Assembly (NCBI GenBank): GCA_964408995.1
Contig: CAYPBP010000005.1
Span: 1 to 55,053, forward strand
Source: an uncultured Gammaproteobacteria bacterium
GTDB lineage: Bacteria; Patescibacteriota; Microgenomatia; UBA12405
Length of the DNA: 55,053 nucleotides
Reading direction: 5' to 3'
The notes under the pieces: model-generated
The model's input: only the letters and a program-made list of their open reading frames with translations
Told to the model about the DNA's origin: nothing
The model's database searches: none
Program-made: the position numbers and the translations under genes
Part shown: piece after piece, positions 1 through 55,053 of the stretch
How the letters are laid out: each line of letters opens with the position of its first letter
Numbering within the stretch: the first letter of the stretch is position 1

Positions 1-57
1 ATAGAACGACCACCTCCTAAGTGGTAAATCCAAGTCCGATTCTTGGTGGGGATACCA
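1..57 (+). tRNA. tRNA-Arg(CCT), 5' part cut by window edge
   Basis: Anticodon stem ACCAC/GTGGT with loop CT-CCT-AA (9-25); T-arm CCAAG-TCCGATT-CTTGG (30-46); acceptor 3' strand, discriminator A and encoded CCA (55-57). Confidence 0.9.
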
Positions 58-523
58 AATAAAATTTTCTACGACTTAACATCTACGATCTAAGAACTAA
101 TTTAGGGTTTTCACCATAATTCACCGCATATAATAAAGCTAAAACATTTTTTTTCCGCGTTACTTTAATGAATTACCGCACTTTATTCTAATGTTTTTCA
201 TTACTTTTTTCTCCGCAATAAGAATACCAAAAATAACCTACCTAAATATATCTTTTAATACAAAAAGTATATATTTTTCTCCGCATTTTAATACATTATA
301 AGTCTAAAAAAACACACTTTTAACAAAAAGTCCTAAAAACGACTAAAAAAAATATATCAATTAAAATCAATTTTAAAGCTAAAAATGAACTGTAAATTAA
401 ATTTTAACCCCTTTTTTGAACCCCAAAACAACCTTTTAAATTAAAAAAAATCCTAAAAATAGACATTTTCGATATTTATCATAAAATAGCAGTCAAAAAA
501 CAGATTGCTAATTATTATTAAAA

Positions 524-1756
524 TTACCCGTTATGACAAACTAAAGTCCTAATTTCCTCTTTTTTAAATATTTCCTTAGCTAATCCTCTAACATCTTCCA
601 TACCCACTTTCTTGTATCTCTCCAATTCACTTTCTAAAGTCTCCTCACTATTCTCTAATAATAATTTTTGACCTGCAAAACCAGCCATAAAACTACTTTT
701 ATCCATTGCCAGTTTCATTTTACCCAAAAGATAATCCTTAGCCCTTTCAAATTCATCTTTTATAATTGAGTCAGCTAATATATCAATTTCTTGCCTTACA
801 ACATCCATAGCCTCATTTATCTTGTCTAAATTAACTCCCGATTGAATTGCCCAATAACCTCCCTCTTTAAACATCTCACCAACTGGCGACACATAATAAG
901 CCAAAGCTCTTTCTTCTCTAATTTTTGTATAAAGCCTAGAAGAACTGTTTCCATTCATGATGATATCTAATAATTTTAAAGCGTATTTTCGTTTATCAGA
1001 CCAACCAACAGCCATTAAACCCATACAAAAATGACCTTGTTCTAAATTTCTTTTGATCTCTTTATTTTTCTCTTTATTTAAAATCAAATCTACTTTTGGT
1101 AATACCAAATTATTAGTTATCATCTCTACACCAAAACTATCCTTAAAAAACTCAATAAAACTTTCATCTACATCTCCAGCCGCTACTAACACTATTTCAT
1201 TAGGATTAAAATATTTGTTCCTATAATTAACAATCGTTTCCCTCTCAACCTTTTTAATATTCTCAACTTCACCGATTACATCCCAACAACCAATATTAGA
1301 ACCACCATACAAAAACTTACTAAATTCCCCACTCAAACCCATCATTGGATTATCCTGATACATTCTTATCTCTTCAATAATCACTCCTCTCTCTTTAATT
1401 GTCTCTTCTTTACAATAAACTGAGTTCAAAAGAATATCTGAAATCATATCTACCGCCCATTTACCATTTTCTTTAACTGTAGTTATGTAATAAGAAGTGT
1501 ATTCATGACCCGTCCCAGCATTATAACTAGCTCCTTTACTATCAATTTCTTGGTTAATTGAACTTGCATTTGGTCTTTTCAAAGTTCCCTTAAAAGCCAT
1601 ATGCTCTAAAAAATGACTTAGGCCAAACTCGTCTTTATTCTCATATTTAGCTCCAATTTTCAAAAAAACCTCGATAGTTACCGATTTTAAACCAGGCAAT
1701 GGCACAATTATGCCTTTAATTCCATTATTTAATTTAAAGCTTTTTGCTTTATTCAT
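524..1756 (-). CDS. M16 (pitrilysin-like) zinc peptidase
   Basis: Inverted zinc motif HFLEHMAFKGT, NAGT and ERGVIIEE motifs, two-domain M16 length. Confidence 0.92.
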   Translation of the reverse strand: MNKAKSFKLNNGIKGIIVPLPGLKSVTIEVFLKIGAKYENKDEFGLSHFLEHMAFKGTLKRPNASSINQEIDSKGASYNAGTGHEYTSYYITTVKENGKWAVDMISDILLNSVYCKEETIKERGVIIEEIRMYQDNPMMGLSGEFSKFLYGGSNIGCWDVIGEVENIKKVERETIVNYRNKYFNPNEIVLVAAGDVDESFIEFFKDSFGVEMITNNLVLPKVDLILNKEKNKEIKRNLEQGHFCMGLMAVGWSDKRKYALKLLDIIMNGNSSSRLYTKIREERALAYYVSPVGEMFKEGGYWAIQSGVNLDKINEAMDVVRQEIDILADSIIKDEFERAKDYLLGKMKLAMDKSSFMAGFAGQKLLLENSEETLESELERYKKVGMEDVRGLAKEIFKKEEIRTLVCHNG

Positions 1757-1863
1757 AATCTTCCGTCTTTAAAACAACTTAACTGTTTTAGCAGTTTAAT
1801 TAACTTTCTGCTTGATATATTTGACCAATTTTATTGAACAAATTTAATAAACTATATCTTTAA

Positions 1864-4290
1864 CTATAGCTTTATTACCAAGTTTACCATTTTACCTGGT
1901 ATATATATCTCTTTAACTATCTCTTTATCCCCTATCCAAGTCTTCATTTTTTCTGTTTCTTTAGCTAACTTCAAAACTTCATCTTTACTATCTTGCATAG
2001 TAGCATCAATTGAAATTTGATCTCTCACCTTTCCGTTAATAGATATTGCTACAGTCACTTTGTCTTCAATTAAATATTCCTTATCAGCCACTGGCCAAGC
2101 AGAAGTATGAACCGATCCTAAATTATAAACAGAATACAATTCTTCAGCCAAATATGGAGCAAATGGTGCTAATAGCTTTATTAAACTCTTTATATCCTCA
2201 TTTTCAACTTTATAACTTGATAAACTTGACAAACTGTTAAGGGTTTCCATCATCTTAGCAATAGCTGTGTTGTATTTAAAATTATCTAAATCGATAGTTA
2301 CTGCCATTATTAGCTTGTTGATTAGCAACTTAACTTCTTTACTGCTAGCAATAGTGTTACCGTCTTGCGATTTAATATACTTTTCAAACCTATCTAAGAA
2401 TCTTTTAACCCCCATTAGTGTCTTTTCATTCCAAGCCATAGTTGAATCAAATGGCCCCATAAACATTAAATACATTCTTATTACATCAACTCCATAAACA
2501 TCAGCTACTGTCTCAGGCACAATCACATTACCTTTAGATTTACTCATTCTTTGATTATCTGGACCCAAAATTACCCCATGGGATAATCTTTTATAGTATG
2601 GTTCAGGTAGTTCTCTAGGAACTGCTCCTAAATCCCACAAAAACTTATAAATGAACCTAGAATAAAGCAAATGAAGCACATTATGTTCATCCCCACCAAC
2701 ATAAACATCAACCGGACCCCAGTAATTAATTAAATCTTTATCAGCCAAACAAGTATCATTATGTGGATCCATATATCTCAAAAAATACCAATCACTACCT
2801 GCCCAGTTTGGCATAGTATCAGTTTCACGAGTCGCTTCTCCACCACAAACTGGACAAGTTGTTTTTACCCAATCTGTCATTTGTGATAATGGGCTTTTCC
2901 CATCATCAGTTGGTTCATAATTTTCCACCTCTGGTAATACTACTGGTAAATTCTCTTCTTTTTCTGACACCCAACCACATTTAGGACAATTAACCATTGG
3001 AATTGGCTCTCCCCAATAATGTTGTCTTGAAAATATCCAATCTCTTAAATGATAAGAAGCTGTTGCTTCTCCAATTTTTTGCTCTTTCAACCACTCATTC
3101 ATCTTTTTAAAAGCTTCAGCTGGTACCATTCCGTTTATCGGTGGTGAATTTATCATTTCACCATTATCAACATTCACATAAGCTTCTTTATCAAAATCGT
3201 GATCTTCTTTAGGTTGAATCACTGGAATTATTTCTAAACCAAATTTCTTTGCAAAAGCAAAATCACGCTCATCATGAGCTGGAACCGACATAATTGCCCC
3301 AGTTCCATAAGAAGCCAATACAAAATCAGAAATCCAAACAGGAATTTCTTTATTATTAACTGGATTAATCGCATATAATCCCAAGAACACTCCAGTTTTA
3401 TCTTTGGAAAGTTCCGTTCTTTCTAATTCACTCTTTTTTCTAGTATTAGCTATATATTCCTTAATTTCATCATTGTCTTTTGCCATATCCAAAGCTAATT
3501 GGTGCTCTGGAGCAATCACCATAAAAGTTGCTCCAAATAATGTATCTGGCCTAGTTGTAAATACCTCTAAGCTTTCATTTCTATCTTTAATTTTAAAATT
3601 AATTTTGGCACCTTCACTTTTACCAATCCAATTAATCTGTGCCTGTTTAACCTTATCAATAAAATTAGTCTTTTCTAATCCTTCAATTAACTTATCAGCA
3701 TATTCAGTAATTCTAACCACCCACTGACTTATATTTCTTCGACTAACCTCAGCTCCACATCTTTCACATTTTCCATCAACCACTTCTTCATTAGCTAAAC
3801 CAATCTTACAACTTGGACACCAATTAATTGGCATTTCTTTTTTGTAAGCTAATCCTTTTTTAAATAATTGAATAAAAATCCATTGAGTCCATTTATAATA
3901 ACTTGGATCTGTGGTATCAACTTCTCTACTCCAATCAAAAGAATAAGCCAACCTTTTCATTTGACTTCTAAACATATCTGTATTCTCGCGAGTCACTTCC
4001 TGAGGTTTCCTTTTCATCTTAATAGCATGATTTTCTGTTGGCAAACCAAAAGCATCCCAACCCATAGGAAATAAAACATTTTCACCCTGCATTCGCTTAA
4101 ATCGAGCATAAACATCTCCACCAGTAAAAGTAAAAGCATGACCAATATGAAGACCACTTCCACTTGGGTATGGAAATTCATTTAAAACATATTTCTTTTT
4201 CTTATTAGATTTATCATCGGCCTGATACATTTTAGGATTTTCTTCCCAAAATTTTTGCCATTTTTTTTCTATTTCTTTAAAATTTTCCAT
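1864..4290 (-). CDS. leuS: Leucyl-tRNA synthetase (likely start ATG 4290)
   Basis: EFPYPSG...HIGH, GWDAFGLP, CP1 editing motifs TTRPDT and GTGAIMSVPAHD, RMSKS; the track start at 4308 lies in the terminator U-tract. Confidence 0.97.
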   Translation of the reverse strand: MENFKEIEKKWQKFWEENPKMYQADDKSNKKKKYVLNEFPYPSGSGLHIGHAFTFTGGDVYARFKRMQGENVLFPMGWDAFGLPTENHAIKMKRKPQEVTRENTDMFRSQMKRLAYSFDWSREVDTTDPSYYKWTQWIFIQLFKKGLAYKKEMPINWCPSCKIGLANEEVVDGKCERCGAEVSRRNISQWVVRITEYADKLIEGLEKTNFIDKVKQAQINWIGKSEGAKINFKIKDRNESLEVFTTRPDTLFGATFMVIAPEHQLALDMAKDNDEIKEYIANTRKKSELERTELSKDKTGVFLGLYAINPVNNKEIPVWISDFVLASYGTGAIMSVPAHDERDFAFAKKFGLEIIPVIQPKEDHDFDKEAYVNVDNGEMINSPPINGMVPAEAFKKMNEWLKEQKIGEATASYHLRDWIFSRQHYWGEPIPMVNCPKCGWVSEKEENLPVVLPEVENYEPTDDGKSPLSQMTDWVKTTCPVCGGEATRETDTMPNWAGSDWYFLRYMDPHNDTCLADKDLINYWGPVDVYVGGDEHNVLHLLYSRFIYKFLWDLGAVPRELPEPYYKRLSHGVILGPDNQRMSKSKGNVIVPETVADVYGVDVIRMYLMFMGPFDSTMAWNEKTLMGVKRFLDRFEKYIKSQDGNTIASSKEVKLLINKLIMAVTIDLDNFKYNTAIAKMMETLNSLSSLSSYKVENEDIKSLIKLLAPFAPYLAEELYSVYNLGSVHTSAWPVADKEYLIEDKVTVAISINGKVRDQISIDATMQDSKDEVLKLAKETEKMKTWIGDKEIVKEIYIPGKMVNLVIKL

Positions 4291-4306
4291 TTTTATATTA
4301 ATAAAC

Positions 4307-4330
4307 AAAAAAACCTCCTTTTGGGAGGCT
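4307..4330 (-). terminator. Intrinsic terminator of the leuS leader
   Basis: Minus strand AGCCTCC-CAAAA-GGAGG followed by a T7 run, ~17 nt before leuS ATG. Confidence 0.85.
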
Positions 4331-4356
4331 CTATATCAATAAAACTCTCCCCAGCA

Positions 4357-4395
4357 TTAGGCTAAAAGAAGAAGTCTTAAAGATGAAATTTTCAT
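4357..4395 (-). CDS. Leu-rich leader peptide MKISSLRLLLLA
   Basis: ATG AAA ATT TCA TCT TTA AGA CTT CTT CTT TTA GCC TAA; five Leu codons, four consecutive, directly before the leuS terminator. Confidence 0.85.
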   Translation of the reverse strand: MKISSLRLLLLA

Positions 4396-4415
4396 AAGCT
4401 TATTTTAACACAAAA

Positions 4416-4616
4416 TTAAAAAACCTCATTATCTTTCTGCCATTTTTCATCAACTGCCTGTTCTGTCGTTAAATACGAACCATCCTTCCACCTCATTCGT
4501 CCTTCACCTGGTTTCTTTTTCTCACTAGAACCCTCTTCTGGCTTAGGAAACCTCGCTTTCATTTCCTGTCCATTAACCATCAATTGACCATTTTTACCCA
4601 ATGATACTTCTTTCAT
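4416..4616 (-). CDS. Small hypothetical protein (66 aa)
   Basis: ATGA overlap with upstream gene; plausible composition. Confidence 0.6.
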   Translation of the reverse strand: MKEVSLGKNGQLMVNGQEMKARFPKPEEGSSEKKKPGEGRMRWKDGSYLTTEQAVDEKWQKDNEVF

Positions 4617-5371
4617 CTCATCACCATTATATCTCCTTCCTTATCTGTTCGTCTAATTTCTATCCCTTTCATTTTTAATCTATCAAAAACTTCCTTAGTT
4701 GGATGACCATATTTATTTTTTACCCCCACACTTATAATCGCCATTTCCGGTTTTAAAACATTCAGTAACTCCTCACTTGATCCATTTTTCGATCCATGGT
4801 GACTCACTTTCAGAACATCCACTTCATTTTTTAATATCTGTTGCCAAACCAATCTTTGTTCTGTTTCCAAATCTATATCCGCTGCCATAAAAATTTTTAC
4901 TTGCCCTGAGCCCACCAAAGGGTCTAAATAAGTCCAGATTCCAGCAATTGAATTCTTATTATTATCTTCATTCTCTTCGACCTTATCCTTCGGATTAACC
5001 ACCTCAAAAGACATCCAATCAGTCTTGATTAAATCAGACTGGCTCACATTTTTTGAAGTAACTAGTTGTTCAACTGTGTAATATTTCAACACATCTACTA
5101 ATCCTCCAACATGGTCACTATCCCCATGAGTAATCATTACCAATTCAATCTTTTTATCCCAAAATGGCATATAATTTTCCAAACAAGTTAATACTTTTTT
5201 ATTCTTAGGACCGGTATCAATTAACATTTGCCAGTCTTTATAAATCATCAAAGCCGCATCCCCTTGGCCCACGTCGCAAAAAACTACTTTGACTTTTTTG
5301 GATGGCAAAGTTAACCAAAATAAAATTAATAAACAAATCAAAGAAAAAAATAAAATTAATCTATATTTCAT
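4613..5371 (-). CDS. ComEC/Rec2-type metallo-beta-lactamase-fold protein (stand-alone C-terminal ComEC domain)
   Basis: CDVGQGDA, THGDSDHVGG, LKVSHHGS, NKYGHP, RTDKEG motifs; N-terminal TM helix; adjacent to comEC. Confidence 0.9.
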   Translation of the reverse strand: MKYRLILFFSLICLLILFWLTLPSKKVKVVFCDVGQGDAALMIYKDWQMLIDTGPKNKKVLTCLENYMPFWDKKIELVMITHGDSDHVGGLVDVLKYYTVEQLVTSKNVSQSDLIKTDWMSFEVVNPKDKVEENEDNNKNSIAGIWTYLDPLVGSGQVKIFMAADIDLETEQRLVWQQILKNEVDVLKVSHHGSKNGSSEELLNVLKPEMAIISVGVKNKYGHPTKEVFDRLKMKGIEIRRTDKEGDIMVMR

Positions 5372-5377
5372 AAGAAA

Positions 5378-5413
5378 CCCTCCGCCCTTCGGGCACCTCC
5401 CTTGACAGGGCGG
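5378..5413. repeat. Palindromic repeat family A (CCCT-TGAC-AGGG core)
   Basis: ccctccgcccttcgggcacctcccttgacagggcgg, near-identical to 41812-41848. Confidence 0.85.
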
Positions 5414-5424
5414 TTATTTTTTTT

Positions 5425-5507
5425 GAAATTTGAAGTTGCAATTTTTTATGGCCTTGAACGTGGGCGACCACATTCACCAGACATAAAAAATTTGTGACGA
5501 AAATTTC
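5425..5507 (+). repeat. Long hairpin repeat family B, copy 1
   Basis: ttttttatg...tgaacgtgg-GCGA-ccacattca...cataaaaaa; homologous to 48264-48340 and 49115-49194. Confidence 0.85.
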
Positions 5508-5533
5508 TAAAAAAATATTATCGAACCAAATAA

Positions 5534-6454
5534 TCATAATAATTTATCATTAGAATTTCTAAAAAATATCCAAATCAAAATCAAATAATATCCCACCATC
5601 AACATCCAATTAAACTTAATATCCACACTAGCAAAACTAAAACTTGATAGCCAATCAACCACCACTAAAATATATTTCAATAAAGGCAAGGCTAACCACA
5701 TTCCAATTTTACCTAAAATTGGAGCCAGTAATCCCAAAAAACTACTAAATATTCCCAAAATAGTTATAATCTCCACCAAAAATAAAATTAAAGCATTAGT
5801 AATTGGTGTCACCAAGCTTATTTTTCCAAAAAATAAAGCCAATATTGGCAAAATCCATAAACTTACCCAAAAAGAAGACCACAAATCACTCCACCACCTT
5901 CTTTCCTTTTTAATGTTCAAAACCACTGCTCCAAAAGCCACAAAACTTAAATAAAAACTACCACTTGAAAATACTCTATAATCAGCAAAAAACATTATTA
6001 AAACAATCAAAATTAAACTTCGTCCCAAATCAAACCTCCTTCCCAAAAGTTGTGCCCAATAAAACAAACTCATCAACAAAAATGCTCTTACCGCTGGAAT
6101 CTCAAACCCAACCCAACTCATATAAACCAAAGTAATTCCAAACCCAAAAATAATTGCTTTCTTTCTGCCAATCCAGCTTGCAAGCCTCTCCACCAATCCT
6201 TTAAAAACTAAGACTATATTCGTTCCCGAAACCACCATAATATGAATCACCCCACTATCTCTAAAATTTAAGATCGTCATCTTGTCAAAATTATCCTTAT
6301 CTCCAAACACCATTCCTGCCATTAAACTAGCTTCTCTTGGTGGCAAATTTTTAAAAATTACATCTATCAAACTATCCTTATTTACAAACTTGTACATCAA
6401 AAAGACTATTCCAAATATTCCTATCCAAACTAAAAACTTATAGTTGAATTTCAT
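5534..6454 (-). CDS. comEC: ComEC competence-domain membrane protein (likely start 6454)
   Basis: GVIHIMVVSGTNI and PAVRA motifs, many TM helices, directly downstream of comEA. Confidence 0.9.
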   Translation of the reverse strand: MKFNYKFLVWIGIFGIVFLMYKFVNKDSLIDVIFKNLPPREASLMAGMVFGDKDNFDKMTILNFRDSGVIHIMVVSGTNIVLVFKGLVERLASWIGRKKAIIFGFGITLVYMSWVGFEIPAVRAFLLMSLFYWAQLLGRRFDLGRSLILIVLIMFFADYRVFSSGSFYLSFVAFGAVVLNIKKERRWWSDLWSSFWVSLWILPILALFFGKISLVTPITNALILFLVEIITILGIFSSFLGLLAPILGKIGMWLALPLLKYILVVVDWLSSFSFASVDIKFNWMLMVGYYLILIWIFFRNSNDKLL

Positions 6455-7055
6455 TTTTAATTTTTTCAAACATTTTATCGCCAATTCCAGGTACCAATTT
6501 TATTTCATCAACAGTCTTAAATCCCCCATTTTCCACTCGATAATCAATAATCCTTTGAGCAATCGCTGGCCCTACTCCATTTAACTTATCCAATTCCTCC
6601 ACACTAGCCGAATTTATTCTAATAAATTTACCAACACTACTTGGTGAACTTATAACTTTATAACTTGATGAACTTTCCCCCATCTTGGGAATATAAATCT
6701 TCTGCCCATCAAACAACTTTTCCGCTTTATTTAAATTTAAATCTACCCAATCTCTATCAGCCTTGGCACTCAGGCCTCCTGCAGCTATCAACGCCCCATC
6801 AATTCGATCAGTATTCTTTAAATGATAAACCCCTGGTTTCATTACCTCTCCTGCTATATCAATAACTACTTCAATAGAAACTTGTACATCACTTTTAACC
6901 ACCGGGCTAATATTTTTTGACTCAATTTTTACTTCATTTTTAACCAAAAACTGATCTTTAAAATTAATCCCAATTCCTAAAATTACCAATAAAAAACCAA
7001 TCACCAATAATCCATCAACTATTTTTAGCTTCTGTATCTTTTCTAACAGCCTCAT
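6438..7055 (-). CDS. comEA: ComEA DNA receptor
   Basis: TM helix, SLBB domain (DIAGEVMKPGVY), HhH motifs (INSASVEELDKLNGVGPAIAQRII, VPGIG). Confidence 0.95.
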   Translation of the reverse strand: MRLLEKIQKLKIVDGLLVIGFLLVILGIGINFKDQFLVKNEVKIESKNISPVVKSDVQVSIEVVIDIAGEVMKPGVYHLKNTDRIDGALIAAGGLSAKADRDWVDLNLNKAEKLFDGQKIYIPKMGESSSSYKVISSPSSVGKFIRINSASVEELDKLNGVGPAIAQRIIDYRVENGGFKTVDEIKLVPGIGDKMFEKIKNEIQL

Positions 7056-7101
7056 TCATAAATCTTATCATTTTTGAAAAATACTTGATACTTAAGACAA
7101 A

Positions 7102-7761
7102 ATGCTAGATACTATATTAATGCCTCAAATTATTAATATAATTTTATTTTTTCTAGTCTCTCTTTTCTCTTTCTTTTTTTCTGTCTCTTCTTTTACCTAT
7201 TTCACCCCCCAATTAATCGCTCTAATATCAATTACCATAATAATTCTATATTTTTTCCAAAAAAATCTCTCCATTCATCTGATTGCTCTTTTAATCAACA
7301 CTATTATTTTTGCTACCAATGGTCTTAATTCTCCTTTTTTCTTTTTAATTTATTTTCTTTTATTTGTTATTGCTTTTCAAAGCCCAGCCACCACCACTCT
7401 TTCATATTCACTTTTTCTAGTTCTAATCCTATCACAATCTCTCAATTCTCTTATTTCTGTTATTTCTCTTAGTTCACTTTTACTAATTACTCCACTGGCT
7501 TGGTTTATTAGTAAACAATATTTAGCCAAAATTAAAGACGAAAACACTATCGCTGAAGATGAAACTGATATCTTGCTTTGGCATTCATTAAAATTAAAAA
7601 CTGGCCTATGCCAAATTATTGATGATAGCTCAGAAGTATTGTCACAACCCATTTCTCTAACTCAAAAAGAAAAAGTTTCTCATATTAAAGACTCTGCTAA
7701 ATATCTCTTAAACTCATCTGAAAAATTAACTAAAAAAATTGATCAAGAATCCGATGAATAA
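7102..7761 (+). CDS. Multi-pass membrane protein with C-terminal degenerate HisKA-like helices
   Basis: About 5 TM helices with GLNSPFFFLIYFLLF, then WHSLKLKTGLCQI; no ATPase domain. Confidence 0.75.
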   Translation: MLDTILMPQIINIILFFLVSLFSFFFSVSSFTYFTPQLIALISITIIILYFFQKNLSIHLIALLINTIIFATNGLNSPFFFLIYFLLFVIAFQSPATTTLSYSLFLVLILSQSLNSLISVISLSSLLLITPLAWFISKQYLAKIKDENTIAEDETDILLWHSLKLKTGLCQIIDDSSEVLSQPISLTQKEKVSHIKDSAKYLLNSSEKLTKKIDQESDE

Positions 7762-8497
7762 AAAACCTTTTTATTTTCTAATTGCCTTTTTATTTCTATC
7801 TGAAATCTGTCATCTGAGATCTAAAATCTGTCTTTCACAGACTTTTGAATCACCAAGTTACCATATTGATTTTGGTAATTTTAATATGACTTCCGGTAGT
7901 AAACGTTCAACTAATTATAAATTAACTGACACAGTTGGCCAAAATGCTCCTGGTCAGTTTGATAGTAATGGTTATGTTCTTAAAGCTGGTTTCCAATATA
8001 TCGACAATGGTAAAGATTGGTACTTATCTTTTAAAATTAGTAATCTAGATTTAAATTTTGGTTCCTTAGTTGCAAATGTAGGTTCAACTGTAACTAATAC
8101 CTTAACCATAAATAGTCCTTTATCCTTTGGATATGAAATTTTAGCTATTGCCAACAATCCATTAACCGCTATTGGCCAAAACAGCACTATTCCTGACACC
8201 AAATGTGATACTAATGTTTGTTCTGACTCTGTTTCTGGTCTTTGGACTAGTTCTTCAACTTATGGTTTTGGTTTTAACGCTAATGGTCATGGAACTTCAT
8301 CTTATTTCACTAACCAAAATTATTTCAGACGCTTTGCTAACAATTCTTTAAGTGAAACCCCAAAAACTATTATTTCAGAAAACAATAGAGCTATGAATCA
8401 TTCCGCTGTAATTACTTACAAAATAAATATTTCTCCATCTCAAACAGCTGGTACTTATCAAAATTCTATTAATTTTACTGCCATACCAAAATATTAA
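7754..8497 (+). CDS. Secreted WxL-like/pilin-like surface protein (likely start 7754)
   Basis: Signal peptide; C-terminal domain CSDSVSGLWTSSSTYGFG...GTYQNSINFTAIP, paralogous to 16432-17874. Confidence 0.7.
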   Translation: MNKKPFYFLIAFLFLSEICHLRSKICLSQTFESPSYHIDFGNFNMTSGSKRSTNYKLTDTVGQNAPGQFDSNGYVLKAGFQYIDNGKDWYLSFKISNLDLNFGSLVANVGSTVTNTLTINSPLSFGYEILAIANNPLTAIGQNSTIPDTKCDTNVCSDSVSGLWTSSSTYGFGFNANGHGTSSYFTNQNYFRRFANNSLSETPKTIISENNRAMNHSAVITYKINISPSQTAGTYQNSINFTAIPKY

Positions 8498-8543
8498 AAA
8501 ATATAAAATAAACTAAAACTCTATTATTCTAATAAACTAAATT

Positions 8544-9398
8544 ATGTCTAACTTTAACCTTACCATCTACCCATCTCAAGCCGAATATGTTTTAAAACCC
8601 GGCATTACTATTATTCAAGCCTACGATATTATTAATAATTCCGATTTTGATATCACCTTAAACACTCAAGTTCTACCATGGATACCTTTTGGCAACGATG
8701 GTTCAGTTAGCTACAATCAAGCCGTCAACAATCCTGGTATTGAATTTTCTTTATCTAATGCCAACTTAAAAATAAATCAACCATTCATCTTAAAAGCTAA
8801 TTCTAAACAACAATTAGTTTTAAAAATAAAAACCGATCCAAATATTAATTTAGCTGACAATTATTACACTTTTTTTGTCTATCAAAATCAAAATGTTATT
8901 CAATCTAATAATAATTATAGTCAAACCACTGGTAAGATCGGTTCTCATTTATTATTAACTGTTTCTGATATTGAAAATCCTAAGGTAAATTCTATAATTC
9001 AAAATTTTTCCATTACTCCAAAAATTAAAGATGTTTTTTTTAGACCAATTAACTTTCAAGGACAAATTAGAAATAATTCCAATTTTTTCTTTAAAATTAA
9101 TGGCAAAATTATTATTACTAAAAATGAAAAAACTATTAAAGAACTTGATTTAAGTCCTAACAATGTCTTAAACCATCATTCTAGAGACATATTTTGTCAA
9201 GATCAAAACACTTGTAGCCTTAACCAACCCCTTTGGCCTGGCTACTACAAACTTAAGATGGAACTTGATCCTAGTCTTAATGCTAAAACTTACAATACTT
9301 CTTTTTATGTTTTACCAATTTCCCCTATTTTATTTCTACTTTTTACCACTATTACAATACTTGTATTTAAAAAAATTAAAAGTAAAAAAACTACTTAA
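8544..9398 (+). CDS. DUF916/WxLIP-like Ig-fold partner with C-terminal TM helix
   Basis: IYPSQAEYVLKPG, GKIGSHLLLTV, PGYYK, C-terminal TM then Lys tail; paralogous to 17890-18912. Confidence 0.65.
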   Translation: MSNFNLTIYPSQAEYVLKPGITIIQAYDIINNSDFDITLNTQVLPWIPFGNDGSVSYNQAVNNPGIEFSLSNANLKINQPFILKANSKQQLVLKIKTDPNINLADNYYTFFVYQNQNVIQSNNNYSQTTGKIGSHLLLTVSDIENPKVNSIIQNFSITPKIKDVFFRPINFQGQIRNNSNFFFKINGKIIITKNEKTIKELDLSPNNVLNHHSRDIFCQDQNTCSLNQPLWPGYYKLKMELDPSLNAKTYNTSFYVLPISPILFLLFTTITILVFKKIKSKKTT

Positions 9399-9407
9399 TT
9401 TACTAGC

Positions 9408-9436
9408 TAGACAAGCGGCAAATCAGTCTGTAAAAT
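9408..9436 (+). promoter_or_regulatory. sigma70-type promoter of pflBA
   Basis: TAGACA-17 bp-TAAAAT, 37 nt before pflB ATG. Confidence 0.65.
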
Positions 9437-9473
9437 ACATGCTCTGGTCTAAATCAAATTAGGCCAAAAATTT

Positions 9474-11696
9474 ATGAAAACTAACTGCCAAACCGAACCA
9501 AATTACAAAGAATCGATCAATGTTCGAGATTTTGTTTACCAAAATATTACCCCATACGATGGTGATGCCTCTTTTTTAGTTGGACCAAGTTTAAAAACCA
9601 AAAAACTTTGGACTGAATGTAAAAAACTTTTAAAAAAAGAAACTGACAATGGTGGTGTTTTAGACATTGATACTAAAACAATTTCCAGTATTACTAGCCA
9701 CAAACCAGGCTATATTAAAAAGAATTTAGAAGTGATTGTTGGACTTCAAACCGACGAACCCCTAAAAAGAGCTATCAAACCAGCTGGCGGTATTCGAGCT
9801 GTCACCCATGCTTGTGAGGAAAACCATAAAGAAGTTGATAAAAATGTCATTGAAATTTTTACCAAATATCGTCGCACCCACAATGATGGTGTTTTCTCTG
9901 CCTATACCGAAGAAACCCTTCGACTTCGAAAAACTGGTATTTTAACTGGTCTACCAGACGCTTATGCTCGAGGCAGAATTATTGGAGATTATAGAAGAGT
10001 TGCTCTATACGGAATAGATCAATTAATTGAAGCTAAAAAAGAAGATAAAAAACAGATTAACGACACTATGACTGATGAAAAAATTAGACTTCGAGAAGAA
10101 ATTACTGAACAAATAGACGGCTTAAATTTAATGAAAGAAATGGCTCTGGATTATGGATTTAATATCAGCCTTCCGGCCCAAAATGCCAAAGAAGCTATCC
10201 AATGGACCTATTTTGCTTATCTTTCAGCTGTTAAAGAACAAGATGGAGCCGCTATGAGTTTGGGTAATGTTAGCAATTTCTTTGATATTTACATTGAAAA
10301 AGATTTAAAAAATGGCTTTTTAACTGAAGAGCAAGCTCAAGAATTAATTGATCAATTCATTATCAAACTAAGAATGGTTCGCCATCTTCGCACTACAGAA
10401 TACAATGCCCTTTTTGCTGGCGATCCAACTTGGATTACTGAATCTCTTGGTGGTTGTTGGAATAATGGTAAACATAAAGTTACTAAAACCACTTATCGCT
10501 TTTTACAAACTCTTTACAATTTAGGAGCTGCCCCAGAACCAAATTTAACTATTCTTTGGTCTCAAAACTTACCTACTCCGTTTAAAGAATTCTGTACCAA
10601 AGTATCCATTGATACTTCTTCAATTCAATATGAAAACGATGATTTAATGAGAAAAACTTGTCAAACTGACGATTATGGTATTAGTTGTTGTGTTTCTCTT
10701 TTGGAAACTGGCAAACAAATGCAATTTTTTGGAGCTAGATGCAATATTGCTAAAGCTCTTCTCTTAGCCATCAACGAAGGTGTGGATGAAGTTAGTGGTA
10801 TCAAAATTATGGATATTGAGCCTCTAAAAAGTAATTATTTGGATTATAAAGAAGTTCTTAAACGCTTTAAACTCACCACCGCCTTTCTTGCCAAAAATTA
10901 TGTTAACACCATGAATGTCATCCATTACATGCATGACAAATATTATTACGAACGAGCTCAAATGGCCCTCTTAGACACCGACGTTAAACGAGTTATGGCT
11001 TTCGGCTTAGCTGGCCTATCAGTTGCCACTGATTCACTTTCAGCTATTAAATTTGCCAAAGTTAAAGCAATTAGAAATGAACAAGGCATTGCCACTGATT
11101 TTGAAATCGAAGGTAATTTCCCTAAATATGGTAATAATGATGATTCAGTTGATTTAATTGCCAAAGATATTCTTGATAGTTTTAATCAAGAACTTCAAAA
11201 ACATCATATTTACCGAGACGCCTTACCAACTTTATCAATTTTGACCATTACCTCAAACGTAGTTTATGGTAAAAAGACTGGTTCAACCCCAGATGGCAGA
11301 AAGTTAGGAGCTCCATTTGCCCCAGGCGCCAATCCTATGCATGGTCGAGATACTAGCGGTGCTATCGCTTCCCTAAATTCTGTAGCTAAATTAGATTATG
11401 AAAATGCTAGAGATGGAATCTCAAATACCTTTTCAACTACCACCAAAACTCTAGGTGGCACCCCTAAGGAACAAACTACAAATCTATCAACCCTCCTCGA
11501 TTCCTATTTCAAAAAAAATAGCCACCATCTCAATGTTAATATCATGAATAAAGAAACCTTAATCAATGCCATGGAACATCCCGAACTCTATCCTCAATTA
11601 ACCATCAGAGTTTCTGGTTATGCTGTCAATTTCATCAAATTAAACCGCGAACAACAACAAGAAGTCCTTTCTCGAACTTTCTTTGAGACAATGTAA
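9474..11696 (+). CDS. pflB: Pyruvate formate-lyase
   Basis: [26 protein letters not shown], active-site ISCCV, glycyl-radical motif [12 protein letters not shown]. Confidence 0.97.
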
Positions 11697-11698
11697 AT

Positions 11699-12424
11699 AT
11701 GCTAAAAGTTCATTCAATTGAAACATTTGGAACCCACGAAGGACCAGGTATTCGTTTGGTAGTTTTTCTTCAAGGATGTAATATCCGTTGTCTTTATTGC
11801 CACAACCCCGATCTTCTAGAAATAAAAGGCGGCCAAGAAATGACTGTTAAAAAAATTATTGATATTGCCCAAAATCAAAAAGAATATTTTAGTGATAATG
11901 GCGGTATCACTGTTTCCGGTGGTGAACCAACTCTCCAAGCAGTTGACGTCTTAAAATTATTTAAAGCCGCTAAAAAAATCGGTATTCACACTGCTCTGGA
12001 CACCAACGGAACTATTATCAATAATGATGTTAAAAAACTCTATGATAAAACTGATCTCTTACTTTTAGATGTTAAACACATTAATGATCAAGAACACCAA
12101 AAACTAACCGGTTGCAGTAATAAAAATGCTTTAGAAATGGCTAAATTCAGAGAACTTTCTAAAAAACCAATGTGGCTTCGCTATGTTTTGGTCCCAAATA
12201 TCAATGACAGTCAAAAATTTTTAACCGATTGGGCTAACTATTTTAAAGATTATAAAAGCATTCAACGTGTTGAAATCTTGCCTTATCACACCCTTGGAGT
12301 CTATAAATATAAAGAGTTAGGGATGAAGTACTTTTTAAAAAACACCCCACCGCCTACCGACTCTTCCATTTCTCTTGCCAAATCAATCTTTGATAAATAC
12401 TTTAAAGAAGTGGTAGTTAAATAG
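11699..12424 (+). CDS. pflA: Pyruvate formate-lyase activating enzyme (radical SAM)
   Basis: GPGIR...QGCNIRCLYCHNPD, GITVSGGEP, LPYHTLG; 2 nt after pflB. Confidence 0.96.
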   Translation: MLKVHSIETFGTHEGPGIRLVVFLQGCNIRCLYCHNPDLLEIKGGQEMTVKKIIDIAQNQKEYFSDNGGITVSGGEPTLQAVDVLKLFKAAKKIGIHTALDTNGTIINNDVKKLYDKTDLLLLDVKHINDQEHQKLTGCSNKNALEMAKFRELSKKPMWLRYVLVPNINDSQKFLTDWANYFKDYKSIQRVEILPYHTLGVYKYKELGMKYFLKNTPPPTDSSISLAKSIFDKYFKEVVVK

Positions 12425-12426
12425 CT

Positions 12427-12888
12427 TTAAATCAAAACCAATTCCTCTTCTTTGATTAATCCCACTAATTTCAGTAAGTTTTTAGTCATCAATTCCACTG
12501 AAAATATTTTAGGTTCAAATTCGGCTAATTTTGCCACTTCCACCCATTTATATTCGCTATATTCTTCATTTAATTTAATTTCCCCACTCTCATATCTGGC
12601 ATAATAATGTGGCAAAATCATAAAAGATCCATCCGCTTTAACAAAATAAACCATAGTATTAAAAACTGGATAAACTTTCACTTTAAAATTCTCTCCCATC
12701 TCTTCATCTTTTTCTCTTTTCAATCCCTCCACAATTCCCCCATCAGTAATCTCCATTTTCCCTCCAATAAAAGAAAAAACTCCATCAAAATCCTTCTCTC
12801 TAATTCTTTTGGCCAACAAAACTTCCGTATTATTATTTCTAAAAACTACAATCTTTTGACAGTTAGTAAAAGCATATTTTGAATCCAT
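12427..12888 (-). CDS. Nudix hydrolase (likely start 12888)
   Basis: Nudix box GGKME...LKREKDEEMG; NEEYSEYKWV. Confidence 0.88.
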   Translation of the reverse strand: MDSKYAFTNCQKIVVFRNNNTEVLLAKRIREKDFDGVFSFIGGKMEITDGGIVEGLKREKDEEMGENFKVKVYPVFNTMVYFVKADGSFMILPHYYARYESGEIKLNEEYSEYKWVEVAKLAEFEPKIFSVELMTKNLLKLVGLIKEEELVLI

Positions 12889-12933
12889 AGACGATTGTAC
12901 CAAATCTTTCAAAATCCACCCCTTAAGTTTAAA

Positions 12934-12972
12934 CCCCTCAGTCCTTCGGACGGCTCCCCTTGACAGGGGAGC
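12934..12972. repeat. Family A repeat overlapping the DUF559 3' end
   Basis: cccctcagtccttcggacggctccccttgacaggggagc; encodes CSPVKGSRPKD-stop on the minus strand. Confidence 0.85.
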
Positions 12973-13357
12973 ATTTTATAAACTCTTTAATTATTTTTTC
13001 TACTTCATTAATTTTATTTATCACCTCTTCATTATTGAATCTTAATGTTTTAATTCCACAACAATCTAAGTATTTATCTCTCAAGATATCTCTTTCTTTT
13101 TTATTGTTATGTGAATCACCATCTACCTCAATAATTAAACTTAATTCAGAACAATAAAAATCAGCTATAAATCTTCCAATTGGTTTCTGTCGACTAAATT
13201 TATATCCTAAATGCTTTTTTCTTAATAATTTATTCCATAATATCTTTTCACTTTCAGTTTCTTTTTTTCGATTTATTTTTGCTGCCCAAGTTAAAACATC
13301 ACAATATCTCAAATGATATTTCTTTGTTTTTGTTTCAATGACAATATTGTTTTTCAT
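12938..13357 (-). CDS. DUF559 / Vsr-like PD-(D/E)xK endonuclease
   Basis: TESEKILWNKL, FSRQKPIGRFIADFYC, IIEVDGDSH, ERDILRDKYL, LRFNNEEV. Confidence 0.92.
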   Translation of the reverse strand: MKNNIVIETKTKKYHLRYCDVLTWAAKINRKKETESEKILWNKLLRKKHLGYKFSRQKPIGRFIADFYCSELSLIIEVDGDSHNNKKERDILRDKYLDCCGIKTLRFNNEEVINKINEVEKIIKEFIKCSPVKGSRPKD

Positions 13358-13364
13358 TTCACTT

Positions 13365-13596
13365 CCTCCCCTGTCAAGGGGAGGCCAGGAGGGGTTTAAA
13401 TATATAAAATATATGTAGTAATTATTACATAATAATTAATTTAATGCTCCCCTGTCAAGGGGAGCTGTCCCGATTCGTCAATTCAAACCCTTCCCCAACC
13501 CCTTCCCTTGACAGGGCAGGGATAAAATATAATTTTATTTAAATTACAGCTCCCCTGTCAAGGGGAGCTGTCCCGCAACTGCGGGACCAAGGGGTT
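13365..13596. repeat. Cluster of four family A palindromes upstream of DUF559
   Basis: Cores ccctgtcaaggg/cccttgacaggg at ~13369, 13450, 13505, 13552. Confidence 0.88.
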
Positions 13597-13621
13597 TGAA
13601 TTAGAGGGATTTTGGACGACC

Positions 13622-13646
13622 AAAAAGCCCCCTTTCGGGGGCTTTC
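13622..13646 (-). terminator. Intrinsic terminator after ppdK
   Basis: Minus strand GCCCCC-GAAA-GGGGGC-TTTTT. Confidence 0.85.
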
Positions 13647-13669
13647 TTAATTCCTTATTAATAAGAAAA

Positions 13670-16309
13670 TTACTTAGCTTCAACAGCAGCTTGTGCAGCA
13701 GCTAATCTAGCGATTGGTACTCGGTAAGGGCTACAAGACACATAATTCAATCCAATTCTGTGACAGAATTTAACTGTGTCTGGATCTCCACCTTGTTCTC
13801 CGCAGATACCAATGTGAAGGTCTTTATTAACTCCTCGACCCAATTTAACTGCCATTTCCATAAGTTTACCAACACCAGCTTGGTCAACACTCTTGAATGG
13901 ATCTTCAGCCATGATTTTTTCTCTTAAATAATCTTTTAAGAATTTACCAGCATCATCTCGAGAGAATCCATAAGTCATTTGAGTTAAATCGTTGGTTCCA
14001 AATGAGAAGAATTCAGCTTCAGTAGCAATTTCATCAGCAGTTACGGCAGCACGAGGAATTTCAATCATGGTTCCAATCTCATATTTAAGATTAACTCCAT
14101 ATTCTTTCATGGTTGCTTCAATAACTGGAACTAGTTTAGCTTTTAACCATTTCATTTCTTCAACATCAGAAACTAATGGAATCATGATTTCAGGAACGAT
14201 TTTAGCACCTTTCTCTTTGGCTAATTCACAAGCTGCACTCATAATAGCTTTAACTTGCATTTGAGCCACTTCTGGGAAAGTAACTGCTAATCTACATCCA
14301 CGATGACCCATCATTGGGTTGAATTCATGAAGAGATTTTATTTTCTCTTTTAGAGTTTCAAATTGAATTCCCATTTCTTTTGCTAAAGCTTCGATGTCTT
14401 TATCTTCCTTTGGCACGAATTCGTGTAGAGGTGGATCAAGTAATCGAATTTTAACTGGAAGTCCGGCCATGATTTCAAATAATTGTTTGAAGTCATTTTT
14501 TTGCATTGGGAATAATTTTCCTAAAGCAGCTTCTCTTTGCTCTAAAGTGTCAGAGATAATCATTTGGCGAATAGCAAAGATTCTGTCTTCTTCAAAGAAC
14601 ATGTGTTCAGTTCTACAAAGACCAATACCTTGAGCTCCAAATTCTCGAGCCACTTTGGCATCTTTTGGAGTGTCTGCATTAGTTCTGACATTCATAGTTC
14701 GATATTTATCTGCCCATTTCATTAGAGTTTCAAAATCTCCACTCAAAGCCGCTTCCATGGTTGGAACTTGACCTAAAAAGACTTCACCAGTAGAACCATC
14801 TAGAGTAATGAATTCGCCTTCTTTTACTTCTAAATCATCTACTTTAAACATTTTGGCAGATTCGACAACTGTTATTGATTCACAACCAGCCACACAACAT
14901 CGACCCATACCTCGGGCTACCACAGCCGCATGAGAAGTCATTCCACCTCGAGCAGTCAAAATACCAGAAGCAGCATTCATACCAGCAATATCTTCAGGAG
15001 AAGTTTCAGCTCTAACTAAAATAACTTTTTTACCATTTTCAACCCAATTCACAGCTGTTTCTGCATTAAAGACCACTTGTCCATAAGCAGCACCCGGTGA
15101 AGCTGGTAAACCTTTAGCAATAACTTTGAAATCAGATTTAGCTTTAGGATCTAACATTGGATGAAGTAATTGATCTAATTTATCAGCTTCAACTCTAGTT
15201 AAAGCAGTTTTTTCATCAATCATACCTTCAGCTACTAAATCAACCGCTACTTTTACCATAGCTGGAGCAGTTCTTTTAGCATTTCTGGTTTGCAAAACAA
15301 ACAATACTCCATTTTCAATAGTAAATTCAACGTCTTGCATATCCTTGTAATGTTTTTCTAATCTATCAAAAATAGCAATAAGTTCTTTATAAACAACTTC
15401 ATTATCTTCTTTAAGAGAATCAAGTTTTTTAGGAGTTCTAATTCCTGCTACCACATCTTCACCTTGAGCATTCATCAAATATTCTCCATAAGCTTTATTT
15501 TCTCCAGTTGAAGGATTACGAGTAAAAGCCACCCCAGTTCCACAATCATCACCCATGTTTCCAAAAACCATAGCTTGGACGTTAACTGCAGTTCCAAAGA
15601 TTTTTTTCTCATCAACTTTATTTAATTGACGATAAATACAAGCTCGTGGATTATTCCAAGAACCAAAAACAGCATTGATAGCTCCCCAAAGTTGGACTTT
15701 AGCGTCACTTGGAAAATCTTTACCTTTTTCAACTTTATAAAGTTCTTTATAACCTTTAACCACTTCTTGCCAATCTTCAGCTGTCATTTTGGTATCTTCT
15801 TGAATCCCTTTTTTAGCTTTAACAGTGTTGATAATATGTTCTAATTTTTCATGTTCCATGCTTTCAACCACATTACAATACATTTGAATAAATCTTCGGT
15901 AAGAATCCCAAACAAATCGAGCATTACCAGTTTTTTCTACCATTCCTTTGACCACTTCTTCATTTAAACCTAAGTTTAAAATAGTGTCCATCATTCCAGG
16001 CATTGAAGCTGCAGCTCCAGATCTAACTGAAACTAAAAGTGGATTTTTAACATCTCCAAATTTCTTACCAGTTGTTTCTTCTAATTTCAAAATTCCCTCT
16101 TCAACTTCTTTTTCTAATTCGACAGGATATTGATTGCCATTATTATAATAGTATTGGCAAACTTCGGTTGACAAAGTAATACCGGCTGGAACTGGAATTC
16201 CAAGATTAGTCATTTCGGCAAGATTAGCTCCTTTACCACCAAGAATATATTTCATATCCTTGTCACCTTCAGCTTTTCCATTACCAAAAAAATAGACGTA
16301 TTGTTTCAT
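13670..16309 (-). CDS. ppdK: Pyruvate, phosphate dikinase
   Basis: LGGKGANLAEM, VSVRSGA..SMPGMMDT, GGMTSHAAVVARG, IGLCRTEHMF, FSFGTNDLTQ. Confidence 0.98.
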   Translation of the reverse strand: MKQYVYFFGNGKAEGDKDMKYILGGKGANLAEMTNLGIPVPAGITLSTEVCQYYYNNGNQYPVELEKEVEEGILKLEETTGKKFGDVKNPLLVSVRSGAAASMPGMMDTILNLGLNEEVVKGMVEKTGNARFVWDSYRRFIQMYCNVVESMEHEKLEHIINTVKAKKGIQEDTKMTAEDWQEVVKGYKELYKVEKGKDFPSDAKVQLWGAINAVFGSWNNPRACIYRQLNKVDEKKIFGTAVNVQAMVFGNMGDDCGTGVAFTRNPSTGENKAYGEYLMNAQGEDVVAGIRTPKKLDSLKEDNEVVYKELIAIFDRLEKHYKDMQDVEFTIENGVLFVLQTRNAKRTAPAMVKVAVDLVAEGMIDEKTALTRVEADKLDQLLHPMLDPKAKSDFKVIAKGLPASPGAAYGQVVFNAETAVNWVENGKKVILVRAETSPEDIAGMNAASGILTARGGMTSHAAVVARGMGRCCVAGCESITVVESAKMFKVDDLEVKEGEFITLDGSTGEVFLGQVPTMEAALSGDFETLMKWADKYRTMNVRTNADTPKDAKVAREFGAQGIGLCRTEHMFFEEDRIFAIRQMIISDTLEQREAALGKLFPMQKNDFKQLFEIMAGLPVKIRLLDPPLHEFVPKEDKDIEALAKEMGIQFETLKEKIKSLHEFNPMMGHRGCRLAVTFPEVAQMQVKAIMSAACELAKEKGAKIVPEIMIPLVSDVEEMKWLKAKLVPVIEATMKEYGVNLKYEIGTMIEIPRAAVTADEIATEAEFFSFGTNDLTQMTYGFSRDDAGKFLKDYLREKIMAEDPFKSVDQAGVGKLMEMAVKLGRGVNKDLHIGICGEQGGDPDTVKFCHRIGLNYVSCSPYRVPIARLAAAQAAVEAK

Positions 16310-16368
16310 ATTTTTGTTTAATATATTAATTTATAAATCCGCCTGTGGCGGAAACTTTCGACTCTCTT

Positions 16369-16418
16369 ATTATACCGACAAATAAAGGATTGACAAGTTG
16401 CCTAAAAGAAAATATAGT
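16369..16418. promoter_or_regulatory. Overlapping divergent sigma70-type promoters
   Basis: Plus: TTGACA(16390)-17-TATAGT(16413); minus: TTGTCA(16396-16391)-16-TATAAT(16374-16369). Confidence 0.65.
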
Positions 16419-16431
16419 TATACATATATAT

Positions 16432-17874
16432 ATGAAAAAGAAGTTTTTTTATCCGCTGATATTAATAGTATTGATTTTGCCTATCTGTCTAACTTTTTTT
16501 GCTCATAAAAATCAAGTCAGTTCACTTGATTCAGGTTATTTTACTTCTCTTAAAAACTCTCTTTCTACCAGTCAATTGTCTTATTTTAATAGGCTTGATG
16601 TCGGTGTTAGTAATCTTCAAATTGCAAGAGTGAATCAAGGAAACAATCCTTCTAATCTTAGTGAAAATTTATTTATTGGAGACACTCTTACTATTGATAG
16701 TGTTGGTGAATCTGATACATATATATTAGAAAATAAAGTATCTGATCAACTCTATTTAGACCGTAATATTACTGCCAATCAAGGAGCCATGGTCATAGCC
16801 ACCCGTTCAGCTGTTCATACTATTTCTTTTATGCCTCAATATGATTTAGATAATGGTTTATTAATGTTTTTAATCCAAGCCACCGATCTATCGGATGAAA
16901 CACCGGATGATGGCATCCCTGATCAAGGTGGATTTGACAGAAACGGTGTTTCTCTCTCAGATATCAGTTGTCCTGGTGGTGGAGTTGCTGGTGACGCTAA
17001 TATAACAACAATAGAAAAAGGTTTAGCTTCTGATGGAACTTATTTCCAAGTATTTTGTGGCGGAGTTAATTTAACTTCAGGTACTATGGCTGAAATAGTT
17101 ATCGGTAAAGAAGATGGTAACAAAATAATTAATCCTTCTCCTGGTAGGAATCACAATATTGGCGAAGCCAGCACCTTAAACTCTGGTGTTTATAATTTTG
17201 GTATAGCAGTTATGGATGAATTATATAATTTAGTTGGTATTGATATGGCTAAAGTAATTTTAACTGAAAATGTTCTTATAACTGCCGTAGTTGAACCAAT
17301 CATAACTTTTACTATTGGCACTTCTGGAGCAACTACTGTTGGAAGCATTCTTTGTGGCAGTCCAATTGGCAAATCCTACTCTGGATATACCCAAACAAAC
17401 GTAACTCCAAGTTATGTTAATTTTGGTCAACTATATTTAGACGCTCATAATGACTTAGCCCAAAGATTAAGTATTATAACTAACACCACAAATGGTTATG
17501 TTATCCAAGGCTATGAAAATAAACCATTAACAGCTGGTGTAGATACTATTCTTCCAGACACTGATTGTGGTGGAAATTGTTCTGTTACTACTGCTGGAGC
17601 ATGGACAGATACTTCTAACTCTGGTTTTGGTTATTCACTTGAAGTTGGCACTACTACTGGTAATGGAGCAAATGTTTCTCTTGGCATTGGTACTACTGGT
17701 CACTATAAAGCTTTTGGAGTTGGTACTAGTAATGCCCAAGCCCTATTAAGCCGAACTGATGTCCCTACTGGAACTGATTCTATTTATGTTTGCTATCGCA
17801 TAGTGGCAGATAGTGGTCAGCTACCTGGAACTTATGAAAATTCTATAAGTTATATTGCTACAGTTGTTTTCTAA
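16432..17874 (+). CDS. Secreted surface protein with C-terminal WxL-like/pilin-like domain (likely start 16432)
   Basis: Signal peptide MKKKFFYPLILIVL; C-terminus CSVTTAGAWTDTSNSGFGY...GTYENSISYIATVVF. Confidence 0.75.
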   Translation: MKKKFFYPLILIVLILPICLTFFAHKNQVSSLDSGYFTSLKNSLSTSQLSYFNRLDVGVSNLQIARVNQGNNPSNLSENLFIGDTLTIDSVGESDTYILENKVSDQLYLDRNITANQGAMVIATRSAVHTISFMPQYDLDNGLLMFLIQATDLSDETPDDGIPDQGGFDRNGVSLSDISCPGGGVAGDANITTIEKGLASDGTYFQVFCGGVNLTSGTMAEIVIGKEDGNKIINPSPGRNHNIGEASTLNSGVYNFGIAVMDELYNLVGIDMAKVILTENVLITAVVEPIITFTIGTSGATTVGSILCGSPIGKSYSGYTQTNVTPSYVNFGQLYLDAHNDLAQRLSIITNTTNGYVIQGYENKPLTAGVDTILPDTDCGGNCSVTTAGAWTDTSNSGFGYSLEVGTTTGNGANVSLGIGTTGHYKAFGVGTSNAQALLSRTDVPTGTDSIYVCYRIVADSGQLPGTYENSISYIATVVF

Positions 17875-17889
17875 AAATTAAAAATAAAA

Positions 17890-18912
17890 ATGAAATCTGC
17901 CACCCCACAAATTAAATTAGAAATTAGAAATTGGAAATTAGCCATTAGTCTCTTGCTAATACTATCTACAATCTATTATCTACGACCTAATATCTCATTT
18001 GCCCAATCAATTGAGGGTTTATCTGCTATTCCTCCTAGATTAGAAATCACTGTTAAAGCAAACGAGGTCGTTTCTCATGTTATTAAAGTTAGAAATGAAT
18101 CTAGTAAAGAAAAAAATATAGTTACTTCTGTCCAAGATTTTATAGTTAACGATAACAAAGGTACCCCTGTTGTTGTTTCAGTTACAGAAGAAGATAACCG
18201 TTGGGCCGCTAGCTCTTGGATTCAGATATCACCTTCATCTATGAGATTAAAAGGTGGTGAAACCAAAGCTCTCGTTTTAACAGTTACTCCTCCAATAAAT
18301 GCCCTTCCTGGTGGTCACTATGCTATGGCAATTCATAGTCCAGACAATGAACTCTCTGTTTTAGATTCAACTGGTGCTGCAATTCAAACCAGAGTTGGCA
18401 CTCTTATCTATATAACTATTCCCGGAGACATTAAAGAAAATGCTACAGTTAAAGACTTTACTGCTCCAAAGTTTTCCGAATTTGGACCAATTAACTTTAA
18501 ATCAATTATCCAAAATCTATCTGACATTCACATCCGACCTGCGGGTAATATCACTATCACCAATATGATTGGGATGAAATCTTTTATTCAATTTAATAAA
18601 AACGAAACCAATATTTTCCCTTCAAAAACTAGAGAATTTGAAGATCAACTTAGTAAAAAATTTCTTTTTGGTCGATATAAGGCCGAACTAAATGCTGTTT
18701 ATGGCACCACTGGACAAGTTGCCACTGGTGGACTTATTTTCTGGGTTATTCCTTGGAGATTGATGATTCTTCTTGTATTTGCCGTTGCTATTATTGCTTT
18801 TATTATTATCACTAAGAAAAATAAAATAATTAAAGTTGAAGATACTCAAGAAAAAGTTGACGAATTAGAAGCCGAACTCGAAGCCTTAAAACAAAAATAT
18901 AAAGATCAATAA
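17890..18912 (+). CDS. DUF916/WxLIP-like partner protein with C-terminal TM and coiled coil
   Basis: LSAIPPRLEI, LPGGHYAM, RVGTLIYITIPG, FGRYKAEL, TM FWVIPWRLMILL. Confidence 0.75.
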   Translation: MKSATPQIKLEIRNWKLAISLLLILSTIYYLRPNISFAQSIEGLSAIPPRLEITVKANEVVSHVIKVRNESSKEKNIVTSVQDFIVNDNKGTPVVVSVTEEDNRWAASSWIQISPSSMRLKGGETKALVLTVTPPINALPGGHYAMAIHSPDNELSVLDSTGAAIQTRVGTLIYITIPGDIKENATVKDFTAPKFSEFGPINFKSIIQNLSDIHIRPAGNITITNMIGMKSFIQFNKNETNIFPSKTREFEDQLSKKFLFGRYKAELNAVYGTTGQVATGGLIFWVIPWRLMILLVFAVAIIAFIIITKKNKIIKVEDTQEKVDELEAELEALKQKYKDQ

Positions 18913-18929
18913 GACCTTAATAGACTTTT

Positions 18930-18955
18930 AAACCCCCGCACCCGCGGGGGTTTTT
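18930..18955 (+). terminator. Terminator-like hairpin (family C palindrome)
   Basis: aaacccccgc-accc-gcgggggttttt. Confidence 0.75.
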
Positions 18956-18969
18956 GATAAACTTATTTA

Positions 18970-19851
18970 ATGCTTCTTTTATTTTTAATATTATTACTTC
19001 TCCCAAGACCTGTTTTTGCCAAAGAAATTCCCAAATCAGTAAATATTTCTGCTTCTATTGGTGAAAATGAAGTCACTATCTTTGGTTACAGTTCTCCAAA
19101 TGCCAAAATTGAATTAACTGGTATCAATATTTATTCCCTGACTTTTAGCGGCAAAGACGGCTATTTTAAATTTGACAAAATTATTCTGCCAAGAGGCAAA
19201 TCAGAACTCTGTTTGCAAGCAAAAGACACCAACAATAGAAGTACTACTCCAATATGCATTCCTCCGCCACCACCAACCAATTACCATACTGACATTGGCC
19301 CTATTCTTTTACCACCTACAGTTTCTTTGGAACAAGATAAAATCAATCCTAACTCAACTGTCATTTCTTCTGGTCAAAGTATTCCTAATTCCCCTGTTAC
19401 CATTTTCTTTTATAAAGAAAATGACAAAGGTAAGTCTTTCCCCAAAAAAGTTCTTGCTTATTCCCTACCACCATTAAAAAGCAACTCTGATAACGAAGGT
19501 CATTACAGTTTAAATCTGCCTACCGCCTATTCTAGTAATTACAGGCTCTACACTTCAGTTCAATATGGCGATAACTTTTCTCCAAAATCAAACACTCTTT
19601 TATTTTTAATGCCATCTTTTTCTAAACTATGGCTTCAACAAAATTCATATTTAGCTATCATTTTATTTGTTTTTATCTTAACTATTCTCCTTTTCTTCAT
19701 CCTCCTATTCTTAAATTCCAAAACTTACAAAAAAATAATAGAAATTAGATTTCTTCCTGCCATTCGTAATTTTTATCCTGCCATTAGAAACGAAAATTAC
19801 CCTTATGTTTATCCAGAAAGTCTTAATCGTCGCTTCAAAATCCCAAAATAA
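18970..19851 (+). CDS. Ig-like domain surface protein with C-terminal TM
   Basis: Signal peptide; two repeats of the G.S.PNA/S.I/V...DG.F/Y pattern; TM near C-terminus. Confidence 0.7.
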   Translation: MLLLFLILLLLPRPVFAKEIPKSVNISASIGENEVTIFGYSSPNAKIELTGINIYSLTFSGKDGYFKFDKIILPRGKSELCLQAKDTNNRSTTPICIPPPPPTNYHTDIGPILLPPTVSLEQDKINPNSTVISSGQSIPNSPVTIFFYKENDKGKSFPKKVLAYSLPPLKSNSDNEGHYSLNLPTAYSSNYRLYTSVQYGDNFSPKSNTLLFLMPSFSKLWLQQNSYLAIILFVFILTILLFFILLFLNSKTYKKIIEIRFLPAIRNFYPAIRNENYPYVYPESLNRRFKIPK

Positions 19852-19863
19852 AGTCAATCTCTA

Positions 19864-20457
19864 TTAATCTTCTGACAAAGTTATCTCTTTAATTCTGTTT
19901 ATTTCCTCGTTAACTTTCAAAACTAAATCTTTTTTTTCTATATCTAAAATATTTTCTGCATTGTCTCCCAAATTAAAAATACCATTATTATAAGAAGCAC
20001 TTATTCTTGTTGGTCCAAAACGACCCTTACCATTAGAAGCCAAAGGATCTTCTATCCAATGTTTATTAAAATTTAAATAAACTTTAGCCCCACATTTTGA
20101 AAAATCTTCTGGATTTTCTGGATCAAAAATAGCTTCTTCCCAAGATATATAAGCTGGTTGTTCTTGTGAATATAAAGTTTTTATTTTATAAGAATTTTTA
20201 TTAAAAAAAAGGTTATGTTTATACTCTTTAATTCTCAATTCTCCTTTTGGTATTAAAACAACCACCTTTTCCTCTATCATTTCTTCAAAGATATCAACAA
20301 TTCCAGTTTCTTTAAGACCAAATACATTTTGTCTATATCTTTCAAAGAATTTTTGCTCCAATTGACCTCCAATATCTTCTTTCCCCACTATATTAGCTGG
20401 CTGAATATTTTCTATACCTTTACCCATATACCCATAATATACCATAAAATACGCCAA
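19864..20457 (-). CDS. Hypothetical protein (true start probably 20427)
   Basis: Open frame of 197 aa, no recognised motif. Confidence 0.6.
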   Translation of the reverse strand: MAYFMVYYGYMGKGIENIQPANIVGKEDIGGQLEQKFFERYRQNVFGLKETGIVDIFEEMIEEKVVVLIPKGELRIKEYKHNLFFNKNSYKIKTLYSQEQPAYISWEEAIFDPENPEDFSKCGAKVYLNFNKHWIEDPLASNGKGRFGPTRISASYNNGIFNLGDNAENILDIEKKDLVLKVNEEINRIKEITLSED

Positions 20458-20529
20458 AAAACAATTTTTTCAATATAAACAATATCCTTAGTAGCAGGAT
20501 AAAAAAGTTTAATATATACTTAATTAATA

Positions 20530-20940
20530 ATGAATAAATATTTAGTTGTTATTATTTTTTTATCGATATCTTTAGTCGCCTCTCTTTCTTTGGTTTTAAA
20601 AACCACTGTTTTTGTCAACAAAGCTGCCAATGATAACCAATCTAGTGTTGCTCTTGAAAATTCTTATCTTTTTGTTTCCCCTCTTCAAGTTAAAGCTGAC
20701 AATAAAGAAAAAATGCGAGTTACTGTCTTTCTTCTAGATGGTCGTGGTCTTGGTGTTTCAAACCAAACTGTTGATATTTCCACTTCTAATAAAGTTAATA
20801 TTATAGAAGTTCAAAAAAATACTGATGAATCAGGTAAGGCTGTGTTTGATATCTCATCAGAAACTGCTGGTCAATTTAGTCTATCTGCTAAAAGTAATGG
20901 TAAAACCCTTCCTCAGCAAGTTAAAGTGGTCTTTTATTAA
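20530..20940 (+). CDS. Membrane-anchored Ig-like (Big-1/invasin-type) domain protein
   Basis: N-terminal TM; KADNKEKMRVTVFLLDGRGLGVSNQTV, TDESGKAVF. Confidence 0.75.
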   Translation: MNKYLVVIIFLSISLVASLSLVLKTTVFVNKAANDNQSSVALENSYLFVSPLQVKADNKEKMRVTVFLLDGRGLGVSNQTVDISTSNKVNIIEVQKNTDESGKAVFDISSETAGQFSLSAKSNGKTLPQQVKVVFY

Positions 20941-20995
20941 AAACTCTATCCTTCTCCTTTAAAAAGACAAGGGGTTAAAATGCTAAAATAGCTTA

Positions 20996-23584
20996 GTGGA
21001 TAAACTATCTTACAAAACTCTTCTCATCATTTTATTTTCTCTTTTAATCGCCATTGTTATCCTGCTAAGATTTTTTATCATCAAACCGAATTCCGCCGTT
21101 GCCGCTTGGTGGGATGATGCTTGGAGTTATCGAAAAAGTATTAGCGTTAATAATACTGACAATCAACAATCAAATGTTTATTTAACCGTTACCATTGACA
21201 CTTCTGATTCGTCTAAATTTCAAAGCGATTGTGGTGATATTCGTTTCACTGATCAAAATAATAATCTTTTAGATTATTTTATTGTTTCTGGTTGTGGTAG
21301 TGATTCAACTGTTATTCACGTTAATTTCCCCACTTTGATAGCTGGTAATAGCACTTTTTATCTTTATTATGGCAATTCATCAGCTCCAAACGGCTTCAGT
21401 TTATTTGATTTTGCCACTGCTGCTACTAATTCCACTCCCAGTTTAAATTCTGAAGAAACTTCCCCTACTCCAGCAATTTCACCAATAATTCTAGGTGGTC
21501 AAGCAGGCAACCCTACTCCAGCCCCACTTCCTTATGAGCCACTTATATATTATAAATTTGACGAAGGTTATGGAAATACTTTTAAAAATTATGGCAGTCT
21601 TGGAGAGTCTTTAAACGGTGTCTTTGGTACTGCTGGCACAATTCCAGCTTGGATAGATGGAAAATATAATAAAGGTTTAGATTTTGGTACTAGTTCAATT
21701 GCTATATCATCAAGAACTTCTTCTTTATTAGACTATAATGCCACCAATGGTCTAACTTTAAGTGCTTGGATAAAAGCTAGCCCAAACGAAACCAATGGTG
21801 GCCACATAATAAGTAAACCTTGGACTAGTGGCGGAGTTTACAACTATAGCTTGTTTTATAGTTCTACTAAAAGAATAACTTTTAATGTTAGAACAGCAGC
21901 TACCACCTACACTTTAACTACTGGAATCACCGTTCCGGCTGACCAATGGGCTTATGTAGCCGCCACTATAAATCCAGACACTCAAACTGCCAATATATAT
22001 ATCAATGGCGTAGGTATTACTTCAAGATCTGATATTTCAAATGATTTTAATATTACTAGTAATAATATAAAATTAGCTCTTGGATGTCTTTATCCTTATC
22101 CTAATTCTTGTCATCTTGCAACTTTTCAAAACTTTCTTGGCTCTATAGATGAAGTTAAAATCTACAATGTCGCCCTAACTGCTAATCAAATTCTTCAAGA
22201 TTATAGTTATAATCAAAATCAATTTAATACTAGTTTTGGTTCTTCTCTCCAAACTATCAGCAATGTCACCACTCCAATAGAATATTGTATTCCTGGTGAT
22301 ACTTCTTTTTGTATACCTCCTGTCATGGAATGGAATTTTGAAGAAGGATTTGGTGATGCTATAGTCGACAGTGGTAGTAATATTGGTAGTACTTTTGTGG
22401 GAACACCTGCTCGTGTAACTGGCAAAATTGGTCAAGCAATGAGTTTTGATGGTTCAACTAATGGCATAAAAATAAGTACCACCAACACTTATGTTGATGA
22501 AACTATGTCAGCTTGGGTTTATATTGACTCATCTTCACCCAGTGGAGACATTGTTGGCAATTGTCACACCAACATTAATAGTGGTTATGGATTTACATTT
22601 TATCTAGATGGTAACACTTTAAGAACTAAAGCTGGCACTAACAATAAATCAAATTTCTATAACAATATCACTTATGATGTAACCAATCAAAAAAACAAAT
22701 GGTTACATCTAACTATGAGTTGGGATAATCTAGGAACAGGCGCCACTGGATTAGCTAGTCCTCTTGGATGTGATACAACCGTAAAATTGTATGTTAATGG
22801 TCAATTAGTTGATGAACACACAGATAATTTAACCGCTACTACCGGTTACACCTGTACTAAAGCATATGACTACCCTTTTTCTATGGGTGGAACCCTAACT
22901 AGTTCATCAACTAGATTAACCAAAGTCAAACTCGACAATGTCAGAGTTTATAATTATGTTCGCACCCCTGCCCAAGTTGCCTACGACTATAACAAAGGAG
23001 GACCTGTTGGGTGGTGGAAACTCAACGAGTGTCAAGGTTCAACCGCTTTTGATTCATCTGGATTAGGCAATACTGGCATCATTTCAATAGGTCAAAATGG
23101 ATCACAAGATACTCTTGGAACCTGTCAAATTAGCACCTCAGCAGCTTGGAAAAATGGTGCTAGTGGTAAACTAAATTCTTCACTAAATTTTGATGGTACA
23201 GATGATTATATTAACCTAGGTAGTATTACCCCCAATGTTAATAGTGTTTCTTTTTGGACCAAACCATCATCTAATAACCAATATTTTCTCCAACTATCAA
23301 ATGATTCGTATATAACAATGTCATCTGGGACAATTTCTACCACTGGTTTTAGTTCAGCTACTATCTATATTAATGGTAAGACCACAAATCTTTTACCAGA
23401 TAACAACTGGCACCATATAACCATAGTTACCGATACAAATATTATCCCCCAAACAGTTTATATTGGAAAAGCTTATAGTAATTACTACTCTGGCCAACTA
23501 GACGATATTCGATTTTATAACTACCCTCTAACAATTGAACAAGTCAAAATCTTATACAACAACGGAGTAGCTAATTTTAATTAA
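20996..23584 (+). CDS. DUF2341-like plus three LamG/concanavalin-A-like domain surface protein
   Basis: WWDDAWSYRKSI, DCGDIRFTD; repeated YYKFDEG/WNFEEG/WWKLNE starts and GSIDEVKIYN/LDNVRVYN/LDDIRFYN ends. Confidence 0.85.
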   Translation: MDKLSYKTLLIILFSLLIAIVILLRFFIIKPNSAVAAWWDDAWSYRKSISVNNTDNQQSNVYLTVTIDTSDSSKFQSDCGDIRFTDQNNNLLDYFIVSGCGSDSTVIHVNFPTLIAGNSTFYLYYGNSSAPNGFSLFDFATAATNSTPSLNSEETSPTPAISPIILGGQAGNPTPAPLPYEPLIYYKFDEGYGNTFKNYGSLGESLNGVFGTAGTIPAWIDGKYNKGLDFGTSSIAISSRTSSLLDYNATNGLTLSAWIKASPNETNGGHIISKPWTSGGVYNYSLFYSSTKRITFNVRTAATTYTLTTGITVPADQWAYVAATINPDTQTANIYINGVGITSRSDISNDFNITSNNIKLALGCLYPYPNSCHLATFQNFLGSIDEVKIYNVALTANQILQDYSYNQNQFNTSFGSSLQTISNVTTPIEYCIPGDTSFCIPPVMEWNFEEGFGDAIVDSGSNIGSTFVGTPARVTGKIGQAMSFDGSTNGIKISTTNTYVDETMSAWVYIDSSSPSGDIVGNCHTNINSGYGFTFYLDGNTLRTKAGTNNKSNFYNNITYDVTNQKNKWLHLTMSWDNLGTGATGLASPLGCDTTVKLYVNGQLVDEHTDNLTATTGYTCTKAYDYPFSMGGTLTSSSTRLTKVKLDNVRVYNYVRTPAQVAYDYNKGGPVGWWKLNECQGSTAFDSSGLGNTGIISIGQNGSQDTLGTCQISTSAAWKNGASGKLNSSLNFDGTDDYINLGSITPNVNSVSFWTKPSSNNQYFLQLSNDSYITMSSGTISTTGFSSATIYINGKTTNLLPDNNWHHITIVTDTNIIPQTVYIGKAYSNYYSGQLDDIRFYNYPLTIEQVKILYNNGVANFN

Positions 23585-23587
23585 AAT

Positions 23588-24001
23588 CTATTTAAAAGTT
23601 ACTTTAATTATCTTTCCTATTACCATTCCACCCACACTAGCTGTTAATTCATATTGTTTTGCTTGAGCAGAAGTCATTTCAAATTTAGCTTTACCAGAAT
23701 CATTAGTCATTGCATCTTGATCACCTAAGCCGGTTAATTTAATTTGTTTATTAGCAACTCCCTTCCCTTTGCTATCTAAGGCAAACACATTAACCACACA
23801 TTTATCTTTTCCATCAGCTTTAGCTAATATTTTTTCACCTATTACAATAGAATTCTTAGCCGAAACCTTACTGGAACCACTAGCTTTAGTCAAAAGAATT
23901 AAAGTATTTGGGATAACGGCCACTGCTAAGTAAATTACTAAGCCCAAAACCAATAAAAGACCAATTCCACTAAAAATAATCTTGTTTTTATTACCATTCA
24001 T
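23588..24001 (-). CDS. Membrane-anchored Big-1-type domain protein, paralog of 20530-20940 (likely start 24001)
   Basis: KADGKDKCVVNVFALDSKGKGVANKQI, TNDSGKAKF. Confidence 0.75.
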   Translation of the reverse strand: MNGNKNKIIFSGIGLLLVLGLVIYLAVAVIPNTLILLTKASGSSKVSAKNSIVIGEKILAKADGKDKCVVNVFALDSKGKGVANKQIKLTGLGDQDAMTNDSGKAKFEMTSAQAKQYELTASVGGMVIGKIIKVTFK

Positions 24002-24630
24002 TAACAAATCATAGCACAAAAGCACCTTTTTTCAATAAATTAGCAATAAATTAAGGAAACTGCTAATAAAGATTTTGTTTAATAAAAAAGCTTAAAGTAG
24101 GCATTTATTACAAAAAATCAAAGCTAAAAAGGCCAAAATTTAACCTAAAAAATATTTAATCAACCCAAAATTAGGCAAAACAGAGCAAATAAATACCTTT
24201 TAATGCTTTGTCCTTCTTTGTATATCAAATAGTCTCAAATTATAACCGTAAATATTTTCCTCAAAAAAACAAATAACAAGCACTTTTTTAAAAAAAATAA
24301 AAAAAATTGAGTAATTTTTTAACAAAATTAAATCATCTTTATACCCAAAAAGTATATCAATTAATATCTTTTAAGATATACCGCATTTCTCCGCATCAAT
24401 TCCATTTTTAAAAATTAAAAATTGGATATTTAGAATTATTTTATATTAGATTGATAGTAGATGTACTAAGCGTGATAATCATCGTGAAAGTATAAGTTTT
24501 AAATTAGAAATAAGAAAAATTTTTACAAGATAGTATCAAAAAACATCATTAAAATGCTAAAAAATACCTATTGACAGCCTTTTTCTAATAGTAGATAGTT
24601 ATATTAATTAATTATTAATTTATATAAACA

Positions 24631-24759
24631 ATGTATAAAACATATAACTTTGAACCTAAATCTTTATCACCGCAGAAAAAATACCATTTTCAAAAAACAG
24701 CTGAAAGTTTAGTGCCCTTTTTAATCATTGCGGCCACCTTTGTTTGGCTTTGGAAATAA
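24631..24759 (+). CDS. Small tail-anchored membrane protein (42 aa), not in ORF track
   Basis: MYKTYNFEPKSLSPQKKYHFQKTAESLVPFLIIAATFVWLWK; ends 6 nt before next ATG; TTGACA at 24571. Confidence 0.6.
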   Translation: MYKTYNFEPKSLSPQKKYHFQKTAESLVPFLIIAATFVWLWK

Positions 24760-24765
24760 GTTTCT

Positions 24766-25209
24766 ATGACTGCCCAAATCTTTGAATCCTACCAAAACTG
24801 GCTTAAAGCAAGATCTTATTCCAGTGCCACCATTAGAAACTACTTAGTTGACCTTAGAAAATACTTTCTTTTCACTAATCGAGATTCAGACGAGATATCA
24901 GATAACATTTTCAATTCAGACAATTTAAGCTCTTACTTTCAAAACATTAACCAAGACCAAAATTATAAACGTTTTTTAGCTTCGCTCTCTAAATTCTTTC
25001 AGTTTGCCTTAGATCAAAAACTAATTTCCAAAAGTCCTTTCAAAGAAGCTCTAAAAAATAATCAAGAAATAAAAGGCCATGATATTCCATCGGCTATAAA
25101 TTTATATAAACAACAGCTTGTTGCTAAAAAATCATCTCCATCAACTATACGAAACTATATCAACGACATTCATCAATTTATTAATTGGGCTTCAAGTGAA
25201 CCTAAATAA
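24766..25209 (+). CDS. Integrase core-binding (SAM-like) domain protein, 1.5 domains, no catalytic domain
   Basis: WLKARSYSSATIRNYLVDLRKY...KRFLASLSKFFQF...SPF, then QLVAKKSSPSTIRNYINDIHQFINW. Confidence 0.8.
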   Translation: MTAQIFESYQNWLKARSYSSATIRNYLVDLRKYFLFTNRDSDEISDNIFNSDNLSSYFQNINQDQNYKRFLASLSKFFQFALDQKLISKSPFKEALKNNQEIKGHDIPSAINLYKQQLVAKKSSPSTIRNYINDIHQFINWASSEPK

Positions 25210-28200
25210 TCTATTTACTACTTCTCGTCTAAACGAATATACTGCTTTCTTAAAAAGCACCAATCTTTCTGATGCCAGTCTTAAACGTAAGCTTTCTTCT
25301 CTTTCTTCTTTTCAAAAATTTTTAGTTAAAAAGAAACTAATTCAACCTGATTCAAACCCACTCACCTTCCAAACACCTTCTTTTAGCAACGAGACTATAA
25401 AAAAAAACATTGAAAACTCTATAAACCAACCTGAATTAAAAGCTAATTTTTTAAAAAAAATAATTTCCCGTTTCATACCAGATACTAAATACTTAATACC
25501 AAATACTAAACCAAACAATTTCTTATTCCGTTACATAACCATTTTCTCTCTTTTTGCTATTGGCGTTGGTCTTGGCTTCACTCTCTATCAACAAGCCTTT
25601 ATTCAATCAAATAAAAATCTAGCTTATTCAAATGCCAATAATCCAGTCAAAGCTGGTCGTTTTCTTTCCTTTCAAGGCCGTTTAACTGACTCTAGTGGTA
25701 ATCCTATTGTTGCAGAAACTGAGATCTATTTTCAACTTTGGAATAAAGATATTGGGGGTACTATGCTTTACACCACACTAGACAATGGTAACAGTCAAAC
25801 TGTTATCCCCGACGAAAATGGTATCTTTTCCATCACTATTGGTAAAAGTCATGGACCAGAAATACCTGCTGATGTATTTTCTGAAAATGCCGAAATTTGG
25901 TTGGAAATTACTGTTGACGATGAAACAATGGAACCTCGCCAACCTATTGCTACTGTTGCCTATGCTCTCAATGCTGAAACCTTGCAAGGTTTACCACCAG
26001 ATGCTGGCGGTTATAAAGATACAGTGCTAGTTATAGATTCCGAAGGTAACTTAAACTTAGGAGAAACTTCTCCTACTATCAAATCTATATCTGGGACCAT
26101 GGGTATTGAAGGTCAAGCTATTCTTATTAAATCTTCTGAAGGTTCTGGTGGCAATATTGATATTAATCCAGATGGTCAAGGTATAGTTCAGTTAATTAAC
26201 GAAGCTAGTGATGGTAGCCTTGTTGTTAGTAATACAAATTTAATAATGGGTAATCTTATTACTGGTCAAGTTAATACCGAAGAACGTGGCTATAATTTCA
26301 TCGATTTTCAAAATAAAGATGCTTTTGGTGATTTAACTAGTCGTTTCTCTGTCAATTCCTATGGTGATGCTTATATAGACAATGATTTAACTGTATCAAA
26401 CAACGCTGATATTGGTGGTAGCCTTTCTGTAAGTGATTATTCTATTTTTTCTAAAGGTATCGGTATCACTGGCAATTCTGCTTTTAATAATAATCTTTCT
26501 ATTGGTGGGACTTTAACTTTATCTCAAAATCCTGGAGCTGGTAAAATTCTTCAATCAGATGCTTTTGGTAATGCTTCTTGGGTTGACAATAACGGCAGTG
26601 GTGTAGGTGTTAGTTATTTTTCTGGATCAGGTTTAACTTTAAATAATGATACTTTCAAACTAGGCGGTGCCTTAACTGAAAATATGCGTCTTAATATTGG
26701 AAACACAGAAGCTTTTTATATTCAAAATTCAACTGGTAATATCGGTCTTGGTACCACTAATCCCACAGCAAAGCTTAGTGTAGTTGGTGATATTGGAGCT
26801 AATCAACTCAACATCACCACCTCAGGTGAAACTTTTGGACCTGGTACTATTATTTACTCAGCTAACTCCAACTTATCGGGTTCCATAAATACTGGCGATT
26901 TTAATAATGATGGTAAAACAGATTTAATTATTAACGATCAATATTTTTACAGGGTTAGAGTTTTTACTGGTAATGGTGATGGTACTTATCAAAATAGTAC
27001 TATTCATCAAACTAATGATATTAGTTATTTTGATCCATCATCAATAACTATCGCTGACTTCAATAATGATAATTATGACGACTTTGCTATTACTAGTAGT
27101 AATTATAGTGATCAAATTATTGTCTTTATTAATAATCAAAATAGTGATTTTGATTCTGGAACTAGTTATTTGGTTGATGGCTATTCATCTTCCATTAATA
27201 GTGGTGATTTTAATGGTGATGGATTTATTGACTTATTAACTAATAATCCAGACAGTAATAACATTAGTGTTTTTCTTAATAATAATGGTACTTTTGGAAC
27301 GGGTGTTACTTATTTCAGTGATACTTATGTATATAATACTGAAATTAGTGATTTTAATAGTGATGGTAAAGACGATTTAATTTATTTAGATGGTTATTCA
27401 GGTGACTTAACTGTAGTTCTTAGTAATAATGGCACTTTTGGAACTGGTGTTACTTATCCAACAAATAATTATGGAGATATTGAAATTAATGATTTTAATT
27501 TTGATGGTAAAAACGATTTTGTCGTTTATGATGGGTATTCTTTAGATGTTTATCTTAATAACAATGGTACTTTTAATAAAAGTACTTTTAATATTTCAAC
27601 AAGTGGTGTATCTCAAATTAATAGTGGTGATTTTAATGGTGATGATTATCCTGATTTAGTCACTAATACAGATTCCAACAACATTGCTGTTTTAATTAAT
27701 AATAATGGCACTTTTGAAAGTAATATTTACTATCCAACTAATGGAGATATATCAACTTCTATCACCACCGGTGATTTTGATAGTGATAATAAAGACGAAA
27801 TAGTATCAATCAATGGTAATACTAAAGTCAGTTTTTTTAATGAAAGACCAAACATATCTATCATTACTGATAATATTGGTAACATTGGTATTGGAACTAC
27901 TTCTAACTCTTTATATAAACTAACTGTTGTTGGTGATGCATTATTTTCTAATAAACTTTCAATTGGCGGTACTCTTTCAGCTAATTATATTTCATCTACC
28001 AATATTTACAATACCAACTCTGTATCCACCAGTAGTCTTTATACTACTTCTTTTAGACTTGCTAATAATGTTCATAATGGATATATTTTAACGAGTGATG
28101 TTTGGGGTAATGGCATTTGGACTGCCCCTTCAACTATTGGTACCAATTATGTTGCTGGCAACGGTATTACTATTAATAGTAGTAACCAATTTAAGCTTGG

Positions 28201-31200
28201 TGGTAGATTAACTGAAAATACTTCTATTGGTGTTTCTTCGTTTGGATTGTCTTTTCTAGGCCTAGGTAATACCCAAGCACTTTATATTGCTTCTACCGGG
28301 AGGATTGGTATTGGCACCACTAGCCCAAGTTATAAGCTTCATGTTATTGGTAATGGTTATTTTTCTACGAATCTTTCAGTTGGCGGAACTTTAACCCTAA
28401 CTCAAGGCGCTGGAGCTAATAAAATTCTTCAATCAGATGCTTCTGGTAATGCTTCTTGGGTTTCCCCTTCAAGTATTGGTACTACTTATGTCGCTGGAAA
28501 TGGTATTACTCTTAATAGCAGTAATCAATTTAAACTAGGTGGTAACTTAATTGAAAATACTTCTATTGGTATTTCGTCCTCTTATTTAAGATTTACTGCT
28601 GGTAATGGTAGTACTGAAGCCCTTTATATTTCTAATACCAGCAGAGTTGGTATTGGCACCACTAATCCTCTCTCTAAATTAAGTGTAGTTGGTTCTATTT
28701 CTGGTGATAACCTAGTTCTAGCTGGTAATGTTCAATTGAACAGTTTTGCTGGTTTTAATAATTACTTAGATAGCTCTGGCGGTCTTGGTACTGGTGGTAT
28801 TCAAAGAATAACTAGTACTGGTAATTTAACTAATATTAGCTCTATCCAAGCTGGACAACTTAATATTACTTCTGATTTTAATTTTAGTATTGGAACCAGT
28901 TACCCCATAAATATAGGAAGTTCTGAACCATCTTCTATAACTTCTGCTGATTTTAATGGTGATGGTAAACCTGATTTAGCTACCGCTAATGGTGGAAGTG
29001 ATAATATTACTATTTTTATTAATAACGGAAATGGTGCTTATAGTACTGGCGTTGATTACTCTAATAATATTGGAAGTCACCCATGGTCTATAACTTCCGC
29101 TGATTTCAATAGTGATGGTAAACCTGATTTAGCTACCGCTAATGGTGGAAAAGGAAATATCACAATATTTACCAACAATGGAGATGGAACTTTTGGAACT
29201 GGCATTACTACTCGCGCCCCATCCTATTCAAATTGGCATCGTTCCATAATTTCGGCTGATTTCAATAGTGATGGTAAACCTGATTTAGCTACCGCTAATA
29301 CTGGTGACAATAAAATAAATGTCTATCTAAATAATGGCAATGGTAATTTTATAAATAGCACTAATTATTCGGTTCCTTGCCAAGACCCATCTTCTATAAC
29401 TTCTGCTGATTTCAATGGTGATGGTAAACCTGATTTAGTTACTTACGAACAAGAGCACTCTACCCTTTGTGTTCTAACTAATAATGGTGGTAATTCCTTT
29501 ATAGGTACCACCAATCCTCAACCGGACATTGGTTATTCGCAAAATAATATTATTTCTACTGATTTTAATGGTGATAGTAAAACTGATTTAATAGTTACCT
29601 CCCATAAATATGATGGTGGTAATACGACAACCATGGTAAATATTTTAAATGGTATCGGTAATAGTACTTTTGGAGTTGGTGCTAGTTATCAAATGTCTCT
29701 AGATTCGTATACATATAACAATAGTATAACTACTAATGATTTCAACGGTGATGGTAAACCTGACATAGCTACTCAAAAAATGACTTGGGATGAAAATAAT
29801 TATTGGAGCTACAATACAGTTATTATCCCTAATAATGGTGATAATACTTTTGGTCTTGGCATTACTTATCCATCAACATATGGATGGCAAAATTCCATTA
29901 TTTCGAATGATTTTAATAGTGATGGTAAAGACGATTTAGCATATATAAGTGGTTCCACCATTAACGTTAATCTGAATAATTCTAACCCAACTCTTTTCAC
30001 TTCAATTTCGGGAAATGTCGGCATCGGCACTAGTAATCCTTTATCTAAACTAAGTGTTATCGGCGACGCTTCAATTTCAAGCAATCTTTCAGTCGGTGGA
30101 TCTTTAACATTAACTCAAGGAGCTCAGGAAGGATATATTTTAACTAGCGATTCAAACGGTAATGCCTATTGGGCTATAAGTGGCAGTGGTGGAATTGGTA
30201 CTGTCAATAATGGTCTTACTTTGTCTAATTATCAACTTCAATTAGGAGGTAATTTAATTCAAAATACATCAATTGGTGTTTCATCATTTGGACTATCATT
30301 TTTAAGTTCAGGCGATACTCAAGCACTTTATATTGCTTCTAATGGCAGCATTGGTATCGGTACCACCAACCCAACAGCAAAACTAAGTGTTGTTGGCAAC
30401 GCTTATTTTGCCGATAATGTCGATCTTGGTACTACTAATCAAACAGCAAAATTAGAAATAACAGGCAATATTAAGATTAACTCGATTAGTCATACATTAG
30501 ATACCGGAACCACTTATCCAGAAAATAATGATTATGGTAGGCCATGGGGTATCACTTCCGCCGATTTTAATGGTGATAATAAAATTGACATAGCTACTGT
30601 TGACCGCAGTCAACATAAATTTTTTATTTTTAATAACACCAACAATGGCAACTTTGATGTTGGTGCCAGTTATTATGTAGAATCGCCAACTTCCATCACT
30701 ACTGGTAATTTTAATAATGATGATAAACCTGATTTAGCCATAGTTAGTTGGCAAACTATTGGTGTTTTTACAAATGATGGCAGTGGTAATTTTGACACTG
30801 GCACAACTTATCCTAGTCATACATATGCATATAATAATAAAATTATAACCGCCGATTTTAATAATGATAGTAAAGATGATATAGCCGTTTCCTCCTACAA
30901 TGGTGACAGTTTTGAAATTTTTACAAATGATGGCAGTGGTAATTTTGGCACTGGCATAACTTATCCATCAACATCAGTAAGATCTATCGCTTCTGACGAT
31001 CTTGATGGTGATGGTAAAAAAGATTTAGTAACTTTTAATAACGGTTATATCACTATTTTTACAAATGATGGCAGTGGTAATTTTGACACTGGCACAACTT
31101 ATTCTGGATCTGGAGGAGCAACTAATTTTAACGGTTCACCAATGGCAATTGCCGATTTTAATAATGATAGTTTTAAGGATATAGCAACTTTAAATAATGA

Positions 31201-34200
31201 CTTATTTATTTTTACAAATGATGGCAGTGGTAATTTTGGCACTGGTGTAAGTTCCCCAGTTAATGCTGGAGCAGGTGATGGTATGGTTGCCACTGATCTT
31301 GATGGCGATGGCAGAATTGATTTAGTATCTACTGACAATAACAATCAAATAAACTTTTTAAAAAATAATGGTAACCATTCTTTTTCTAAAGATAGCAGCT
31401 ATCAAACTATAGAAAACAGACCAATTGATATTACTTCTGCTGACTTTAATAACGATGGTTTTAACGATATAGCTACTGCCAATGTCTGGGGTAAAGGTAT
31501 AACAGTTTTTCTAAATAAAATTGACGGCATTAACCCAACTTTTTTTACTAGTAATGGTGGTTTTGTTGGCATCGGCACCACCAATCCTACCCAAAAATTA
31601 GATATTGTTGGTGATATTAATCTAACTGGTACTATATTTGCCAATAATACTTCTGGCTCTAATGGACAAATTTTAAGTTCTACTGGAATTGGTTTATCTT
31701 GGATTAACCCTAGTTCTGTCGGTACCACCTATACTGCTGGAATTGGGTTAAGTTTAGCCAATAATACATTTCATCTTAATTTAGCTTCAACTAACACATG
31801 GACTGGCATTCAAAACTTTTCTACTGGAGCTACCATTTCCAGTCTTTCTGTTGGAGGTACCTTATCAGTTACTGGTAACTCTACTTTTACCAACAATCTT
31901 TCGGTTGGAGGTACCTTATCAGTTACTGGTCGTTCTACTTTTTCTAATGGTATTGGAATTACTGGTAACTCTACTTTTACTAACAATCTTTCGGTTGGTA
32001 ATACTTTGTTTGTCAATAGTAAATTAAAAATATATAATGGCGGAGTTAATACTAACAATTATGTTTTAACAAGTGATAATAATGGCAATGCCACTTGGAA
32101 ACAAAATATTCCTGTTCTTTACACCTCTTCCAATGGTATTACTCTTTCTGGTACTGAATTTAAACTTGGTGGTAGATTAACTGAAAATACTTCTATTAAT
32201 GTTTCTTCATCTTTTCTAAGATTTACTGCTGGTAATGGTAGTACTGAAGCACTTTACATTGCTAATACCGGTAGAATAGGTCTTGGTACCACTAGTCCAA
32301 GTAAAAAATTAGATGTTGTTGGCGATATTAATCTTAGTGGTACTATTTTTGCTACTGGAACTTCTGGATCTAATGGACAAGTATTAACTTCCACCGGTGC
32401 TGGTTTAGCTTGGATAGATTCTGCTGCTATTGGCACAAGTTTCTCTGTTACAAATGGTTTATCAAGTATATCAAACAATGTCTTTGGTCTTGGCGGCACT
32501 TTAACTCAAAATACTTCTATTGGTGTTTCATCATCTTTTCTAAAATTTACTGCTGGTAATGGTAGTACTGAAGCACTTTACATTGCTAATACCGGTAGAA
32601 TAGGTCTTGGTACCACTAGTCCAAGTAAAAAATTAGATGTTGTTGGCGATATTAATCTTAGTGGTACTATTTTTGCTACTGGAACTTCTGGATCTAATGG
32701 ACAAGTATTAACTTCCACCGGTGCTGGTTTAGCTTGGATAGATTCTGCTGCTATTGGCACAAGTTTCTCTGTTACAAATGGTTTATCAAGTATATCAAAC
32801 AATGTCTTTGGTCTTGGCGGCACTTTAACTCAAAATACTTCTATTGGTGTTTCATCATCTTACTTAAGATTTACTGCTGGTAGTAATACAGAATCTCTTT
32901 ATATTTCTAATACCGGTAGAGTCGGTATTGGTACCGCTAGTCCAAGCCAAAAACTTCATGTTATTGGTGATGCTTATTTTGCCAGTAATGTTGGTTTTGG
33001 AGTAGCTAGTCCTACCAAAAAAATTGATGTTGCCGGTGATATTAAATTAACCGGGAAACTCTTTGTTGGTTCGGCTGGTACTTCTGGTTCTGATAATCAA
33101 GTATTAATTACTAGTGGTGATAGCCTAAATTGGGTAGATGCAAGTTCAATCAATCAACCATTATCTTTTATGAATGGTTTATCAGAAATATCAACTAATA
33201 CTATTGGTCTTGGCGGTACCTTAACTAAAACTACTTCAGTTGGAACTTCATCTTTTGATTTATTTTTTCTAGATTCTAGCAATAATAAATCACTTTATAT
33301 TGCTTCTAATGGCAACATCGGTATTGGTAATACCACCAGTCAAAGCTTCAAACTTCATGTTACAGGTGACACTTTGATTGACGGTATCACTCAATTAAAT
33401 GGTAATGTTGGAGTTAGAGATAATCTTGCTGTTGGCAGCTTAACTATGAATTACGGATCCAGCAGTGGTTATATTTTAACCAGTGATAGCATTGGTAATG
33501 CTTCTTGGATTGCTCCTAATTCTATTGGTATCGGTACTAGTTATGCTGCTGGTAATGGTTTGAATATATCTAACAACCAATTTAAACTTGGTGGTAACTT
33601 AACTGAAGCTACTTCAATTGGAATTTCTTCATCATCGTTAAGATTTACTGCTGGTAATGGAAGTACTGAAGCACTTTATATTGCTTCTGATGGAAAAATT
33701 GGTATTGGTACAACTGCTCCAACTTCAAAATTAACAGTTATTGGTGGTGCTTCAATATCAACCAATCTAACCATTGGTGGTAGTTTAGTTTCTGTTGGTT
33801 CAACTAATTTAGTTACCAATCTTAATGCTCAATACCTTGGTGGTATTGGTGCTTCTGAATTTGTTGGTATAGGTCAAACTGGTGATTTCATTACTACTTT
33901 AACTAATGGAATTGGTATCACTATTACTGGATCAGGTGTTAGTCGAAATATTACTTTTGATTATGATTCTTCTCTATTAGCTACTGGTAATAAAATTGGA
34001 CTTAATCTTGGTTCTTCTAATACTTGGACTGGTCTTCAAAGTTTTAACAATATTAACATCGGCGGAACTCTAACTCTGGGTGTCGGCGCTAGTGCTGGTT
34101 ATGTTTTAACTAGTGATGAAAGTGGTAATGCTTACTGGGCATTTAACCCTGATACCGATACCACCTACACTGCTGGAAATGGTATCACTCTTGTTGGAAC

Positions 34201-37200
34201 TCAAATTAAACTTGGTGGAACATTAACTGAAAATACCTCTATTAGTCTTTCATCATTTGGATTATCTTTCTTAGGTTTAGGTAATACTCAATCACTTTAT
34301 ATTGCTTCAAGTGGTTATGTTGGTATTGGTACCACAAATCCTTCAGCTAAACTTACTATCAAAGGAGATTCTAACCAATCCACTTCCGATTTTACTTTAC
34401 TAAATGGTGATGACACTATTGGTTTAGAAATAAGGGCTGGAAATACCAATAAAGGTAATATCTTTATTGGTAAAGATGTTGGAAATTCGACAGTTGATTT
34501 TTATTCAAGTAACAACACTGCCATAGGAAATCAATCTTTTTATAAAAATACCTATGGAAATAGCAACACTGCTTTAGGCAATCAATCTCTTTATAGTAAT
34601 GTAAATGGAGATAGCAACACCGCACTAGGAAATAGTTCTCTCTATAATAATACCTATGGAAGTAAAAACATTGCTTTGGGCAGTGAATCTCTTTATAGTA
34701 ATATTGGTGGAGACAAGAATATTGCTTTAGGCAATCAATCTCTTTATAGTAATATAAATGGAGATAGCAACCTCGCACTAGGAATCAAATCTCTTTATAA
34801 TAATATCAGCGGAAATCAAAATATAGCTATAGGAGAGCTTTCTCTTGAAGAGAATATCAGCGGAAATAACAACATTGCTATAGGAATAGGTTCTCTTAAG
34901 AGAAATACCATTGGAAATAAAAATATTGCCATAGGAAATGGAACTCTTGTTGGTAATACTAGTGGGAATAGTAATATTGCCATAGGAACTGGATCTCTTG
35001 TTGGTAATACTAGTGGGAATAGTAATATTGCCATAGGAACTGGATCTCTTATGAATAATGCAGAAGGATCTGAAAATACTGCTTTCGGTAATTATTCACT
35101 TACTAATAATACTATTGGAGAACTTAATACTGCTATGGGCAGTGGATCTCTTGGTGGTAATATTACTGGAACATATAATACTGCTATAGGTGGTTATTCT
35201 CTTACGACAAACATTGGTGGAACTCAAAACACCGCCATAGGAACTGGATCTCTTATGAATAATGCAAATGGATCTGATAATACTGCTGTAGGAGCTATGT
35301 CTCTTTTAAACATTACAACTGGATCTAATAATACTGTTTTAGGATCTAACAGTCTTTTAAATGGAACAAATCTTAATTCTAATATTGCCATTGGTTATCA
35401 AGCTGGTTATTTATTGGGGATTGGCTCTAGTAATATTTTTATTGGTAATGATATTGGTGCTTCAGGTGATTACGATAATAGTCTTTACATCGGTCATGGT
35501 ACTAACCCAATTATTTTTGGTAATTTAGCTAATGGTAATATCGGTATTGGTACTACTAATCCTTCCAAAAAGTTAGACGTTATTGGCGATGCTTCAATAT
35601 CAACCAATCTAACCATTGGTGGTAGTTTAGTTTCTGTTGGATCAACTAATCTAGTTACCAATCTTAATGCTCAATACCTTGGTGGTATTGGTGCTTCTGA
35701 ATTTGTTGGTATAGGTCAAACTGCTCCTTTCATTTATACTGCCACTAATGGTCTAACCCTAGCTTCTAATCAGTTTAAACTCGGTGGAGAATTAACTGAA
35801 ACTACTAGGTTAAATATTGGCTCAACTGAAGTTCTATATATATCTTCTACTGGTCTCATTGGTATCGGTACTACTAATCCAACAAATACTTTAAAAGTAT
35901 TTAACTCAACTGCTGGCATTGAATCTGCTCCTCTAATTGTTCAACAAGGTATTGCTTACGCTAGTCCTTATACCCAATATATTCAAACATGGAAAAATAG
36001 CGCTGGAACAAACGTTGCTCATATGAGAGCTGACGGATCTTTAACTACAAATAATAATAAATCAACAATATATCAAGCAACAGGCACTGGTTCAACTACA
36101 ATTCCAGTTTTTTCAAATAGTAGCGCAAATGCTGGTATCTATTTTCCATCAACAACTAACTTGGGTTTTGTCACTAATAGAACTGAGAGAATGAAAATAA
36201 CTGATACTGGCCTCATTGGTATTGGTACCACTAATCCAATTTACAAACTTGATGTCATTGGTGATGCTTCAATATCAACCAATCTAACCATTGGTGGTAG
36301 TTTAGTTTCTGTTGGTTCAACTAATTTAGTTACCAATCTTAATGCTCAATATCTAGGTGGTATTGGTGCTTCTGGATTTGTTGGTATAGGTCAAACTGGT
36401 GATTTTATTACTACTTTAACTAATGGAGTTGGTATTACTATTACTGGATCAGGTGTTAGTCGAAATATTACTTTTGATTATGATTCTTCTTTATTGGCTA
36501 CTGATAACAAAATAGGTCTTAACTTAGCTTCCAATAATATCTGGACTGCACTTCAAACATTTACTAATGGTATTGGTGTTAGTGGTGATGCTAACTTTAC
36601 TAATAATCTAACCATTGGTGGTACTTTAGTTTCTGTTGGATCAACTAATCTAGTTACCAATCTTAATGCTCAATACCTTGGTGGTATTGGTGCTTCTGAA
36701 TTTGTTGGTATAGGTCAAACTGGTGATTTCATTACTACTTTAACTAATGGAATTGGTATCACTATTACTGGATCAGGTGTTAGTCGAAATATTGCTTTTG
36801 ATTATAATACTTCTTTATTGGCTACTGATAATAAAATAGGTCTTAACTTAGCTTCCAATAATATCTGGACTGGACTTCAAACATTTACTAATGGTATTGG
36901 AGTTAGTGGTGATGCTAATTTAACTAACAATCTAACCATTGGTGGTACTTTAGTTTCTGTTGGATCAACTAATCTAGTTACCAATCTTAATGCTCAATAC
37001 CTTGGTGGTATTGGTGCTTCTGGATTCGTTGGTATTGGTCAAACTGGAGATTTCATCACTAGTCTTAGTGTTGGTGGCAGTGGTTTATCTATTGAAGGTA
37101 GTGGAATTGGTAGAACTCTTACTAACACTGGATTAGTTGATATTACCAACACTACTCTTATCCGTAGTGGTTCTGATGGTAACTATACTGTTGGTCTTAA

Positions 37201-39475
37201 CTTAGCTTCCAATAATATCTGGACTGCACTTCAAACATTTACTAATGGTATTGGTGTTAGTGGTGATGCTAACTTTACTAATAATCTAACCATTGGTGGT
37301 ACTTTAGTTTCTGTTGGATCAACTAATCTAGTTACCAATCTTAATGCTGATTTATTAGATGGTTATAATTCTTCTAGTTTCATTTACACCGCCACTAATG
37401 GTCTAACCCTAGCTTCTAATCAGTTTAAACTTGGTGGACTTTTAACTCAAAATACTGATATTGGATTGTCTGGTTTTACCTTAAGTTTTTCTGATGGTGG
37501 CAACACCTTAGTTTCCTTTAGTAATAGTGGTAACACTTTTTATAACCCAACTACATTTGCTTCTGGTGGTGATGTTTCTATTGCTTATAACTTAAATCTT
37601 ACTAATTCTACTGGTTCAAACATTAATACTGCTGGTCCAATTTCTATAAATGCTGGTGAAACATTTAATTCCAGTAATTTAACTCTCCAAACCTATAACG
37701 CTGGAAAAATAATTCTTAATTCATCTAATCTTTGGAATGATGGTACTAACTTTGGTATTGGTACCACCACCCCTTTATATGCCTTAGATGTTTTAGCATC
37801 AGGCACCACTTTAGTTGCTCGTTTTGGAAGCAGTGAAGGTAGTAGTTGTACTTTTAATGGAGATGGCACTCTTATGTGTAGTTCTGATTCTCGTCTTAAA
37901 ACTAATATTAACAATATTGATTATGGTTTAGATACTTTATCTCAATTAAGAGCTGTTGATTTTAATTGGAAAACTGATTCATCTAACACTTTAAAAAGTC
38001 TTGGATTTATCGCTCAAGAAGTTGAATCTCTTGTTCCTAAGCTAGTAATGACCGATACTAATGGCCATAAACAATTAAACACTATTGGACTTGTTCCAAT
38101 AATAGTCAAATCCATTCAAGAACAACAAGTTCAAATTGAAGACTTAAAATCTAGTCTAAACATCACTTCCACTGGTCAAATAAATGTCACTTCTAATATC
38201 TCTGATAAAGTCTTAGCTTCTCTTGGTTATTCCGGTGCCAAAAACGAGATAGAAAATGCTAGTTATTCCATCACCAACACTACTGGACAAACAGTTTCTC
38301 GAATTGGTCAATTTAGTCAAATCGCCTCTGCTAAAATAAAAGCCGGTCTAATCTCTACCACTAATCTTATTGCTGACAATTTAGTTGCCAAAAATATTAT
38401 TACTAATAATATAGTTTCTCCAAAAGCCACTATTAACGAGCTAACCGCTGAAAAAATAACCTCTACAGAAATAACTGCTGATGAAGTTACTGTTTCTAAT
38501 ACATTAACTACTAATCAACTAATTACTAATAATCTAGAAGCTAGTGAAGCTAGCGTATCTAATTTATATGCCGATAACATCATCACTAAAGACGGTTCCA
38601 TCTCCGATGTTATGGCCAACAAAGTTTCATCTCTTCGAGATGAACTTACTAATTTAATTGCCTCTAGTCAATCAACTCCAAGTGCTATTAGTGGCACTTC
38701 AATTATGTCTCTTTCCTCTGGTTGGTATATGGACATCGCCAGTGATTCAGCCAAAATAGAAGGTGATTTAGCTCTTACCAACAATTTAATTGTTGGTGCT
38801 AAATTAACTGTCAATGGCGACACTCAACTTGGAAATGCCTTTATAACTGGCACTTTCACCACTGGTGAAATTGCTATTAAAGAAAATTTTATTGAAACCA
38901 CTAATACTGCTCTTTATTTACAACCATCCAATACTGGTTCAGTTCACATTATGGGAGACACTTTAGTTATTGCCGACAATGGTGAAGTCCAAATCAATGG
39001 AGATTTAAAAATTTCTGGTTCTCTTATTGCCAATCTCATCACTGCCAATGAAATCCAAACTGATAAATTAACCACCAACGAACTAAACTCTAATCAATTA
39101 ACCTCAAACGAATTAACCTCCGACAAACTAAACATTGCCACCGATTCTGCTAGTCAAATAATTATTGCTGAATCTGGATTTGGATACTTAGCCACCTCCT
39201 CTGCTCAATTAGTTTCCAATGCTACTGCTGGCACTTCCGTTCTTCCAGCTGATAAAACTGAATTGATTATTAAAAATAATAAATTAACACAAAATTCTAT
39301 CGTTTATTTAACTCCAGTTGGCTCAACCAATAATCAAGTTGTCTATCTTAAAGAGAAAATGGTTTATTCTGAAACCGAGTTACAAAACAATCCTGACTTA
39401 CAAAACTACTTCATCATCGCTCTCGACCAATACCTAGATAAAGATATTACCATCAATTGGTGGATTATCAACTAA
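25118..39475 (+). CDS. Giant membrane-anchored tail-fibre/adhesin-like protein (functional start GTG 25196 or frameshift fusion with upstream ORF)
   Basis: Half core-binding domain, TM at ~25535-25588, FQGRLTD...WLEI..PRQPIATVAYA module, GIGTT repeats, 21 FG-GAP-like repeats, 17-aa NTAxG repeats, SSDSRLK...GFIAQEV S74-like domain, WWIIN end. Confidence 0.92.
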   Translation: MLLKNHLHQLYETISTTFINLLIGLQVNLNNLFTTSRLNEYTAFLKSTNLSDASLKRKLSSLSSFQKFLVKKKLIQPDSNPLTFQTPSFSNETIKKNIENSINQPELKANFLKKIISRFIPDTKYLIPNTKPNNFLFRYITIFSLFAIGVGLGFTLYQQAFIQSNKNLAYSNANNPVKAGRFLSFQGRLTDSSGNPIVAETEIYFQLWNKDIGGTMLYTTLDNGNSQTVIPDENGIFSITIGKSHGPEIPADVFSENAEIWLEITVDDETMEPRQPIATVAYALNAETLQGLPPDAGGYKDTVLVIDSEGNLNLGETSPTIKSISGTMGIEGQAILIKSSEGSGGNIDINPDGQGIVQLINEASDGSLVVSNTNLIMGNLITGQVNTEERGYNFIDFQNKDAFGDLTSRFSVNSYGDAYIDNDLTVSNNADIGGSLSVSDYSIFSKGIGITGNSAFNNNLSIGGTLTLSQNPGAGKILQSDAFGNASWVDNNGSGVGVSYFSGSGLTLNNDTFKLGGALTENMRLNIGNTEAFYIQNSTGNIGLGTTNPTAKLSVVGDIGANQLNITTSGETFGPGTIIYSANSNLSGSINTGDFNNDGKTDLIINDQYFYRVRVFTGNGDGTYQNSTIHQTNDISYFDPSSITIADFNNDNYDDFAITSSNYSDQIIVFINNQNSDFDSGTSYLVDGYSSSINSGDFNGDGFIDLLTNNPDSNNISVFLNNNGTFGTGVTYFSDTYVYNTEISDFNSDGKDDLIYLDGYSGDLTVVLSNNGTFGTGVTYPTNNYGDIEINDFNFDGKNDFVVYDGYSLDVYLNNNGTFNKSTFNISTSGVSQINSGDFNGDDYPDLVTNTDSNNIAVLINNNGTFESNIYYPTNGDISTSITTGDFDSDNKDEIVSINGNTKVSFFNERPNISIITDNIGNIGIGTTSNSLYKLTVVGDALFSNKLSIGGTLSANYISSTNIYNTNSVSTSSLYTTSFRLANNVHNGYILTSDVWGNGIWTAPSTIGTNYVAGNGITINSSNQFKLGGRLTENTSIGVSSFGLSFLGLGNTQALYIASTGRIGIGTTSPSYKLHVIGNGYFSTNLSVGGTLTLTQGAGANKILQSDASGNASWVSPSSIGTTYVAGNGITLNSSNQFKLGGNLIENTSIGISSSYLRFTAGNGSTEALYISNTSRVGIGTTNPLSKLSVVGSISGDNLVLAGNVQLNSFAGFNNYLDSSGGLGTGGIQRITSTGNLTNISSIQAGQLNITSDFNFSIGTSYPINIGSSEPSSITSADFNGDGKPDLATANGGSDNITIFINNGNGAYSTGVDYSNNIGSHPWSITSADFNSDGKPDLATANGGKGNITIFTNNGDGTFGTGITTRAPSYSNWHRSIISADFNSDGKPDLATANTGDNKINVYLNNGNGNFINSTNYSVPCQDPSSITSADFNGDGKPDLVTYEQEHSTLCVLTNNGGNSFIGTTNPQPDIGYSQNNIISTDFNGDSKTDLIVTSHKYDGGNTTTMVNILNGIGNSTFGVGASYQMSLDSYTYNNSITTNDFNGDGKPDIATQKMTWDENNYWSYNTVIIPNNGDNTFGLGITYPSTYGWQNSIISNDFNSDGKDDLAYISGSTINVNLNNSNPTLFTSISGNVGIGTSNPLSKLSVIGDASISSNLSVGGSLTLTQGAQEGYILTSDSNGNAYWAISGSGGIGTVNNGLTLSNYQLQLGGNLIQNTSIGVSSFGLSFLSSGDTQALYIASNGSIGIGTTNPTAKLSVVGNAYFADNVDLGTTNQTAKLEITGNIKINSISHTLDTGTTYPENNDYGRPWGITSADFNGDNKIDIATVDRSQHKFFIFNNTNNGNFDVGASYYVESPTSITTGNFNNDDKPDLAIVSWQTIGVFTNDGSGNFDTGTTYPSHTYAYNNKIITADFNNDSKDDIAVSSYNGDSFEIFTNDGSGNFGTGITYPSTSVRSIASDDLDGDGKKDLVTFNNGYITIFTNDGSGNFDTGTTYSGSGGATNFNGSPMAIADFNNDSFKDIATLNNDLFIFTNDGSGNFGTGVSSPVNAGAGDGMVATDLDGDGRIDLVSTDNNNQINFLKNNGNHSFSKDSSYQTIENRPIDITSADFNNDGFNDIATANVWGKGITVFLNKIDGINPTFFTSNGGFVGIGTTNPTQKLDIVGDINLTGTIFANNTSGSNGQILSSTGIGLSWINPSSVGTTYTAGIGLSLANNTFHLNLASTNTWTGIQNFSTGATISSLSVGGTLSVTGNSTFTNNLSVGGTLSVTGRSTFSNGIGITGNSTFTNNLSVGNTLFVNSKLKIYNGGVNTNNYVLTSDNNGNATWKQNIPVLYTSSNGITLSGTEFKLGGRLTENTSINVSSSFLRFTAGNGSTEALYIANTGRIGLGTTSPSKKLDVVGDINLSGTIFATGTSGSNGQVLTSTGAGLAWIDSAAIGTSFSVTNGLSSISNNVFGLGGTLTQNTSIGVSSSFLKFTAGNGSTEALYIANTGRIGLGTTSPSKKLDVVGDINLSGTIFATGTSGSNGQVLTSTGAGLAWIDSAAIGTSFSVTNGLSSISNNVFGLGGTLTQNTSIGVSSSYLRFTAGSNTESLYISNTGRVGIGTASPSQKLHVIGDAYFASNVGFGVASPTKKIDVAGDIKLTGKLFVGSAGTSGSDNQVLITSGDSLNWVDASSINQPLSFMNGLSEISTNTIGLGGTLTKTTSVGTSSFDLFFLDSSNNKSLYIASNGNIGIGNTTSQSFKLHVTGDTLIDGITQLNGNVGVRDNLAVGSLTMNYGSSSGYILTSDSIGNASWIAPNSIGIGTSYAAGNGLNISNNQFKLGGNLTEATSIGISSSSLRFTAGNGSTEALYIASDGKIGIGTTAPTSKLTVIGGASISTNLTIGGSLVSVGSTNLVTNLNAQYLGGIGASEFVGIGQTGDFITTLTNGIGITITGSGVSRNITFDYDSSLLATGNKIGLNLGSSNTWTGLQSFNNINIGGTLTLGVGASAGYVLTSDESGNAYWAFNPDTDTTYTAGNGITLVGTQIKLGGTLTENTSISLSSFGLSFLGLGNTQSLYIASSGYVGIGTTNPSAKLTIKGDSNQSTSDFTLLNGDDTIGLEIRAGNTNKGNIFIGKDVGNSTVDFYSSNNTAIGNQSFYKNTYGNSNTALGNQSLYSNVNGDSNTALGNSSLYNNTYGSKNIALGSESLYSNIGGDKNIALGNQSLYSNINGDSNLALGIKSLYNNISGNQNIAIGELSLEENISGNNNIAIGIGSLKRNTIGNKNIAIGNGTLVGNTSGNSNIAIGTGSLVGNTSGNSNIAIGTGSLMNNAEGSENTAFGNYSLTNNTIGELNTAMGSGSLGGNITGTYNTAIGGYSLTTNIGGTQNTAIGTGSLMNNANGSDNTAVGAMSLLNITTGSNNTVLGSNSLLNGTNLNSNIAIGYQAGYLLGIGSSNIFIGNDIGASGDYDNSLYIGHGTNPIIFGNLANGNIGIGTTNPSKKLDVIGDASISTNLTIGGSLVSVGSTNLVTNLNAQYLGGIGASEFVGIGQTAPFIYTATNGLTLASNQFKLGGELTETTRLNIGSTEVLYISSTGLIGIGTTNPTNTLKVFNSTAGIESAPLIVQQGIAYASPYTQYIQTWKNSAGTNVAHMRADGSLTTNNNKSTIYQATGTGSTTIPVFSNSSANAGIYFPSTTNLGFVTNRTERMKITDTGLIGIGTTNPIYKLDVIGDASISTNLTIGGSLVSVGSTNLVTNLNAQYLGGIGASGFVGIGQTGDFITTLTNGVGITITGSGVSRNITFDYDSSLLATDNKIGLNLASNNIWTALQTFTNGIGVSGDANFTNNLTIGGTLVSVGSTNLVTNLNAQYLGGIGASEFVGIGQTGDFITTLTNGIGITITGSGVSRNIAFDYNTSLLATDNKIGLNLASNNIWTGLQTFTNGIGVSGDANLTNNLTIGGTLVSVGSTNLVTNLNAQYLGGIGASGFVGIGQTGDFITSLSVGGSGLSIEGSGIGRTLTNTGLVDITNTTLIRSGSDGNYTVGLNLASNNIWTALQTFTNGIGVSGDANFTNNLTIGGTLVSVGSTNLVTNLNADLLDGYNSSSFIYTATNGLTLASNQFKLGGLLTQNTDIGLSGFTLSFSDGGNTLVSFSNSGNTFYNPTTFASGGDVSIAYNLNLTNSTGSNINTAGPISINAGETFNSSNLTLQTYNAGKIILNSSNLWNDGTNFGIGTTTPLYALDVLASGTTLVARFGSSEGSSCTFNGDGTLMCSSDSRLKTNINNIDYGLDTLSQLRAVDFNWKTDSSNTLKSLGFIAQEVESLVPKLVMTDTNGHKQLNTIGLVPIIVKSIQEQQVQIEDLKSSLNITSTGQINVTSNISDKVLASLGYSGAKNEIENASYSITNTTGQTVSRIGQFSQIASAKIKAGLISTTNLIADNLVAKNIITNNIVSPKATINELTAEKITSTEITADEVTVSNTLTTNQLITNNLEASEASVSNLYADNIITKDGSISDVMANKVSSLRDELTNLIASSQSTPSAISGTSIMSLSSGWYMDIASDSAKIEGDLALTNNLIVGAKLTVNGDTQLGNAFITGTFTTGEIAIKENFIETTNTALYLQPSNTGSVHIMGDTLVIADNGEVQINGDLKISGSLIANLITANEIQTDKLTTNELNSNQLTSNELTSDKLNIATDSASQIIIAESGFGYLATSSAQLVSNATAGTSVLPADKTELIIKNNKLTQNSIVYLTPVGSTNNQVVYLKEKMVYSETELQNNPDLQNYFIIALDQYLDKDITINWWIIN
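32221..32861 (+). repeat. Tandem 324-bp coding duplication
   Basis: 32221-32537 identical to 32545-32861; the track shows identical antisense ORFs 324 bp apart. Confidence 0.92.
34508..35425 (+). repeat. Eighteen 17-residue NTAxG beta-solenoid repeats (51-bp period)
   Basis: e.g. NSNIAIGTGSLVGNTSG; one unit duplicated at DNA level from 34944. Confidence 0.85.
36281..37340 (+). repeat. Tandem coding repeats of 324, 324 and 354 bp, with dispersed copies at 33764 and 35606
   Basis: aatctaaccattggtggta recurs at 33764, 35606, 36281, 36605, 36929, 37283. Confidence 0.88.
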
Positions 39476-39592
39476 CCCACTCGCCCTTCAGGCACCCTCC
39501 CTGACAAGGGAGGGGTTAGGGGTGGGTTAAAAAAACCAAATTTCAAGCCTCCCTGTCAAGGGAGGTGGCGAGTGAAACGAGACGGAGGGTTT
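39476..39592. repeat. Inverted doublet of family A repeats
   Basis: cccactcgcccttcaggcaccctccctgacaagggaggg ... cctccctgtcaagggaggtggcgagtgaaacgagacggaggg. Confidence 0.85.
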
Positions 39593-39605
39593 TAAACCAA
39601 AGAAA

Positions 39606-39656
39606 TGCCGGCAGTGTGTTTTTTTGTTTTTAAATACAAAATAACACCTGCCGGCA
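39606..39656. terminator. Long hairpin between convergent genes (terminator or miniature element)
   Basis: tgccggcag-tgtgtt...aacac-ctgccggca. Confidence 0.55.
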
Positions 39657-39670
39657 AAATCTAAAAATCT

Positions 39671-40408
39671 TTATTGTGCTAATAACCCAAAATTGTCCAA
39701 ACACCCATTAGAGACAATAATACCCGTCGATCCTGTTCTTATCCCTGTTGAGATGTTTCGAACCACCTTGGTATTATTAAAATAAATACTTATAGTTCCG
39801 GCAACATCTGCCACAACTTTAAGTTGATACCACTTATCGCTATCAAATGTACGTCTATTGCCAGTGTAATACGTAACCCCTTCAATCACTTCTTCCATTT
39901 GAACACTATCATTGTCTGGATAAGCTTTTATCATGATATAGTTTTGTGGACTTTCATACCACAAAACTACTCCAGCATACCCACCATCCATTACATTGAA
40001 ATCAACCTTAACTGTTTGGTTTGACGCCTGAACATCATTCAATAATAACATCCCCAATTCAAGATTTTTTTGCTTCAATACACCATCTTCAATTAACCAA
40101 TTTCCAGAAACGCTATTCCACTTTGACAAATTACCAGAAAATTCATCCGATTCAAGAATATTTAAACCAGCTGCATTTTGCAAAGTAATCAAAGCATCAA
40201 TCGAATTAATAGAACCATTAAAGTCAGTATCATAACGCCATAAATCTTCACTAGCCGGAGGACCTACTAAACCAGCTGCATTTTGCAAAGTAATCAAAGC
40301 ATCAACCGAATTAACCATTCCATTTTTATTTACATCTCCAAGACCACCATTATCACCTAAAGCTCTAGTCTCAAAAGCTCCTACATTTAAAGACATAGTA
40401 GTTGCCAA
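39671..40408 (-). CDS. Dockerin-like tandem repeat plus beta-sandwich (LamG/DUF1080-like) protein; start uncertain
   Basis: GDVNKNGMVNSVDALITLQ and DTDFNGSINSIDALITLQ (37-bp identical DNA); DEFSGNLSKW...GNW...GSTGI. Confidence 0.8.
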   Translation of the reverse strand: MATTMSLNVGAFETRALGDNGGLGDVNKNGMVNSVDALITLQNAAGLVGPPASEDLWRYDTDFNGSINSIDALITLQNAAGLNILESDEFSGNLSKWNSVSGNWLIEDGVLKQKNLELGMLLLNDVQASNQTVKVDFNVMDGGYAGVVLWYESPQNYIMIKAYPDNDSVQMEEVIEGVTYYTGNRRTFDSDKWYQLKVVADVAGTISIYFNNTKVVRNISTGIRTGSTGIIVSNGCLDNFGLLAQ

Positions 40409-40574
40409 GACAGCTGAAGTTAATCTCTCCTTAAAACTTATTTTTGTTTATAAACAACTTATAATATAAGGGTATTATACACTAAAAAACAAAATCATTT
40501 CAAACTTACTGTCAATTTGTGTATGTTTTCATTTAATACCTAACTAGCAGCAGTCAGTTCTGTTAAACTAATTT

Positions 40575-41804
40575 ATGGAATATACTCAAGAACAAATCGA
40601 AAAACTAAAATCTCTAGGTGTCGATGTAAAAATAGAAACTCCCCGTCTTGTCAAAGAAGGGGTTGGGGGAAGATTGAACCTGACATCTGAAATTAAACAT
40701 TCTAAATCCTCAGTTTTCCCATTATTATCTATTTCAGGAATAACTCTCCTTTCTTTCTCAGGCTTAATTTTATTAAAAAACCAAAATAATGATTCTGCTT
40801 TTAAAAATCCAACCAAAATTCAAGATCCAAAATCTGACGTCTCAATAACTCCAACTCAAGTACCTAAATCTATCCAACATTATCTTTTAACTTCACAACA
40901 ATATTTTTCAAGAGCTTTGGAACAACAAAGCTCGCAGAACCCCGCAACCGCGGGGTCAAATCCTAATCAAACTTTGGATCTCATAAATCAATCTATAATC
41001 GCCGCCAGCGATGCTATTAAAGAATTTCCAAATGACTATCGTGGTTACCAACAAAGAGGTAAAATTTACCAAGCTCTTATTGAATCAAAACCAGATCTTA
41101 TAAATCAATCTATATCAGATATTTCTAGTGCTTTAAAACTAAATCCCAACTCATCTGAAATCACTAAAAACCTTGCCTCTCTCTATGCCAAAAAAGGCGA
41201 TGCTCAAAATACTATTTTATATCTAAATCAAACCGTTGCCCTTGAACCAACCAAAGCCCAAAACTTTTATGATTTAGCTAAGATTCAGCAACAAGCTGGA
41301 TTTCTTAACCAAGCTATTGAAACTTACAATCAATTAATTACCCTAGTCACTGATCCAACTCAAAAATCTCAAATTGAAATCGAAAAATCAGCTTTAGAAA
41401 AATTAATTGCCCAAAACCCAAATCCACCATCAAAAATAAATAATTCATTACCCACAATCGATGATCCACAATCGACAATCAACAATCTTGAAAGTCCTAC
41501 TATTCAAGCCTTAGCTGATGGCGGTTTAATTATTGCTGCTCCAGAAGAATCTAATAAAATTAAAGTTACCAACCAAACTGATTCTAATTCTTTTTCTGGC
41601 AACTCAATTCTCCCTTCTGGTCAAAAAGAAATAACTATCACCAATAATAATATTTCTTCCACTTCTCCAGTCTATGTCACCGCCACCAAAGGTGGTAAAA
41701 ACCAAAACCTTCAAGTGTTAAGTAAATCCAAAGAATCATTCATTGTAGGTCTAAATTCCCCTATTTCCGAAGACATTGAATTCAAGTGGTGGATAATAAA
41801 TTAA
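40575..41804 (+). CDS. TM-anchored TPR protein with C-terminal WWIIN domain
   Basis: TM ISGITLLSFSGLILL, TPR-like helices (YRGYQQRGKIY, NFYDLAKIQ), C-terminus homologous to that of the giant protein. Confidence 0.85.
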   Translation: MEYTQEQIEKLKSLGVDVKIETPRLVKEGVGGRLNLTSEIKHSKSSVFPLLSISGITLLSFSGLILLKNQNNDSAFKNPTKIQDPKSDVSITPTQVPKSIQHYLLTSQQYFSRALEQQSSQNPATAGSNPNQTLDLINQSIIAASDAIKEFPNDYRGYQQRGKIYQALIESKPDLINQSISDISSALKLNPNSSEITKNLASLYAKKGDAQNTILYLNQTVALEPTKAQNFYDLAKIQQQAGFLNQAIETYNQLITLVTDPTQKSQIEIEKSALEKLIAQNPNPPSKINNSLPTIDDPQSTINNLESPTIQALADGGLIIAAPEESNKIKVTNQTDSNSFSGNSILPSGQKEITITNNNISSTSPVYVTATKGGKNQNLQVLSKSKESFIVGLNSPISEDIEFKWWIIN

Positions 41805-41811
41805 ATTAAAA

Positions 41812-41925
41812 CCCTCCGCCCTTCGGGCATTTCCCTTGACAAGGAGGCTTTCTTCTTGGGGTCATCATTTCATTTTAAGTCGCCCTGTCAAGGGAGATGT
41901 CGAACGAAGTGAGACAGAGGGTTTT
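41812..41925. repeat. Inverted doublet of family A repeats
   Basis: ccctccgcccttcgggcatttcccttgacaagg ... cgccctgtcaagggagatgtcgaacgaagtgagacagaggg. Confidence 0.85.
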
Positions 41926-41927
41926 GT

Positions 41928-43916
41928 TTATTGAATAGGTATTGGTGTTGGTTCAGCTTTTGGTGGTTTTAATTCTTCAGCTGGCACATTTACCTTCTCT
42001 TCTTTACCCATTGTGGGTAATGGAGTTTGAGTTTTTAATATTTCTGGACTTGTAGGAACAGACCCTTGTGTCTGTGCTTCTTTATTCTTAGCATTCAACA
42101 CCTCCAATTCTTTCTTCCAAGTTTCCAATTCTTTTGAAGCTTTATCATAATCACTAGAATCAACTGGAACTAATCTCAAAGCATTTTCTAAATAAGTCAC
42201 TGCCACATCTAATTTATTCAAATTCTTAGAACTGTTTGCCAAATTGTACCAACCATTAGCAAAGTCACTTTTATTTTTAACTACTTCTTCAAAAGATCTA
42301 TCTGCTTGTTGGAAATTATTAGCTGCATAAAAAAGTCCTCCCATTTCTAAATGAAGAATTGGATTGATTGGATCTAAAATAATTGCCTGTTGATAAGCTT
42401 GGTAACTCCAATCAGCCGCCCCATCAACTAAGCCAATTAAAGATTTATAAATTACAGCTAAGTTATACCAATAAGCTGAATTATTTTTATCTAAAGCAAT
42501 AGCTGACTTGGCTTCCCTAACCGATTGTTGAACTAAAACTGATGCTTTTTCTTTTTGTTCAGCTGTAATATCTTTTTCACTTAATAAAGCTTGAGCCAAA
42601 GCTAAATTAGTCTGAGAATATATTTTTCTATAATTCGCCAAGTTTGGATTAGCTGCAATTGCTTTTATTTGTAAGTTGTAAGTTTTTTCTCCATCATTTT
42701 TACTTGCTGCCAAAAGTGATTGCTTCATATAAATATCACCCATTAACATTCTTGTCATCCAATAACCACCACCTGCACTTACTACCAAAACCAATAAAGC
42801 AATTAAATACGGCATCACATTGAAATTCTTTTCTCCAACATTCAGTATTAATTTTGTTTCTTTAGATTCCAAACCAATAGAAACTAATAACCAAGTTAAT
42901 AAAAATACAGATATTAAATTTAATGGTAAAAACAAAACCACAGCTAAAAATAAAAGTACTTGCCAAAATCTAATATTCTTTTTTAATCTCAAAACCACTA
43001 ATACTAAATAAAAAACTAAAACTAAAGCTACAATTCCTAATTCTGTCCAAATCTGTAAAATACCCATTGATGATCCACTAAAAACATTAGTCCAATACTT
43101 AGTTAAATTAAAACTTGCCGGTCTAAATAAGTTAAAAGCTTCAGTAAAATTACCAATTCCTTGACCCAAAATAGGACTTCTTTTAAAAGCTTCAACTGCA
43201 ATTATCCAAGCGCTATTTCTATCTAAAACTCCCCAACCTAATTTAAAAGTTTTATATATATCTACAAAAAATAACAATGAGAAAAATGCTACTGCCATGG
43301 CATCAGTTAAATAACTCATTATTTCTTCTTTTGTTTTTATTTTAGCTAACAATTTTCTTAACCAACCAAAAATCAGAAATGCCAACAAAGTCATTTCTGC
43401 CAACAAAGAACCAGTTAAAGACCAAGCTGCTGTAATTGATATTAATGGATTAGTTTTAGGGATAAGTAAAGGCAATTTGTTGGTTGGCAATACAAAAACA
43501 ATTAAAGAAATTACGCTAATTATTAATCCTGCTATAGTTAAAAACAAAAACTGTTTCTCTATTTCCTTTTTATCGCTAGTTTGTAACCAAACAAAAAATA
43601 GTAAAAACAAAGACGCTATTGTTCCCATTCCCATTGGCAACATTAGAGATGTCATTTTAATCCCTGTTTCCAATCTTAAAAATGAAATTACACTCCAAAT
43701 AGTAAATATTAAAAATAACCAAAATAACTTATTGGTTTTGATTACTTTTTCTTTAGCTAATATCAAATTAATCGTCCACAAAATCAAAGCTACAATTGCC
43801 ATCACCATCAAGCTTAAATTTTTACCAAATCCAAAAGCATCACTAATGTTTGGAATAAAAATAATTGGAAATAATAAAAAGATTACTCTTAGGTAATATT
43901 TGAGAATAGTATTCAT
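41928..43916 (-). CDS. O-antigen ligase (Wzy_C)-like membrane protein with C-terminal TPRs
   Basis: About 12 TM helices, periplasmic loop AFKRSPILGQGIGNF...LQIWTELG, TPR tail. Confidence 0.82.
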   Translation of the reverse strand: MNTILKYYLRVIFLLFPIIFIPNISDAFGFGKNLSLMVMAIVALILWTINLILAKEKVIKTNKLFWLFLIFTIWSVISFLRLETGIKMTSLMLPMGMGTIASLFLLFFVWLQTSDKKEIEKQFLFLTIAGLIISVISLIVFVLPTNKLPLLIPKTNPLISITAAWSLTGSLLAEMTLLAFLIFGWLRKLLAKIKTKEEIMSYLTDAMAVAFFSLLFFVDIYKTFKLGWGVLDRNSAWIIAVEAFKRSPILGQGIGNFTEAFNLFRPASFNLTKYWTNVFSGSSMGILQIWTELGIVALVLVFYLVLVVLRLKKNIRFWQVLLFLAVVLFLPLNLISVFLLTWLLVSIGLESKETKLILNVGEKNFNVMPYLIALLVLVVSAGGGYWMTRMLMGDIYMKQSLLAASKNDGEKTYNLQIKAIAANPNLANYRKIYSQTNLALAQALLSEKDITAEQKEKASVLVQQSVREAKSAIALDKNNSAYWYNLAVIYKSLIGLVDGAADWSYQAYQQAIILDPINPILHLEMGGLFYAANNFQQADRSFEEVVKNKSDFANGWYNLANSSKNLNKLDVAVTYLENALRLVPVDSSDYDKASKELETWKKELEVLNAKNKEAQTQGSVPTSPEILKTQTPLPTMGKEEKVNVPAEELKPPKAEPTPIPIQ

Positions 43917-43987
43917 ATCTCAGCATAACAAAAGTACTTTTTTTTAACAACGACCAAGAACCTATTTTTTCCGCACATTTATCGCTT

Positions 43988-45085
43988 TTATCTTAGTCTA
44001 CTCAACGGATCAATTTTTCCATTTGGACCAATAACTTCAAAATGCAAATGAGTTCCTGTTGACCTTCCTGTGCTTCCCATAGTCCCCAACCTTTGACCTT
44101 GTCTGACTGCTTGTCCAGATGTGACAACTATCGAATTACTTAATAAATGAGCATATAAAGTAGTAAAACCATTTCCATGATTAATAACAACATAATTACC
44201 ATAACCACCACCATTCCAACCAGCACTAACCACAGTTCCACCTTGTGCCGCAATAACTGCTGGATTTGAACGATTAGCAATATCAATAGCCCGATGGTAC
44301 CAAGAATATCTTTGACTAACCGACCCAGAAGTCGGCCACATAAAATTACCTTCACCTACTAAACCTGGAATTGGAGCCACTATTCTGGAAGCATATTTTT
44401 GACTATCAATTACTACTTCTTTTGGTTTAATTCCGTCTGGAATCATCAGTTCTTGACCAGCACTAAGAGCAAAGGTTTCATCATTACTAAAAGTATTAAA
44501 AGGATAATCAATTATGTTCTGAGGATTAACCTGATGAGCTTTAGCAATATTATAAATAGTTTCCCCTCTTTTTACTTTATACCTAACTCCAGTCACTGGT
44601 AATATTTTTAATAATTGTTTCACCTTAATAGAATCAACTGACTTAAGGTTGTTTTCCCACATAATTGTGTCAATTGTCACTCCAAATTTTTGAGCAATCG
44701 ATGACACAGTATCCCCGTCAGCCACTCGATATTCAGTTATTTCTCCTTTTGGCAAACTAGAAACCAAAGTATCAGCTATATTATTATCGGCTGCCATAAT
44801 TAAATAACCACTTCCACTGCTTTTATCATTTCTACTACCACTTATTAAAGATTCTAATTGGCTTGAAAAAACTATGGTTAAAAAAGCCAAAGCTGCCATA
44901 CTAGCTCCAATAAAAGTCTGCGAAAATCTTCCTCTTTGACGATACATCGATCTAGCAAAAAATACTTTTAAAAACTCAGCCCAACCTAAAAATCTCTTTC
45001 CAAATCCATTAAAAAACTCTCCTTGTGCTTTTAAAAACCCCTTAAACAGGCCTATTTCATCTTCAATGTTTTCTTTAATCGACAT
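43988..45085 (-). CDS. LysM x2 plus M23 metallopeptidase
   Basis: YRVADGDTVSSIAQKFGV, YKVKRGETIYNIAK, HRAIDIA, YGNYVVINH, STGTHLHFEV. Confidence 0.93.
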   Translation of the reverse strand: MSIKENIEDEIGLFKGFLKAQGEFFNGFGKRFLGWAEFLKVFFARSMYRQRGRFSQTFIGASMAALAFLTIVFSSQLESLISGSRNDKSSGSGYLIMAADNNIADTLVSSLPKGEITEYRVADGDTVSSIAQKFGVTIDTIMWENNLKSVDSIKVKQLLKILPVTGVRYKVKRGETIYNIAKAHQVNPQNIIDYPFNTFSNDETFALSAGQELMIPDGIKPKEVVIDSQKYASRIVAPIPGLVGEGNFMWPTSGSVSQRYSWYHRAIDIANRSNPAVIAAQGGTVVSAGWNGGGYGNYVVINHGNGFTTLYAHLLSNSIVVTSGQAVRQGQRLGTMGSTGRSTGTHLHFEVIGPNGKIDPLSRLR

Positions 45086-45105
45086 AACTCTTTATTATAC
45101 CAAAA

Positions 45106-46752
45106 CTACCTAGTGAAAAAAGCGTTATCAAAATCAATTAAATAAAGCTTTGGCATTCTATTTAAGTCTGGTTTACCATCATCATTTCTAAAAAATTTAA
45201 GACAAAAATTTTCATCATGAGGATGGCTATGTTCACTATTAACAGAATTTAAACTGTCTATTATCTTGTTCATAACTAATTTCAATTCTTCTTTAAAAAT
45301 TCCGCCTGAAATTAAATTCCAAGTCTTTAAATTAATATCTAATATCCCAGCATAAACATTAACTGTTTCCTTAACTTCATCCAAATAATAGTATTTAATT
45401 GGTTCTATAGGCACATAATCAAAACCTAAATCTTTCCATAATTTAGTATTTTCATAAAGTTTTTGCCAAACCCTAAAAGACTCCGGTTCTAGATGTCTAA
45501 TAATCATTTTATTTTTCAAAGAACCTCCTATTAGAGTTGTTTCTCCTGATTTTGTCTGTTTTTTAGTTTCTAATTCAAAATCACTAACTTGATTCTTATC
45601 ATATAATTGAGGTTTAATAATTTCATCACCTAAATCTAGTTTAATTGCTTTATTAAACAAAAAAATCATATCATCAGGCAAAACTGATTTAATCATTTGT
45701 AAAGCCACCTTCTTCTCTTCAATTAATCCTTCATCTAAAGTTTTATTTAATTTTTCAAACAACAAAATTTTTAAATCATCATCATAAAATACATCAACTA
45801 TTTTAACCACCTTTCTAACATCGTTAATCGGTTTATTTTTAATAACATCTTTTGCTATTTTTGAAAAAAATAATTTTAAATCATCATTAAAATCAATCTT
45901 ACTCCAAACAACATCTGATACTTCATTTATTAAATCAATACCCTCTTTAGTTATAAATTTTTTAACTAAATCGACTTCATTTTCATCAGAAAAACAAAAA
46001 GAGTGTCTAATTACTTCTTTTTTAATTTCCATATCATCAACAGCAAAAAATTCATTCGTTAAAGATTCTCTTTTGTTTACATCTAAAACATAATTTACAA
46101 AACCAATAGCCTTTTTCTTGTCCTTATTTGAACCATTTTTACAAATATCTTTTATCTTGTTAATTAATATTTCTTGTGACTCAAGTTTGTTTTCATCAGC
46201 AATAAAAGATATCTTAGAAATTACTGTTTCTAACACTTCTATATCATCAATTTCAGAAAACTTTTTAAAAAGAGAAAATCTATCTTTCAAAGCAGCAACA
46301 TTTATAAACTTAGCTGCTATTCTATTAATCGTTTTATCCTTTACAGACAAACTTAACTCAATTAATCCTGAGACTTTTTCTTCTGGAGTCACGCCTATCA
46401 TCTTAGTCGCTATTCTTTTTTCATCAATTTGACCATTTTCAAAAACTTCTTTAATTTTTTCAAAAAATAATAATCTTAAATTATCTTGTTTTTCAATTGG
46501 TAAAAAATCTACTAAATTAGTTAAACTTTTTAAATATTCAAGATTACCTGATTTTAAATTATCAACTATAGCATTTTCTAATTTTTTATCCAATCCAAAC
46601 TTATCCTCAGTATTTTCTCTAAAAAATGAATAACTATCAGCCATTTTAATTCTTTCATCTTGAATCTGATTTTTAAAATAAGGCATTTCATACATACCAC
46701 TAAAATTATCCATCGGTTTAAAAAATTCCAAATCTACTTCATTTCTTTCCAT
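45106..46752 (-). CDS. HEAT-like helical repeat protein with C-terminal kinase-like domain
   Basis: Helical acidic/basic repeats; HSHPHDENF...LYLIDFD. Confidence 0.7.
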   Translation of the reverse strand: MERNEVDLEFFKPMDNFSGMYEMPYFKNQIQDERIKMADSYSFFRENTEDKFGLDKKLENAIVDNLKSGNLEYLKSLTNLVDFLPIEKQDNLRLLFFEKIKEVFENGQIDEKRIATKMIGVTPEEKVSGLIELSLSVKDKTINRIAAKFINVAALKDRFSLFKKFSEIDDIEVLETVISKISFIADENKLESQEILINKIKDICKNGSNKDKKKAIGFVNYVLDVNKRESLTNEFFAVDDMEIKKEVIRHSFCFSDENEVDLVKKFITKEGIDLINEVSDVVWSKIDFNDDLKLFFSKIAKDVIKNKPINDVRKVVKIVDVFYDDDLKILLFEKLNKTLDEGLIEEKKVALQMIKSVLPDDMIFLFNKAIKLDLGDEIIKPQLYDKNQVSDFELETKKQTKSGETTLIGGSLKNKMIIRHLEPESFRVWQKLYENTKLWKDLGFDYVPIEPIKYYYLDEVKETVNVYAGILDINLKTWNLISGGIFKEELKLVMNKIIDSLNSVNSEHSHPHDENFCLKFFRNDDGKPDLNRMPKLYLIDFDNAFFTR

Positions 46753-46754
46753 AT

Positions 46755-48116
46755 TTACTTTTTCCCAATTTTATCCAAAAATTCTTGGTTACTTTTGGTT
46801 TTAGCCATTTGACCTAAAATCATTTCTGTTGCTTCATTTCTTTCACCTAAAGCATCAAACATTCTTCTAATTGAAATAATTTTTGCCAAAACTGATGGGT
46901 CTAAAAGTAGTTCTTCTTTTCTAGTTCCTGATTTTAAAATATCAAAAGCTGGGAAAATTCTTCTCTCAGCTAATCCTCTTTCTAGTCTTAACTCCATGTT
47001 TCCAGTTCCCTTAAATTCTTCAAAAATCAAATCATCCATTTTTGAACCTGTATCAACCAATGAAGTTCCCACAATTGTCAAAGATCCTCCATTTTCAATT
47101 TTTCTAGCAGCTCCAAAAAATCTCTTTGATGGATATAAAGCAGCTGGATCAAAACCTCCAGATAATGTTCTTCCTGAAGTTGGAATAGCTAAATTATAGG
47201 CTCGAGCTAATCTAGTAATAGAATCAAAAACCATAAAAACATCTTTTCCCATTTCTACTAATCTTTTAGCTCTTTCCATAGCAATTTCAGCTGCTTTGGT
47301 TTGATCTTCTGGTTTTTGATCAAAGCTAGAAGCAATCACTTCACCTTTGATAAATCTTTGCATATCAGTCACTTCTTCTGGTCTTTCTCCTACCAAAACT
47401 GCCATCAAATGAACTTCTGGATAGTTAATTGCGATTCCAGCTGCAATTTCTTTTAATAAAGTAGTTTTACCTGCTTTTGGAGGTGAAACCACCATTGCTC
47501 TTTGACCAAAACCAATTGGGGTAAATAAATCAATTATTCTAGTTGAACAAATATCAGCAGTAGTTTCAGTTTTAATTTGTTTTTCAGGATAAATTGGCAC
47601 TAAATCTTTAAATTCTGGTCTATTAAAAGCAGCTGATAATTCCAAATCATTAATTTTATCAATTCTAGTCATTGCCCAATACTTTTCATTATCTTTTGGT
47701 GCTTTAGCTGCTCCCAAAATCATATCTCCAGCCCTTAGTCCATATCTTCTAATTTGCATTGACCCAATAAAAGCATCTTTTGGAGTTGGAGTAAATTTAG
47801 GTCGAACAAATCCTTGTCCATCTTGCATTATTTCCAAAGCTCCAACAATTATTTCAGTAGCTACACTAGCTTGTTGATGTTGATATTGATATTGTGGTCT
47901 TGGTTGTTGAGGTCTTGGTGTTTGTACCTGTGCTTGAGTTGAAGTCGGTGTTTTTACAAACACAACTGCATTATTATCTTTTGATTTTTCTTCAATCTTA
48001 TCTTCAATTTTAACTTCTGGAATTTCAACTTTAGGTGATTCCACAACAGTTAATTTGTCAGTTTGTGGCTCAACAGGAGCAACAACAGACGATTCATCAG
48101 TTTTTTTCTTTGGCAT
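46755..48116 (-). CDS. rho: Transcription termination factor Rho with low-complexity N-terminus
   Basis: GQGFVR, IRRYGLRAGD, PPKAGKTT, GERPEEVTD, DSITRLARAYN, FKGTGNME, SGTRKEELL. Confidence 0.97.
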   Translation of the reverse strand: MPKKKTDESSVVAPVEPQTDKLTVVESPKVEIPEVKIEDKIEEKSKDNNAVVFVKTPTSTQAQVQTPRPQQPRPQYQYQHQQASVATEIIVGALEIMQDGQGFVRPKFTPTPKDAFIGSMQIRRYGLRAGDMILGAAKAPKDNEKYWAMTRIDKINDLELSAAFNRPEFKDLVPIYPEKQIKTETTADICSTRIIDLFTPIGFGQRAMVVSPPKAGKTTLLKEIAAGIAINYPEVHLMAVLVGERPEEVTDMQRFIKGEVIASSFDQKPEDQTKAAEIAMERAKRLVEMGKDVFMVFDSITRLARAYNLAIPTSGRTLSGGFDPAALYPSKRFFGAARKIENGGSLTIVGTSLVDTGSKMDDLIFEEFKGTGNMELRLERGLAERRIFPAFDILKSGTRKEELLLDPSVLAKIISIRRMFDALGERNEATEMILGQMAKTKSNQEFLDKIGKK

Positions 48117-48209
48117 TTTTTATATGGAAATAAATAATCAATTAATTACTATTAGTAAATTAGCTGGAAAACAGCAATAAATTCGGGAAACTTCTTAAAT
48201 TCAAGTTAT

Positions 48210-48238
48210 ATTTTATATGTTTTTATAACTCTTGTCAA
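48210..48238 (-). promoter_or_regulatory. sigma70-type promoter of rho
   Basis: TTGACA-17-TAAAAT about 90 nt upstream of ATG. Confidence 0.75.
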
Positions 48239-48263
48239 GAATAATAGTTTTAAAGTATTTTTT

Positions 48264-48340
48264 AAATTCGAAATTACAATTTTTTATATCCTTGAACGCT
48301 ACGCATTTCACCAGATGTAAAAAATTCGTGATGAGGATTT
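48264..48340 (+). repeat. Hairpin repeat family B, copy 2
   Basis: aattttttatatccttgaacg...ttcaccagatgtaaaaaattcgtgatgaggattt. Confidence 0.85.
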
Positions 48341-48632
48341 AAAAAGATAACGAAAACTTAAAATAAATAAAATTCAAAAACAAAGTTGAAAGTAGAAGAC
48401 CTGCCCCCTCTTCTACTCTCAACCCTATTATTGAAGCTAAACTAAATTAATTTAGCCAATAAATAGGCTAATAATAATTTGACTTTTAATCAAAAAACCA
48501 TTATCTTAGATGTTGAAGAAACAATAATATACGTGTTCCACCTGCTTTGAGAATATCGATAATATTGTTTCTTTTTTTGTTCTTTAGCTAAAATTTCAAG
48601 TCAAAGACGATGAAATTTTGCCTAAAGATCAA

Positions 48633-48662
48633 ACCCCGAGCGAACAAAGTGAGTCTCGGGGT
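48633..48662. repeat. Palindromic element related to family A arms
   Basis: accccgag-cgaacaaagtgagt-ctcggggt; the inner part resembles cgaacgaagtgag at 41901. Confidence 0.65.
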
Positions 48663-48746
48663 ATAAGCCCTTTGTTTCACTTCAGCCTATTTATCGGGAT
48701 ATTTCAATATTGCTTATTTCCCCAACACCTAATTTTTAAATTGCGT

Positions 48747-48896
48747 TTACATTAAGATCAATTTCCCCCTAAGTTTCCCCATTTCTTTAAACTGTTTCTC
48801 AGCCCAGTTATCCTTATTTTTCTTTCCAGTTTTTTCTAGGCCCTGAGTCTGTCGAAGAGTTTTAGAAGAAAATATTCTTTTTATTAATTGAAGCAT
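48747..48896 (-). CDS. Small protein (49 aa) carrying an in-frame palindromic insertion
   Basis: MLQLIKRIFSSKTLRQTQGLEKTGKKNKDNWAEKQFKEMGKLRGKLILM; TAGACA-16-TATACT 6 nt before ATG. Confidence 0.55.
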   Translation of the reverse strand: MLQLIKRIFSSKTLRQTQGLEKTGKKNKDNWAEKQFKEMGKLRGKLILM

Positions 48897-49114
48897 TAAC
48901 TTAGTATAACCCCATTTTTAGACTTGTCTATATCCTATATTAATTTGCCTCCCAAAAAAACCATATCCTATATTTTTTTATTTACACAAATTAGCTTCAT
49001 TTTAACCACTTTAACCAACTTTTAAGTGGTTGTGGATAACTTGAGCATAACTCAAATACAATCTATGCGAAACCCCGCCACTGCGTGGTGAGGACAACTA
49101 AATTACTACTTAAA

Positions 49115-49194
49115 AAATTTGAAGTTATAATTTTTTATATCCTTGAACGTGCGACGCACATTCACCAGATGTAAAAAATTCGTGATGAGGATTT
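49115..49194 (+). repeat. Hairpin repeat family B, copy 3
   Basis: 34 bp at the 3' end identical to copy 2; inner stem gtgc-gac-gcac. Confidence 0.85.
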
Positions 49195-49205
49195 ATTAAA
49201 AATAA

Positions 49206-49294
49206 GTAAGTTGTCATATTAATTTTAGGAGCACAAGCATCCGAGGTACACTACCGAAGGGGTCGAGCACCGCAAAATTGATATGACAACTTAC
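49206..49294. mobile_element. MITE-like element with 21-bp terminal inverted repeats
   Basis: gtaagttgtcatattaatttt ... aaaattgatatgacaacttac (1 mismatch); includes the cinA stop codon. Confidence 0.55.
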
Positions 49295-49740
49295 AAAGAT
49301 TGATTAATCATTTCCAAAACTCTATCAATAACCACCCCCTTCATCTCTTTTCTCGCTTCAATCTTATCATTCATTAAACTATTTACTTCTAAAGAATTAC
49401 TTTTAATTTTATCTCCAACTCTTACTGCCACATAAACTTTCCCCGGCAAATTTCCTGTTACCCCAACACCAACTTCACCCTCAATTTTTCTGGCCATCTC
49501 TTCAGCCACTTGAATTGAATAAACTCCATAAATTTTAATTATTCTTTGATCAACACCAGCTTTTATCTTGGCATCATCACCATAAGTCACCAAACCAGAC
49601 TTAAAAACATCCGAAACACCGGGTATATTTGTTATCAAATTCGCTAAAGCCCCTCCAGTGCACGATTCTATTACTCCAATACACCAATGTCTTTTTTTTA
49701 ATATTTTTATTATTTCTTCAATCATCTTTTTTTCAATCAA
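49291..49740 (-). CDS. cinA: CinA C-terminal domain (PncC/NMN deamidase-like)
   Basis: IESCTGGALA, GVSDVFKSGLVTY...K, VAEEMA, GVGVTG. Confidence 0.85.
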   Translation of the reverse strand: MIEKKMIEEIIKILKKRHWCIGVIESCTGGALANLITNIPGVSDVFKSGLVTYGDDAKIKAGVDQRIIKIYGVYSIQVAEEMARKIEGEVGVGVTGNLPGKVYVAVRVGDKIKSNSLEVNSLMNDKIEARKEMKGVVIDRVLEMINQSL

Positions 49741-49758
49741 CGATCTAACATCTAGGAT

Positions 49759-51060
49759 CTATTTTAACTCTCTCACACTTTCCATTTCTACCACCTTTCT
49801 CCCAAAACTATCTACTTCTTTTTTTCTTCTTTCCCAATTTTTAACTTTTTTAACCTCACCTAAAAGTGAAACTTCCCCAACATAAACCACTTTACCCAAC
49901 AATGGCTTTTCTTTATAACTCGACCACATTGCTGCCAAAACTGCCAAATCAGCTCCAGTCTCTTCAATTTTTATTCCTCCAGTCACCGACACAAACACAT
50001 CATACTTATATAAAGGAATTCCTAAACTTTTTTGAGCAATAGCAATCATCAATTGTCCTCGATTATAATCAATTCCCGAAAAAACTCTTTTTGGCATTGG
50101 CGCAAAACTTTCCACCACCAACGCTTGAATTTCTAGCATCATTGGTCGAGTTCCCTCCATCACCATAGTAATTGCCGATCCAATTTTTTCTTTATTATCA
50201 GAAGCCAAATTAATTTCATCACCTCTAACTTCTTTTAATCCACTTTCTTCCATTTTAAAAACACCCACTTCATCGGTTGCTCCAAATCTATTTTTGGTAG
50301 TTCTCAAAATTCTCAAGTCTCCATTCTTTTCTCCCTCAAAATATAAAACTGTATCAACCATATGTTCCAAAAGTTTTGGACCAGCAATATCCCCTTCTTT
50401 TGTTACGTGTCCAACAATGAAAATTGCAATTCCATTTTTTTTAGCCAACTGAATAATTCTAAAAGCCGATTCTTTAATTTGACTTACCGATCCAGCTCCC
50501 ATCGCCACATTTTCAGAATTCATCACCTGAATCGAGTCCACCACTGCTATTTTGTACAAATTATTTGTTCTGTCCAAAAAGTCCTCTAGTTCGTCAATTG
50601 AATTTGTACTTAGAATATCAAAATTACTTGGATCTAAACCTAACCTCTTAACCCTTAACCCAATTTGCCCTGTTGATTCCTCCCCAGCCACATATAAACC
50701 ACCTATATTTCCAACCAATTGAGTTAATAAAGTGCTCTTTCCAATCCCTGGTTCACCCGCAAAAAGCACCGCCGAGCCCCGAACAATTCCTTTACCCAAA
50801 ACTCTATCAAACTCGGAAATACCCGTAGAAAATACTTCTATGTTTGTCTCGTTTTTGACCTCTATTTTTCCCAAATTTTTAATTTCTATTTTTTCAGTTT
50901 TATAATTTTTCCCGCCATTTTTATTTTTTTTATTTTTTGAAAATTTTTCAGAAACTTCTTTCAAAGAATTCCACTCACCACATGCACTACACTGTCCCAT
51001 CCATTTTGAAAACTCATTTCCACAATTAGCACAAACAAAAATCATCTCTTTATTTTTCAT
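49759..51060 (-). CDS. radA: DNA repair protein RadA/Sms (likely start 51060)
   Basis: CANC..CSAC zinc finger, GEPGIGKSTLL, VVDSIQ, HVTKEG.IAGP..LEHMVD, KNRFG. Confidence 0.97.
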   Translation of the reverse strand: MKNKEMIFVCANCGNEFSKWMGQCSACGEWNSLKEVSEKFSKNKKNKNGGKNYKTEKIEIKNLGKIEVKNETNIEVFSTGISEFDRVLGKGIVRGSAVLFAGEPGIGKSTLLTQLVGNIGGLYVAGEESTGQIGLRVKRLGLDPSNFDILSTNSIDELEDFLDRTNNLYKIAVVDSIQVMNSENVAMGAGSVSQIKESAFRIIQLAKKNGIAIFIVGHVTKEGDIAGPKLLEHMVDTVLYFEGEKNGDLRILRTTKNRFGATDEVGVFKMEESGLKEVRGDEINLASDNKEKIGSAITMVMEGTRPMMLEIQALVVESFAPMPKRVFSGIDYNRGQLMIAIAQKSLGIPLYKYDVFVSVTGGIKIEETGADLAVLAAMWSSYKEKPLLGKVVYVGEVSLLGEVKKVKNWERRKKEVDSFGRKVVEMESVRELK

Positions 51061-51099
51061 TACCAATTATAACAATAATAACTGTCAGATTAATCCAAT

Positions 51100-51912
51100 T
51101 TACTGTTTAGTATTTCTTTTAAATAAATCACCAAAATTAAAAAATTTTTTAGAACCGTTTTCAAAAATACCAAATTCTTCTCCATGACCCAAATCCGTTC
51201 TTTTATTTTCTGGATTTTCTTCATTAATTTCTTGTGGATTATTATTTGTTTCTTGTGATTGACCACTCAACAAAGAAATTCCTATATATCTTTTACGATG
51301 ACCTCTACGAGTAGGCCACATAGAATGTTGTCCTTCATCATGAAATGGTGTACGAGACTCTTCTGGGTAACCATAAGGTCCTGGATGAGCTGGAATATAA
51401 GGTCTACATGATTTTTCATATCTTTCTCTTCTTGAATCTTTTGGTTCAATTTCTGTTGATTTATCTGGCTTTTTTCCTTTTTCCTCTTGATCTTTAATTC
51501 CAAATTTTTCTTTTACAAAATTTATTTTAGAAGAAATAGTGTGACCACTTTCTATAAAACCTTGATCTAACCAATCACTTAACTTTGTAAAAACATTAAT
51601 ATATTCTTCATTCTGACTATTCTCAGAAATCAAATTATTTTTTTTATCTACCAATTTATTAATTGCACCAATATCATATGTATTTAAACTAGATAAAGAT
51701 AAACCAACATCAAAATTCAAAGATAAAATGGCTCTTTGTTGTAGAACATTTGTTTTTTCTTCCTGAAATCTTATTGCATCAATTATCGCTCTTTGTCCAT
51801 CACTTTCTGGAACAATTTCCCCCAACTCTAAATCATCAAAACTTCCCTCTAAATTTGAAATTAGATTATTTTTTCTTTCTTTCATTTTATTCAAAAATTC
51901 TAACGTGTCCAA
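51100..51912 (-). CDS. Hypothetical protein (start uncertain, possibly 51885)
   Basis: 270-aa open frame, no recognised motif. Confidence 0.6.
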   Translation of the reverse strand: MDTLEFLNKMKERKNNLISNLEGSFDDLELGEIVPESDGQRAIIDAIRFQEEKTNVLQQRAILSLNFDVGLSLSSLNTYDIGAINKLVDKKNNLISENSQNEEYINVFTKLSDWLDQGFIESGHTISSKINFVKEKFGIKDQEEKGKKPDKSTEIEPKDSRRERYEKSCRPYIPAHPGPYGYPEESRTPFHDEGQHSMWPTRRGHRKRYIGISLLSGQSQETNNNPQEINEENPENKRTDLGHGEEFGIFENGSKKFFNFGDLFKRNTKQ

Positions 51913-51983
51913 TTATAACTCACTTTTTTAAAAAAAATCGTTTCTAGAAGCTCTAATAAAGTCACCACAAAAAATCATCTAAT

Positions 51984-53228
51984 TTAAGGCACTATTTTTC
52001 TTGCTTCCAAATAAAATCTTTTTTCCTCTGCTTCCCCCATCGAAAAAGTCTTTCTTGGTAAAGCCCCATCTTTTTCAACGGTTACAAATAACTCTTCTTT
52101 TTTCATTGTTGGTAATAAAAATCCTACATTATTCCCCACTGCCAATTTCTTTATTGCTTCTACCCCATGAACATAATCAATTTTCGCCTCTGGATGCAAT
52201 TGCAAATATTTATCCAACAATAATTGTAAATTACCAACCACCAGATTAGATGAACTTTCCTTTAAATTAATTAATTTTACCTTTCTATTGCTAACCATCT
52301 GCACAGAAAATTCTTGTGATTGATCACCATTTCCAATCAAAAAATTTTCTAAATCATTTTTGTCGACATTAAACATTACCCTGTGAATCGGCTCAAACTC
52401 CAAACCATTATCATGTAAGTTAACCAATTCTACTAGCGCAAATCTAGCTGGATGATTTTCTTTTTCCTCTCCACTTAATTCATTTTTTATATTTTGCCAA
52501 TGAACTTTTGCTGTTGCCAAACTATGATTTCCATCCCCCATAGCAAATAGAAAACCATCAGGACTTATTAACTCTTCTAAACCATTAATAATTTTTTCAA
52601 TTATTTCTTCACTTACAATTTTCCACCCTCTAAGATGTCCTCCACCCATCATTAATTCAAAATCATAAATTTTTTCTCCTTGACCTATCAAAGGCTCAAT
52701 CACTGTTTTGCTAAAATCATTAATTAATACCATGATATGTGGTAATTCAACCAAAGCATTTTTTCTAATTTCTAATCTTGGTGGAATTCTACTCTCCACT
52801 GTTCCCTCAGTTGCCCTAATCAAAGTTTTACTACCTTTTGTATATTCATATTTTTCCAAATCTAAAGCTAACAATAAGCCATGTCTAACCCTATTACCTC
52901 CATTAGTTATTCTCTCTGTCAAAATTAATCCTTCAAACTTTTCCTCTAAAAATCCATTGTTTAAGTATTCCTCCATAGTTATATTTATTTTTTTTATTCT
53001 TTCTTGTTTATCAGGATTTTCCAAATACACTTCTGGAAAAATTATTTTACAAGTCGAAGCTTGATTACCCACATAGCTTTTCACTTTCTCCCAATATTCC
53101 AATTCAGAAGTATATTGATCGCATGCCACCACTGCCCACTTATTTAAATCCGTTCCATATTTAGGCAATAAAATTTTTGGTATTCTAACCCCAATCTTAT
53201 TTAATTTATCTTCAATTATTCTATTCAT
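51984..53228 (-). CDS. DUF1015 family protein
   Basis: WAVVACDQY, LIRATEGT..RIPPR, AMGDGNHSLATAK, LPRKTFSMG. Confidence 0.85.
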   Translation of the reverse strand: MNRIIEDKLNKIGVRIPKILLPKYGTDLNKWAVVACDQYTSELEYWEKVKSYVGNQASTCKIIFPEVYLENPDKQERIKKINITMEEYLNNGFLEEKFEGLILTERITNGGNRVRHGLLLALDLEKYEYTKGSKTLIRATEGTVESRIPPRLEIRKNALVELPHIMVLINDFSKTVIEPLIGQGEKIYDFELMMGGGHLRGWKIVSEEIIEKIINGLEELISPDGFLFAMGDGNHSLATAKVHWQNIKNELSGEEKENHPARFALVELVNLHDNGLEFEPIHRVMFNVDKNDLENFLIGNGDQSQEFSVQMVSNRKVKLINLKESSSNLVVGNLQLLLDKYLQLHPEAKIDYVHGVEAIKKLAVGNNVGFLLPTMKKEELFVTVEKDGALPRKTFSMGEAEEKRFYLEARKIVP

Positions 53229-53244
53229 TTCTCATTTTATCATC

Positions 53245-53273
53245 AAAAAACCCCAGCTATCAGCTGGGGTTTT
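53245..53273 (-). terminator. Intrinsic terminator after rpsA
   Basis: CCCCAGC-TGATA-GCTGGGG-TTTTTT. Confidence 0.85.
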
Positions 53274-53287
53274 AAAAACATTCTCTA

Positions 53288-54424
53288 TTATTTATAAATC
53301 ACATTCTTCTTACTAGTTTCTACGATTCCCAAAGAAATTTTTCTCTTTTGGACGTCAATACTTTCAATATAGACTTGGACTTTTTCTCCTTCTTTTAAGG
53401 AAACTCCACCAGTAAGCTTGGAAATATGAATTAAACCTTCAACTCCGGTTTCTAGTTTAACCAAAGCTCCAAAATTAGCAATTCTAACCACTTCACCTTC
53501 AAGTTCTTTATCTTTTGGATATTTGTCTTCAATCTTATCCCATGGATCACCAGCCAATCTTTTAATAGAAAATTGTAATCTTCCATCATCTTTATTAATT
53601 AACTTAATTGAAACTTTATCTTTAGTTTTATACATAGTTGAAATATCGCTTACTTTTTCCCAAGAAATTTCTGAAATATGAACCAATCCTTCTAAATTCA
53701 AAGGAGCACCTTTGTTGTCACAATTAACTCTCACAAAAATACCAAAAGGTTCAACTCGCATTATATTAGCTTCAAAAACATCACCAACTGCTAAATTTTC
53801 AATAGCTCCAACTTCTTCACCAACTTTATCTGGTTCAGACACTAATCTTTCAGAAAAAACTAATCTATTTTTAGCTTGATCAACTTCCAAAACTTTGGTT
53901 TTAATTTTTTTACCAATCATTTTATCTGGATCACCTTCATATTTAGTTCCAATTTGAGATCCTGGAATAAATCCAAAAAATCCAAACGGAGCCACAACTA
54001 CTGCTCCACCTCGGTTTAATTCCTTGGCAAAAACAGTTATTTCACCACCACTTTTTTCTTTTTCTTTAAAATAACTCCAACCATAACCACTAGCAGCTCC
54101 TCTAATTGAAGCTAAAATTTGACCTTTATCATTTTCAGGAGACTTAATTTGAACTTCAATTTCATCATTAAGTTTCAAATCAGCCACATAATCTTTAACA
54201 AATTCAAATTCTTTACCAGCTACCACTGCATCAGTTTTACCACCAACGTCAATGAAAATTGATTTATTTTTAATTGCAGTAATTCTACCTTTAACTTCTT
54301 GTCCTTTTTTCAAGCCAGAAATTTTACCAGCTTCTAATTCTAAAAGATCAGCCATTGTTAAAGCTGCATCATTTTTTTTCTTTATTCCGCCTTTTGCAGA
54401 AACTTTTTTATCTTTTTTTGCCAT
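53288..54424 (-). CDS. rpsA: Ribosomal protein S1-like (about four S1 domains)
   Basis: VKGRI..I...IFIDVG, GFIPGSQI, EGLVHISEISW, EGLIHISKL. Confidence 0.9.
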   Translation of the reverse strand: MAKKDKKVSAKGGIKKKNDAALTMADLLELEAGKISGLKKGQEVKGRITAIKNKSIFIDVGGKTDAVVAGKEFEFVKDYVADLKLNDEIEVQIKSPENDKGQILASIRGAASGYGWSYFKEKEKSGGEITVFAKELNRGGAVVVAPFGFFGFIPGSQIGTKYEGDPDKMIGKKIKTKVLEVDQAKNRLVFSERLVSEPDKVGEEVGAIENLAVGDVFEANIMRVEPFGIFVRVNCDNKGAPLNLEGLVHISEISWEKVSDISTMYKTKDKVSIKLINKDDGRLQFSIKRLAGDPWDKIEDKYPKDKELEGEVVRIANFGALVKLETGVEGLIHISKLTGGVSLKEGEKVQVYIESIDVQKRKISLGIVETSKKNVIYK

Positions 54425-54428
54425 TTTT

Positions 54429-54456
54429 AAAAAAAATCTCCCAATTATTTGGGAGA
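54429..54456 (-). terminator. Terminator hairpin immediately before rpsA
   Basis: TCTCCCAA-ATAA-TTGGGAGA followed by T8, ending 4 nt before ATG. Confidence 0.8.
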
Positions 54457-54583
54457 AAAAGGGATTGGTTACCCCAAATAAATTAATAATAATTACCCCG
54501 TAAATACGGAGTTAACTTAAATTTGTTGAATCAAAAATTAAAACACTAATGCTCTAATTATCTAAATAACTAATTTAGTTCCT

Positions 54584-54707
54584 GAATTCTGGCCACGACC
54601 TATTTTCAAGATCCCTTACGGGAAGACTATTGTCGGCGCTAAAGAGTTTCACTTCTCTGTTCGAAATGGGAAGAGGTGGTGCCACTTCGCTCCAATGACC
54701 AGAGTTC
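54584..54707 (-). rRNA. rrf: 5S rRNA
   Basis: Helix I GAACTCTGGTC/GGCCAGAATTC, CACCTCTTCCCATTTCGAACAGAGAAGTGAAA, GAAAATAGG. Confidence 0.95.
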
Positions 54708-54869
54708 AAAAACTAAATCGAATTTTTGTAATTTAATTAAAATTTCTTGTTTTTATAATCGACGACCTAAAATCTACGATCTAATAACTTTTTTCTTGGC
54801 CTCTAAATTGAGTTGCCCTATTCAGCTTCCAATCCCGAATTTTGATCGAGACTGAAAGCCAAACATATT

Positions 54870-55053
54870 GAAAAAGTTTCTTTAATCTTCTCTTTACTTA
54901 GCTTAAATTCTTTCAAATCTTCCACTTGTAAAGTATTAACCGGTAGTCTCCCGGCGATTTCTCATCCCGACAAGTCGGGACAACGATTCCTTATCTTGGG
55001 GTCAGTTTCCTGTTTGAGATGCTTTCAACAGTTATCTTATAGAAACGTAGCTA
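54870..55053 (-). rRNA. rrl: 23S rRNA, 3' end (3' boundary approximate; truncated by window)
   Basis: TAGCTACG...GATAACTGTTGAAAGCATCT...GAAAC...CCCAAGATAAG, matching the conserved 3' region of 23S. Confidence 0.93.

Follow-up and report, generated by a model that had tools for sequence, protein, structure and literature searches.

A candidate leaderless leader-peptide attenuator upstream of leuS in Patescibacteria of the Shapirobacteria type

Organization of the leuS locus and its leader

The window, that is, the whole 55,053-nt stretch of DNA analysed here (33% GC; contig CAYPBP010000005.1, assembly GCA_964408995.1), carries on its minus strand leuS, the gene for leucyl-tRNA synthetase (1864..4290; 808 aa from the ATG at 4290), whose start matches the N-terminus MENFKEIE.KW of most of 120 homologues. 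A gene for an M16-family peptidase (524..1756, minus strand) lies 107 nt downstream of leuS, and no terminator was found in this 107-nt gap of the window. The leuS-M16 synteny is shared by most Shapirobacteria-type loci that were retrieved with gene calls, with a gap of 0-3 nt in L212, L213, and L214; leuS and the peptidase gene are probably carried on one transcript. On the upstream side, a conserved 66-aa ORF (4416..4616, minus strand) is the last gene of a co-directional comEA/comEC cluster, and homologues of it are also found upstream of leuS in L003 and L103. Among the 20 window ORFs scanned against Pfam, including 19 of the 26 that have at least 200 aa, leuS was the only synthetase gene.

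The DNA between the 66-aa ORF and leuS is occupied by a compact leader, all of it read on the minus strand. Five nucleotides after the stop of the 66-aa ORF begins an extended -10 box, TGtTAAAAT (TGTTAAAAT, 4410-4402), followed by the 6-nt spacer AAGCTT (4401-4396) and by the leader ORF, MKISSLRLLLLA, of 12 codons and a stop (4357..4395; ATG at 4395-4393 and TAA at 4359-4357), which reads ATG AAA ATT TCA TCT TTA AGA CTT CTT CTT TTA GCC TAA. The codons CTT CTT CTT TTA (4363..4374) are the putative regulatory Leu codons and the core of region 1, which is the partner of the G-run in the 1:2 helix. The tetranucleotide TGCT separates the leader stop from this G-run, GGGGAGAG (4352-4345), which together with a U-rich flank makes up region 2 (4340..4355); region 1 and the 5' arm of the terminator are its alternative pairing partners. 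Region 3, AUAGAGCCUCCC (4323..4334), forms the 3' side of the antiterminator (2:3), and its bases 4332 to 4324 double as the 5' arm of the intrinsic terminator (3:4), AGAGCCUCC-CAAAA-GGAGGUUUU with a run of seven T at 4313-4307 (4307..4332 overall), after which comes leuS, the gene that would be put under control. The order given in the initial annotation (-10 box, 6 nt, ATG, ORF, hairpin with T7, and leuS) was exact to the base. As the -10 box is only 6 nt away from the leader ATG, the transcript is predicted to start at or beside the A of this codon, so that the leader ORF would be leaderless. Many genes of the window likewise begin directly behind a -10 box. An in-frame TTG at 4308-4306, placed 5 nt past GGAGG, is a possible alternative start for leuS.

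Recurrence of the leader and constraint on its coding sequence

Besides the window, five distinct contigs of the Shapirobacteria type (L007, L203, L204, L206, and L211) show this architecture in front of leuS. In each of the six, the cassette directly precedes either leuS itself or a 76-aa ORF that leuS follows. It comprises an extended -10, 5-6 nt, an ATG, an ORF of 11-13 codons, its stop, a G-run, and a terminator whose 5' arm is rich in C; the hairpin is followed by T5-T8, and this T-run is 4-18 nt from the next ATG. The motif TGn+TAnAAT is invariant across the six-leader alignment, and the ATG that lies 5-6 nt past it fixes the leader frame in all six loci, a distance that agrees with the leaderless character proposed in the initial annotation. 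LeuS identity between the leader-bearing lineages is approximately 67-73%, and the close pair L204/L206 reaches 93%.

A descriptor composed of an LLL short ORF and a terminator was scanned over a background of approximately 3 Mb of strand, where it gave 5 sites, none of them upstream of a leuS; the same scan returned 5 distinct sites directly 5' of Shapirobacteria leuS, and the sixth was found later. Within the window, the descriptor revealed no second leader candidate, its other match (13741) being inside the pyruvate phosphate dikinase gene. With the covariance model R1, the element matches in the window and in approximately 1.5 Mb of other leuS loci were these six only. Further R1 matches were discarded: those at four loci sharing one LeuS type, which we judged to be SAR11-like, are plain GGCCCC terminators, and that at L182 is a leaderless MKHTNDNG ORF with a terminator 170 nt before gap-pgk, in an unrelated organism and devoid of an amino-acid run. 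Poly-Leu ORFs (MLLLLLLLLLLLILLS) that precede leuS by 159 nt in L139 and L160 were rejected as well, being out-of-frame inside a membrane-protein gene and lacking a terminator. In a metagenome scan with a degenerate DNA pattern for the N-terminus of LeuS, a pattern that proved specific on 80 genome loci, the matches were dominated by Bacteroidota-, SAR11-, and Bacillota-type LeuS, and the roughly three CPR-like loci were all without the leader.

The element is dispensable and patchy and is not general in Patescibacteria. It is absent in 14 of the 20 distinct relatives inspected, including all of the nearest inspectable LeuS relatives (80-82% identity). In most of these 14 loci leuS itself is leaderless, directly behind a -10 box, and the leader -10 of the window is nearly identical to the promoter sitting right on the leuS ATG in L001, L201, L202, and L212. 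We also considered whether ATGAAAATTTCA, with which the leader begins, descends from ATGGAAAATTTCA, the leuS start seen in relatives; since the other leaders begin with ATGAAA as well, the resemblance is too weak to use and the idea was dropped.

Besides the leader ORF of the window, the peptides encoded are MKLLIVSLLLN (L007), MKQRLGLLLLK (L203), MKMLSVSLLLS (L204), MKMLIISLLLS (L206), and MTNSKNLSLLLLG (L211). Aligning the leuS upstream regions, the check put forward with the initial annotation, places Leu at positions -4, -3, and -2 counted back from the stop in every element-bearing locus (6/6). The codons at position -4 are CTT, CTC, CTA, CTA, CTC, and TTG; position -3 is CTT in all six; and position -2 is TTA, CTA, TTG, CTT, CTT, and TTA. 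Two of the three invariant positions therefore use four different synonymous codons each, from both the CTN and the TTR groups, and the codons beside the run differ in amino acid among the leaders. The distances are constrained too: the first Leu codon of the run is 21-22 nt from the G-run in the six leaders (22 nt in the window), the stop is 3-7 nt from it, and the length of the Leu run (3 or 4) and the spacing from stop to G-run (7 or 3-4 nt) offset each other.

The pattern MK...LLL-x common to the peptides might be taken to mean that the short ORF is a separate small gene encoding a functional hydrophobic micro-peptide, with the hairpin as its own terminator. We find this barely conceivable, since conservation is limited to the Leu run, with MK opening five of the six peptides, and 11-13 aa is below the length of a membrane span; moreover, the element is always attached to leuS, its T-run a few nucleotides from the next ATG, and a micro-peptide would leave the RNA alternatives 1:2 and 2:3 unexplained.

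Codon usage within the runs bears on another explanation. CTN codons make up 75% of the Leu runs, against 37% in genome usage, as pairing with the G-run demands; the leader could then be an RNA-only switch that answers a protein or a small molecule (autoregulation by LeuRS, or uncharged tRNA), the ORF being untranslated and the Leu codons a by-product of the pairing. Control of synthetase genes by operators of the ThrRS type is known and provides a precedent. Nevertheless, the invariant Leu positions include TTA and TTG codons; such switching between CTN and TTR is expected if selection acts on the amino acid or the codon class, and not if it acts on a sequence motif. In addition, the ATG is in frame and at a leaderless distance from the -10 box in all six loci, the stop is constrained relative to the G-run, and approximately 90 nt is too small for a tRNA-binding leader. 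Neither the T-box nor any other Rfam family matches: no leader family reached its gathering threshold in the window or in the five other loci, the T-box covariance model gave no match at E <= 10 in 4150-4750 or any in those five loci, and Leu_leader had no match in the six. A hit to Phe_leader (RF01859), seen in the window only, was set aside at 26 bits against a gathering threshold of 55; it covers mainly the terminator and is missing in the five homologues. Taken as a whole, an RNA-only switch seems to us very unlikely.

Terminators and mutually exclusive helices

A strict search for a hairpin plus T-run over the 55 kb yielded five sites, all intergenic and each on the strand of the gene preceding it, and intrinsic terminators appear to be in use in this genome. 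The leader terminator is the weakest of the five, with 4 G-C pairs. Its stem (AGAGCCUCC / GGAGGUUUU, 4332-4310) has 9 bp and a computed energy of -11.4 kcal/mol, such that the hairpin first described as CCTCC-CAAAA-GGAGG with T7 is present, with a longer stem than had been claimed. The terminators of the six leaders range from about -10 to -15 kcal/mol.

A simpler account would make this hairpin the mere terminator of the comEA-comEC-66aa operon, the short ORF a chance frame in an AT-rich spacer, and place the leuS promoter after the hairpin. The upstream gene is indeed co-directional in the window, L203, and L211, the stretch from the T-run to the leuS ATG contains AT-rich hexamers resembling a -10 box, and terminator-like sites are not enriched in the first 12 kb of the window (6 found, 5.2 expected in shuffles). 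However, the identical cassette stands beside a divergent upstream gene in L007, L204, and L206, so that the hairpin does not serve to terminate an operon lying upstream. In the window it is found 84 nt past the upstream stop, whereas the three terminators behind protein-coding genes lie at 15-24 nt; no convincing conserved -10 box follows the T-run at the right distance; and the Leu frame, the position of the stop, the G-run, and its 21-22 nt distance are all conserved. We therefore give the operon terminator only the slimmest of chances.

The three alternatives named in the initial annotation, 1:2, 2:3, and 3:4, were predicted by folding in the six loci and are mutually exclusive. The window leader folds with z = -2.77 relative to shuffled sequences, 3 of 200 shuffles being equal or better. 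The antiterminator originally given as GGGAG:CTCCC exists, and the helix is longer: GGGAG:CUCCC is extended by GUUUUAU:AUAGAGC to 12 bp, and its computed energy, with a ribosome positioned at the Leu codons, is -14.7 kcal/mol. With the ribosome in that position and before arm 4 is made, 2:3 forms in the four cases computed (four of four), at -12.2 to -14.7 kcal/mol, or at -10.0 to -12.2 kcal/mol with narrower arms; in folds of the whole leader, it stays the minimum for some stall positions only. Compared with mononucleotide shuffles of the spacer, the energies of 2:3 gave p = 0.022, 0.025, 0.005, 0.20, 0.034, and 0.049 (in the window, 2.2% of the shuffles match the observed energy); five of the six leaders are better than their shuffles and L204, at p = 0.20, is not.

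The RNAalifold consensus of the six leaders consists of 1:2, in which the Leu codons pair with the G-run, plus the terminator. In this structure 87.5% of the cells are paired and compensatory changes occur in 7 of the 12 pairs, a result reached by none of 500 shuffles; for the 1:2 helix (alignment columns 45-50 with 71-76), the values are 88.9% and 3 of 6 pairs. Sliding the helix partner by one column still leaves 83% paired, because the helices are formed by a G-run and a C-run. The covarying stems anticipated at the outset are thus seen as compensatory changes, in statistics that are weak because there are six sequences, three of them from one clade, and the sampling was partly aimed at likely positives. 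One position illustrates the double role of region 3: in the window, U4326 has A4316 as its partner in the terminator and A4348 in the antiterminator, and by eye the matching places in the other five leaders hold a C with G and G; the tool counted this change for the terminator pair only (U-A versus C-G).

Proposed regulation and comparison with known systems

We consider it likely, from the arrangement of these elements and their recurrence, that the leader is a ribosome-mediated transcription attenuator of the leader-peptide type, which would sense charged tRNA-Leu and control leuS and probably also the M16 peptidase gene that follows. The geometry of a leucine attenuator for leuS, as advanced in the initial annotation, is supported in that all of its sequence-level defining features are kept in six distinct lineages. 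Transcription would begin at the ATG of the 12-codon leaderless ORF. When Leu-tRNA-Leu is plentiful, the ribosome would reach the stop and its footprint would cover the G-run of region 2, 4 nt away from that stop, such that the 3:4 hairpin with its U7 could form and transcription would end before leuS. When Leu-tRNA-Leu is scarce, the ribosome would stall on CUU CUU CUU UUA and hold region 1; region 2 would then be free, since the G-run is 22 nt from the first Leu codon and just past the leading edge of the ribosome, and in forming 2:3 with the terminator's 5' arm it would let RNA polymerase continue into leuS. Counted from the first base of the A site, the footprint of a ribosome reaches approximately 13 nt further, and the spacing in the leaders is that expected if a ribosome at the stop masks region 2 and one stalled on the Leu codons leaves it free. 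The most likely outcome is a higher output of the synthetase when charged tRNA-Leu runs short.

If the leader were not translated, 1:2 and 3:4 would both form and lead to termination; this would apply to read-through from the 66-aa ORF and the comE genes, in which the leader should be untranslated and the transcript should end at the leader terminator. An untranslated leader terminates in any attenuator of such geometry, and Leu is the commonest residue class here (9% of codons), so one might suppose that the device reports general translation capacity, such as the availability of ribosomes or any slowdown of elongation, and not leucine specifically. Three consecutive invariant Leu codons at a fixed distance to region 2, in front of the gene for the cognate synthetase, are on the contrary an amino-acid-specific signature, and we hold the general sensor to be highly improbable. 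Under leucine-specific attenuation, a leaderless leader of approximately 90 nt would give the ribosome little time to load and to reach the Leu codons, so that a pause of the polymerase would be needed to synchronise the two; no conserved pause signal was identified in the leaders.

It is doubtful, though worth stating, that the leaders make up a leaderless attenuator family specific to CPR bacteria, in which the sensing of Leu-tRNA in leucine scavengers is combined with co-regulation of the M16 peptidase, linking charging to peptide breakdown, with a translational layer, and with gain and loss of the cassette as a unit. CPR bacteria generally do not make leucine themselves, which is the ground for supposing, as in the initial annotation, that this host probably lacks leucine biosynthesis. 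In such a family, GGAGG or GGGGG, carried by the terminator's 3' arm, would serve the in-frame TTG as its Shine-Dalgarno sequence, and this TTG would be exposed in the antiterminated RNA only. The cassette would have been gained or lost in the space separating leuS from a leaderless promoter that stays fixed.

The genomes of Patescibacteria (CPR) are tiny and encode few recognisable regulators, and most of these bacteria are uncultured. In the literature searched, we found no report of leader-peptide attenuation in Patescibacteria and almost nothing on their nutrient sensing; a leuS attenuator is apparently new for this group and involves no new principle. If leucine-sensing attenuation holds, transcription and translation would be coupled tightly enough in these cells for the position of a ribosome to decide termination, leaderless translation would be fast enough to act as a sensor, and, in some lineages at least, the charging of tRNA-Leu with a leucine thought to be imported would set the level of the synthetase and probably that of a peptidase. 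A covariance model and a descriptor now exist for this small and sharply delimited element, so that it can be searched for across CPR genomes and before other synthetase genes, and its patchy distribution (6 of 20 loci) allows natural comparisons of loci with and without it.

Several known systems resemble the leader in part. In E. coli, pheST is preceded by the pheM leader, rich in Phe, with terminator and antiterminator alternatives that yield more synthetase when charged tRNA is low. The likeness to the leuS of the window is that of a synthetase operon with a leader peptide rich in the cognate residue and a choice between terminator and antiterminator, whereas the E. coli leader is led by a Shine-Dalgarno sequence, relies on Phe, and belongs to a gammaproteobacterial host. 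The enterobacterial leu leader shares consecutive Leu codons in a short ORF, the 1:2/2:3/3:4 alternatives, and an intrinsic terminator, but it controls leucine biosynthesis (leuABCD), is Shine-Dalgarno-led, and is longer. The T-box of leuS in Bacillota acts on the same gene, with uncharged tRNA-Leu causing read-through by a terminator/antiterminator choice; unlike the leader described here, it binds the tRNA directly, has no leader peptide, extends over approximately 200-300 nt, and carries conserved motifs. The poly-Cys ORFs of mycobacteria are likewise leaderless, very short, and regulatory, with a run of codons for one amino acid, but they have biosynthesis targets and no obvious intrinsic terminator, whereas the window has a hairpin and a U-run. 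The pheST attenuator is also cited in a study (PMC1262725) according to which most synthetase genes of Firmicutes are T-box controlled, and which noted candidate Cys leader peptides without terminators.

The closest counterpart is found in Streptomyces, for which classical attenuators were predicted before leuS and trpS (PMC1262725) and where leuS of S. lividans is preceded by the leaderless 12-aa LeuL2, MRAVRLLLSEPR, with a hairpin and a U-stretch (PMC8079986). Both leaders, that of Streptomyces and that of the window, have leuS as their target, a 12-aa peptide that is leaderless or, in the window, predicted to be so, a run of three Leu, an intrinsic terminator, and an antiterminator alternative. 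They differ in that the Leu run of Streptomyces is in the middle of the peptide with four more codons behind it, whereas in the window a single codon and the stop follow. The Streptomyces host makes its own leucine, which CPR bacteria generally do not. Because Streptomyces belongs to the high-GC Actinomycetota and the window to the Patescibacteria with 33% GC, we assume an independent origin from leuL2 and a likeness that is functional. As attenuation of Streptomyces leuS and of E. coli pheST has already been described, the leader would be a further member of a known mechanism and, for those who study attenuation, a further independent example of the leaderless leuS attenuator of the Streptomyces type.

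The leuS locus and expression signals of the host genome

The nearest relatives of the window LeuS, at up to 80-82% identity, come from MAGs labelled Candidatus Shapirobacteria (Patescibacteria). On the minus strand of the window, comEA (7055-6438), two comEC-like ORFs (6484-5534 and 5371-4613) and a 66-aa ORF (4616-4416), the last placed after the comEC lactamase-domain gene and ahead of leuS, precede the element that the initial annotation had proposed to be a leucine leader-peptide attenuator of leuS. The order and positions of its parts proved exact: the -10 box TGTTAAAAT (4410-4402) is followed by a 6-nt spacer, AAGCTT, and by a leader ORF with its ATG at 4395 and its TAA at 4359-4357 (ATG AAA ATT TCA TCT TTA AGA CTT CTT CTT TTA GCC TAA, peptide MKISSLRLLLLA); after the stop come TGCT, the G-run of region 2 (GGGGAGAG, 4352-4345) with a U-rich stretch 3' of it, and the terminator hairpin AGAGCCUCC-CAAAA-GGAGGUUUU (4332-4310) with a run of seven T (4313-4307). 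The ATG at 4290, 16 nt past the T-run, is by homology the true leuS start, because, of the 120 nearest LeuS homologues, most open with MENFKEIE.KW or a near variant at the equivalent place. The 66-aa ORF has no Pfam match and belongs to a conserved family (~66 aa, motif MRWKDGSYLTxEQ) found upstream of leuS also in the loci L003 and L103 of other genomes.

The gene of an M16 (insulinase-type) peptidase (1756-524, minus strand) lies 107 nt downstream of leuS, and no terminator was found between the two in the window. Most Shapirobacteria-type loci retrieved with gene calls likewise have the peptidase gene after leuS, the gap being 0-3 nt in L212, L213 and L214; from the conserved synteny and these short gaps we infer its co-transcription with leuS. 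Co-expression of the peptidase and LeuRS under leucine shortage would be physiologically sensible in an auxotroph.

The window has a GC content of 33%. Shine-Dalgarno sequences are absent from most of its genes, and a TAnAAT box lies 5-8 nt ahead of many gene starts (e.g., 43988-45085, 51984-53228, 20996-23584 and 6438-7055). As a rule, translation in this genome seems to start leaderless or independently of a Shine-Dalgarno sequence, and most relatives have a leaderless leuS. Strict hairpin-plus-T-run sites are rare, five in the 55 kb, all of them intergenic and on the same strand as the preceding gene, so that intrinsic terminators are apparently used in this organism. Three lie 15-24 nt past the stop of a protein-coding gene and one after the 5S rRNA gene; the fifth, the hairpin of the leuS leader, is 84 nt past the upstream stop, by its position an odd location for a plain 3'-end terminator.

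Other features of the window were recorded. The hairpin UCUCCCAA-AUAA-UUGGGAGA with U8 (54429-54456, minus strand) lies in the gap separating the 5S rRNA gene (54587-54703) from that of the S1 protein (53288-54424); it ends 4 nt ahead of the S1 ATG and is likely the rRNA operon terminator, placed directly on the S1 gene start. Pyruvate formate-lyase with its activating enzyme (9474-12424, plus strand), pyruvate phosphate dikinase (13670-16309, minus strand) and Rho factor (46755-48116, minus strand) are encoded; Rho and canonical intrinsic terminators therefore coexist in this genome. A single ORF of 4785 aa (25118-39475, plus strand) and a nearby protein with Laminin_G_3 and DUF2341 domains (20996-23584) are probably giant surface proteins, which are common in CPR genomes.

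The cassette among Shapirobacteria-type relatives

Upstream regions of leuS were compared in 20 distinct Shapirobacteria-type loci, the window counted. The cassette was present in the window and in five further loci: L007 (TGgTAAAAT-AGGCTA-ATG, leader peptide MKLLIVSLLLN, region 2 UUUUGGGGGA, terminator GCCCCC-AAGU-GGGGGC-U5); L203 (TGaTATAAT-TTGCT-ATG, MKQRLGLLLLK, GAAGGGGAUC, (GAU)CCCCC-GAAAAUU-GGGGG-C-U8); L204 (= L205; TGaTAGAAT-AGGGAA-ATG, MKMLSVSLLLS, GGGGGAAC, GCCCC-CAUGA-GGGGC-U7); L206 (= L207; TGgTAGAAT-AGGGAA-ATG, MKMLIISLLLS, GCGGGGGAAC, ACCCCC-AAGA-GGGGGU-U7); and L211 (TGgTATAAT-GGTTTT-ATG, MTNSKNLSLLLLG, GAGGGGUC, ACCCCG-UGAGAA-CGGGGU-U6). The LeuS proteins behind these leaders share ~67-73% identity between lineages (93% for the L204/L206 pair) and form three or four groups by UPGMA clustering. 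The gene upstream of the cassette is divergent in L007, L204 and L206, so that the hairpin there has no upstream transcript to terminate. In L204 (1263-1493) and L206 (1262-1492) an ORF of 76 aa, which has a CxxC motif and no Pfam match, lies between the cassette and leuS, and thus the leader would control both genes. An unrelated 70-aa ORF precedes leuS in L208, where the attenuator is absent.

The cassette was absent in 14 distinct relatives (L001-L005, L201, L202, L208/L209, L210, L212-L214, L215, L216-L218, L103 and L091), a set that includes every inspectable close LeuS relative of the window, and the majority of the 14 have a -10 box 5-8 nt ahead of the leuS ATG itself. The window promoter TTTTGTGTTAAAATAAGCTT-ATG is nearly identical to TTTTTGTAGTAAAATAGCCT-ATG, which is fused directly to leuS in L001, L201, L202 and L212; the cassette therefore separates leuS from a leaderless promoter that these loci share. 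Its loss or gain would evidently be possible without loss of expression. Among the LeuS homologues, P0091 was picked since its mis-called N-terminus, PPKIGGFF, resembled a translated terminator, P0053 and P0066 as relatives of L007, and P0117 as the nearest relative of P0091; because sampling was partly directed, six in 20 exceeds the true cassette frequency.

Leucine codons, spacing and alternative RNA structures

The initial annotation had tied its reading to conservation of the Leu run in relatives, and, with the six leader ORFs aligned backwards from the stop codon, three Leu positions are invariant in all six cassette loci (the cassette itself being present in six of 20). The residue at -1 varies (A, N, K, S, S, G); -2 is always Leu (TTA, CTA, TTG, CTT, CTT, TTA), -3 always CTT, and -4 again always Leu (CTT, CTC, CTA, CTA, CTC, TTG); -5 reads L, S, L, S, S, L, and positions further 5' vary freely. 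Exchange between CTN and TTR with Leu kept is as selection on codon identity predicts, and not selection on a pyrimidine-rich pairing strand alone. The frame is set in every leader by the ATG 5-6 nt past the conserved TGn-TAnAAT box, which leaves no room for a Shine-Dalgarno sequence between them. Counted from the opening base of the Leu run, the G-run starts at a distance of 21-22 nt in all six, and the interval from stop to G-run is 3-4 nt in four-Leu leaders versus 7 nt in three-Leu leaders. Assuming the usual ribosomal reach of ~13 nt, measured from the A-site codon's first base, a ribosome halted at Leu codon 1, 2 or 3 of the run would leave the G-run free, and one at the stop would cover it. 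Such compensating spacing is difficult to account for without a ribosome as ruler.

The mutually exclusive pairings of Leu codons with G-run (1:2), G-run with the terminator 5' arm (2:3, the antiterminator) and the two terminator arms (3:4) were predicted by folding in all six leaders; the helices first described for the window are present, but two extend further than had been written. The full window leader folds as 1:2 plus 3:4 (z = -2.77 against dinucleotide shuffles), CUUCU of the Leu codons pairing with GGGAG and the flanks also paired. Masking the RNA as far as a ribosome stalled on the Leu codons shifts the minimum-energy fold to 2:3 (-14.7 kcal/mol; GGGAG:CUCCC plus GUUUUAU:AUAGAGC), so that the terminator (-11.4 kcal/mol) loses its entire 5' arm to the antiterminator. 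In L203, GGGGAUC and GAUCCCC make a perfect 7-bp 2:3 helix. Spacer shuffles that kept composition attained the observed 2:3 energy in 2.2, 2.5, 0.5, 20, 3.4 and 4.9% of trials for the six leaders. The RNAalifold consensus on the unedited MAFFT alignment is exactly 1:2 plus terminator; in a model-based alignment 87.5% of cells are paired, with compensatory changes in 7 of 12 pairs (neither attained in 500 shuffles), and sliding the partner by one column retained 83% pairing. By manual inspection, U4326, the only U of the window 5' arm, faces A4316 in region 4 and A4348 in region 2, the other five leaders having C facing G and G at the equivalent position; the tool's count covers the terminator pair only. 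Covariation from six sequences with G-run/C-run helices is supportive, not decisive.

In four of the six leaders a G after the T-run makes a TTG, each time in frame with the ATG of the next ORF (window 4306-4318, minus strand; L007 ~2962-2972; L203 ~500-512; L206 ~1250-1262) and 3-7 nt past the terminator 3' arm (GGAGG or GGGGG). The arm and the TTG could be a Shine-Dalgarno sequence and an alternative start exposed only in antiterminated RNA; however, LeuS homologues begin at ATG, and the scarcity of Shine-Dalgarno sequences in the window also speaks against it.

Specificity, proposed mechanism and known systems

Besides the Shapirobacteria leaders, a descriptor (short ORF with a run of three or more of one residue, its end no more than 60 nt ahead of a hairpin plus T-run) found five Leu-run background sites over ~3 Mb of strand, none of them upstream of leuS; by our own arithmetic, this background of ~1.7 sites per Mb strand gives ~0.005 expected in a 150-nt zone at 20 loci. 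A covariance model built from the six leaders found no further member in the window, in other CPR loci or in leuS loci of other phyla (~1.3 Mb), where its weak matches were ordinary terminators. At L182 (8801-8896, minus strand), from an unrelated organism of higher GC, TGATAAAAT, 6 nt, ATG, the peptide MKHTNDNG, a stop and a GCCGG hairpin with T-run lie ~170 nt ahead of gap-pgk; this weak model match (29.7 bits, E = 0.05) has no amino-acid run and may be chance or another kind of leaderless leader. No Rfam family was matched by the leader (Phe_leader, in the window only, reached 26 bits versus a gathering score of 55), and the Rfam search found no T-box in the window and the other five leader loci.

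Elements, conservation, alternative pairings and spacing support, at the sequence level, the attenuator reading of the initial annotation, and we consider it quite probable that the window element is a leucine-responsive leader-peptide attenuator. Transcription would begin at the leader ATG and the leader ORF would be translated; scarce Leu-tRNA-Leu would stall the ribosome and favour 2:3, whose formation would raise leuS transcription. Read-through transcripts from comE would carry an untranslated leader, so they should terminate at the leader hairpin, which would therefore serve both purposes. A leaderless leader of 90 nt would need a polymerase pause so that the ribosome catches up; UUUU follows the 1:2 hairpin in the window and is not conserved among the leaders.

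Ribosome-mediated attenuation is a textbook principle (trp, leu, his, thr, ilv and pheA leaders), and pheST of E. coli is a known case of a synthetase operon under such control (cited in PMC1262725). The principle is thus already known, and the present elements form a small, patchy family in Shapirobacteria. Full-text searches of an incomplete library found no paper in which leader peptides or attenuation are connected with Patescibacteria or CPR, which is absence of evidence only. Classical attenuators were predicted ahead of leuS and trpS in Streptomyces in 2005 (PMC1262725). A transcriptome-based re-annotation of S. lividans in 2021 described, ahead of leuS, a leaderless 12-aa LeuL2 peptide, MRAVRLLLSEPR, and after it a hairpin with a U-stretch (PMC8079986). 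LeuL2-leuS of S. lividans is the closest known system to the leader in the window.

Follow-up and report, generated by a model that had tools for sequence, protein, structure and literature searches.

The stretch of DNA analysed here, a single contig window of 55,053 nt, raises the question of what a small nuclease gene is doing inside a pair of inverted repeats that supply parts of the gene itself, and whether the nuclease acts on those repeats. Positions 12931-13400 form a compact cassette of ~470 bp in which a DUF559 endonuclease gene is bounded by inverted G/C-rich modules. The left module supplies the Shine-Dalgarno (SD) sequence, held in a stem, and a TTGACA hexamer, and the right module supplies the tail of the ORF and its stop codon. 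Overall, the best explanation, to which we would give a probability of roughly 0.55, is a DUF559 cassette acting on cognate modules, that is, a functional analogue of RAYT-REP/REPIN systems with a hydrolytic enzyme of the homing endonuclease type. A sequence-only reading had described the locus as a REPtron-like unit; its observation is confirmed and its overall interpretation is partly supported.

Searching the window with CCCTGTCAAGGG and allowing one mismatch gave 10 matches, where 0.12 were expected and none of 100 shuffles reached 10. The cores start at 5399, 12957, 13369, 13450, 13505, 13553, 39499, 39551, 41833, and 41883, with the core at 39499 lying in the orientation opposite to that implied by the pattern match. 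Similarly, the 18-mer CTCCCCTGTCAAGGGGAG was matched 5 times, always inside 12954-13567, against 0.04 expected. The count of ten cores, five of them clustered at the DUF559 ORF, is therefore as the sequence-only reading had it, but the assignment of all ten to one family is not, as they fall into two subfamilies, with GCTCCCCT at the DUF559 gene and CCTCCCT at the other five. Each core is only the first hairpin (hp1) of a module of ~45 nt. A curated RNA family was rejected as the identity of the module, since neither the window nor four further loci with modules gave an Rfam match at gathering score, and matches at E<=10 were at chance level only. The features at the gene are the following, with hp2 denoting the second hairpin of a module.

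12938..13357, minus strand: DUF559 ORF of 139 aa (PF04480, E 8.8e-31), a Vsr-fold, EDxHD-type PD-(D/E)xK nuclease.
12931..12972, minus strand: 3' module (right terminal repeat), long form, with hp1, hp2 and terminus.
12953-12972, minus strand: hp1 of the 3' module, GCTCCCCT-GTCA-AGGGGAGC.
12941-12951, minus strand: hp2 of the 3' module, GTCC-GAA-GGAC.
12931-12939, minus strand: terminus of the 3' module, GAGGGGTTT.
13365..13400, plus strand: 5' module (left terminal repeat) without hp2, reading CCTCCCCT-GTCA-AGGGGAGG, CCAG, GAGGGGTTTAAA.
13446..13476, plus strand: truncated solo module, hp1 GCTCCCCT-GTCA-AGGGGAGC followed by half of hp2, without terminus.
13485..13597, no single strand: gene-less inverted doublet with termini outward, short-form left and long-form right module.
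13485-13521, minus strand: left module of this doublet, short form.
13549-13597, plus strand: right module of this doublet, long form, with hp2 GTCCCGC-AACT-GCGGGAC.

On the gene strand the ORF ends TGC TCC CCT GTC AAG GGG AGC CGT CCG AAG GAC TGA, and its last 11 codons and TGA stop (12938-12940) lie inside the 3' module. As single-stranded DNA this module folds into two hairpins (-11.1 kcal/mol, z -3.7), a stability reached by none of 200 shuffles, and the GAGGGG at its terminus mirrors the GGGGAG of the purine arm. Upstream of the ORF the gene strand reads AAACCCCTCCTGG-CCTCCCCT-TGAC-AGGGGAGG-AAGTGAA-ATG, so that the 3' arm of the 8-bp stem of the 5' module contains a GGAGG, 7 nt ahead of the ATG. 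Both the repeat-encoded stop and the stem-held GGAGG had been recognised in the sequence-only reading, and both stand. Translational repression by the SD-holding stem, whose hairpin has an energy of -16.9 kcal/mol with a z of only -1.7, is plausible, if weakly supported. The loop of the 5' module reads TTGACA on the gene strand, a -35-like hexamer, and many relatives have an equivalent TGAC-loop hairpin ~31 nt ahead of the DUF559 start. Promoter-like sequences are also found on the gene strand from 13458 to 13429 in the region of the truncated solo module (TTGACA, 18 nt, TATTAT) and from 13561 to 13532 at the gene-less doublet (TTGACA-18-TAAAAT), and the two upstream modules thereby give 11/12 sigma-70-like promoters pointing at the DUF559 gene. 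Among five near-identical strains, 15 of the 18 internal variable columns (870 nt) are in hp2 or linker segments and none is in the DUF559 ORF; 10 of the 18 are in hp2 of the right module at 13549-13597, the apex of which (13574-13583) differs between strains. All five copies of the locus carry the same module set, with no clean empty/occupied pair among the near-identical contigs.

The match of the ORF to the PF04480 profile covers residues 25-127 and scores 106.4 bits, where the Pfam gathering cut-off is 20.6. All of its Pfam matches are to PD-(D/E)xK families (DUF559, MTES_1575, PvuRts1I-like, and DUF2726), and the Pfam profile search found no HUH motif or catalytic tyrosine (Y1 domain) in the ORF. 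Residues D66, E77, D79, H83, D90, and R93 are among those invariant in 38 homologs (49-82% identity), and the E-D-x-H-D motif of EDxHD homing endonucleases is present as E77-x-D79-x3-H83...D90. The nearest solved structures are 3HRL, the best Foldseek fold match of the AF2 model (pLDDT 85.8), and the homing endonuclease I-Bth0305I (3R3P), recovered by a profile match with E 0.0019 and at Foldseek rank 3 with TM 0.57/0.72. DUF559 ORFs are under purifying selection (dN/dS 0.02-0.19, and 0.11-0.18 for the window ORF against its orthologs), and the window ORF is identical in 4 other samples. The gene is free-standing and intergenic, between NUDIX and PPDK genes, and no intron RNA family was found by Rfam search, so that the self-splicing intron or intein setting of EDxHD homing endonucleases is absent here. 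Assignment as a Vsr very-short-patch repair endonuclease was rejected, as the ORF has no match to the Vsr family at E<=0.01 and the name 'very-short-patch-repair endonuclease' in one source is an automatic annotation. Neither a DNA methyltransferase nor a Y1 or other transposase is among the best 25 of the 50 Pfam families matched by the 31 window ORFs, the latter in line with the earlier view of a unit lacking a tyrosine transposase. As for defence-system membership, PADLOC gave weak partial matches only, to DpdF and a methyl-directed REase, and a search for phage carriage in 2.9 million viral contigs returned one weak relative only.

The other five cores belong to one solo module and two inverted doublets between convergent genes, which had been noticed before and whose extents are as follows.

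5375..5413, minus strand: solo module of the CCTCCCT subfamily, between ComEC-like and Lactamase_B-like genes.
39474..39593, no single strand: inverted doublet of the CCTCCCT subfamily, after a 4785-aa ORF.
41809..41926, no single strand: inverted doublet of the CCTCCCT subfamily, between convergent genes.

The terminus GGAGGGTTT of the solo ends 3 nt before the downstream ATG, within the range of 2-5 nt for this site. Here L060 has no module at all, L001, L038, and L009 carry a solo, and L031, L032, L040, and L045 carry a complete DUF559 cassette; empty sites in relatives, which the sequence-only reading had proposed to look for, therefore exist alongside occupied ones. In the first doublet the left hp1 also bears a rightward short-form tail, AGGGAGGGG-TTA-GGGGTGGG, and positions 39547-39593 are 46/47 identical to the 5' terminal repeat of L066, a cassette of a different DUF559 clade (L066/L029/L012) with ~51% protein identity to the window DUF559; the orthologous site holds a DUF559 cassette in L037. 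The second doublet retains ~11 nt of a DUF559 3' end, and its orthologous site holds DUF559 cassettes in L029, L012, L071, and L037, in both orientations. The DUF559 clade cognate to the CCTCCCT cores is absent from the window, with no cognate gene within the 55 kb. Because of the different-clade repeat match and the cassette-holding sites in relatives, these five cores seem to be the relics or the partners of cassettes that the window lacks, and their earlier attribution to the window gene is not favoured.

Relatives were inspected over ±10 kb around each locus. A C-rich palindrome lies <=100 nt upstream of 71 of the 72 CPR (Shapirobacteria-type) DUF559 genes, at the 3' end of 65 and at both ends of 64, against a background in random windows of the same loci of 3.7% (upstream) and 2.5% (3' end). 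The ORF tails read the palindrome in different frames (SPVKGS, PLPCQGKG, LACQGEV, and others), and it is therefore the DNA that is conserved, not the peptide. Gene and repeats make up a discrete unit of ~0.5 kb, as had been proposed: the units of L066 and L029 share 93% identity across the 546 bp from one terminus to the other, and those of L037 and L061 share 91% across 489 bp, with unrelated flanks in both pairs. Complementarity between 5' and 3' repeats has a median score of 37 within a unit compared to 20 in mismatched pairs, and the inverted termini AAACCCCTC...GAGGGGTTT show 20-70 nt of complementarity in most units, that is, terminal inverted repeats as in IS and MITEs. Furthermore, DUF559 clades co-vary with hp1 type, the outcome that the sequence-only reading had suggested looking for across genomes, although co-variation of a gene with its adjacent DNA is expected from linkage alone and so tells against taking it as a nuclease-module partnership. 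Orthologous sites are empty or hold a solo, a doublet, or a full cassette, with differing DUF559 clades in either orientation, and in L071 an old 5' repeat is kept beside a newer cassette. Many cassettes occupy sites of conserved synteny, as would also be expected if they were old, inherited mainly by descent, and decaying, and this counts against the cassette reading.

Gene-less modules are common. Of the 120 loci found through hp1 alone, 5 have DUF559 <=100 nt away, which is an enrichment seen from the side of the repeat, and 115 do not. Free palindromes number 261 vs 147 gene-linked ones, and only 11% of free palindromes match the hp1 of the neighbouring cassette at >=90% identity, which is still more than the 2% for other loci. 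Modules without DUF559 nearby include those of a human-gut species of ~59% GC, whose indels comprise an unrelated 5.2-kb segment, an 86-bp hairpin element, and a single-hp1 vs doublet difference. The flanks of 55 units and 50 modules are T-rich on the hp1 side and A-rich on the terminus side, and no target-site duplication is resolvable because the termini lie in a TTTAAA-like palindrome. In CPR bacteria, genes of this DUF559 subfamily are as a rule found in cassettes built this way, which change and move as whole units and occur alongside many solos and doublets of the same modules that lack a gene.

Because hp1 arms and loops do not align in register, the modules were analysed by matching sequence patterns and by folding. 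Their order is a pyrimidine arm, GTCA loop, and purine arm (hp1), a variable hp2, and at the end a run of purines mirroring the purine arm and closing with TTT. Module structure is under selection: between identical hp1 and terminus there are 43 distinct hp2 sequences, of which 38 fold in register, with a mean MFE of -6.0 vs -1.8 for shuffles; the terminus mirrors the purine arm exactly in 20 of 30 module types and with one mismatch at most in 29 (controls 7% and 47%); and hp1 is unchanged where dS is ~1. Solo modules have sharp borders at hp1 and GGGGTTT and no ORF remnants. The GTAG/CGTC tag of REPs occurs in none of 50 module instances, and border positions are T-rich and variable. Relative to neighbouring ORFs, module orientation among 37 (9 antisense, 4 sense, 4 divergent, 3 convergent) has no consistent bias, and for that reason an RNA-level function as terminator or UTR was not adopted.

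BoxC, as such repeats are called in E. coli, was reportedly described by Bergler in 1992. In its sequence, the window repeat has the 'intrastrand triplex motif' architecture of BoxC/PIT/TMECO elements (see also Hoyne and Maher, 2000) and is not a new family. Such a motif is defined by a pyrimidine arm, a complementary purine arm, and a third purine block mirroring the second (Holder et al., 2015; PMC4666352), and the modules show all three blocks, in the order pyrimidine arm, loop, purine arm, loop, mirror purine run. A short form in the window (39495-39531), CCCTCCCT-GACA-AGGGAGGGG-TTA-GGGGTGGG, has the TTA second loop of TMECO type A, and both groups of repeats are intergenic, occur as singlets and inverted pairs without strand bias, and are located at rearranging loci. 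They differ in their arm sequences, in the whole variable hairpin (hp2) that the CPR long form has in place of a 3-nt second loop, and in the doublet termini, which point outward in CPR and inward in E. coli pairs and the gut-species pair. The TMECO consensus CCCTCNCCC-N3-6-GGGNGAGGG-N3-GGGNGAGGG is itself not matched, as the window arms read CTCCCCT and CCTCCCT, and most window copies have a hairpin of 12-25 nt where the consensus has its N3 loop. In E. coli, the DUF559 gene ycjD ends in a degenerate TM hairpin, with TMECO #9 170 nt downstream. No paper linking a DUF559/ycjD nuclease with BoxC/PIT/TM-type repeats was found, and the literature searched reports no gene associated with the repeats.

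The layout resembles REP/REPIN-RAYT systems, as claimed earlier: one nuclease gene under purifying selection is flanked by inverted structured repeats that are also dispersed as singlets and inverted doublets, with several cognate gene-repeat pairs per genome. However, the enzyme is a hydrolytic PD-(D/E)xK nuclease instead of a HUH/Y1 transposase, the repeat is a triplex-type motif lacking the GTAG/CGTC tag instead of a simple hairpin, the ORF overlaps both repeats, and the whole gene-plus-repeat unit relocates between sites and genomes. With EDxHD (Vsr-fold) homing endonucleases such as I-Bth0305I it shares the fold, the catalytic motif, and a selfish, copy-by-repair style of behaviour, but the DUF559 gene is in no intron or intein, is bounded by inverted structured repeats, and has no long N-terminal DNA-binding region. 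Similarly, IS with MITE derivatives (e.g., Correia/NEMIS, without an assigned transposase) have terminal inverted repeats around one small gene, repeats with promoter-like and SD-like signals, and internally deleted copies that the gene-less doublets of ~115 bp resemble, whereas here DUF559 is the only ORF, with no DDE, serine, or tyrosine transposase, target-site duplication could not be shown, and sharp-bordered solos are common. The subterminal hairpins recall IS200/IS605 ends and suggest recognition as single-stranded DNA, but the unit has no Y1 TnpA or TnpB and its two ends are true inverted repeats.

In the preferred cassette reading, the DUF559 nuclease would recognise hp1 and the mirror terminus of its cognate module, whether these are folded in single-stranded or extruded DNA or form a palindromic site in the duplex, and would cut in or near the module, with the strain-variable hp2 apex as the leading candidate for the cut. 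With the ~45-nt modules serving as portable homology, break repair by the host, or gene conversion, would then copy, replace, invert, or delete the cassette and propagate the modules. That DUF559 acts on these repeats and serves as their mobiliser is thus inferred. Counting against it, a hydrolytic PD-(D/E)xK nuclease cannot carry out RAYT-type strand transfer and so would not by itself bring modules to new sites, most modules are not next to a DUF559 gene, and the gene-less copies in the window have no cognate gene within 55 kb.

The same observations could be arranged the other way round, with modules forming an independent repeat family spread by another or replication-linked process and DUF559 being a free-standing selfish gene of the homing endonuclease type that cleaves doublets lacking a gene and enters them during repair; the modules would then be its target and not its product. 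Gene-less modules far outnumber gene-linked ones and occur where no DUF559 is near, as in the gut species, different clades and orientations share a site, the old repeat of L071 lies beside a newer cassette, and relatives of DUF559 are proven homing endonucleases. We nonetheless regard this alternative as rather unlikely: both ends of a cassette carry the module type particular to its DUF559 clade, and entire units with 91-93% identity are found between flanks that are unrelated, so the modules travel with the gene, and the sharp solo borders without ORF remnants imply that something moves or trims modules precisely.

A different enzyme encoded elsewhere in the genome (a Y1/RAYT-like, IS110-like, or DDE transposase) might instead move the modules with DUF559 as passenger cargo, given that structured ssDNA hairpin repeats are classical substrates of HUH transposases and that inspection was limited to ±10 kb per locus and one 55-kb contig. 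This is doubtful in view of the transposase-free list of best-matched window families and the missing REP tags, and no transposase or integrase, or remnants of these, was found near TMECOs (Holder et al., 2015; PMC4666352); a passenger gene would also not be expected to come from one and the same family in 64 of 72 cases, or to extend into both repeats through its SD and stop. Least credible is an account without mobility, in which the modules are host cis-regulatory or structural elements (-35 promoter boxes, SD sequestration, terminators, mRNA stabilisers, or nucleoid sites) and DUF559 is an ordinary host gene, for example for repair, that they regulate. The TTGACA in hp1, the promoters directed at the gene, the SD inside a stem, the terminus just before an ATG at 5375..5413, and the frequent position between convergent genes would suit it, but modules lie in both orientations relative to neighbouring ORFs, PIT elements have no promoter or terminator activity in E. 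coli (Holder et al., 2015, citing Maher; PMC4666352), and the conserved mirror terminus and hp2 covariation exceed what a terminator needs. Moreover, presence/absence polymorphism and near-identical units in unrelated flanks require movement.

Beyond this locus, the cassette reading can be extended, tentatively and at somewhat less than even odds, to the proposal that DUF559/YcjD nucleases may be the missing enzymatic partner of BoxC/PIT/TM repeats from CPR bacteria to E. coli, Neisseria, and cyanobacteria. They would then make up a second system of the REP/RAYT type, working by a different mechanism: a hydrolytic Vsr-fold nuclease specific for structure would cut the motif cognate to it, probably in hp2 or the second loop, and host repair would spread, invert, delete, and diversify the ~0.5-kb cassette and the gene-less modules. 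BoxC/PIT/TM repeats have been catalogued since the 1990s, are reported in >260 genomes, and are linked to genomic instability, while DUF559 is a large family of conserved small nucleases without an assigned function. If the two belong together, both puzzles would get a testable answer, with E. coli offering one gene (ycjD) and 23 motifs, and the partnership would account for TM loci being hotspots of rearrangement. The few repeat-nuclease partnerships known, such as REP-RAYT, would be joined by one with a new class of enzyme, the ~0.5-kb cassette would be an unusually small mobile unit for one that carries a gene, and a considerable part of what lies between the genes of streamlined CPR genomes would be explained.

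The DUF559 protein is encoded by an ORF of 139 aa at 12938..13357 (minus strand; PF04480, E 8.8e-31) in a window of 33% GC. Judged from how its homologs are named, the window stems from a Candidatus Shapirobacteria-type CPR bacterium. With up to one mismatch allowed, the 12-mer CCCTGTCAAGGG occurs 10 times in the window against 0.12 expected, and the 18-mer CTCCCCTGTCAAGGGGAG occurs five times against 0.04 expected, every one within 12954-13567. The sequence-only reading had reported this clustering, together with a repeat that supplies the last codons and TGA stop and a hairpin before the ATG, and all three hold. Read along the gene strand, the ORF closes with TGC TCC CCT GTC AAG GGG AGC CGT CCG AAG GAC TGA, so the final 11 codons and the stop are repeat sequence, and its start is preceded by CCTCCCCT-TGAC-AGGGGAGG-AAGTGAA-ATG. 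The same reading had treated ten cores as one family, which does not stand: the five distant from the gene have CCTCCCT arms and form a subfamily other than the gene's own repeats.

Repeat modules of the window
12931-12972, module 3' of the DUF559 ORF, terminus outward, inverted relative to 13365-13400
13365-13400, module 5' of the DUF559 ORF, terminus outward, inverted relative to 12931-12972
13446-13476, truncated solo module upstream of DUF559
13485-13597, gene-less doublet upstream of DUF559, termini outward
39474-39593, doublet, termini outward
41809-41926, doublet, termini outward
5375-5413, solo module

With all window copies oriented alike, a module of about 45 nt has three parts: hp1 (C-rich arm, GTCA loop, G-rich arm), a second hairpin, hp2, of variable sequence, and the terminus GAGGGGTTT. 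Short forms that do not have hp2 read hp1-(G)GTTA-GGGGTGGG-TT. All three parts are under structural constraint. Between identical hp1 and terminus, 43 different hp2 sequences were found, 38 of which fold in the same register (mean MFE -6.0 vs -1.8 kcal/mol for shuffles); this diversity with a kept fold is extensive compensatory variation. The terminal purine run mirrors the purine arm of hp1 exactly in 20/30 module types (7% in mismatched controls) and with at most one mismatch in 29/30 (47%). Strains show hp2 to be a hotspot of variation. The identical DUF559 ORF is present in four other samples, and the 870 aligned nt of these and the window locus contain 18 internal variable columns, of which the hp2 apex of module 13549-13597 (window 13574-13583) takes 10, the linker of the 5' module five and the ORF none. 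At this apex, otherwise almost identical strains carry either GTCCCGC-AGTT-GCGGGAC or the wholly different GTCC-TTCGATGGGCTCA-GGAC.

The layout in relatives is that of a cassette, an ORF with inverted modules at both ends. In 85 loci gathered with a query alignment from which the repeat-derived tail had been trimmed, a TGAC-loop hairpin lies about 31 nt before the DUF559 start and a GTCA-loop hairpin 10-22 nt past codon 127, with stems that vary between loci and usually match inside one. For CPR-type genes with complete flanks, a C-rich palindrome stands upstream in 71/72, at the 3' end in 65/72 and at both in 64/72, compared with 3.7% and 2.5% of random windows in the same loci, and 5'/3' complementarity reaches a median score of 37 inside a unit vs 20 in mismatched pairs. 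In 120 homologs of 45-82% identity, most C-terminal tails are translated G/C-rich palindromes in varied frames (e.g., SPVKGS, PLPCQGKG, LACQGEV, PLLSKRG, and ALSRE); conservation there lies in the nucleic-acid element and not in the peptide. Several low-GC MAGs among the compared loci carry cassettes and Shapirobacteria-like genes under the titles 'uncultured Gammaproteobacteria' or 'Pseudomonadales' (L006-L085), and are probably mislabelled bins.

The cassette evolves and relocates like a unit. Loci L066 and L029 are 93% identical across 546 bp that span exactly AAAACCCTCC to GGAGGGTTTT, and L037 and L061 are 91% identical across 489 bp; flanks are unrelated in both pairs. DUF559 clades match hp1 types in a neighbour-joining tree, as expected from the proposed co-variation of gene and flanking repeat. 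At the window's own site, the flanks place L001 and L060 at about the same distance (PPDK 88% identical), yet their DUF559 alleles have 80% and 52% identity to that of the window, respectively, and their modules differ. The cassette directly adjoins a homolog of the 284-aa gene (8544-9398) in L001, L006, and L060; in the window, PFL, PFL-activase, and NUDIX genes (9474-12912) separate the two, so this block was either inserted in the window or lost in those loci. Sites are polymorphic, and each window repeat site away from the gene is a cassette site in relatives; the empty sites anticipated by the earlier reading are represented by L060.

Repeat sites away from the gene and their state in relatives
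409-aa/662-aa genes: doublet 41809-41926 in the window; cassette in L029, L012, L071, and L037, in both orientations
After the giant ORF: doublet 39474-39593 in the window; DUF559 cassette in L037
ComEC/Lactamase_B: solo 5375-5413 in the window and solo in L001, L038, and L009; full cassette in L031, L032, L040, and L045; L060 empty (genes overlap); L006 without module

In the doublet 41809-41926, about 11 nt remain from the 3' end of an ORF, with the same junction as L012. L071 (9880-10330) is nested: after an old 5' repeat of an L012-type cassette comes a full cassette from a different DUF559 clade, which has short-form repeats of its own. The window's other copies are of a different cassette lineage: 39547-39593 agrees with the L066 5' repeat at 46/47 positions, the closest counterparts of 5375-5413 and 41809-41852 are the L066 and L029 3' repeats, and the DUF559 clade cognate to CCTCCCT modules (about 51% identical) is absent from the 55-kb contig. 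The giant ORF (25118-39475, 4785 aa) has many internal repeats, namely 150-nt repeats of FG-GAP-like type, others of about 324 nt, and a 51-nt tandem run (34451-35317). The 409-aa ORF 40575-41804 has a similar C-terminus (...KWWIIN*, compared with ...NWWIIN* in the giant ORF), and a doublet lies directly 3' of each. Ribosomal RNA genes occupy the contig edge (54587-55053): a 5S gene (54587-54703, minus) and a 23S gene, of which the 3' end is included.

The protein is under purifying selection and, given a dN/dS of 0.02-0.19 and invariant catalytic residues, is functional. Of the solved structures, 3HRL (uncharacterised) and I-Bth0305I, a homing endonuclease represented by its catalytic domain, are nearest to it. 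The AF2 model m32d485037138 also matches several Toxoplasma gondii mitoribosome large-subunit proteins (9i05, 9g6k), which we take to be RAP-like Vsr-fold RNA-binding domains; if so, the Vsr fold may also bind structured RNA.

Candidate regulatory features are real in the sequence: the 5' hairpin with the Shine-Dalgarno sequence in its stem, promoter-like sites, and a terminus near an ATG. The folding energy of the 5' hairpin is -16.9 kcal/mol, and its z-score reaches only -1.7. The hp1 loop and closing pairs spell TTGACA, and the two upstream modules yield 11/12 sigma-70-like promoter sites toward DUF559 (13429-13458 and 13532-13561, minus), in which TTGACA is followed after 18 nt by an AT-rich hexamer. 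Other clades have TTGATA, TTGAAA, or TTAAAA in this place. At the ComEC site, the terminus GGAGGGTTT ends 2-5 nt ahead of the downstream gene's ATG.

Gene-less modules outnumber gene-linked ones, as REPs do RAYTs: hp1-like palindromes in 1.05 Mb of CPR loci comprise 261 free and 147 gene-linked copies, so the former are the majority. At least 90% identity to the neighbouring cassette is found for 11% of free palindromes, vs 2% for other loci. An exact-match scan of JGI metagenomes with the 20-nt hp1 returned 120 loci, only five with DUF559 within 100 nt. All low-GC instances are complete modules with sharp borders at both ends, and orientation shows no bias relative to neighbouring ORFs. The exact hp1 also occurs in L086 (5470-5593) and about 80 other human-gut metagenome loci of about 59% GC (L087-L205), as an hp1, hp2, and GAGGGGT-terminus doublet with termini inward at one recurrent locus of a high-GC gut bacterium; the nearest 7 kb or so contain no DUF559, and L124 has a single hp1 in place of the whole doublet of L135. 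Three identical free palindromes CCCCTCCTTTGACTTAAAGGAGGGG in L066 (9763-9787, 14472-14496, and 19581-19605), about 5 kb apart, each adjoin one of three paralogous genes of about 860 aa and appear to have been copied with tandem gene duplication.

The repeat is of the known BoxC/PIT/TM kind, named successively BoxC, PIT elements, and TM, an intrastrand triplex motif of pyrimidine arm, purine arm, and mirror purine block (Holder et al., 2015; PMC4666352). CPR modules share the mirror-block rule; their short form has a TTA second loop, as in TMECO (E. coli TM) type A, and their long form has hp2 where TMECO has the second loop. The best NCBIfam match of the window protein is the DUF559 equivalog of E. 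coli ycjD, with a score below cut-off. In E. coli K-12 (NC_000913.3, 1,351,040-1,351,830; L206), ycjD ends in a degenerate C-rich TM/BoxC hairpin (...SPSP*), and its SD and GTG start are enclosed in a perfect 17-bp hairpin. The interval from ycjD to fabI contains part of a second DUF559 3' end as well as CCCTCGCCCCTCTGGGGAGAGGGTTAGGGTGAGGGG, which is TMECO no. 9 (1,351,239-1,351,204; Holder et al., 2015) and therefore a family member; the 81-nt stretch containing it is present in all 5426 E. coli genomes, with a per-genome median of 15 places. MG1655 has 23 TMECO copies, including five inverted pairs, TM repeats occur in >260 genomes with increased rearrangement at TM loci, and transposase or integrase remnants were never found near TMECOs (Holder et al., 2015). 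Neither ycjD nor DUF559 nor any endonuclease appears in that study, and later literature, as far as searchable, contains no link between these motifs and a nuclease.

DUF559 would recognise and cut its cognate module and host repair would copy the unit, with modules serving as portable homology; this enzymatic link is an inference. Such cut-and-repair is favoured because proven homing endonucleases exist among relatives in the DUF559 fold family, because no alternative mobilising enzyme was found among the best 25 of 50 Pfam families matched by 31 window ORFs, and because it explains how alleles are replaced, why cassettes occur inverted or decayed to doublets and solos, and how hp2 turns over. 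The model leaves the first arrival of a module at a new site unexplained. A landing-pad explanation, by which modules are the target of DUF559 and not its product, is less likely but still credible. The interpretation proposed earlier is supported in part: the arrangement is RAYT-REP-like, with a PD-(D/E)xK nuclease. The repeat itself is of a known kind, and the other window copies fall in a different cassette lineage. The DUF559-TM association, of which no previous report was found, extends from CPR to E. coli and renders an old question directly testable.

Follow-up and report, generated by a model that had tools for sequence, protein, structure and literature searches.

Gene organization at the locus

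The window analysed here, a 55,053-nt stretch of contig CAYPBP010000005.1 (assembly GCA_964408995.1) from an ultra-small Patescibacteria bacterium, carries two overlapping genes (all coordinates refer to the forward strand unless noted). The first, ORF1 (24766..25209), encodes a soluble protein of 147 amino acids that ends in ...FINWASSEPK and has no signal peptide and no membrane helix. The second (25196..39475), referred to here as the giant gene, encodes 4,759 amino acids and is predicted to specify a type II membrane protein whose extracellular part resembles a tail fibre. Its frame is open from 25118 to 39475, is +1 relative to ORF1 (25118 − 24766 = 352 = 3 × 117 + 1) and already runs open over the 89 nt before the ORF1 stop, reading across the junction as ...LQ VNLNNLFTTSRLNEYTAFLKSTNLSDASLKRKLSSLSSFQKFL. 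From 25196, the giant-frame codons GTG AAC CTA AAT AAT overlap the ORF1-frame codons CCT AAA TAA (stop at 25207–25209). The frame relation and the junction are as described in the initial annotation of this DNA, the sequence statements of which all hold. We assigned the giant start to the GTG at 25196 by homology. TTG codons at 25118 and 25121 were rejected as starts because the stretch upstream of the conserved NTG is unconserved and is closed by stops in most relatives. From the GTG to the end of the ORF1 TAA, the overlap spans 14 nt (25196..25209), the putative site of translational coupling.

A small ORF of 42 amino acids (24631..24759; MYKTYNFEPKSLSPQKKYHFQKTAESLVPFLIIAATFVWLWK) with a C-terminal hydrophobic helix lies directly upstream, its stop 6 nt before the ORF1 ATG. 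Searches with tblastn show that it is kept in this position in essentially all loci of the clade in which the genes are split, as well as in one re-fused relative (L006; see below), and changes between relatives fall mostly at third codon positions; it has no Pfam or NCBIfam family match. A sequence scan located a sigma-70-type promoter-like site (24571..24599; TTGACA, 17 nt, GATAGT), at which 16 of 17 aligned loci share the block aTTGACAgcctttttctaatagtagata almost without change, and the proteins of these loci are only 45–70% identical to those of the window. The same alignment of 17 loci revealed conserved non-coding blocks upstream of the promoter (24353..24550, unstranded): tATATCAaTTAATATC, CCGCAtnTCTCCGCA, GATAGTA..CGTG(N9)GTGAAA and TAcTATCAAAAnanATCA. 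We considered and rejected an upstream RNA stem (GATAGTA/TACTATC), as relatives lack compensating changes and both positions in the window read GATAGTA. Rfam detected no family at the junction or in the upstream region, and only 5S and 23S rRNA at the window end; no tRNA genes were found. The small membrane peptide, ORF1 and the giant fibre make up a defined three-gene operon with a highly conserved putative control region.

A core-binding domain divided between two genes

ORF1 begins with a complete core-binding (SAM-like) domain (24784..25020; amino acids 7–85; Pfam Phage_int_SAM_1, profile 2–83 of 83; PF02899 E = 1.2e-12 for ORF1 alone). A second, core-binding-like domain is interrupted by the change of frame. 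Its helices 1–2 are encoded by ORF1 (25084..25191; amino acids 107–142), in which residues 116–146 match only the first half of Phage_int_SAM_4 (profile 7–38 of 85), and its helices 3–4 lie at the start of the giant protein (25220..25330; amino acids 9–45, ...YTAFLKSTNLSDASLKRKLSSLSSFQKFLVK), in which residues 8–47 match only the second half of Phage_int_SAM_1 (profile 44–83 of 83, E = 5e-4). When ORF1 and the giant protein are artificially joined, a full second domain is recovered (amino acids 111–191, profile 1–83 of 83, 65.7 bits, E = 4.6e-18). Judged by these profile matches, the occurrence of complementary halves on either side of a frame change is far beyond chance. The profile spans agree with the initial annotation, which had assigned to ORF1 one full domain and helices 1–2 of another, and to the giant protein the missing helices 3–4.

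We modelled the direct join of ORF1 and the giant N terminus as one chain with AF2. The model consists of two XerD-like four-helix domains. Domain 1 has helices at 2–15, 20–37, 46–61 and 67–83 (pLDDT 85–98, except for the 41–50 loop at 73). In domain 2, all four helices are predicted with pLDDT 92–97: 107–120 and 125–142 in ORF1 (95–97), and 153–165 and 170–189 in joined-sequence numbering (92–96). The best folds in the PDB, identified using Foldseek, are the N-terminal domains of XerD (1a0p), an integron integrase (2a3v), lambda Int and XerA, together with several isolated core-binding domains (identifiers listed, 1a0p, 2a3v, 5hxy, 1z19 and 3nrw), with a probability of about 1 and an rmsd of 2.2–3.7 Å over 80–98 columns.

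The module therefore belongs to the same sequence family as the core-binding domains of tyrosine recombinases (XerC/XerD, XerA, integron integrases and lambda Int; PF02899, PF13495 and PF13102; Pfam E = 1e-12 to 5e-18); the N-terminal approximately 95 residues of the NCBIfam XerC/XerD models are matched and the four-helix fold is the same. Unlike in these enzymes, however, the domain is tandem-duplicated, tethered to the membrane by the giant fibre and, in this clade, split over two polypeptides, and the operon lacks the catalytic domain with its R-K-H-R-H/W-Y active site (PF00589). A Pfam search found no Phage_integrase match in ORF1, the join or the 4,759-aa giant protein, in agreement with the initial annotation. 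NCBIfam XerC/XerD matches cover only model positions ~2–99 of ~295, at 36–40 bits for ORF1 and 17–20 bits for the giant N terminus; overall, the NCBIfam scores of 20–50 bits lie far below the cut-offs of about 330 bits. With no catalytic recombinase domain, no recombination would be catalysed. On its domain content, recombinase identity is ruled out for the ORF1/giant system and the database name ‘site-specific integrase’ is misleading.

Predicted membrane anchor and extracellular fibre

A single membrane helix, predicted to act as a signal anchor, follows the split domain, as noted in the initial annotation (25520..25597; giant amino acids 109–134, FLFRYITIFSLFAIGVGLGFTLYQQA), and corresponds to a helix at 253–278 of the joined AF2 model. 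A hydrophobic stretch is kept at this position in all relatives. The absence of a signal peptide and the solubility of ORF1 suggest an N-in topology, which would place the core-binding-type domains on the cytoplasmic side of the fibre. Just outside the membrane lies the most conserved module of the fibre family (25658..25999; RFLSFQGRLTD ... PRQPIATVAYALNAETLQG), with invariant alignment columns. The extracellular part is rich in FG-GAP repeats (FG-GAP_3, E = 5.6e-93, 14 stretches; FG-GAP, E = 8.2e-61, 7 stretches; Pfam), with one part of the repeat region, at 28931..29440 (amino acids 1246–1415), among the best stretches listed. Further along is a Peptidase_S74 domain, an intramolecular chaperone of the endosialidase/tail-spike type (37883..38047; amino acids 4230–4284; PF13884, E = 6e-14); over the same region there is a weak similarity to the distal subunit of the phage S16 long tail fibre (6f45, E = 1.8e-4). 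When residues 1–1,000 of the giant protein were searched against PDB sequences, there was no match.

Because of its C-terminal S74 chaperone domain, the fibre is probably a trimer, and by analogy with known fibres its likely role is cell–cell attachment. It shares the S74 domain with phage tail fibres and tailspikes, and has the weak long tail fibre match. A link to the mosaic adhesive trimer (MAT) fibre proteins of Bdellovibrio (PMC10769870) is a lead only: the conserved module of one relative (P0002) weakly matches the N-terminal model Bdello_MAT_N (NF053851; E = 3.8e-5, 23.5 bits against a cut-off of 60), and the window’s own giant protein has no match to this model at E ≤ 0.01. In contrast to both groups, the giant protein has an N-terminal membrane-helix anchor, a large cytoplasmic domain, a length of about 4,760 amino acids and about 475 residues C-terminal to the S74 domain.

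The split is conserved and its frame relation is not

Peptide patterns derived from the conserved extracellular module (25658..25999) recovered 412 loci in species-representative genomes, and we surveyed the 80 closest species-level loci for splitting or fusion. The same loop is split in 48 of the 80. The architecture is widespread, and more distant relatives are fused in one frame (single-frame fusions include P0002/L006, L049–L082, P0013, P0017, P0028 and others); ORF1 and the giant gene are collinear with the one gene of these fused relatives. Among the 48 split loci, the frame relation is +1 in 37, +2 in 7 and in frame across stops or a spacer in 4. In the last group (L003–L005 and L041), stop codons break the frame, or else several stops lie within an intergenic spacer some tens of nucleotides long. 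We rejected tblastn ‘fused’ calls for L003–L005, as the alignment crosses an in-frame TGA and an ATG follows 5–6 codons later.

The start of the giant gene is strongly constrained. At the aligned first codon, NTG is present in 45 of 45 loci (ATG 17, TTG 15, GTG 8 and CTG 5); the combined share of ATG, GTG and TTG among all codons of these genes is 1.4%, with TTG accounting for 5.7% of Leu and GTG for 7.8% of Val codons. In 33 of 45 loci, 8–17 nt separate this start from the ORF1 stop downstream, and in 37 it lies 1–17 nt before the first base of the stop. No Shine–Dalgarno-like motif precedes it in 31 of 45. The presence of CTG, a poor initiator, at this position in five loci, like the scarcity of such motifs, weakens the case for initiation by coupling.

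One explanation offered initially was a programmed +1 frameshift at CCT AAA TAA that would join ORF1 and the giant protein into a single chain of about 4,900 amino acids. The window relation is indeed +1, with the giant frame already open 89 nt before the ORF1 stop, 37 of the 48 split relatives share that relation, and in five relatives the start position offers only CTG. These points are outweighed by the seven +2 relatives and the four that are in frame but interrupted; by the spacers between the ORF1 stop and the giant-frame start in L010 and L045 and the 4-nt gap before the start codon in L002; and by the 16 different kinds of last sense codon among 45 junctions, which show no re-pairing logic. 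In many loci the giant frame is also closed by a stop 1–3 codons before the conserved NTG, which leaves no room for an upstream shift, and the residue at the NTG position alternates between M, V and L, which is exactly the pattern of start codons. With a variable frame relation, spacers, no conserved slippery codon and a selected downstream start, we regard a frameshift as highly improbable; the +1 excess is accounted for by inheritance from one fission event. The prfB (release factor 2) frameshift resembles this locus in having an upstream ORF stop with a downstream +1 frame already open across the junction, but differs in that there is no conserved shift site or frame relation here, the downstream part starts at a selected codon of its own and spacers occur in some relatives.

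The junction also tolerates insertions, including a GC-rich palindromic element and heptamer repeats, and intergenic spacers with stops reach about 50–80 nt in some split relatives. Such tolerance is expected of a spacer or surface loop and supports gene fission.

Selection and evolutionary history

Both sides of the break have remained constrained. Ratios of dN/dS are mostly 0.03–0.3 for ORF1 domain 1, the ORF1 half-domain and the giant half-domain, with 0.0–0.2 in most pairs for the last. By this measure, ORF1 and the giant half-domain are both under purifying selection. Residues L118, T127, Y131 and D134 of the ORF1 half-domain and R31, K32, S34, F39 and L43 of the giant half-domain are invariant in the split clade.

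These data also bear on whether an assembly or sequencing indel, or a recent pseudogenizing mutation, broke a gene that is truly fused. A single-base change within about 25190–25209 would restore one frame, and more distant relatives and L006 are fused. The same split, however, recurs across 48 assemblies produced independently in different studies; in these loci the start codon is conserved and both parts show purifying selection, and the window junction is nearly codon-for-codon equal to those of relatives L007 and L001. These observations exclude the indel artefact that had initially been raised, and make this the least probable of the explanations that we weighed.

In a simple neighbour-joining tree of the conserved extracellular module (about 180 columns), the split loci form one clade, with fused loci as outgroups. 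One true in-frame fusion with a shortened junction (L006/P0002) is nested in the split clade and retains the clade-specific small upstream ORF. Its position in the tree indicates that this member has re-fused.

Taken together, we favour a stable, ancient gene fission inside a domain, which yields two chains that are probably translationally coupled and reassembled; we place the probability of this reading at about 75%, on the basis of comparative sequence evidence. Of the options in the initial annotation, the comparative data favour completion of the domain in trans by two chains. It is doubtful, although conceivable, that the fission is real but that the halves no longer reassemble; in that case ORF1 would act on its own as a one-domain protein with a vestigial tail, and the giant protein’s N-terminal helices would have a different role or no role. 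The argument for reassembly is one of sequence comparison, and long inserts follow ORF1 helix 2 in some relatives (L009, L020, L022, L024 and L046/47). Against this, conservation in each half-domain equals that of the intact domain 1 (dN/dS 0.0–0.3), residues common to the split clade and fused relatives persist on either side of the break, the helix-4 positions F39 and L43 are among the invariant residues, and half of a four-helix bundle would probably not be stable by itself. Throughout the clade the two genes remain adjacent and retain the stop–start overlap, and the nested lineage re-fused both parts into a working single chain.

Split genes with overlapping stop and start codons (translational coupling) occur in reduced symbiont genomes such as that of Nanoarchaeum equitans. 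As in such cases, the adjacent ORFs here correspond to one ancestral gene, overlap briefly and are both selected. Here, however, the break does not separate whole domains but cuts a small four-helix domain, leaving a soluble protein of 147 aa and a membrane protein of 4,759 aa. The locus is a clear example from nature of a small helical domain that has stayed divided between two chains over a long evolutionary time, with one natural re-fusion; it may inform thinking on how domains split, on co-translational assembly and on coupling of translation at weak start codons.

Proposed mechanism and possible function

Under the favoured fission reading, the ancestral gene would have encoded one chain consisting of two core-binding domains, a linker, a membrane helix and, outside the cell, a very long part that resembles a tail fibre, a form that appears to be still intact in more distant Microgenomates. 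In the window’s clade, the break would have occurred in domain 2, within the surface loop that joins helices 2 and 3. Ribosomes that end ORF1 may re-initiate at the nearby weak start codon, mostly without a Shine–Dalgarno sequence. Two chains would then be made from one mRNA, in one place and in roughly matched amounts, and the ORF1 helix pair could dock on the two N-terminal helices of the giant protein to form a four-helix domain at the cytoplasmic membrane face. The fibre, probably trimeric, would project outward as an attachment organelle.

We hold only weakly that the tandem core-binding-like module binds nucleic acid or serves as a cytoplasmic docking platform for the fibre base. The putative DNA binding is suggested only by family membership and by basic charge. 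ToxR, CadC and TcpP are membrane-tethered DNA-binding regulators; like ORF1 and the giant protein, they combine a nucleic-acid-binding-type cytoplasmic domain with one membrane helix and an extracytoplasmic part, but their DNA-binding fold is different and the extracellular part of the giant protein is about 20 times larger. More speculative, and in our judgement unlikely, is that the module is a true DNA-binding device at the base of a host-attachment fibre, with ORF1 as a detachable subunit and attachment coupled to DNA. If so, the state of the fibre (host contact, tension or shedding) would set whether ORF1 completes the domain at the membrane. A possible target would be the unusually conserved operator-like blocks that precede the promoter of the operon itself (24353–24599), which would constitute a ToxR-like route of fibre-to-gene signalling; alternatively, as in the link proposed in the initial annotation, the target would be chromosomal or incoming DNA that is retained where an epibiotic bacterium attaches.

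The architecture of tandem core-binding-like domains, one membrane helix and a tail-fibre-like giant part is common in Microgenomates, where it is annotated as “integrase”. We did not find it described in literature on Patescibacteria/CPR giant proteins, SAM-like/core-binding domains with membrane helices, or FG-GAP. Core-binding-type domains without a catalytic domain beneath a giant fibre, the arrangement recognized in the initial annotation, prove to be widespread. The results suggest a correction for hundreds of Microgenomates “site-specific integrase” genes, which would be the cytoplasmic ends of giant surface fibres without recombinase activity. A recombinase DNA-binding domain appears to have been recruited to an entirely different setting, the inner membrane face beneath an attachment fibre, in ultra-small, probably host-dependent bacteria whose cell–cell contact machinery is almost undescribed.

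ORF1 orthologues have a median pI of 9.3, and the first 48 residues of the giant protein carry a net charge of +6; basic charge is also expected of any membrane-proximal cytoplasmic tail.

A core-binding domain encoded by two overlapping genes

ORF1 (24766–25209, + strand) encodes a 147-amino-acid protein ending in ...SPSTIRNYINDIHQFINWASSEPK, and the 4,759-amino-acid giant protein is read in the +1 frame relative to it. This frame is open from 25118 to 39475 and continues across the ORF1 stop as ...LIGLQVNLNNLFTTSRLNEYTAFLKSTNLSDASLKRKLSSLSSFQKFLVKKK. The window sequence confirms the junction codons of the initial annotation, with GTG AAC CTA AAT AAT (giant frame, from 25196) lying over CCT AAA TAA (ORF1 frame), so that the genes overlap by 14 nt.

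Pfam profiles agree with the domain content proposed for this region. ORF1 contains one complete core-binding domain (Phage_int_SAM_1, residues 7–85; domain 1) and the first half of a second (domain 2), with its C terminus (residues 116–146) matching only positions 7–38 of the 85-position Phage_int_SAM_4 profile. The giant protein starts with the missing half, matching only positions 44–83 of the 83 in Phage_int_SAM_1. An artificial in-frame join of ORF1 and the giant N terminus covers the whole profile (1–83 of 83; 65.7 bits, E = 4.6 × 10−18), which at the level of sequence shows that the two proteins carry complementary halves of a single predicted domain. As had also been claimed, Pfam detects no catalytic Phage_integrase domain in ORF1 or in the 4,759 residues of the giant protein.

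We modelled the join (316 residues) with AlphaFold2, using an alignment of 29 relatives (mean pLDDT 81.8). Domain 1 occupies residues 2–83, and domain 2 is built from helices 107–120 and 125–142 of ORF1 and 153–165 and 170–189 of the giant protein, all four with block-mean pLDDT of 92–97. The membrane helix expected after domain 2 is present at join residues 253–278 (giant residues 109–134; 25520–25597). The top Foldseek matches in the PDB are the N-terminal domains of XerD (1a0p), the integron integrase (2a3v), lambda Int and XerA, together with several isolated core-binding domains (probability ~1, r.m.s.d. 2.2–3.7 Å, 80–98 columns); the E-values are weak, which is normal for a helical domain of 80 residues within a query of 316. 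When joined, the halves thus model as a core-binding domain, and the failure to do so that the initial annotation named as refuting its idea did not occur.

Split, fused and probably re-fused relatives

A protein search with the joined N terminus returned 70 relatives, nearly all from metagenome-assembled genomes (MAGs) of Patescibacteria/Microgenomates (Shapirobacteria, Woesebacteria and others); named ones are labelled ‘hypothetical’ or ‘site-specific integrase, partial’. The closest start exactly where the giant ORF of the window starts, and more distant ones, among them P0002, P0013, P0017 and P0028, are single chains comprising both domains, the membrane helix and the beginning of the fibre. 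Many relatives (L009–L014, L018, L020–L024 and others, numbered as fetched loci) belong to MAGs that carry the title ‘uncultured Gammaproteobacteria’ or ‘Pseudomonadales’, with isolated cases of ‘Methanoperedens’, ‘Balneolaceae’ and ‘Vitreimonas’. These loci cluster with those of Shapirobacteria and Woesebacteria, and the titles are probably placeholder names or the result of mis-binning.

For the junction analysis, we derived two peptide patterns from the conserved extracellular module and used them to scan species-representative genomes. This yielded 412 loci, of which we took the best 80, and we added two from exact look-ups. The comparison of orthologs called for by the initial annotation gave a mixed answer: distant relatives are fused, 48 distinct loci are broken in the same loop of domain 2 (between helices 2 and 3), and the frame relation varies. 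The giant frame is +1 relative to ORF1 in 37 split loci, including the window, +2 in seven (L001, L010, L014, L017, L026, L048 and L051) and 0 in four. Three of the latter (L003–L005) have an in-frame TGA followed 5–6 codons downstream by ATG, and in the fourth (L041) several stops lie within a spacer. True intergenic spacers occur in L010, L045 and L041, L002 has a 4-nt gap, and junction insertions are lineage-specific.

A neighbour-joining tree built on the conserved extracellular module places all split loci in one clade, with the fused loci as outgroups; descent therefore explains the excess of +1 frames. Nested within the split clade is a genuine in-frame fusion, L006 (the locus of P0002), in which the junction is shortened (...YIIWFKDEKSDTNNNYSDFLQS) and the small upstream ORF of this clade is retained; a secondary re-fusion is its simplest reading.

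Evidence for separate initiation of the giant protein

Across 45 loci, the aligned first giant codon, six to seven codons before a conserved F-N-Q-S motif, is ATG (17), TTG (15), GTG (8) or CTG (5). Of all codons in these genes, 1.4% are ATG, GTG or TTG; TTG makes up 5.7% of leucine codons and GTG 7.8% of valine codons. This alternation of M, V and L solely through NTG codons is the sequence signature of a start codon. In many loci, a stop closes the giant frame 1–3 codons 5′ of the aligned NTG. There is no slippery site: the final sense codon before the ORF1 stop varies among 16 forms (AAT, TCT, AAC, AAA, CAA, ACT and others). The ORF1 stop falls within the conserved giant N-terminal motif (M/L/V)NLNN(L/Y)F because the codons AAT AAx of this motif read TAA in the ORF1 frame. 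These four results point to separate initiation. A programmed +1 frameshift, for which the junction has only a superficial likeness to prfB-type sites, is rejected by the NTG start, the upstream stops, the varied last codons and a frame excess that stems from descent, and the junctions of relatives likewise reject an assembly indel. Of the three readings first offered, the two-chain one is therefore favoured, and the initial interpretation is supported in part.

In 33 of 45 loci, the giant start precedes the ORF1 stop by 8–17 nt. Many of the start codons are weak, and a Shine–Dalgarno-like motif in front of them is missing from 31 of 45 loci. Short-range re-initiation after termination is established in bacteria, and ribosomes ending ORF1 may re-initiate locally at the giant start. 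Both chains would then be made together, and ORF1 could dock onto the ~45 N-terminal residues of the giant chain during its synthesis, ahead of insertion of the signal-anchor helix. The arrangement behaves like a gene fission with putative translational coupling.

Selection and probable completion in trans

Pairwise dN/dS between related loci is mostly 0.03–0.3 for ORF1 domain 1 and for each half-domain, and the values for the extracellular module are similar. Among 30 aligned split loci, L118, T127, Y131 and D134 of ORF1 and R31, K32, S34, F39 and L43 of the giant protein are invariant; Y131, D134 and R31 remain so, and S34 nearly so, when fused relatives are included. On its own, either half of a four-helix bundle would probably be neither stable nor selectable, so that completion of domain 2 in trans by the two chains is inferred as the best reading.

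A predicted membrane-anchored fibre

Signal peptides are absent from ORF1 and from the N terminus of the giant protein, and ORF1 also lacks a membrane helix; this predicts a cytoplasmic location for the core-binding-like module and an extracellular one for the fibre. Several features are consistent with a predicted trimeric attachment fibre: a Peptidase_S74 domain (giant residues 4230–4284; Pfam) together with a weak match to the long tail fibre of phage S16, NADxLDG-type motifs in relatives, which we take to be a tail-fibre motif, and surface-protein neighbours with Big_1, Laminin_G_3 and dockerin domains. Pfam also finds many FG-GAP repeats. The gene lies in a cluster of predicted surface proteins: two small Big_1/Invasin_D3 proteins (20530–20940, + strand; 23588–24025, − strand), an 862-amino-acid Laminin_G_3/DUF2341 protein (20996–23584) and a protein with dockerin and 3-keto-disaccharide-hydrolase-like domains (39671–40408, − strand). 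Synteny with L001 and L002 extends to the Big_1 and Laminin_G_3 neighbours.

The cytoplasmic module is basic (median pI of ORF1 9.3; net charge +6 over the first 48 giant residues) and belongs to a DNA-binding family, which makes it a candidate DNA binder. Conceivably, though at slim odds, ORF1 would be a detachable subunit of a putative DNA-binding device that is tethered to the membrane and coupled to the fibre.

The core-binding domain is common to this pair and tyrosine recombinases, but the defining catalytic domain of the latter is absent, and the pair is therefore not an integrase. The extracellular part resembles phage tail fibres, and a relative weakly resembles the N terminus of Bdellovibrio MAT fibres (PMC10769870), below the family cut-off. 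The system combines known kinds, a giant membrane-anchored fibre adhesin and intradomain gene fission. In full-text literature searches, we found no account of Patescibacteria in which giant membrane fibres tether core-binding-like domains; the recruited recombinase domain is unusual and apparently undescribed.

Upstream region and junction repeats

A conserved 42-amino-acid ORF (MYKTYNFEPKSLSPQKKYHFQKTAESLVPFLIIAATFVWLWK; 24631–24759, + strand), shorter than the default ORF-listing cut-off, has a C-terminal hydrophobic helix and ends 6 nt before ORF1. Essentially all loci of the split clade, and re-fused L006, have it immediately 5′ of ORF1, and it is probably a third gene of the operon; fused L075 has a possible weak counterpart. 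Upstream, ~250 bp of non-coding DNA (24353–24599) are unusually conserved among relatives whose proteins are only 45–70% identical. They include a near-invariant promoter-like block, TTGACA-17-GATAGT (24571–24599), and four further blocks: the near-palindrome ATATCAATTAATAT, CCGCAnnTCTCCGCA, GATAGTA..CGTG-N9-GTGAAA and TACTATCAAAA. This region has no Rfam match and no covariation for an RNA stem.

In several lineages, the ORF1/giant junction (L003 ~3440–3480, L004, L005, L009, L020, L022 and L024) contains an inserted short, GC-rich palindromic element (for example, ccctgtcaagggagatgtcacgaagtgacagaggg), translated as ...GRSPATAGQRG... or ...RPVKGDVTK-stop. These genomes are otherwise AT-rich, and the element resembles a small repeat that is mobile or forms hairpins. 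Tandem GAAATTA/GAAATTG heptamers occur at the junctions of L002 (~2960–3020), L010 (~3480–3540) and L045 (~3430–3480), and in the upstream regions of L010 and L017; they are possibly slippage-prone tracts that could alter spacing or frame. No tRNA genes were found in the 55-kb window; its end (54587–55053, − strand) holds rRNA genes: 5S, and the 3′ end of 23S.

Follow-up and report, generated by a model that had tools for sequence, protein, structure and literature searches.

A giant, putatively fibre-forming membrane protein encoded by a conserved three-gene unit of Microgenomates bacteria

Why does an ultrasmall bacterium of the CPR/Microgenomates lineage keep, intact across 14.3 kb of its chromosome, a gene with the architecture of a phage tail fibre? 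Work to date implicates type IV pili and, most recently, Pam pili in the attachment of CPR bacteria to their hosts; we know of no host for the present lineage. Our literature search found no paper that ties S74, endosialidase or FG-GAP fibres to CPR. We analysed the gene within a stretch of 55,053 nucleotides (hereafter, the window), on the + strand of which all features discussed here are located. In Microgenomates, the locus is a conserved unit of three genes, whose products are a 42-aa membrane micro-protein, a SAM-like protein of 147 aa and, as the third, a type-II membrane protein of giant size. The best reading of the giant protein is a cell-surface fibre of the kind represented by phage tail fibres and by the mosaic adhesive trimer (MAT) fibres of Bdellovibrio.

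The giant gene and its modules

A single uninterrupted ORF of 4785 codons spans positions 25118..39475. Because simple arithmetic at a GC content of ~33% predicts that ~7.5% of random codons are stops, a chance origin of an open frame of this length is ruled out. The preliminary description of the locus took the gene to be this entire frame, which is indeed open throughout; the start, however, had to be revised, from the TTG at 25118 of the mechanical ORF to a GTG at 25196, so that the giant fibre gene (25196..39475) encodes 4759 aa. The public gene call for the contig has the same length, the closest homologues begin at the equivalent residue (M/V-NLNNLF), and 14 nt at the beginning of the gene overlap with the upstream gene, up to the stop of the latter. 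An upstream scan for promoters and terminators returned signals that were not above the shuffled expectation.

Every module named in the preliminary description was recovered, in the same order, from the 4785-aa ORF by Pfam, motif and repeat scans. The three FG-GAP blocks are located at 26840..27832 (aa 595-887), 28901..29962 (aa 1279-1599, with a 153-nt internal period detected by TRF) and 30515..31507 (aa 1817-2110). They were identified with Pfam, which over the whole protein yields E-values of 7e-93 for FG-GAP_3 and 9e-61 for FG-GAP, and by the calcium-loop motif DxNxDGxxD, of which a regular expression found 21 copies, exactly seven in each block. By motif, with seven repeats per predicted 7-bladed beta-propeller and DxDxDG-type calcium loops, these blocks belong to the FG-GAP/integrin-alpha type. 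The 21 repeats are peculiar to this protein, as ~60 surveyed family representatives of at least 1000 aa carry 0-5; the close relatives P0121, P0002, P0003 and P0006 also carry FG-GAP.

Between the FG-GAP blocks lie MAT-type beta-helix shaft units, at 27833..28900 (GIGTT at aa 923, 1047, 1063 and 1177; match to the tail-fibre family phrog_9942, E 2e-7) and at 29963..30514 (GIGTT at aa 1634 and 1745). In all, the motif scan found 19 GIGTT motifs, interleaved with the three FG-GAP blocks as originally described. A long MAT-type run follows (31508..34495, with matches to MAT structures, phrog_9942 and phrog_18345), then a solenoid of 17-aa units with the consensus xNxAxGxxSLxxNxxGx (34511..35479), and finally a distal shaft (35480..37870), the beta-helix of which abuts the S74 domain. 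The previously noticed 108-aa repeats correspond to two arrays of 324-nt units detected by TRF, a near-identical tandem array within the long run (32177-32971; 2.5 copies, 93% identity) and another in the distal shaft (36281-37348; 3.2 copies, 87% identity). Likewise, the eighteen 17-aa repeats are matched by 18-19 units in perfect register, with no indels, at aa 3132-3454.

In a phmmer search of aa 2440-2660 against the PDB, the closest solved structures to the shaft repeat were cellular Bdellovibrio MAT fibres (8ond, which is Bd2133, E 5e-9; 8ojn, E 7e-5; 8ol4/8onf, E 1e-4; 8oml, E 0.013). These alignments cover the conserved G-I-G-T-x-x-P...L-x-V capping motif, which identifies the shaft as MAT-type. 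The solenoid matches phrog_6002 (E 7e-55) and the tail spike family phrog_4636 (E 6e-46) and is 30-43% identical to phage tail fibres, and tail-fibre PHROG matches extend from the distal shaft into the S74 domain. Homology to tail-fibre and tailspike PHROGs extends over shaft, solenoid and S74 region alike, and tblastn found 411 phage records; both results bear out the phage tail-fibre architecture that was proposed at the outset.

Genomic context and distribution

Given this homology to tail-fibre and tailspike families, together with the name 'tail fiber domain-containing protein' that NCBI assigns to some relatives, one might suspect the tail-fibre gene of a phage or prophage, or the decaying remains of such a gene, located in a chromosome by chance. 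The surroundings of the gene argue otherwise. Pfam detected no phage structural, packaging or lysis gene among the 30 neighbouring ORFs, in agreement with the initial impression; the neighbours are housekeeping and envelope genes, and 5S and 23S rRNA are also present in the window. Furthermore, the gene order PPDK ... Big_1, Big_1, SAM gene, fibre is found in two other Microgenomates assemblies (loci L001 and L002). Housekeeping neighbours, rRNA and synteny with other Microgenomates genomes jointly support the chromosomal location that had been claimed. The preliminary description had also named an observation that would count against a cellular fibre, namely, that the closest homologues all reside in prophages; the closest loci are cellular and syntenic.

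The distribution of the family across CPR and phages, which had been suggested as a check, points in the same direction. The module that follows the membrane anchor (N-module) is encoded in 366 cellular loci of species-representative genomes, and neither this module nor the one that follows the S74 domain (post-module) has a relative in 2.9 million viral contigs. The loci were found with the narrower alignment A3, the alignment A2 being too diverse. Among the best 80 of the 366 loci, all lineage-informative titles refer to Patescibacteria/Microgenomates, and about half of the taxon labels are uninformative or discordant. Considering also that an N-terminal transmembrane anchor and a cytoplasmic domain would be senseless on a virion, and that the 14.3-kb ORF is intact, we regard a phage gene or a phage remnant as extremely improbable.

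About 35 full-length proteins, which range in size from 1500 to 6346 aa, share the bracket (SAM)-TM-N-module ... post-module; across the family, both ends are conserved and the middle is variable. In metagenome assemblies, the family genes are often fragmented and partly mis-named 'cytoskeletal protein' or 'site-specific integrase', the latter being the NCBI name for N-terminal fragments of relatives. Upstream of the fibre gene, the window also contains two pairs of pilin-like and membrane-anchored chaperone-like genes; the pilin-like members have no PDB match.

The two conserved ends

The first gene of the unit (24631..24759) encodes the 42-aa micro-protein, which has a C-terminal hydrophobic helix and ends in ...PFLIIAATFVWLWK. 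In 48 of the 82 loci that are related, a homologue directly precedes the SAM-like gene (jackhmmer E 3e-28 to 2e-11), and the version in locus L002 differs in 5 of the 42 residues. The second gene (24766..25209) encodes a predicted cytoplasmic protein of 147 aa that consists of a complete integrase-type SAM-like domain (Phage_int_SAM_1 over aa 7-85, E 1e-12) and the first half of a second one (aa 116-146, matching positions 7-38 of 85 of Phage_int_SAM_4); a homologous separate ORF is present at the equivalent position in ~50 species loci. The second half of this split domain, also predicted to be cytoplasmic, is encoded at 25217..25336 in the giant gene, where aa 34-73 match only positions 44-83 of the 83 positions of Phage_int_SAM_1. 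Hence, what had been perceived as half a DNA-binding domain is a half SAM-like match, as described, but the complementary half is encoded immediately upstream and the split is conserved.

Across the ~50 species, the junction is of three kinds, including a stop followed by a Shine-Dalgarno sequence (GAGGG) and ATG, and an ATGA overlap. In the distant homologues P0123, P0136, P0140 and P0146, the two SAM halves are contiguous in one ORF. Because the split is found in so many species with differing junctions, a sequencing frameshift or pseudogene at 25196-25209 was rejected. A programmed +1 frameshift at the stop codon is unlikely as well, given that the slippery context differs between the window and L002 on the one hand and L001 on the other. 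Neither protein qualifies as a tyrosine recombinase: the matches in both the giant and the upstream protein are confined to the SAM-like N-domain, with no Phage_integrase catalytic domain, and the XerC/XerD models reach 17-40 bits, whereas their cut-offs exceed 300. In place of the catalytic domain, the SAM-like half of the giant protein is followed by a transmembrane helix and the fibre. The two complementary halves probably pair, and such pairing would hold the 147-aa protein at the base of the fibre.

The transmembrane helix (25520..25588, aa 135-157), a signal anchor, is the only 19-residue window in the whole protein with a Kyte-Doolittle hydropathy above 1.6, in accord with the membrane anchoring noted from the start. 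It is preceded by a K/R-rich flank, and the positive-inside rule accordingly predicts that the N-terminus is inside. Cytoplasmic domains of a DNA-binding type beneath an extracellular giant, in all family members, bring to mind transmembrane signalling, whereby tension on the fibre or binding of a ligand would be relayed through the helix to the split SAM-like domain and govern whether the small protein is released or binds DNA, much as with ToxR or anti-sigma factors. The retention in ~50 species of a split through which a soluble partner carries one and a half of the domains, with proper translation signals, is compatible with such a role. However, these SAM-like domains, DNA-binding by type, come without a recombinase catalytic domain; the fusion of the domains to the membrane protein in the distant relatives implies that release cannot be general; and a purely structural role at the base, for example in docking or oligomerisation, accounts for the data just as well. 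We therefore consider signalling very doubtful.

Beyond the membrane, the N-module (25649..26437) is a conserved element that is predicted to form the base of the fibre and consists of an LSFQGRLTD beta-sandwich (aa ~180-285, the module starting at aa ~183) and a second beta subdomain. The AlphaFold2 model has a mean pLDDT of 77.6, with values above 90 for aa ~180-285. The N-module produced no significant PDB match by fold or by sequence profile and no PHROG match, and a search of its model against a viral structure library yielded no significant or convincing match. What the fold searches with the N-module and the post-module did return was confined to Ig-like or dioxygenase-type beta-sandwiches of a generic kind, along with one weak match to a tailspike C-terminus. 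The N-module also follows signal peptides in the non-CPR S74 proteins P0181, P0182, P0045, P0039 and P0118. A profile built from these non-CPR members returned short unnamed fragments and a few named proteins from Zixibacteria, Ignavibacteria, Bipolaricaulia and Patescibacteria; no named Bdellovibrio protein was among them.

At the other end, the S74 intramolecular chaperone/autoprotease domain (37871..38152; PF13884 at aa 4256-4310, E 6e-14) scores 52.5 bits against the Pfam cut-off of 22. Its predicted catalytic residues, Ser4256 (nt 37883-37885) and Lys4261 (nt 37898-37900) in the motif S-D-S-R-L-K, align with SSDRRIK of the phage S16 gp37 (6f45), with the Ser and Lys five residues apart. 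At least 28 relatives retain the motif SD.R.K.N[IV], which in most of them lies 440-600 aa before the C-terminus, with a maximum of 790. The domain is not terminal, ~440 conserved residues following it, whereas in phage-family PHROG profiles that span S74 the match ends within ~10 positions of the profile end. Because S74 ends the protein in phages, the behaviour of an internal S74 is an extrapolation; if this domain acts as it does in phages, the C-terminal module would be cut off. S74 domains that contain the dyad cleave in the systems tested, and S74 cleavage has been shown for Bd3182 (PMC10769870).

The conserved region after S74 comprises the post-module (38153..39196), composed of beta segments in periodic arrangement, a single long helix and a bactofilin-like beta-helix (weak Bactofilin match, E 0.007), and a C-terminal beta-sandwich that we denote WWIIN (39197..39472; 84 profile positions). 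In the aligned homologues, too, the post-module is located at the C-terminal end. Directly before the post-module, 45 of 88 relatives have S74 and 38 have a Peptidase_G2-like (G2-like) domain (83 of 88 together); in the relative P0385, this segment passes the Pfam threshold for Peptidase_G2. That the Ser-Lys dyad is kept, and that a second self-cleaving chaperone usually replaces a missing S74, suggests that cleavage itself is under selection.

The post-module is the best-conserved part of the protein (50-64% identity between species, 46% mean column identity). Its AlphaFold2 monomer is of low confidence (mean pLDDT 56), and it has no PDB relative by fold search or sequence profile. The WWIIN domain is modelled with pLDDT 77-90 and is absent from Pfam and NCBIfam. 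An exhaustive HMM search detected WWIIN in 2374 cluster representatives (E <=1e-3), and in nearly all of the best 150 of these clusters, it lies no more than ~10 residues from the C-terminus. A gene next to the fibre (40575..41804) encodes an N-terminal transmembrane helix, TPR repeats (Pfam TPR families) and a WWIIN C-terminus that aligns with that of the fibre over the last 86/73 aa (BLASTP E 4e-10); an hmmsearch with a profile that included both sequences found no further copy in the window.

Because the post-module follows self-cleaving chaperones and WWIIN ends many unrelated envelope proteins, the C-terminal piece is most likely a removable handle for assembly or envelope docking that is shed at maturation, rather than an adhesive tip. 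The greater conservation of the post-module compared to the shaft could equally indicate a functional end instead of a discarded handle. Phage needles and spikes also use beta segments, long helices and beta-helices, so that the make-up of the post-module, like its conservation, would fit a detached C-terminal trimer of 530-aa chains that is the real effector, a released or tip adhesin or a needle, which the shaft delivers or presents. A receptor-binding tip, however, is expected to vary, whereas the module and the WWIIN motif are nearly invariant and WWIIN is found on unrelated proteins; moreover, searches of Pfam, PHROG and PDB sequences gave no enzymatic or toxin family match, and there was no significant structural match. 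We judge an effector role to be rather improbable.

Yet another interpretation would be a surface coat or mesh protein that is held at both ends, by its N-terminal helix to the membrane and by its WWIIN/post-module to the wall or S-layer, and in which S74 is a non-cutting or slow-cutting trimerisation clamp. The propellers and the solenoid would then be displayed along the cell surface instead of projecting outwards. The conserved ends and variable middle of the family agree with such an arrangement, as does the C-terminal position of WWIIN on many envelope proteins, including the TM-TPR neighbour that is already membrane-anchored. By analogy, domains for wall binding or sorting typically show such a pattern, with SLH, LPXTG and the T9SS C-terminal domain as established examples. 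Against it stand the strict conservation of the Ser-Lys dyad, the usual substitution of another self-cleaving chaperone where S74 is missing, and the cleavage by dyad-bearing S74 domains wherever it was tested. We allow a coat or mesh a modest chance.

The proposed fibre and its known counterparts

With somewhat better than even confidence, we favour a trimeric fibre of ~0.1 µm that is anchored in the membrane by its N-terminus, carries nine lateral FG-GAP propellers and is matured by autocleavage. By analogy with characterised fibres, we infer trimer formation, fibre length, cleavage, adhesion and host tethering. Under this model, the protein would be exported through Sec with the N-terminus retained in the membrane. 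The S74 domain near the C-terminus would bring three chains into register, trimeric folding of the shaft would then proceed from the C- towards the N-terminus, as it does in phage spikes, and S74 would subsequently cut before Ser4256. The cut would detach a 530-aa fragment that consists of S74, the post-module and WWIIN, and leave an anchored fibre of ~4230 residues, ~0.1 µm long by scaling from the Bd2133 fragment, in which 370 residues measure 142 Å (PMC10769870). Such a fibre would bear three tiers of three calcium-binding FG-GAP propellers, in addition to the solenoid, as lateral and distal binding surfaces. The resemblance to adhesive families and the CPR lifestyle suggest that these surfaces may serve adhesion to another cell or surface, that is, host tethering. 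A role as host-attachment fibres is plausible for the whole of the large, undescribed family to which the protein belongs.

A more elaborate scheme, to which we give a slim chance, would make the unit a host-contact-sensing coupling device, in which the 147-aa half is held or released such that attachment is linked to gene regulation, the micro-protein is a co-anchor, and WWIIN is a lineage-specific sorting or anchoring signal of thousands of Microgenomates envelope proteins.

The favoured fibre would have several implications. Conserved in hundreds of Microgenomates species, the family is a candidate third kind of surface appendage, and it appears to carry into a second lineage the principle of the Bdellovibrio MAT fibres, in which exchangeable binding modules are combined with a mosaic trimeric shaft. 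New features are the split cytoplasmic SAM-like domain shared by two genes, the presence of one or the other of two unrelated self-cleaving chaperones before a constant C-terminal module, and the undescribed, strictly C-terminal WWIIN domain in at least 2374 protein clusters. In practical terms, searches with the conserved end modules allow the pieces of such giant genes to be located in metagenomes and assembled correctly.

Among the known systems, phage fibres with S74 include endosialidase K1F, T5 pb1 and S16 gp37, and Peptidase_G2 is of the phi29 gp12 type. The present protein shares with phage fibres and tailspikes the S74 Ser-Lys dyad, aligned to that of S16 gp37, and the PHROG matches of solenoid and shaft, and its relatives carry a G2-type chaperone at the position of S74. 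Unlike phage fibres, it has 440 residues after S74 and an N-terminal membrane anchor, and lacks a virion-attachment domain and nearby phage genes. In being a small beta-sandwich with a conserved terminal motif, located C-terminally on unrelated proteins of all sizes, WWIIN is analogous to the T9SS C-terminal domain, LPXTG and SLH, but shows neither sequence nor significant fold similarity to them. The short-period, Asn/Gly-rich solenoid (NxAxG...) is reminiscent of YadA-like trimeric autotransporter adhesins, and some relatives carry Pfam Hep_Hag (PF05658). However, the solenoid here has a 17-residue period in perfect register, there is no C-terminal beta-barrel anchor, and Pfam searches with the whole protein or its segments gave no Hep_Hag or YadA-anchor match. 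One sentence in a recent preprint reports that a 'tail fibre-like protein' gene is consistently located near the pam pilus operon in Saccharimonadia and Microgenomatia (bioRxiv 10.64898/2026.03.03.709456); the pilin-like gene pairs upstream of the fibre gene resemble this arrangement, a likeness of description and not of compared sequences.

The closest counterparts are the trimeric MAT fibres on the surface of the predator Bdellovibrio bacteriovorus (Caulton et al. 2024, PMC10769870), and the idea of a phage-like host-attachment fibre is already published for that organism (PMC10769870). The differences are substantial: at 4759 aa versus ~1000 aa, the present protein is 4-5 times longer; it has a transmembrane helix and a cytoplasmic split SAM-like domain where MAT proteins have a cleaved signal peptide; three predicted FG-GAP propellers are inserted into its shaft; a 440-aa module and WWIIN follow S74, whereas MAT fibres are described as ending in S74 or an alternative tip; and it comes from the Microgenomates/CPR lineage. 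Nevertheless, in both cases a phage-like fibre is encoded in the chromosome, the MAT organism being one that attaches itself to other bacteria. At the sequence level, the beta-helices of four MAT crystal structures match the 108-aa GIGTT unit, and S74 with the SDxxxK motif is shared. [quoted passage not shown] The middle and distal parts of both are mosaic and swappable.

A phage-like shaft in a single giant gene

The fibre gene is a single open frame of 4785 codons on the forward strand (25118..39475; residues are numbered from the TTG at 25118). At the ~33% G+C of the window, a random stop would be expected about every 13 codons, and a frame of this length is therefore a real gene. The closest homologues begin with M/V/L-NLNNLF at the position of V27 (GTG 25196), a start with which the public gene call of 4759 aa agrees.

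Pfam searches, pattern counts, a repeat finder and a listing in 17-residue register recovered every module named in the preliminary description, in the same order. Residues 34-73 match positions 44-83 of 83, that is, only the second half, of the integrase N-terminal SAM-like domain, and are followed by the sole hydrophobic helix (residues 135-157) and by the N-module with its one LSFQGRLTD motif. The shaft contains 19 GIGTT motifs and 21 FG-GAP calcium-loop motifs, the latter in three blocks of exactly seven (Pfam FG-GAP_3, E 7e-93; FG-GAP, E 9e-61). Tandem Repeats Finder detected two arrays of 324-nt (108-aa) units, at 32177-32971 (93% identical) and 36281-37348 (87% identical), as well as a 51-nt periodicity; the solenoid (residues 3132-3454) consists of 18-19 units of the form xNxAxGxxSLxxNxxGx with zero indels. 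Peptidase_S74 was identified at residues 4256-4310 (E 6e-14).

The proposed phage tail-fibre architecture held for the shaft, the solenoid and S74. Shaft segments match PHROG tail-fibre families, the solenoid matches are very strong (phrog_6002, E 7e-55; phrog_4636, tail spike, E 6e-46), and the pre-S74 and S74 region matches more than 25 PHROG families, mostly tail fibre or baseplate, with the S74 match reaching within ~10 positions of the phage profile end in profiles spanning the domain. By tblastn, 411 phage genome records align at 30-43% identity, chiefly over the solenoid and S74. The catalytic motif SSD(S/R)R(L/I)K aligns between the fibre S74 and phage S16 gp37, placing the dyad at Ser4256 and Lys4261.

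Cellular end modules and genomic context

The N-module is modelled confidently (pLDDT 77.6) as a beta-sandwich with a second beta subdomain; it has no match among PHROGs and no significant fold match in the PDB or a viral library, and it also follows signal peptides in some S74 proteins outside the CPR. A degenerate-pattern scan derived from the alignment located 366 N-module loci in species-representative genomes. Among the best 80, about half of which carry uninformative or discordant taxon labels, every lineage-informative title is Patescibacteria or Microgenomates, and the closest are Shapirobacteria (up to 63% identity). Neither the N-module nor the post-S74 module, used as queries, had a relative among 2.9 million viral contigs. 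The distribution across CPR and phage, raised in the preliminary description, is thus cellular for the end modules, and the closest homologues of the fibre protein are not prophage genes.

Pfam annotation of 30 neighbouring ORFs revealed an M16 peptidase, LeuRS, pyruvate formate-lyase and its activase, NUDIX, PPDK, ComEC, ComEA, DUF559, Rho, CinA, RadA, DUF1015, an M23/LysM peptidase and a Wzy_C-TPR protein, along with envelope-type families (Big_1 twice, LamG/DUF2341 and a dockerin protein). None of these ORFs matched a phage structural or packaging family, as the preliminary description had stated. At the window edge, 5S rRNA (54587-54703) and the 3' end of 23S rRNA (54868-55053) lie on the reverse strand; no tRNA gene was found across the 55 kb. 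Given these housekeeping and envelope neighbours, the rRNA and end modules lacking viral-contig relatives, origin of the fibre gene as a prophage remnant has a vanishingly small probability. Between rho and cinA, 1.2 kb (48117-49290) is devoid of ORFs longer than 49 aa and has no Rfam match at the gathering threshold.

An envelope-protein island surrounds the fibre gene. An 862-aa protein (20996-23584, forward) that contains DUF2341 as well as three LamG (Laminin_G_3) domains lies between two small proteins of the Big_1 (invasin-type Ig) family that have N-terminal helices (20530-20940, forward; 23588-24025, reverse), and the Big_1 pair also adjoins the fibre unit in the related loci L001 and L002. 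A 245-aa protein (39671-40408, reverse) combines a type I dockerin with a downstream 3-keto-disaccharide-hydrolase-like (LamG-fold) domain, which suggests a cohesin-type partner somewhere in the small genome. Farther upstream, at 7739-9398 and 16345-19851 on the forward strand, lie two paralogous pairs, each comprising a secreted pilin-like protein and a protein with a C-terminal TM helix (BLASTP E 6e-15 and 3e-7 between the respective paralogues). L001 and L002 contain the second cluster in syntenic position. These pairs, with no match in Pfam or the PDB, fit the description of candidate pilins and membrane-anchored chaperones of CPR Pam pili, on which a 2026 preprint mentions, in one sentence, the co-localisation of 'a tail fibre-like protein' with the pam operon (bioRxiv 10.64898/2026.03.03.709456).

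Metagenome assemblies commonly break up giant repetitive fibre genes. Many of the loci L003-L082 stop at contig ends a few kb from the N-module, and the L002 gene call breaks down into frame-shifted sequence within the FG-GAP repeats. Fragments of relatives bear the misleading names 'cytoskeletal protein CcmA' and 'site-specific integrase'; the latter is wrong, since the catalytic domain was not found.

Constant ends: the chaperone junction and the split SAM-like domain

It is in the region after S74 that the fibre protein departs from known S74 proteins. Located at the C-terminal end in ~30 aligned homologues, this stretch of 446 residues is modelled poorly by itself (pLDDT 56), apart from a confidently predicted beta-sandwich in the last ~85 residues, ending in NWWIIN; it yields no significant structural match. 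The 84-residue WWIIN domain (39197-39472) recurs at 41574-41801, at the end of the neighbouring TM-TPR protein (40575..41804; BLASTP E 4e-10). When 1.84 billion cluster representatives were searched exhaustively with its profile, 2374 proteins of 68 to 6346 aa were retrieved at E <= 1e-3 (1071 at E <= 1e-10); of the best 150, nearly all have the domain ending at most ~10 residues from the C-terminus. Absent from Pfam and NCBIfam, the domain has the appearance of a sorting or anchoring module specific to the lineage. About 35 full-length carriers (1500-6346 aa) share a bracket: a complete or half SAM-like domain, a TM helix and the N-module come first, the post-module and WWIIN come last, and between them lies a variable shaft of 4-40 GIGTT motifs and an optional solenoid. 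Among these carriers, only the window's protein has 21 FG-GAP repeats.

In the 88 relatives with enough sequence upstream of the post-module, the segment directly before it was classed as S74 type in 45 cases, as related to a Peptidase_G2 segment in 38 and as neither in the remaining 5. The G2 reference, P0385, passes the Pfam threshold ('IMC autoproteolytic cleavage domain'); P0385, P0010 and P0009, all encoded outside the window, carry this intramolecular chaperone in place of S74. At least 28 relatives keep the S74 dyad motif, in most cases 440-600 aa, and at the farthest 790 aa, before the C-terminus. Because two unrelated self-cleaving trimerisation chaperones occupy the same junction, we argue from sequence that cutting there is probably a selected function, so that the mature fibre would be parted from the constant C-terminal piece. 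A coat protein attached at its two ends, whose S74 does not cut, is hard to reconcile with the interchange of S74 and G2 and seems rather unlikely. That the detached C-terminal trimer is the true effector we consider improbable, as a receptor-binding tip would hardly be near-invariant and common to unrelated proteins.

The half SAM-like domain at the N-terminus, described earlier as half a DNA-binding domain, is indeed present, but it is not isolated. The upstream small gene (24766..25209, forward, in a different frame) encodes one full SAM-like domain and then, at residues 116-146 (positions 7-38 of an 85-position profile), the first half of another, whose missing second half opens the fibre ORF (25196-25336). 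The two form a natural split-domain pair. In two syntenic loci of other assemblies, the genes overlap by 11-14 nt, and in ~50 of 80 species-representative loci the small protein has a full-length homologue with an ORF of its own, which ends at the fibre gene start. The junctions vary, including frame-shifted overlaps, an ATGA overlap (L039) and a stop, GAGGG-containing spacer and ATG (L006, L007, L028). Fused forms, with two or three complete SAM-like domains in one ORF, occur in about ten more distant loci and in P0123, P0136, P0140 and P0146. Given this recurrence with differing junctions and the fused distant relatives, the split within the second SAM-like domain is an old, maintained gene fission; an error is ruled out by the homologue starts, public gene call, syntenic overlaps, ~50/80 loci and varied junctions. 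Six nt upstream of the small gene, a 42-aa micro-protein with a C-terminal hydrophobic helix (24631..24759, forward; MYKTYNFEPK...PFLIIAATFVWLWK) has homologues at the equivalent position in 48 of 82 related loci, among them the fused-form locus L029, so that the unit comprises three genes.

Proposed mechanism and known systems

The anatomy, the homologies, the genomic setting and the conserved dyad and split were observed directly, and from them we infer the following mechanism. The fibre protein would be a type-II membrane protein, with positive charges on the N-terminal side of its helix, and the small protein is the probable partner of its cytoplasmic half-domain; that the split domain serves in signalling appears highly unlikely. 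The chaperone near the C-termini would register three chains, allowing the trimeric shaft to fold, and S74 would then cut before Ser4256, leaving a mature fibre of ~4230 residues anchored via the N-terminal helices. Scaled from Bd2133, in which 370 residues span 142 Å (PMC10769870), the ~2800 non-propeller shaft residues would extend roughly 0.1 µm, and three propellers per chain would produce three tiers of three calcium-binding knobs. For the detached 530-aa C-terminal fragment, whose terminal domain is common to many other proteins, the best reading is a putative assembly or envelope-docking handle. Given the precedent of the mosaic adhesive trimer (MAT) fibres of Bdellovibrio and the lifestyle attributed to CPR bacteria, the fibre may adhere to a host cell.

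In the literature library searched, no paper dealt with S74 or FG-GAP fibres in CPR. The membrane anchor with its split SAM-like domain, the placing of a chaperone ahead of a constant module, the WWIIN family and the insertion of propellers into the shaft have no earlier description. Among known systems, phage fibres with intramolecular chaperones and the MAT fibres come closest; the latter are trimeric beta-helices on the predator surface in which S74 cleavage has been demonstrated biochemically (PMC10769870), and the concept of such fibres has already been published for another bacterium. The N-module is a possible counterpart of the MAT N-domain. S74 is present in the fibre protein and is not terminal. 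The 108-aa GIGTT unit of the shaft matches four MAT crystal structures (8ond, Bd2133, E 5e-9; 8ojn; 8ol4/8onf; 8oml) across the ...GxVGIGTxxPxxxLxVxG motif.
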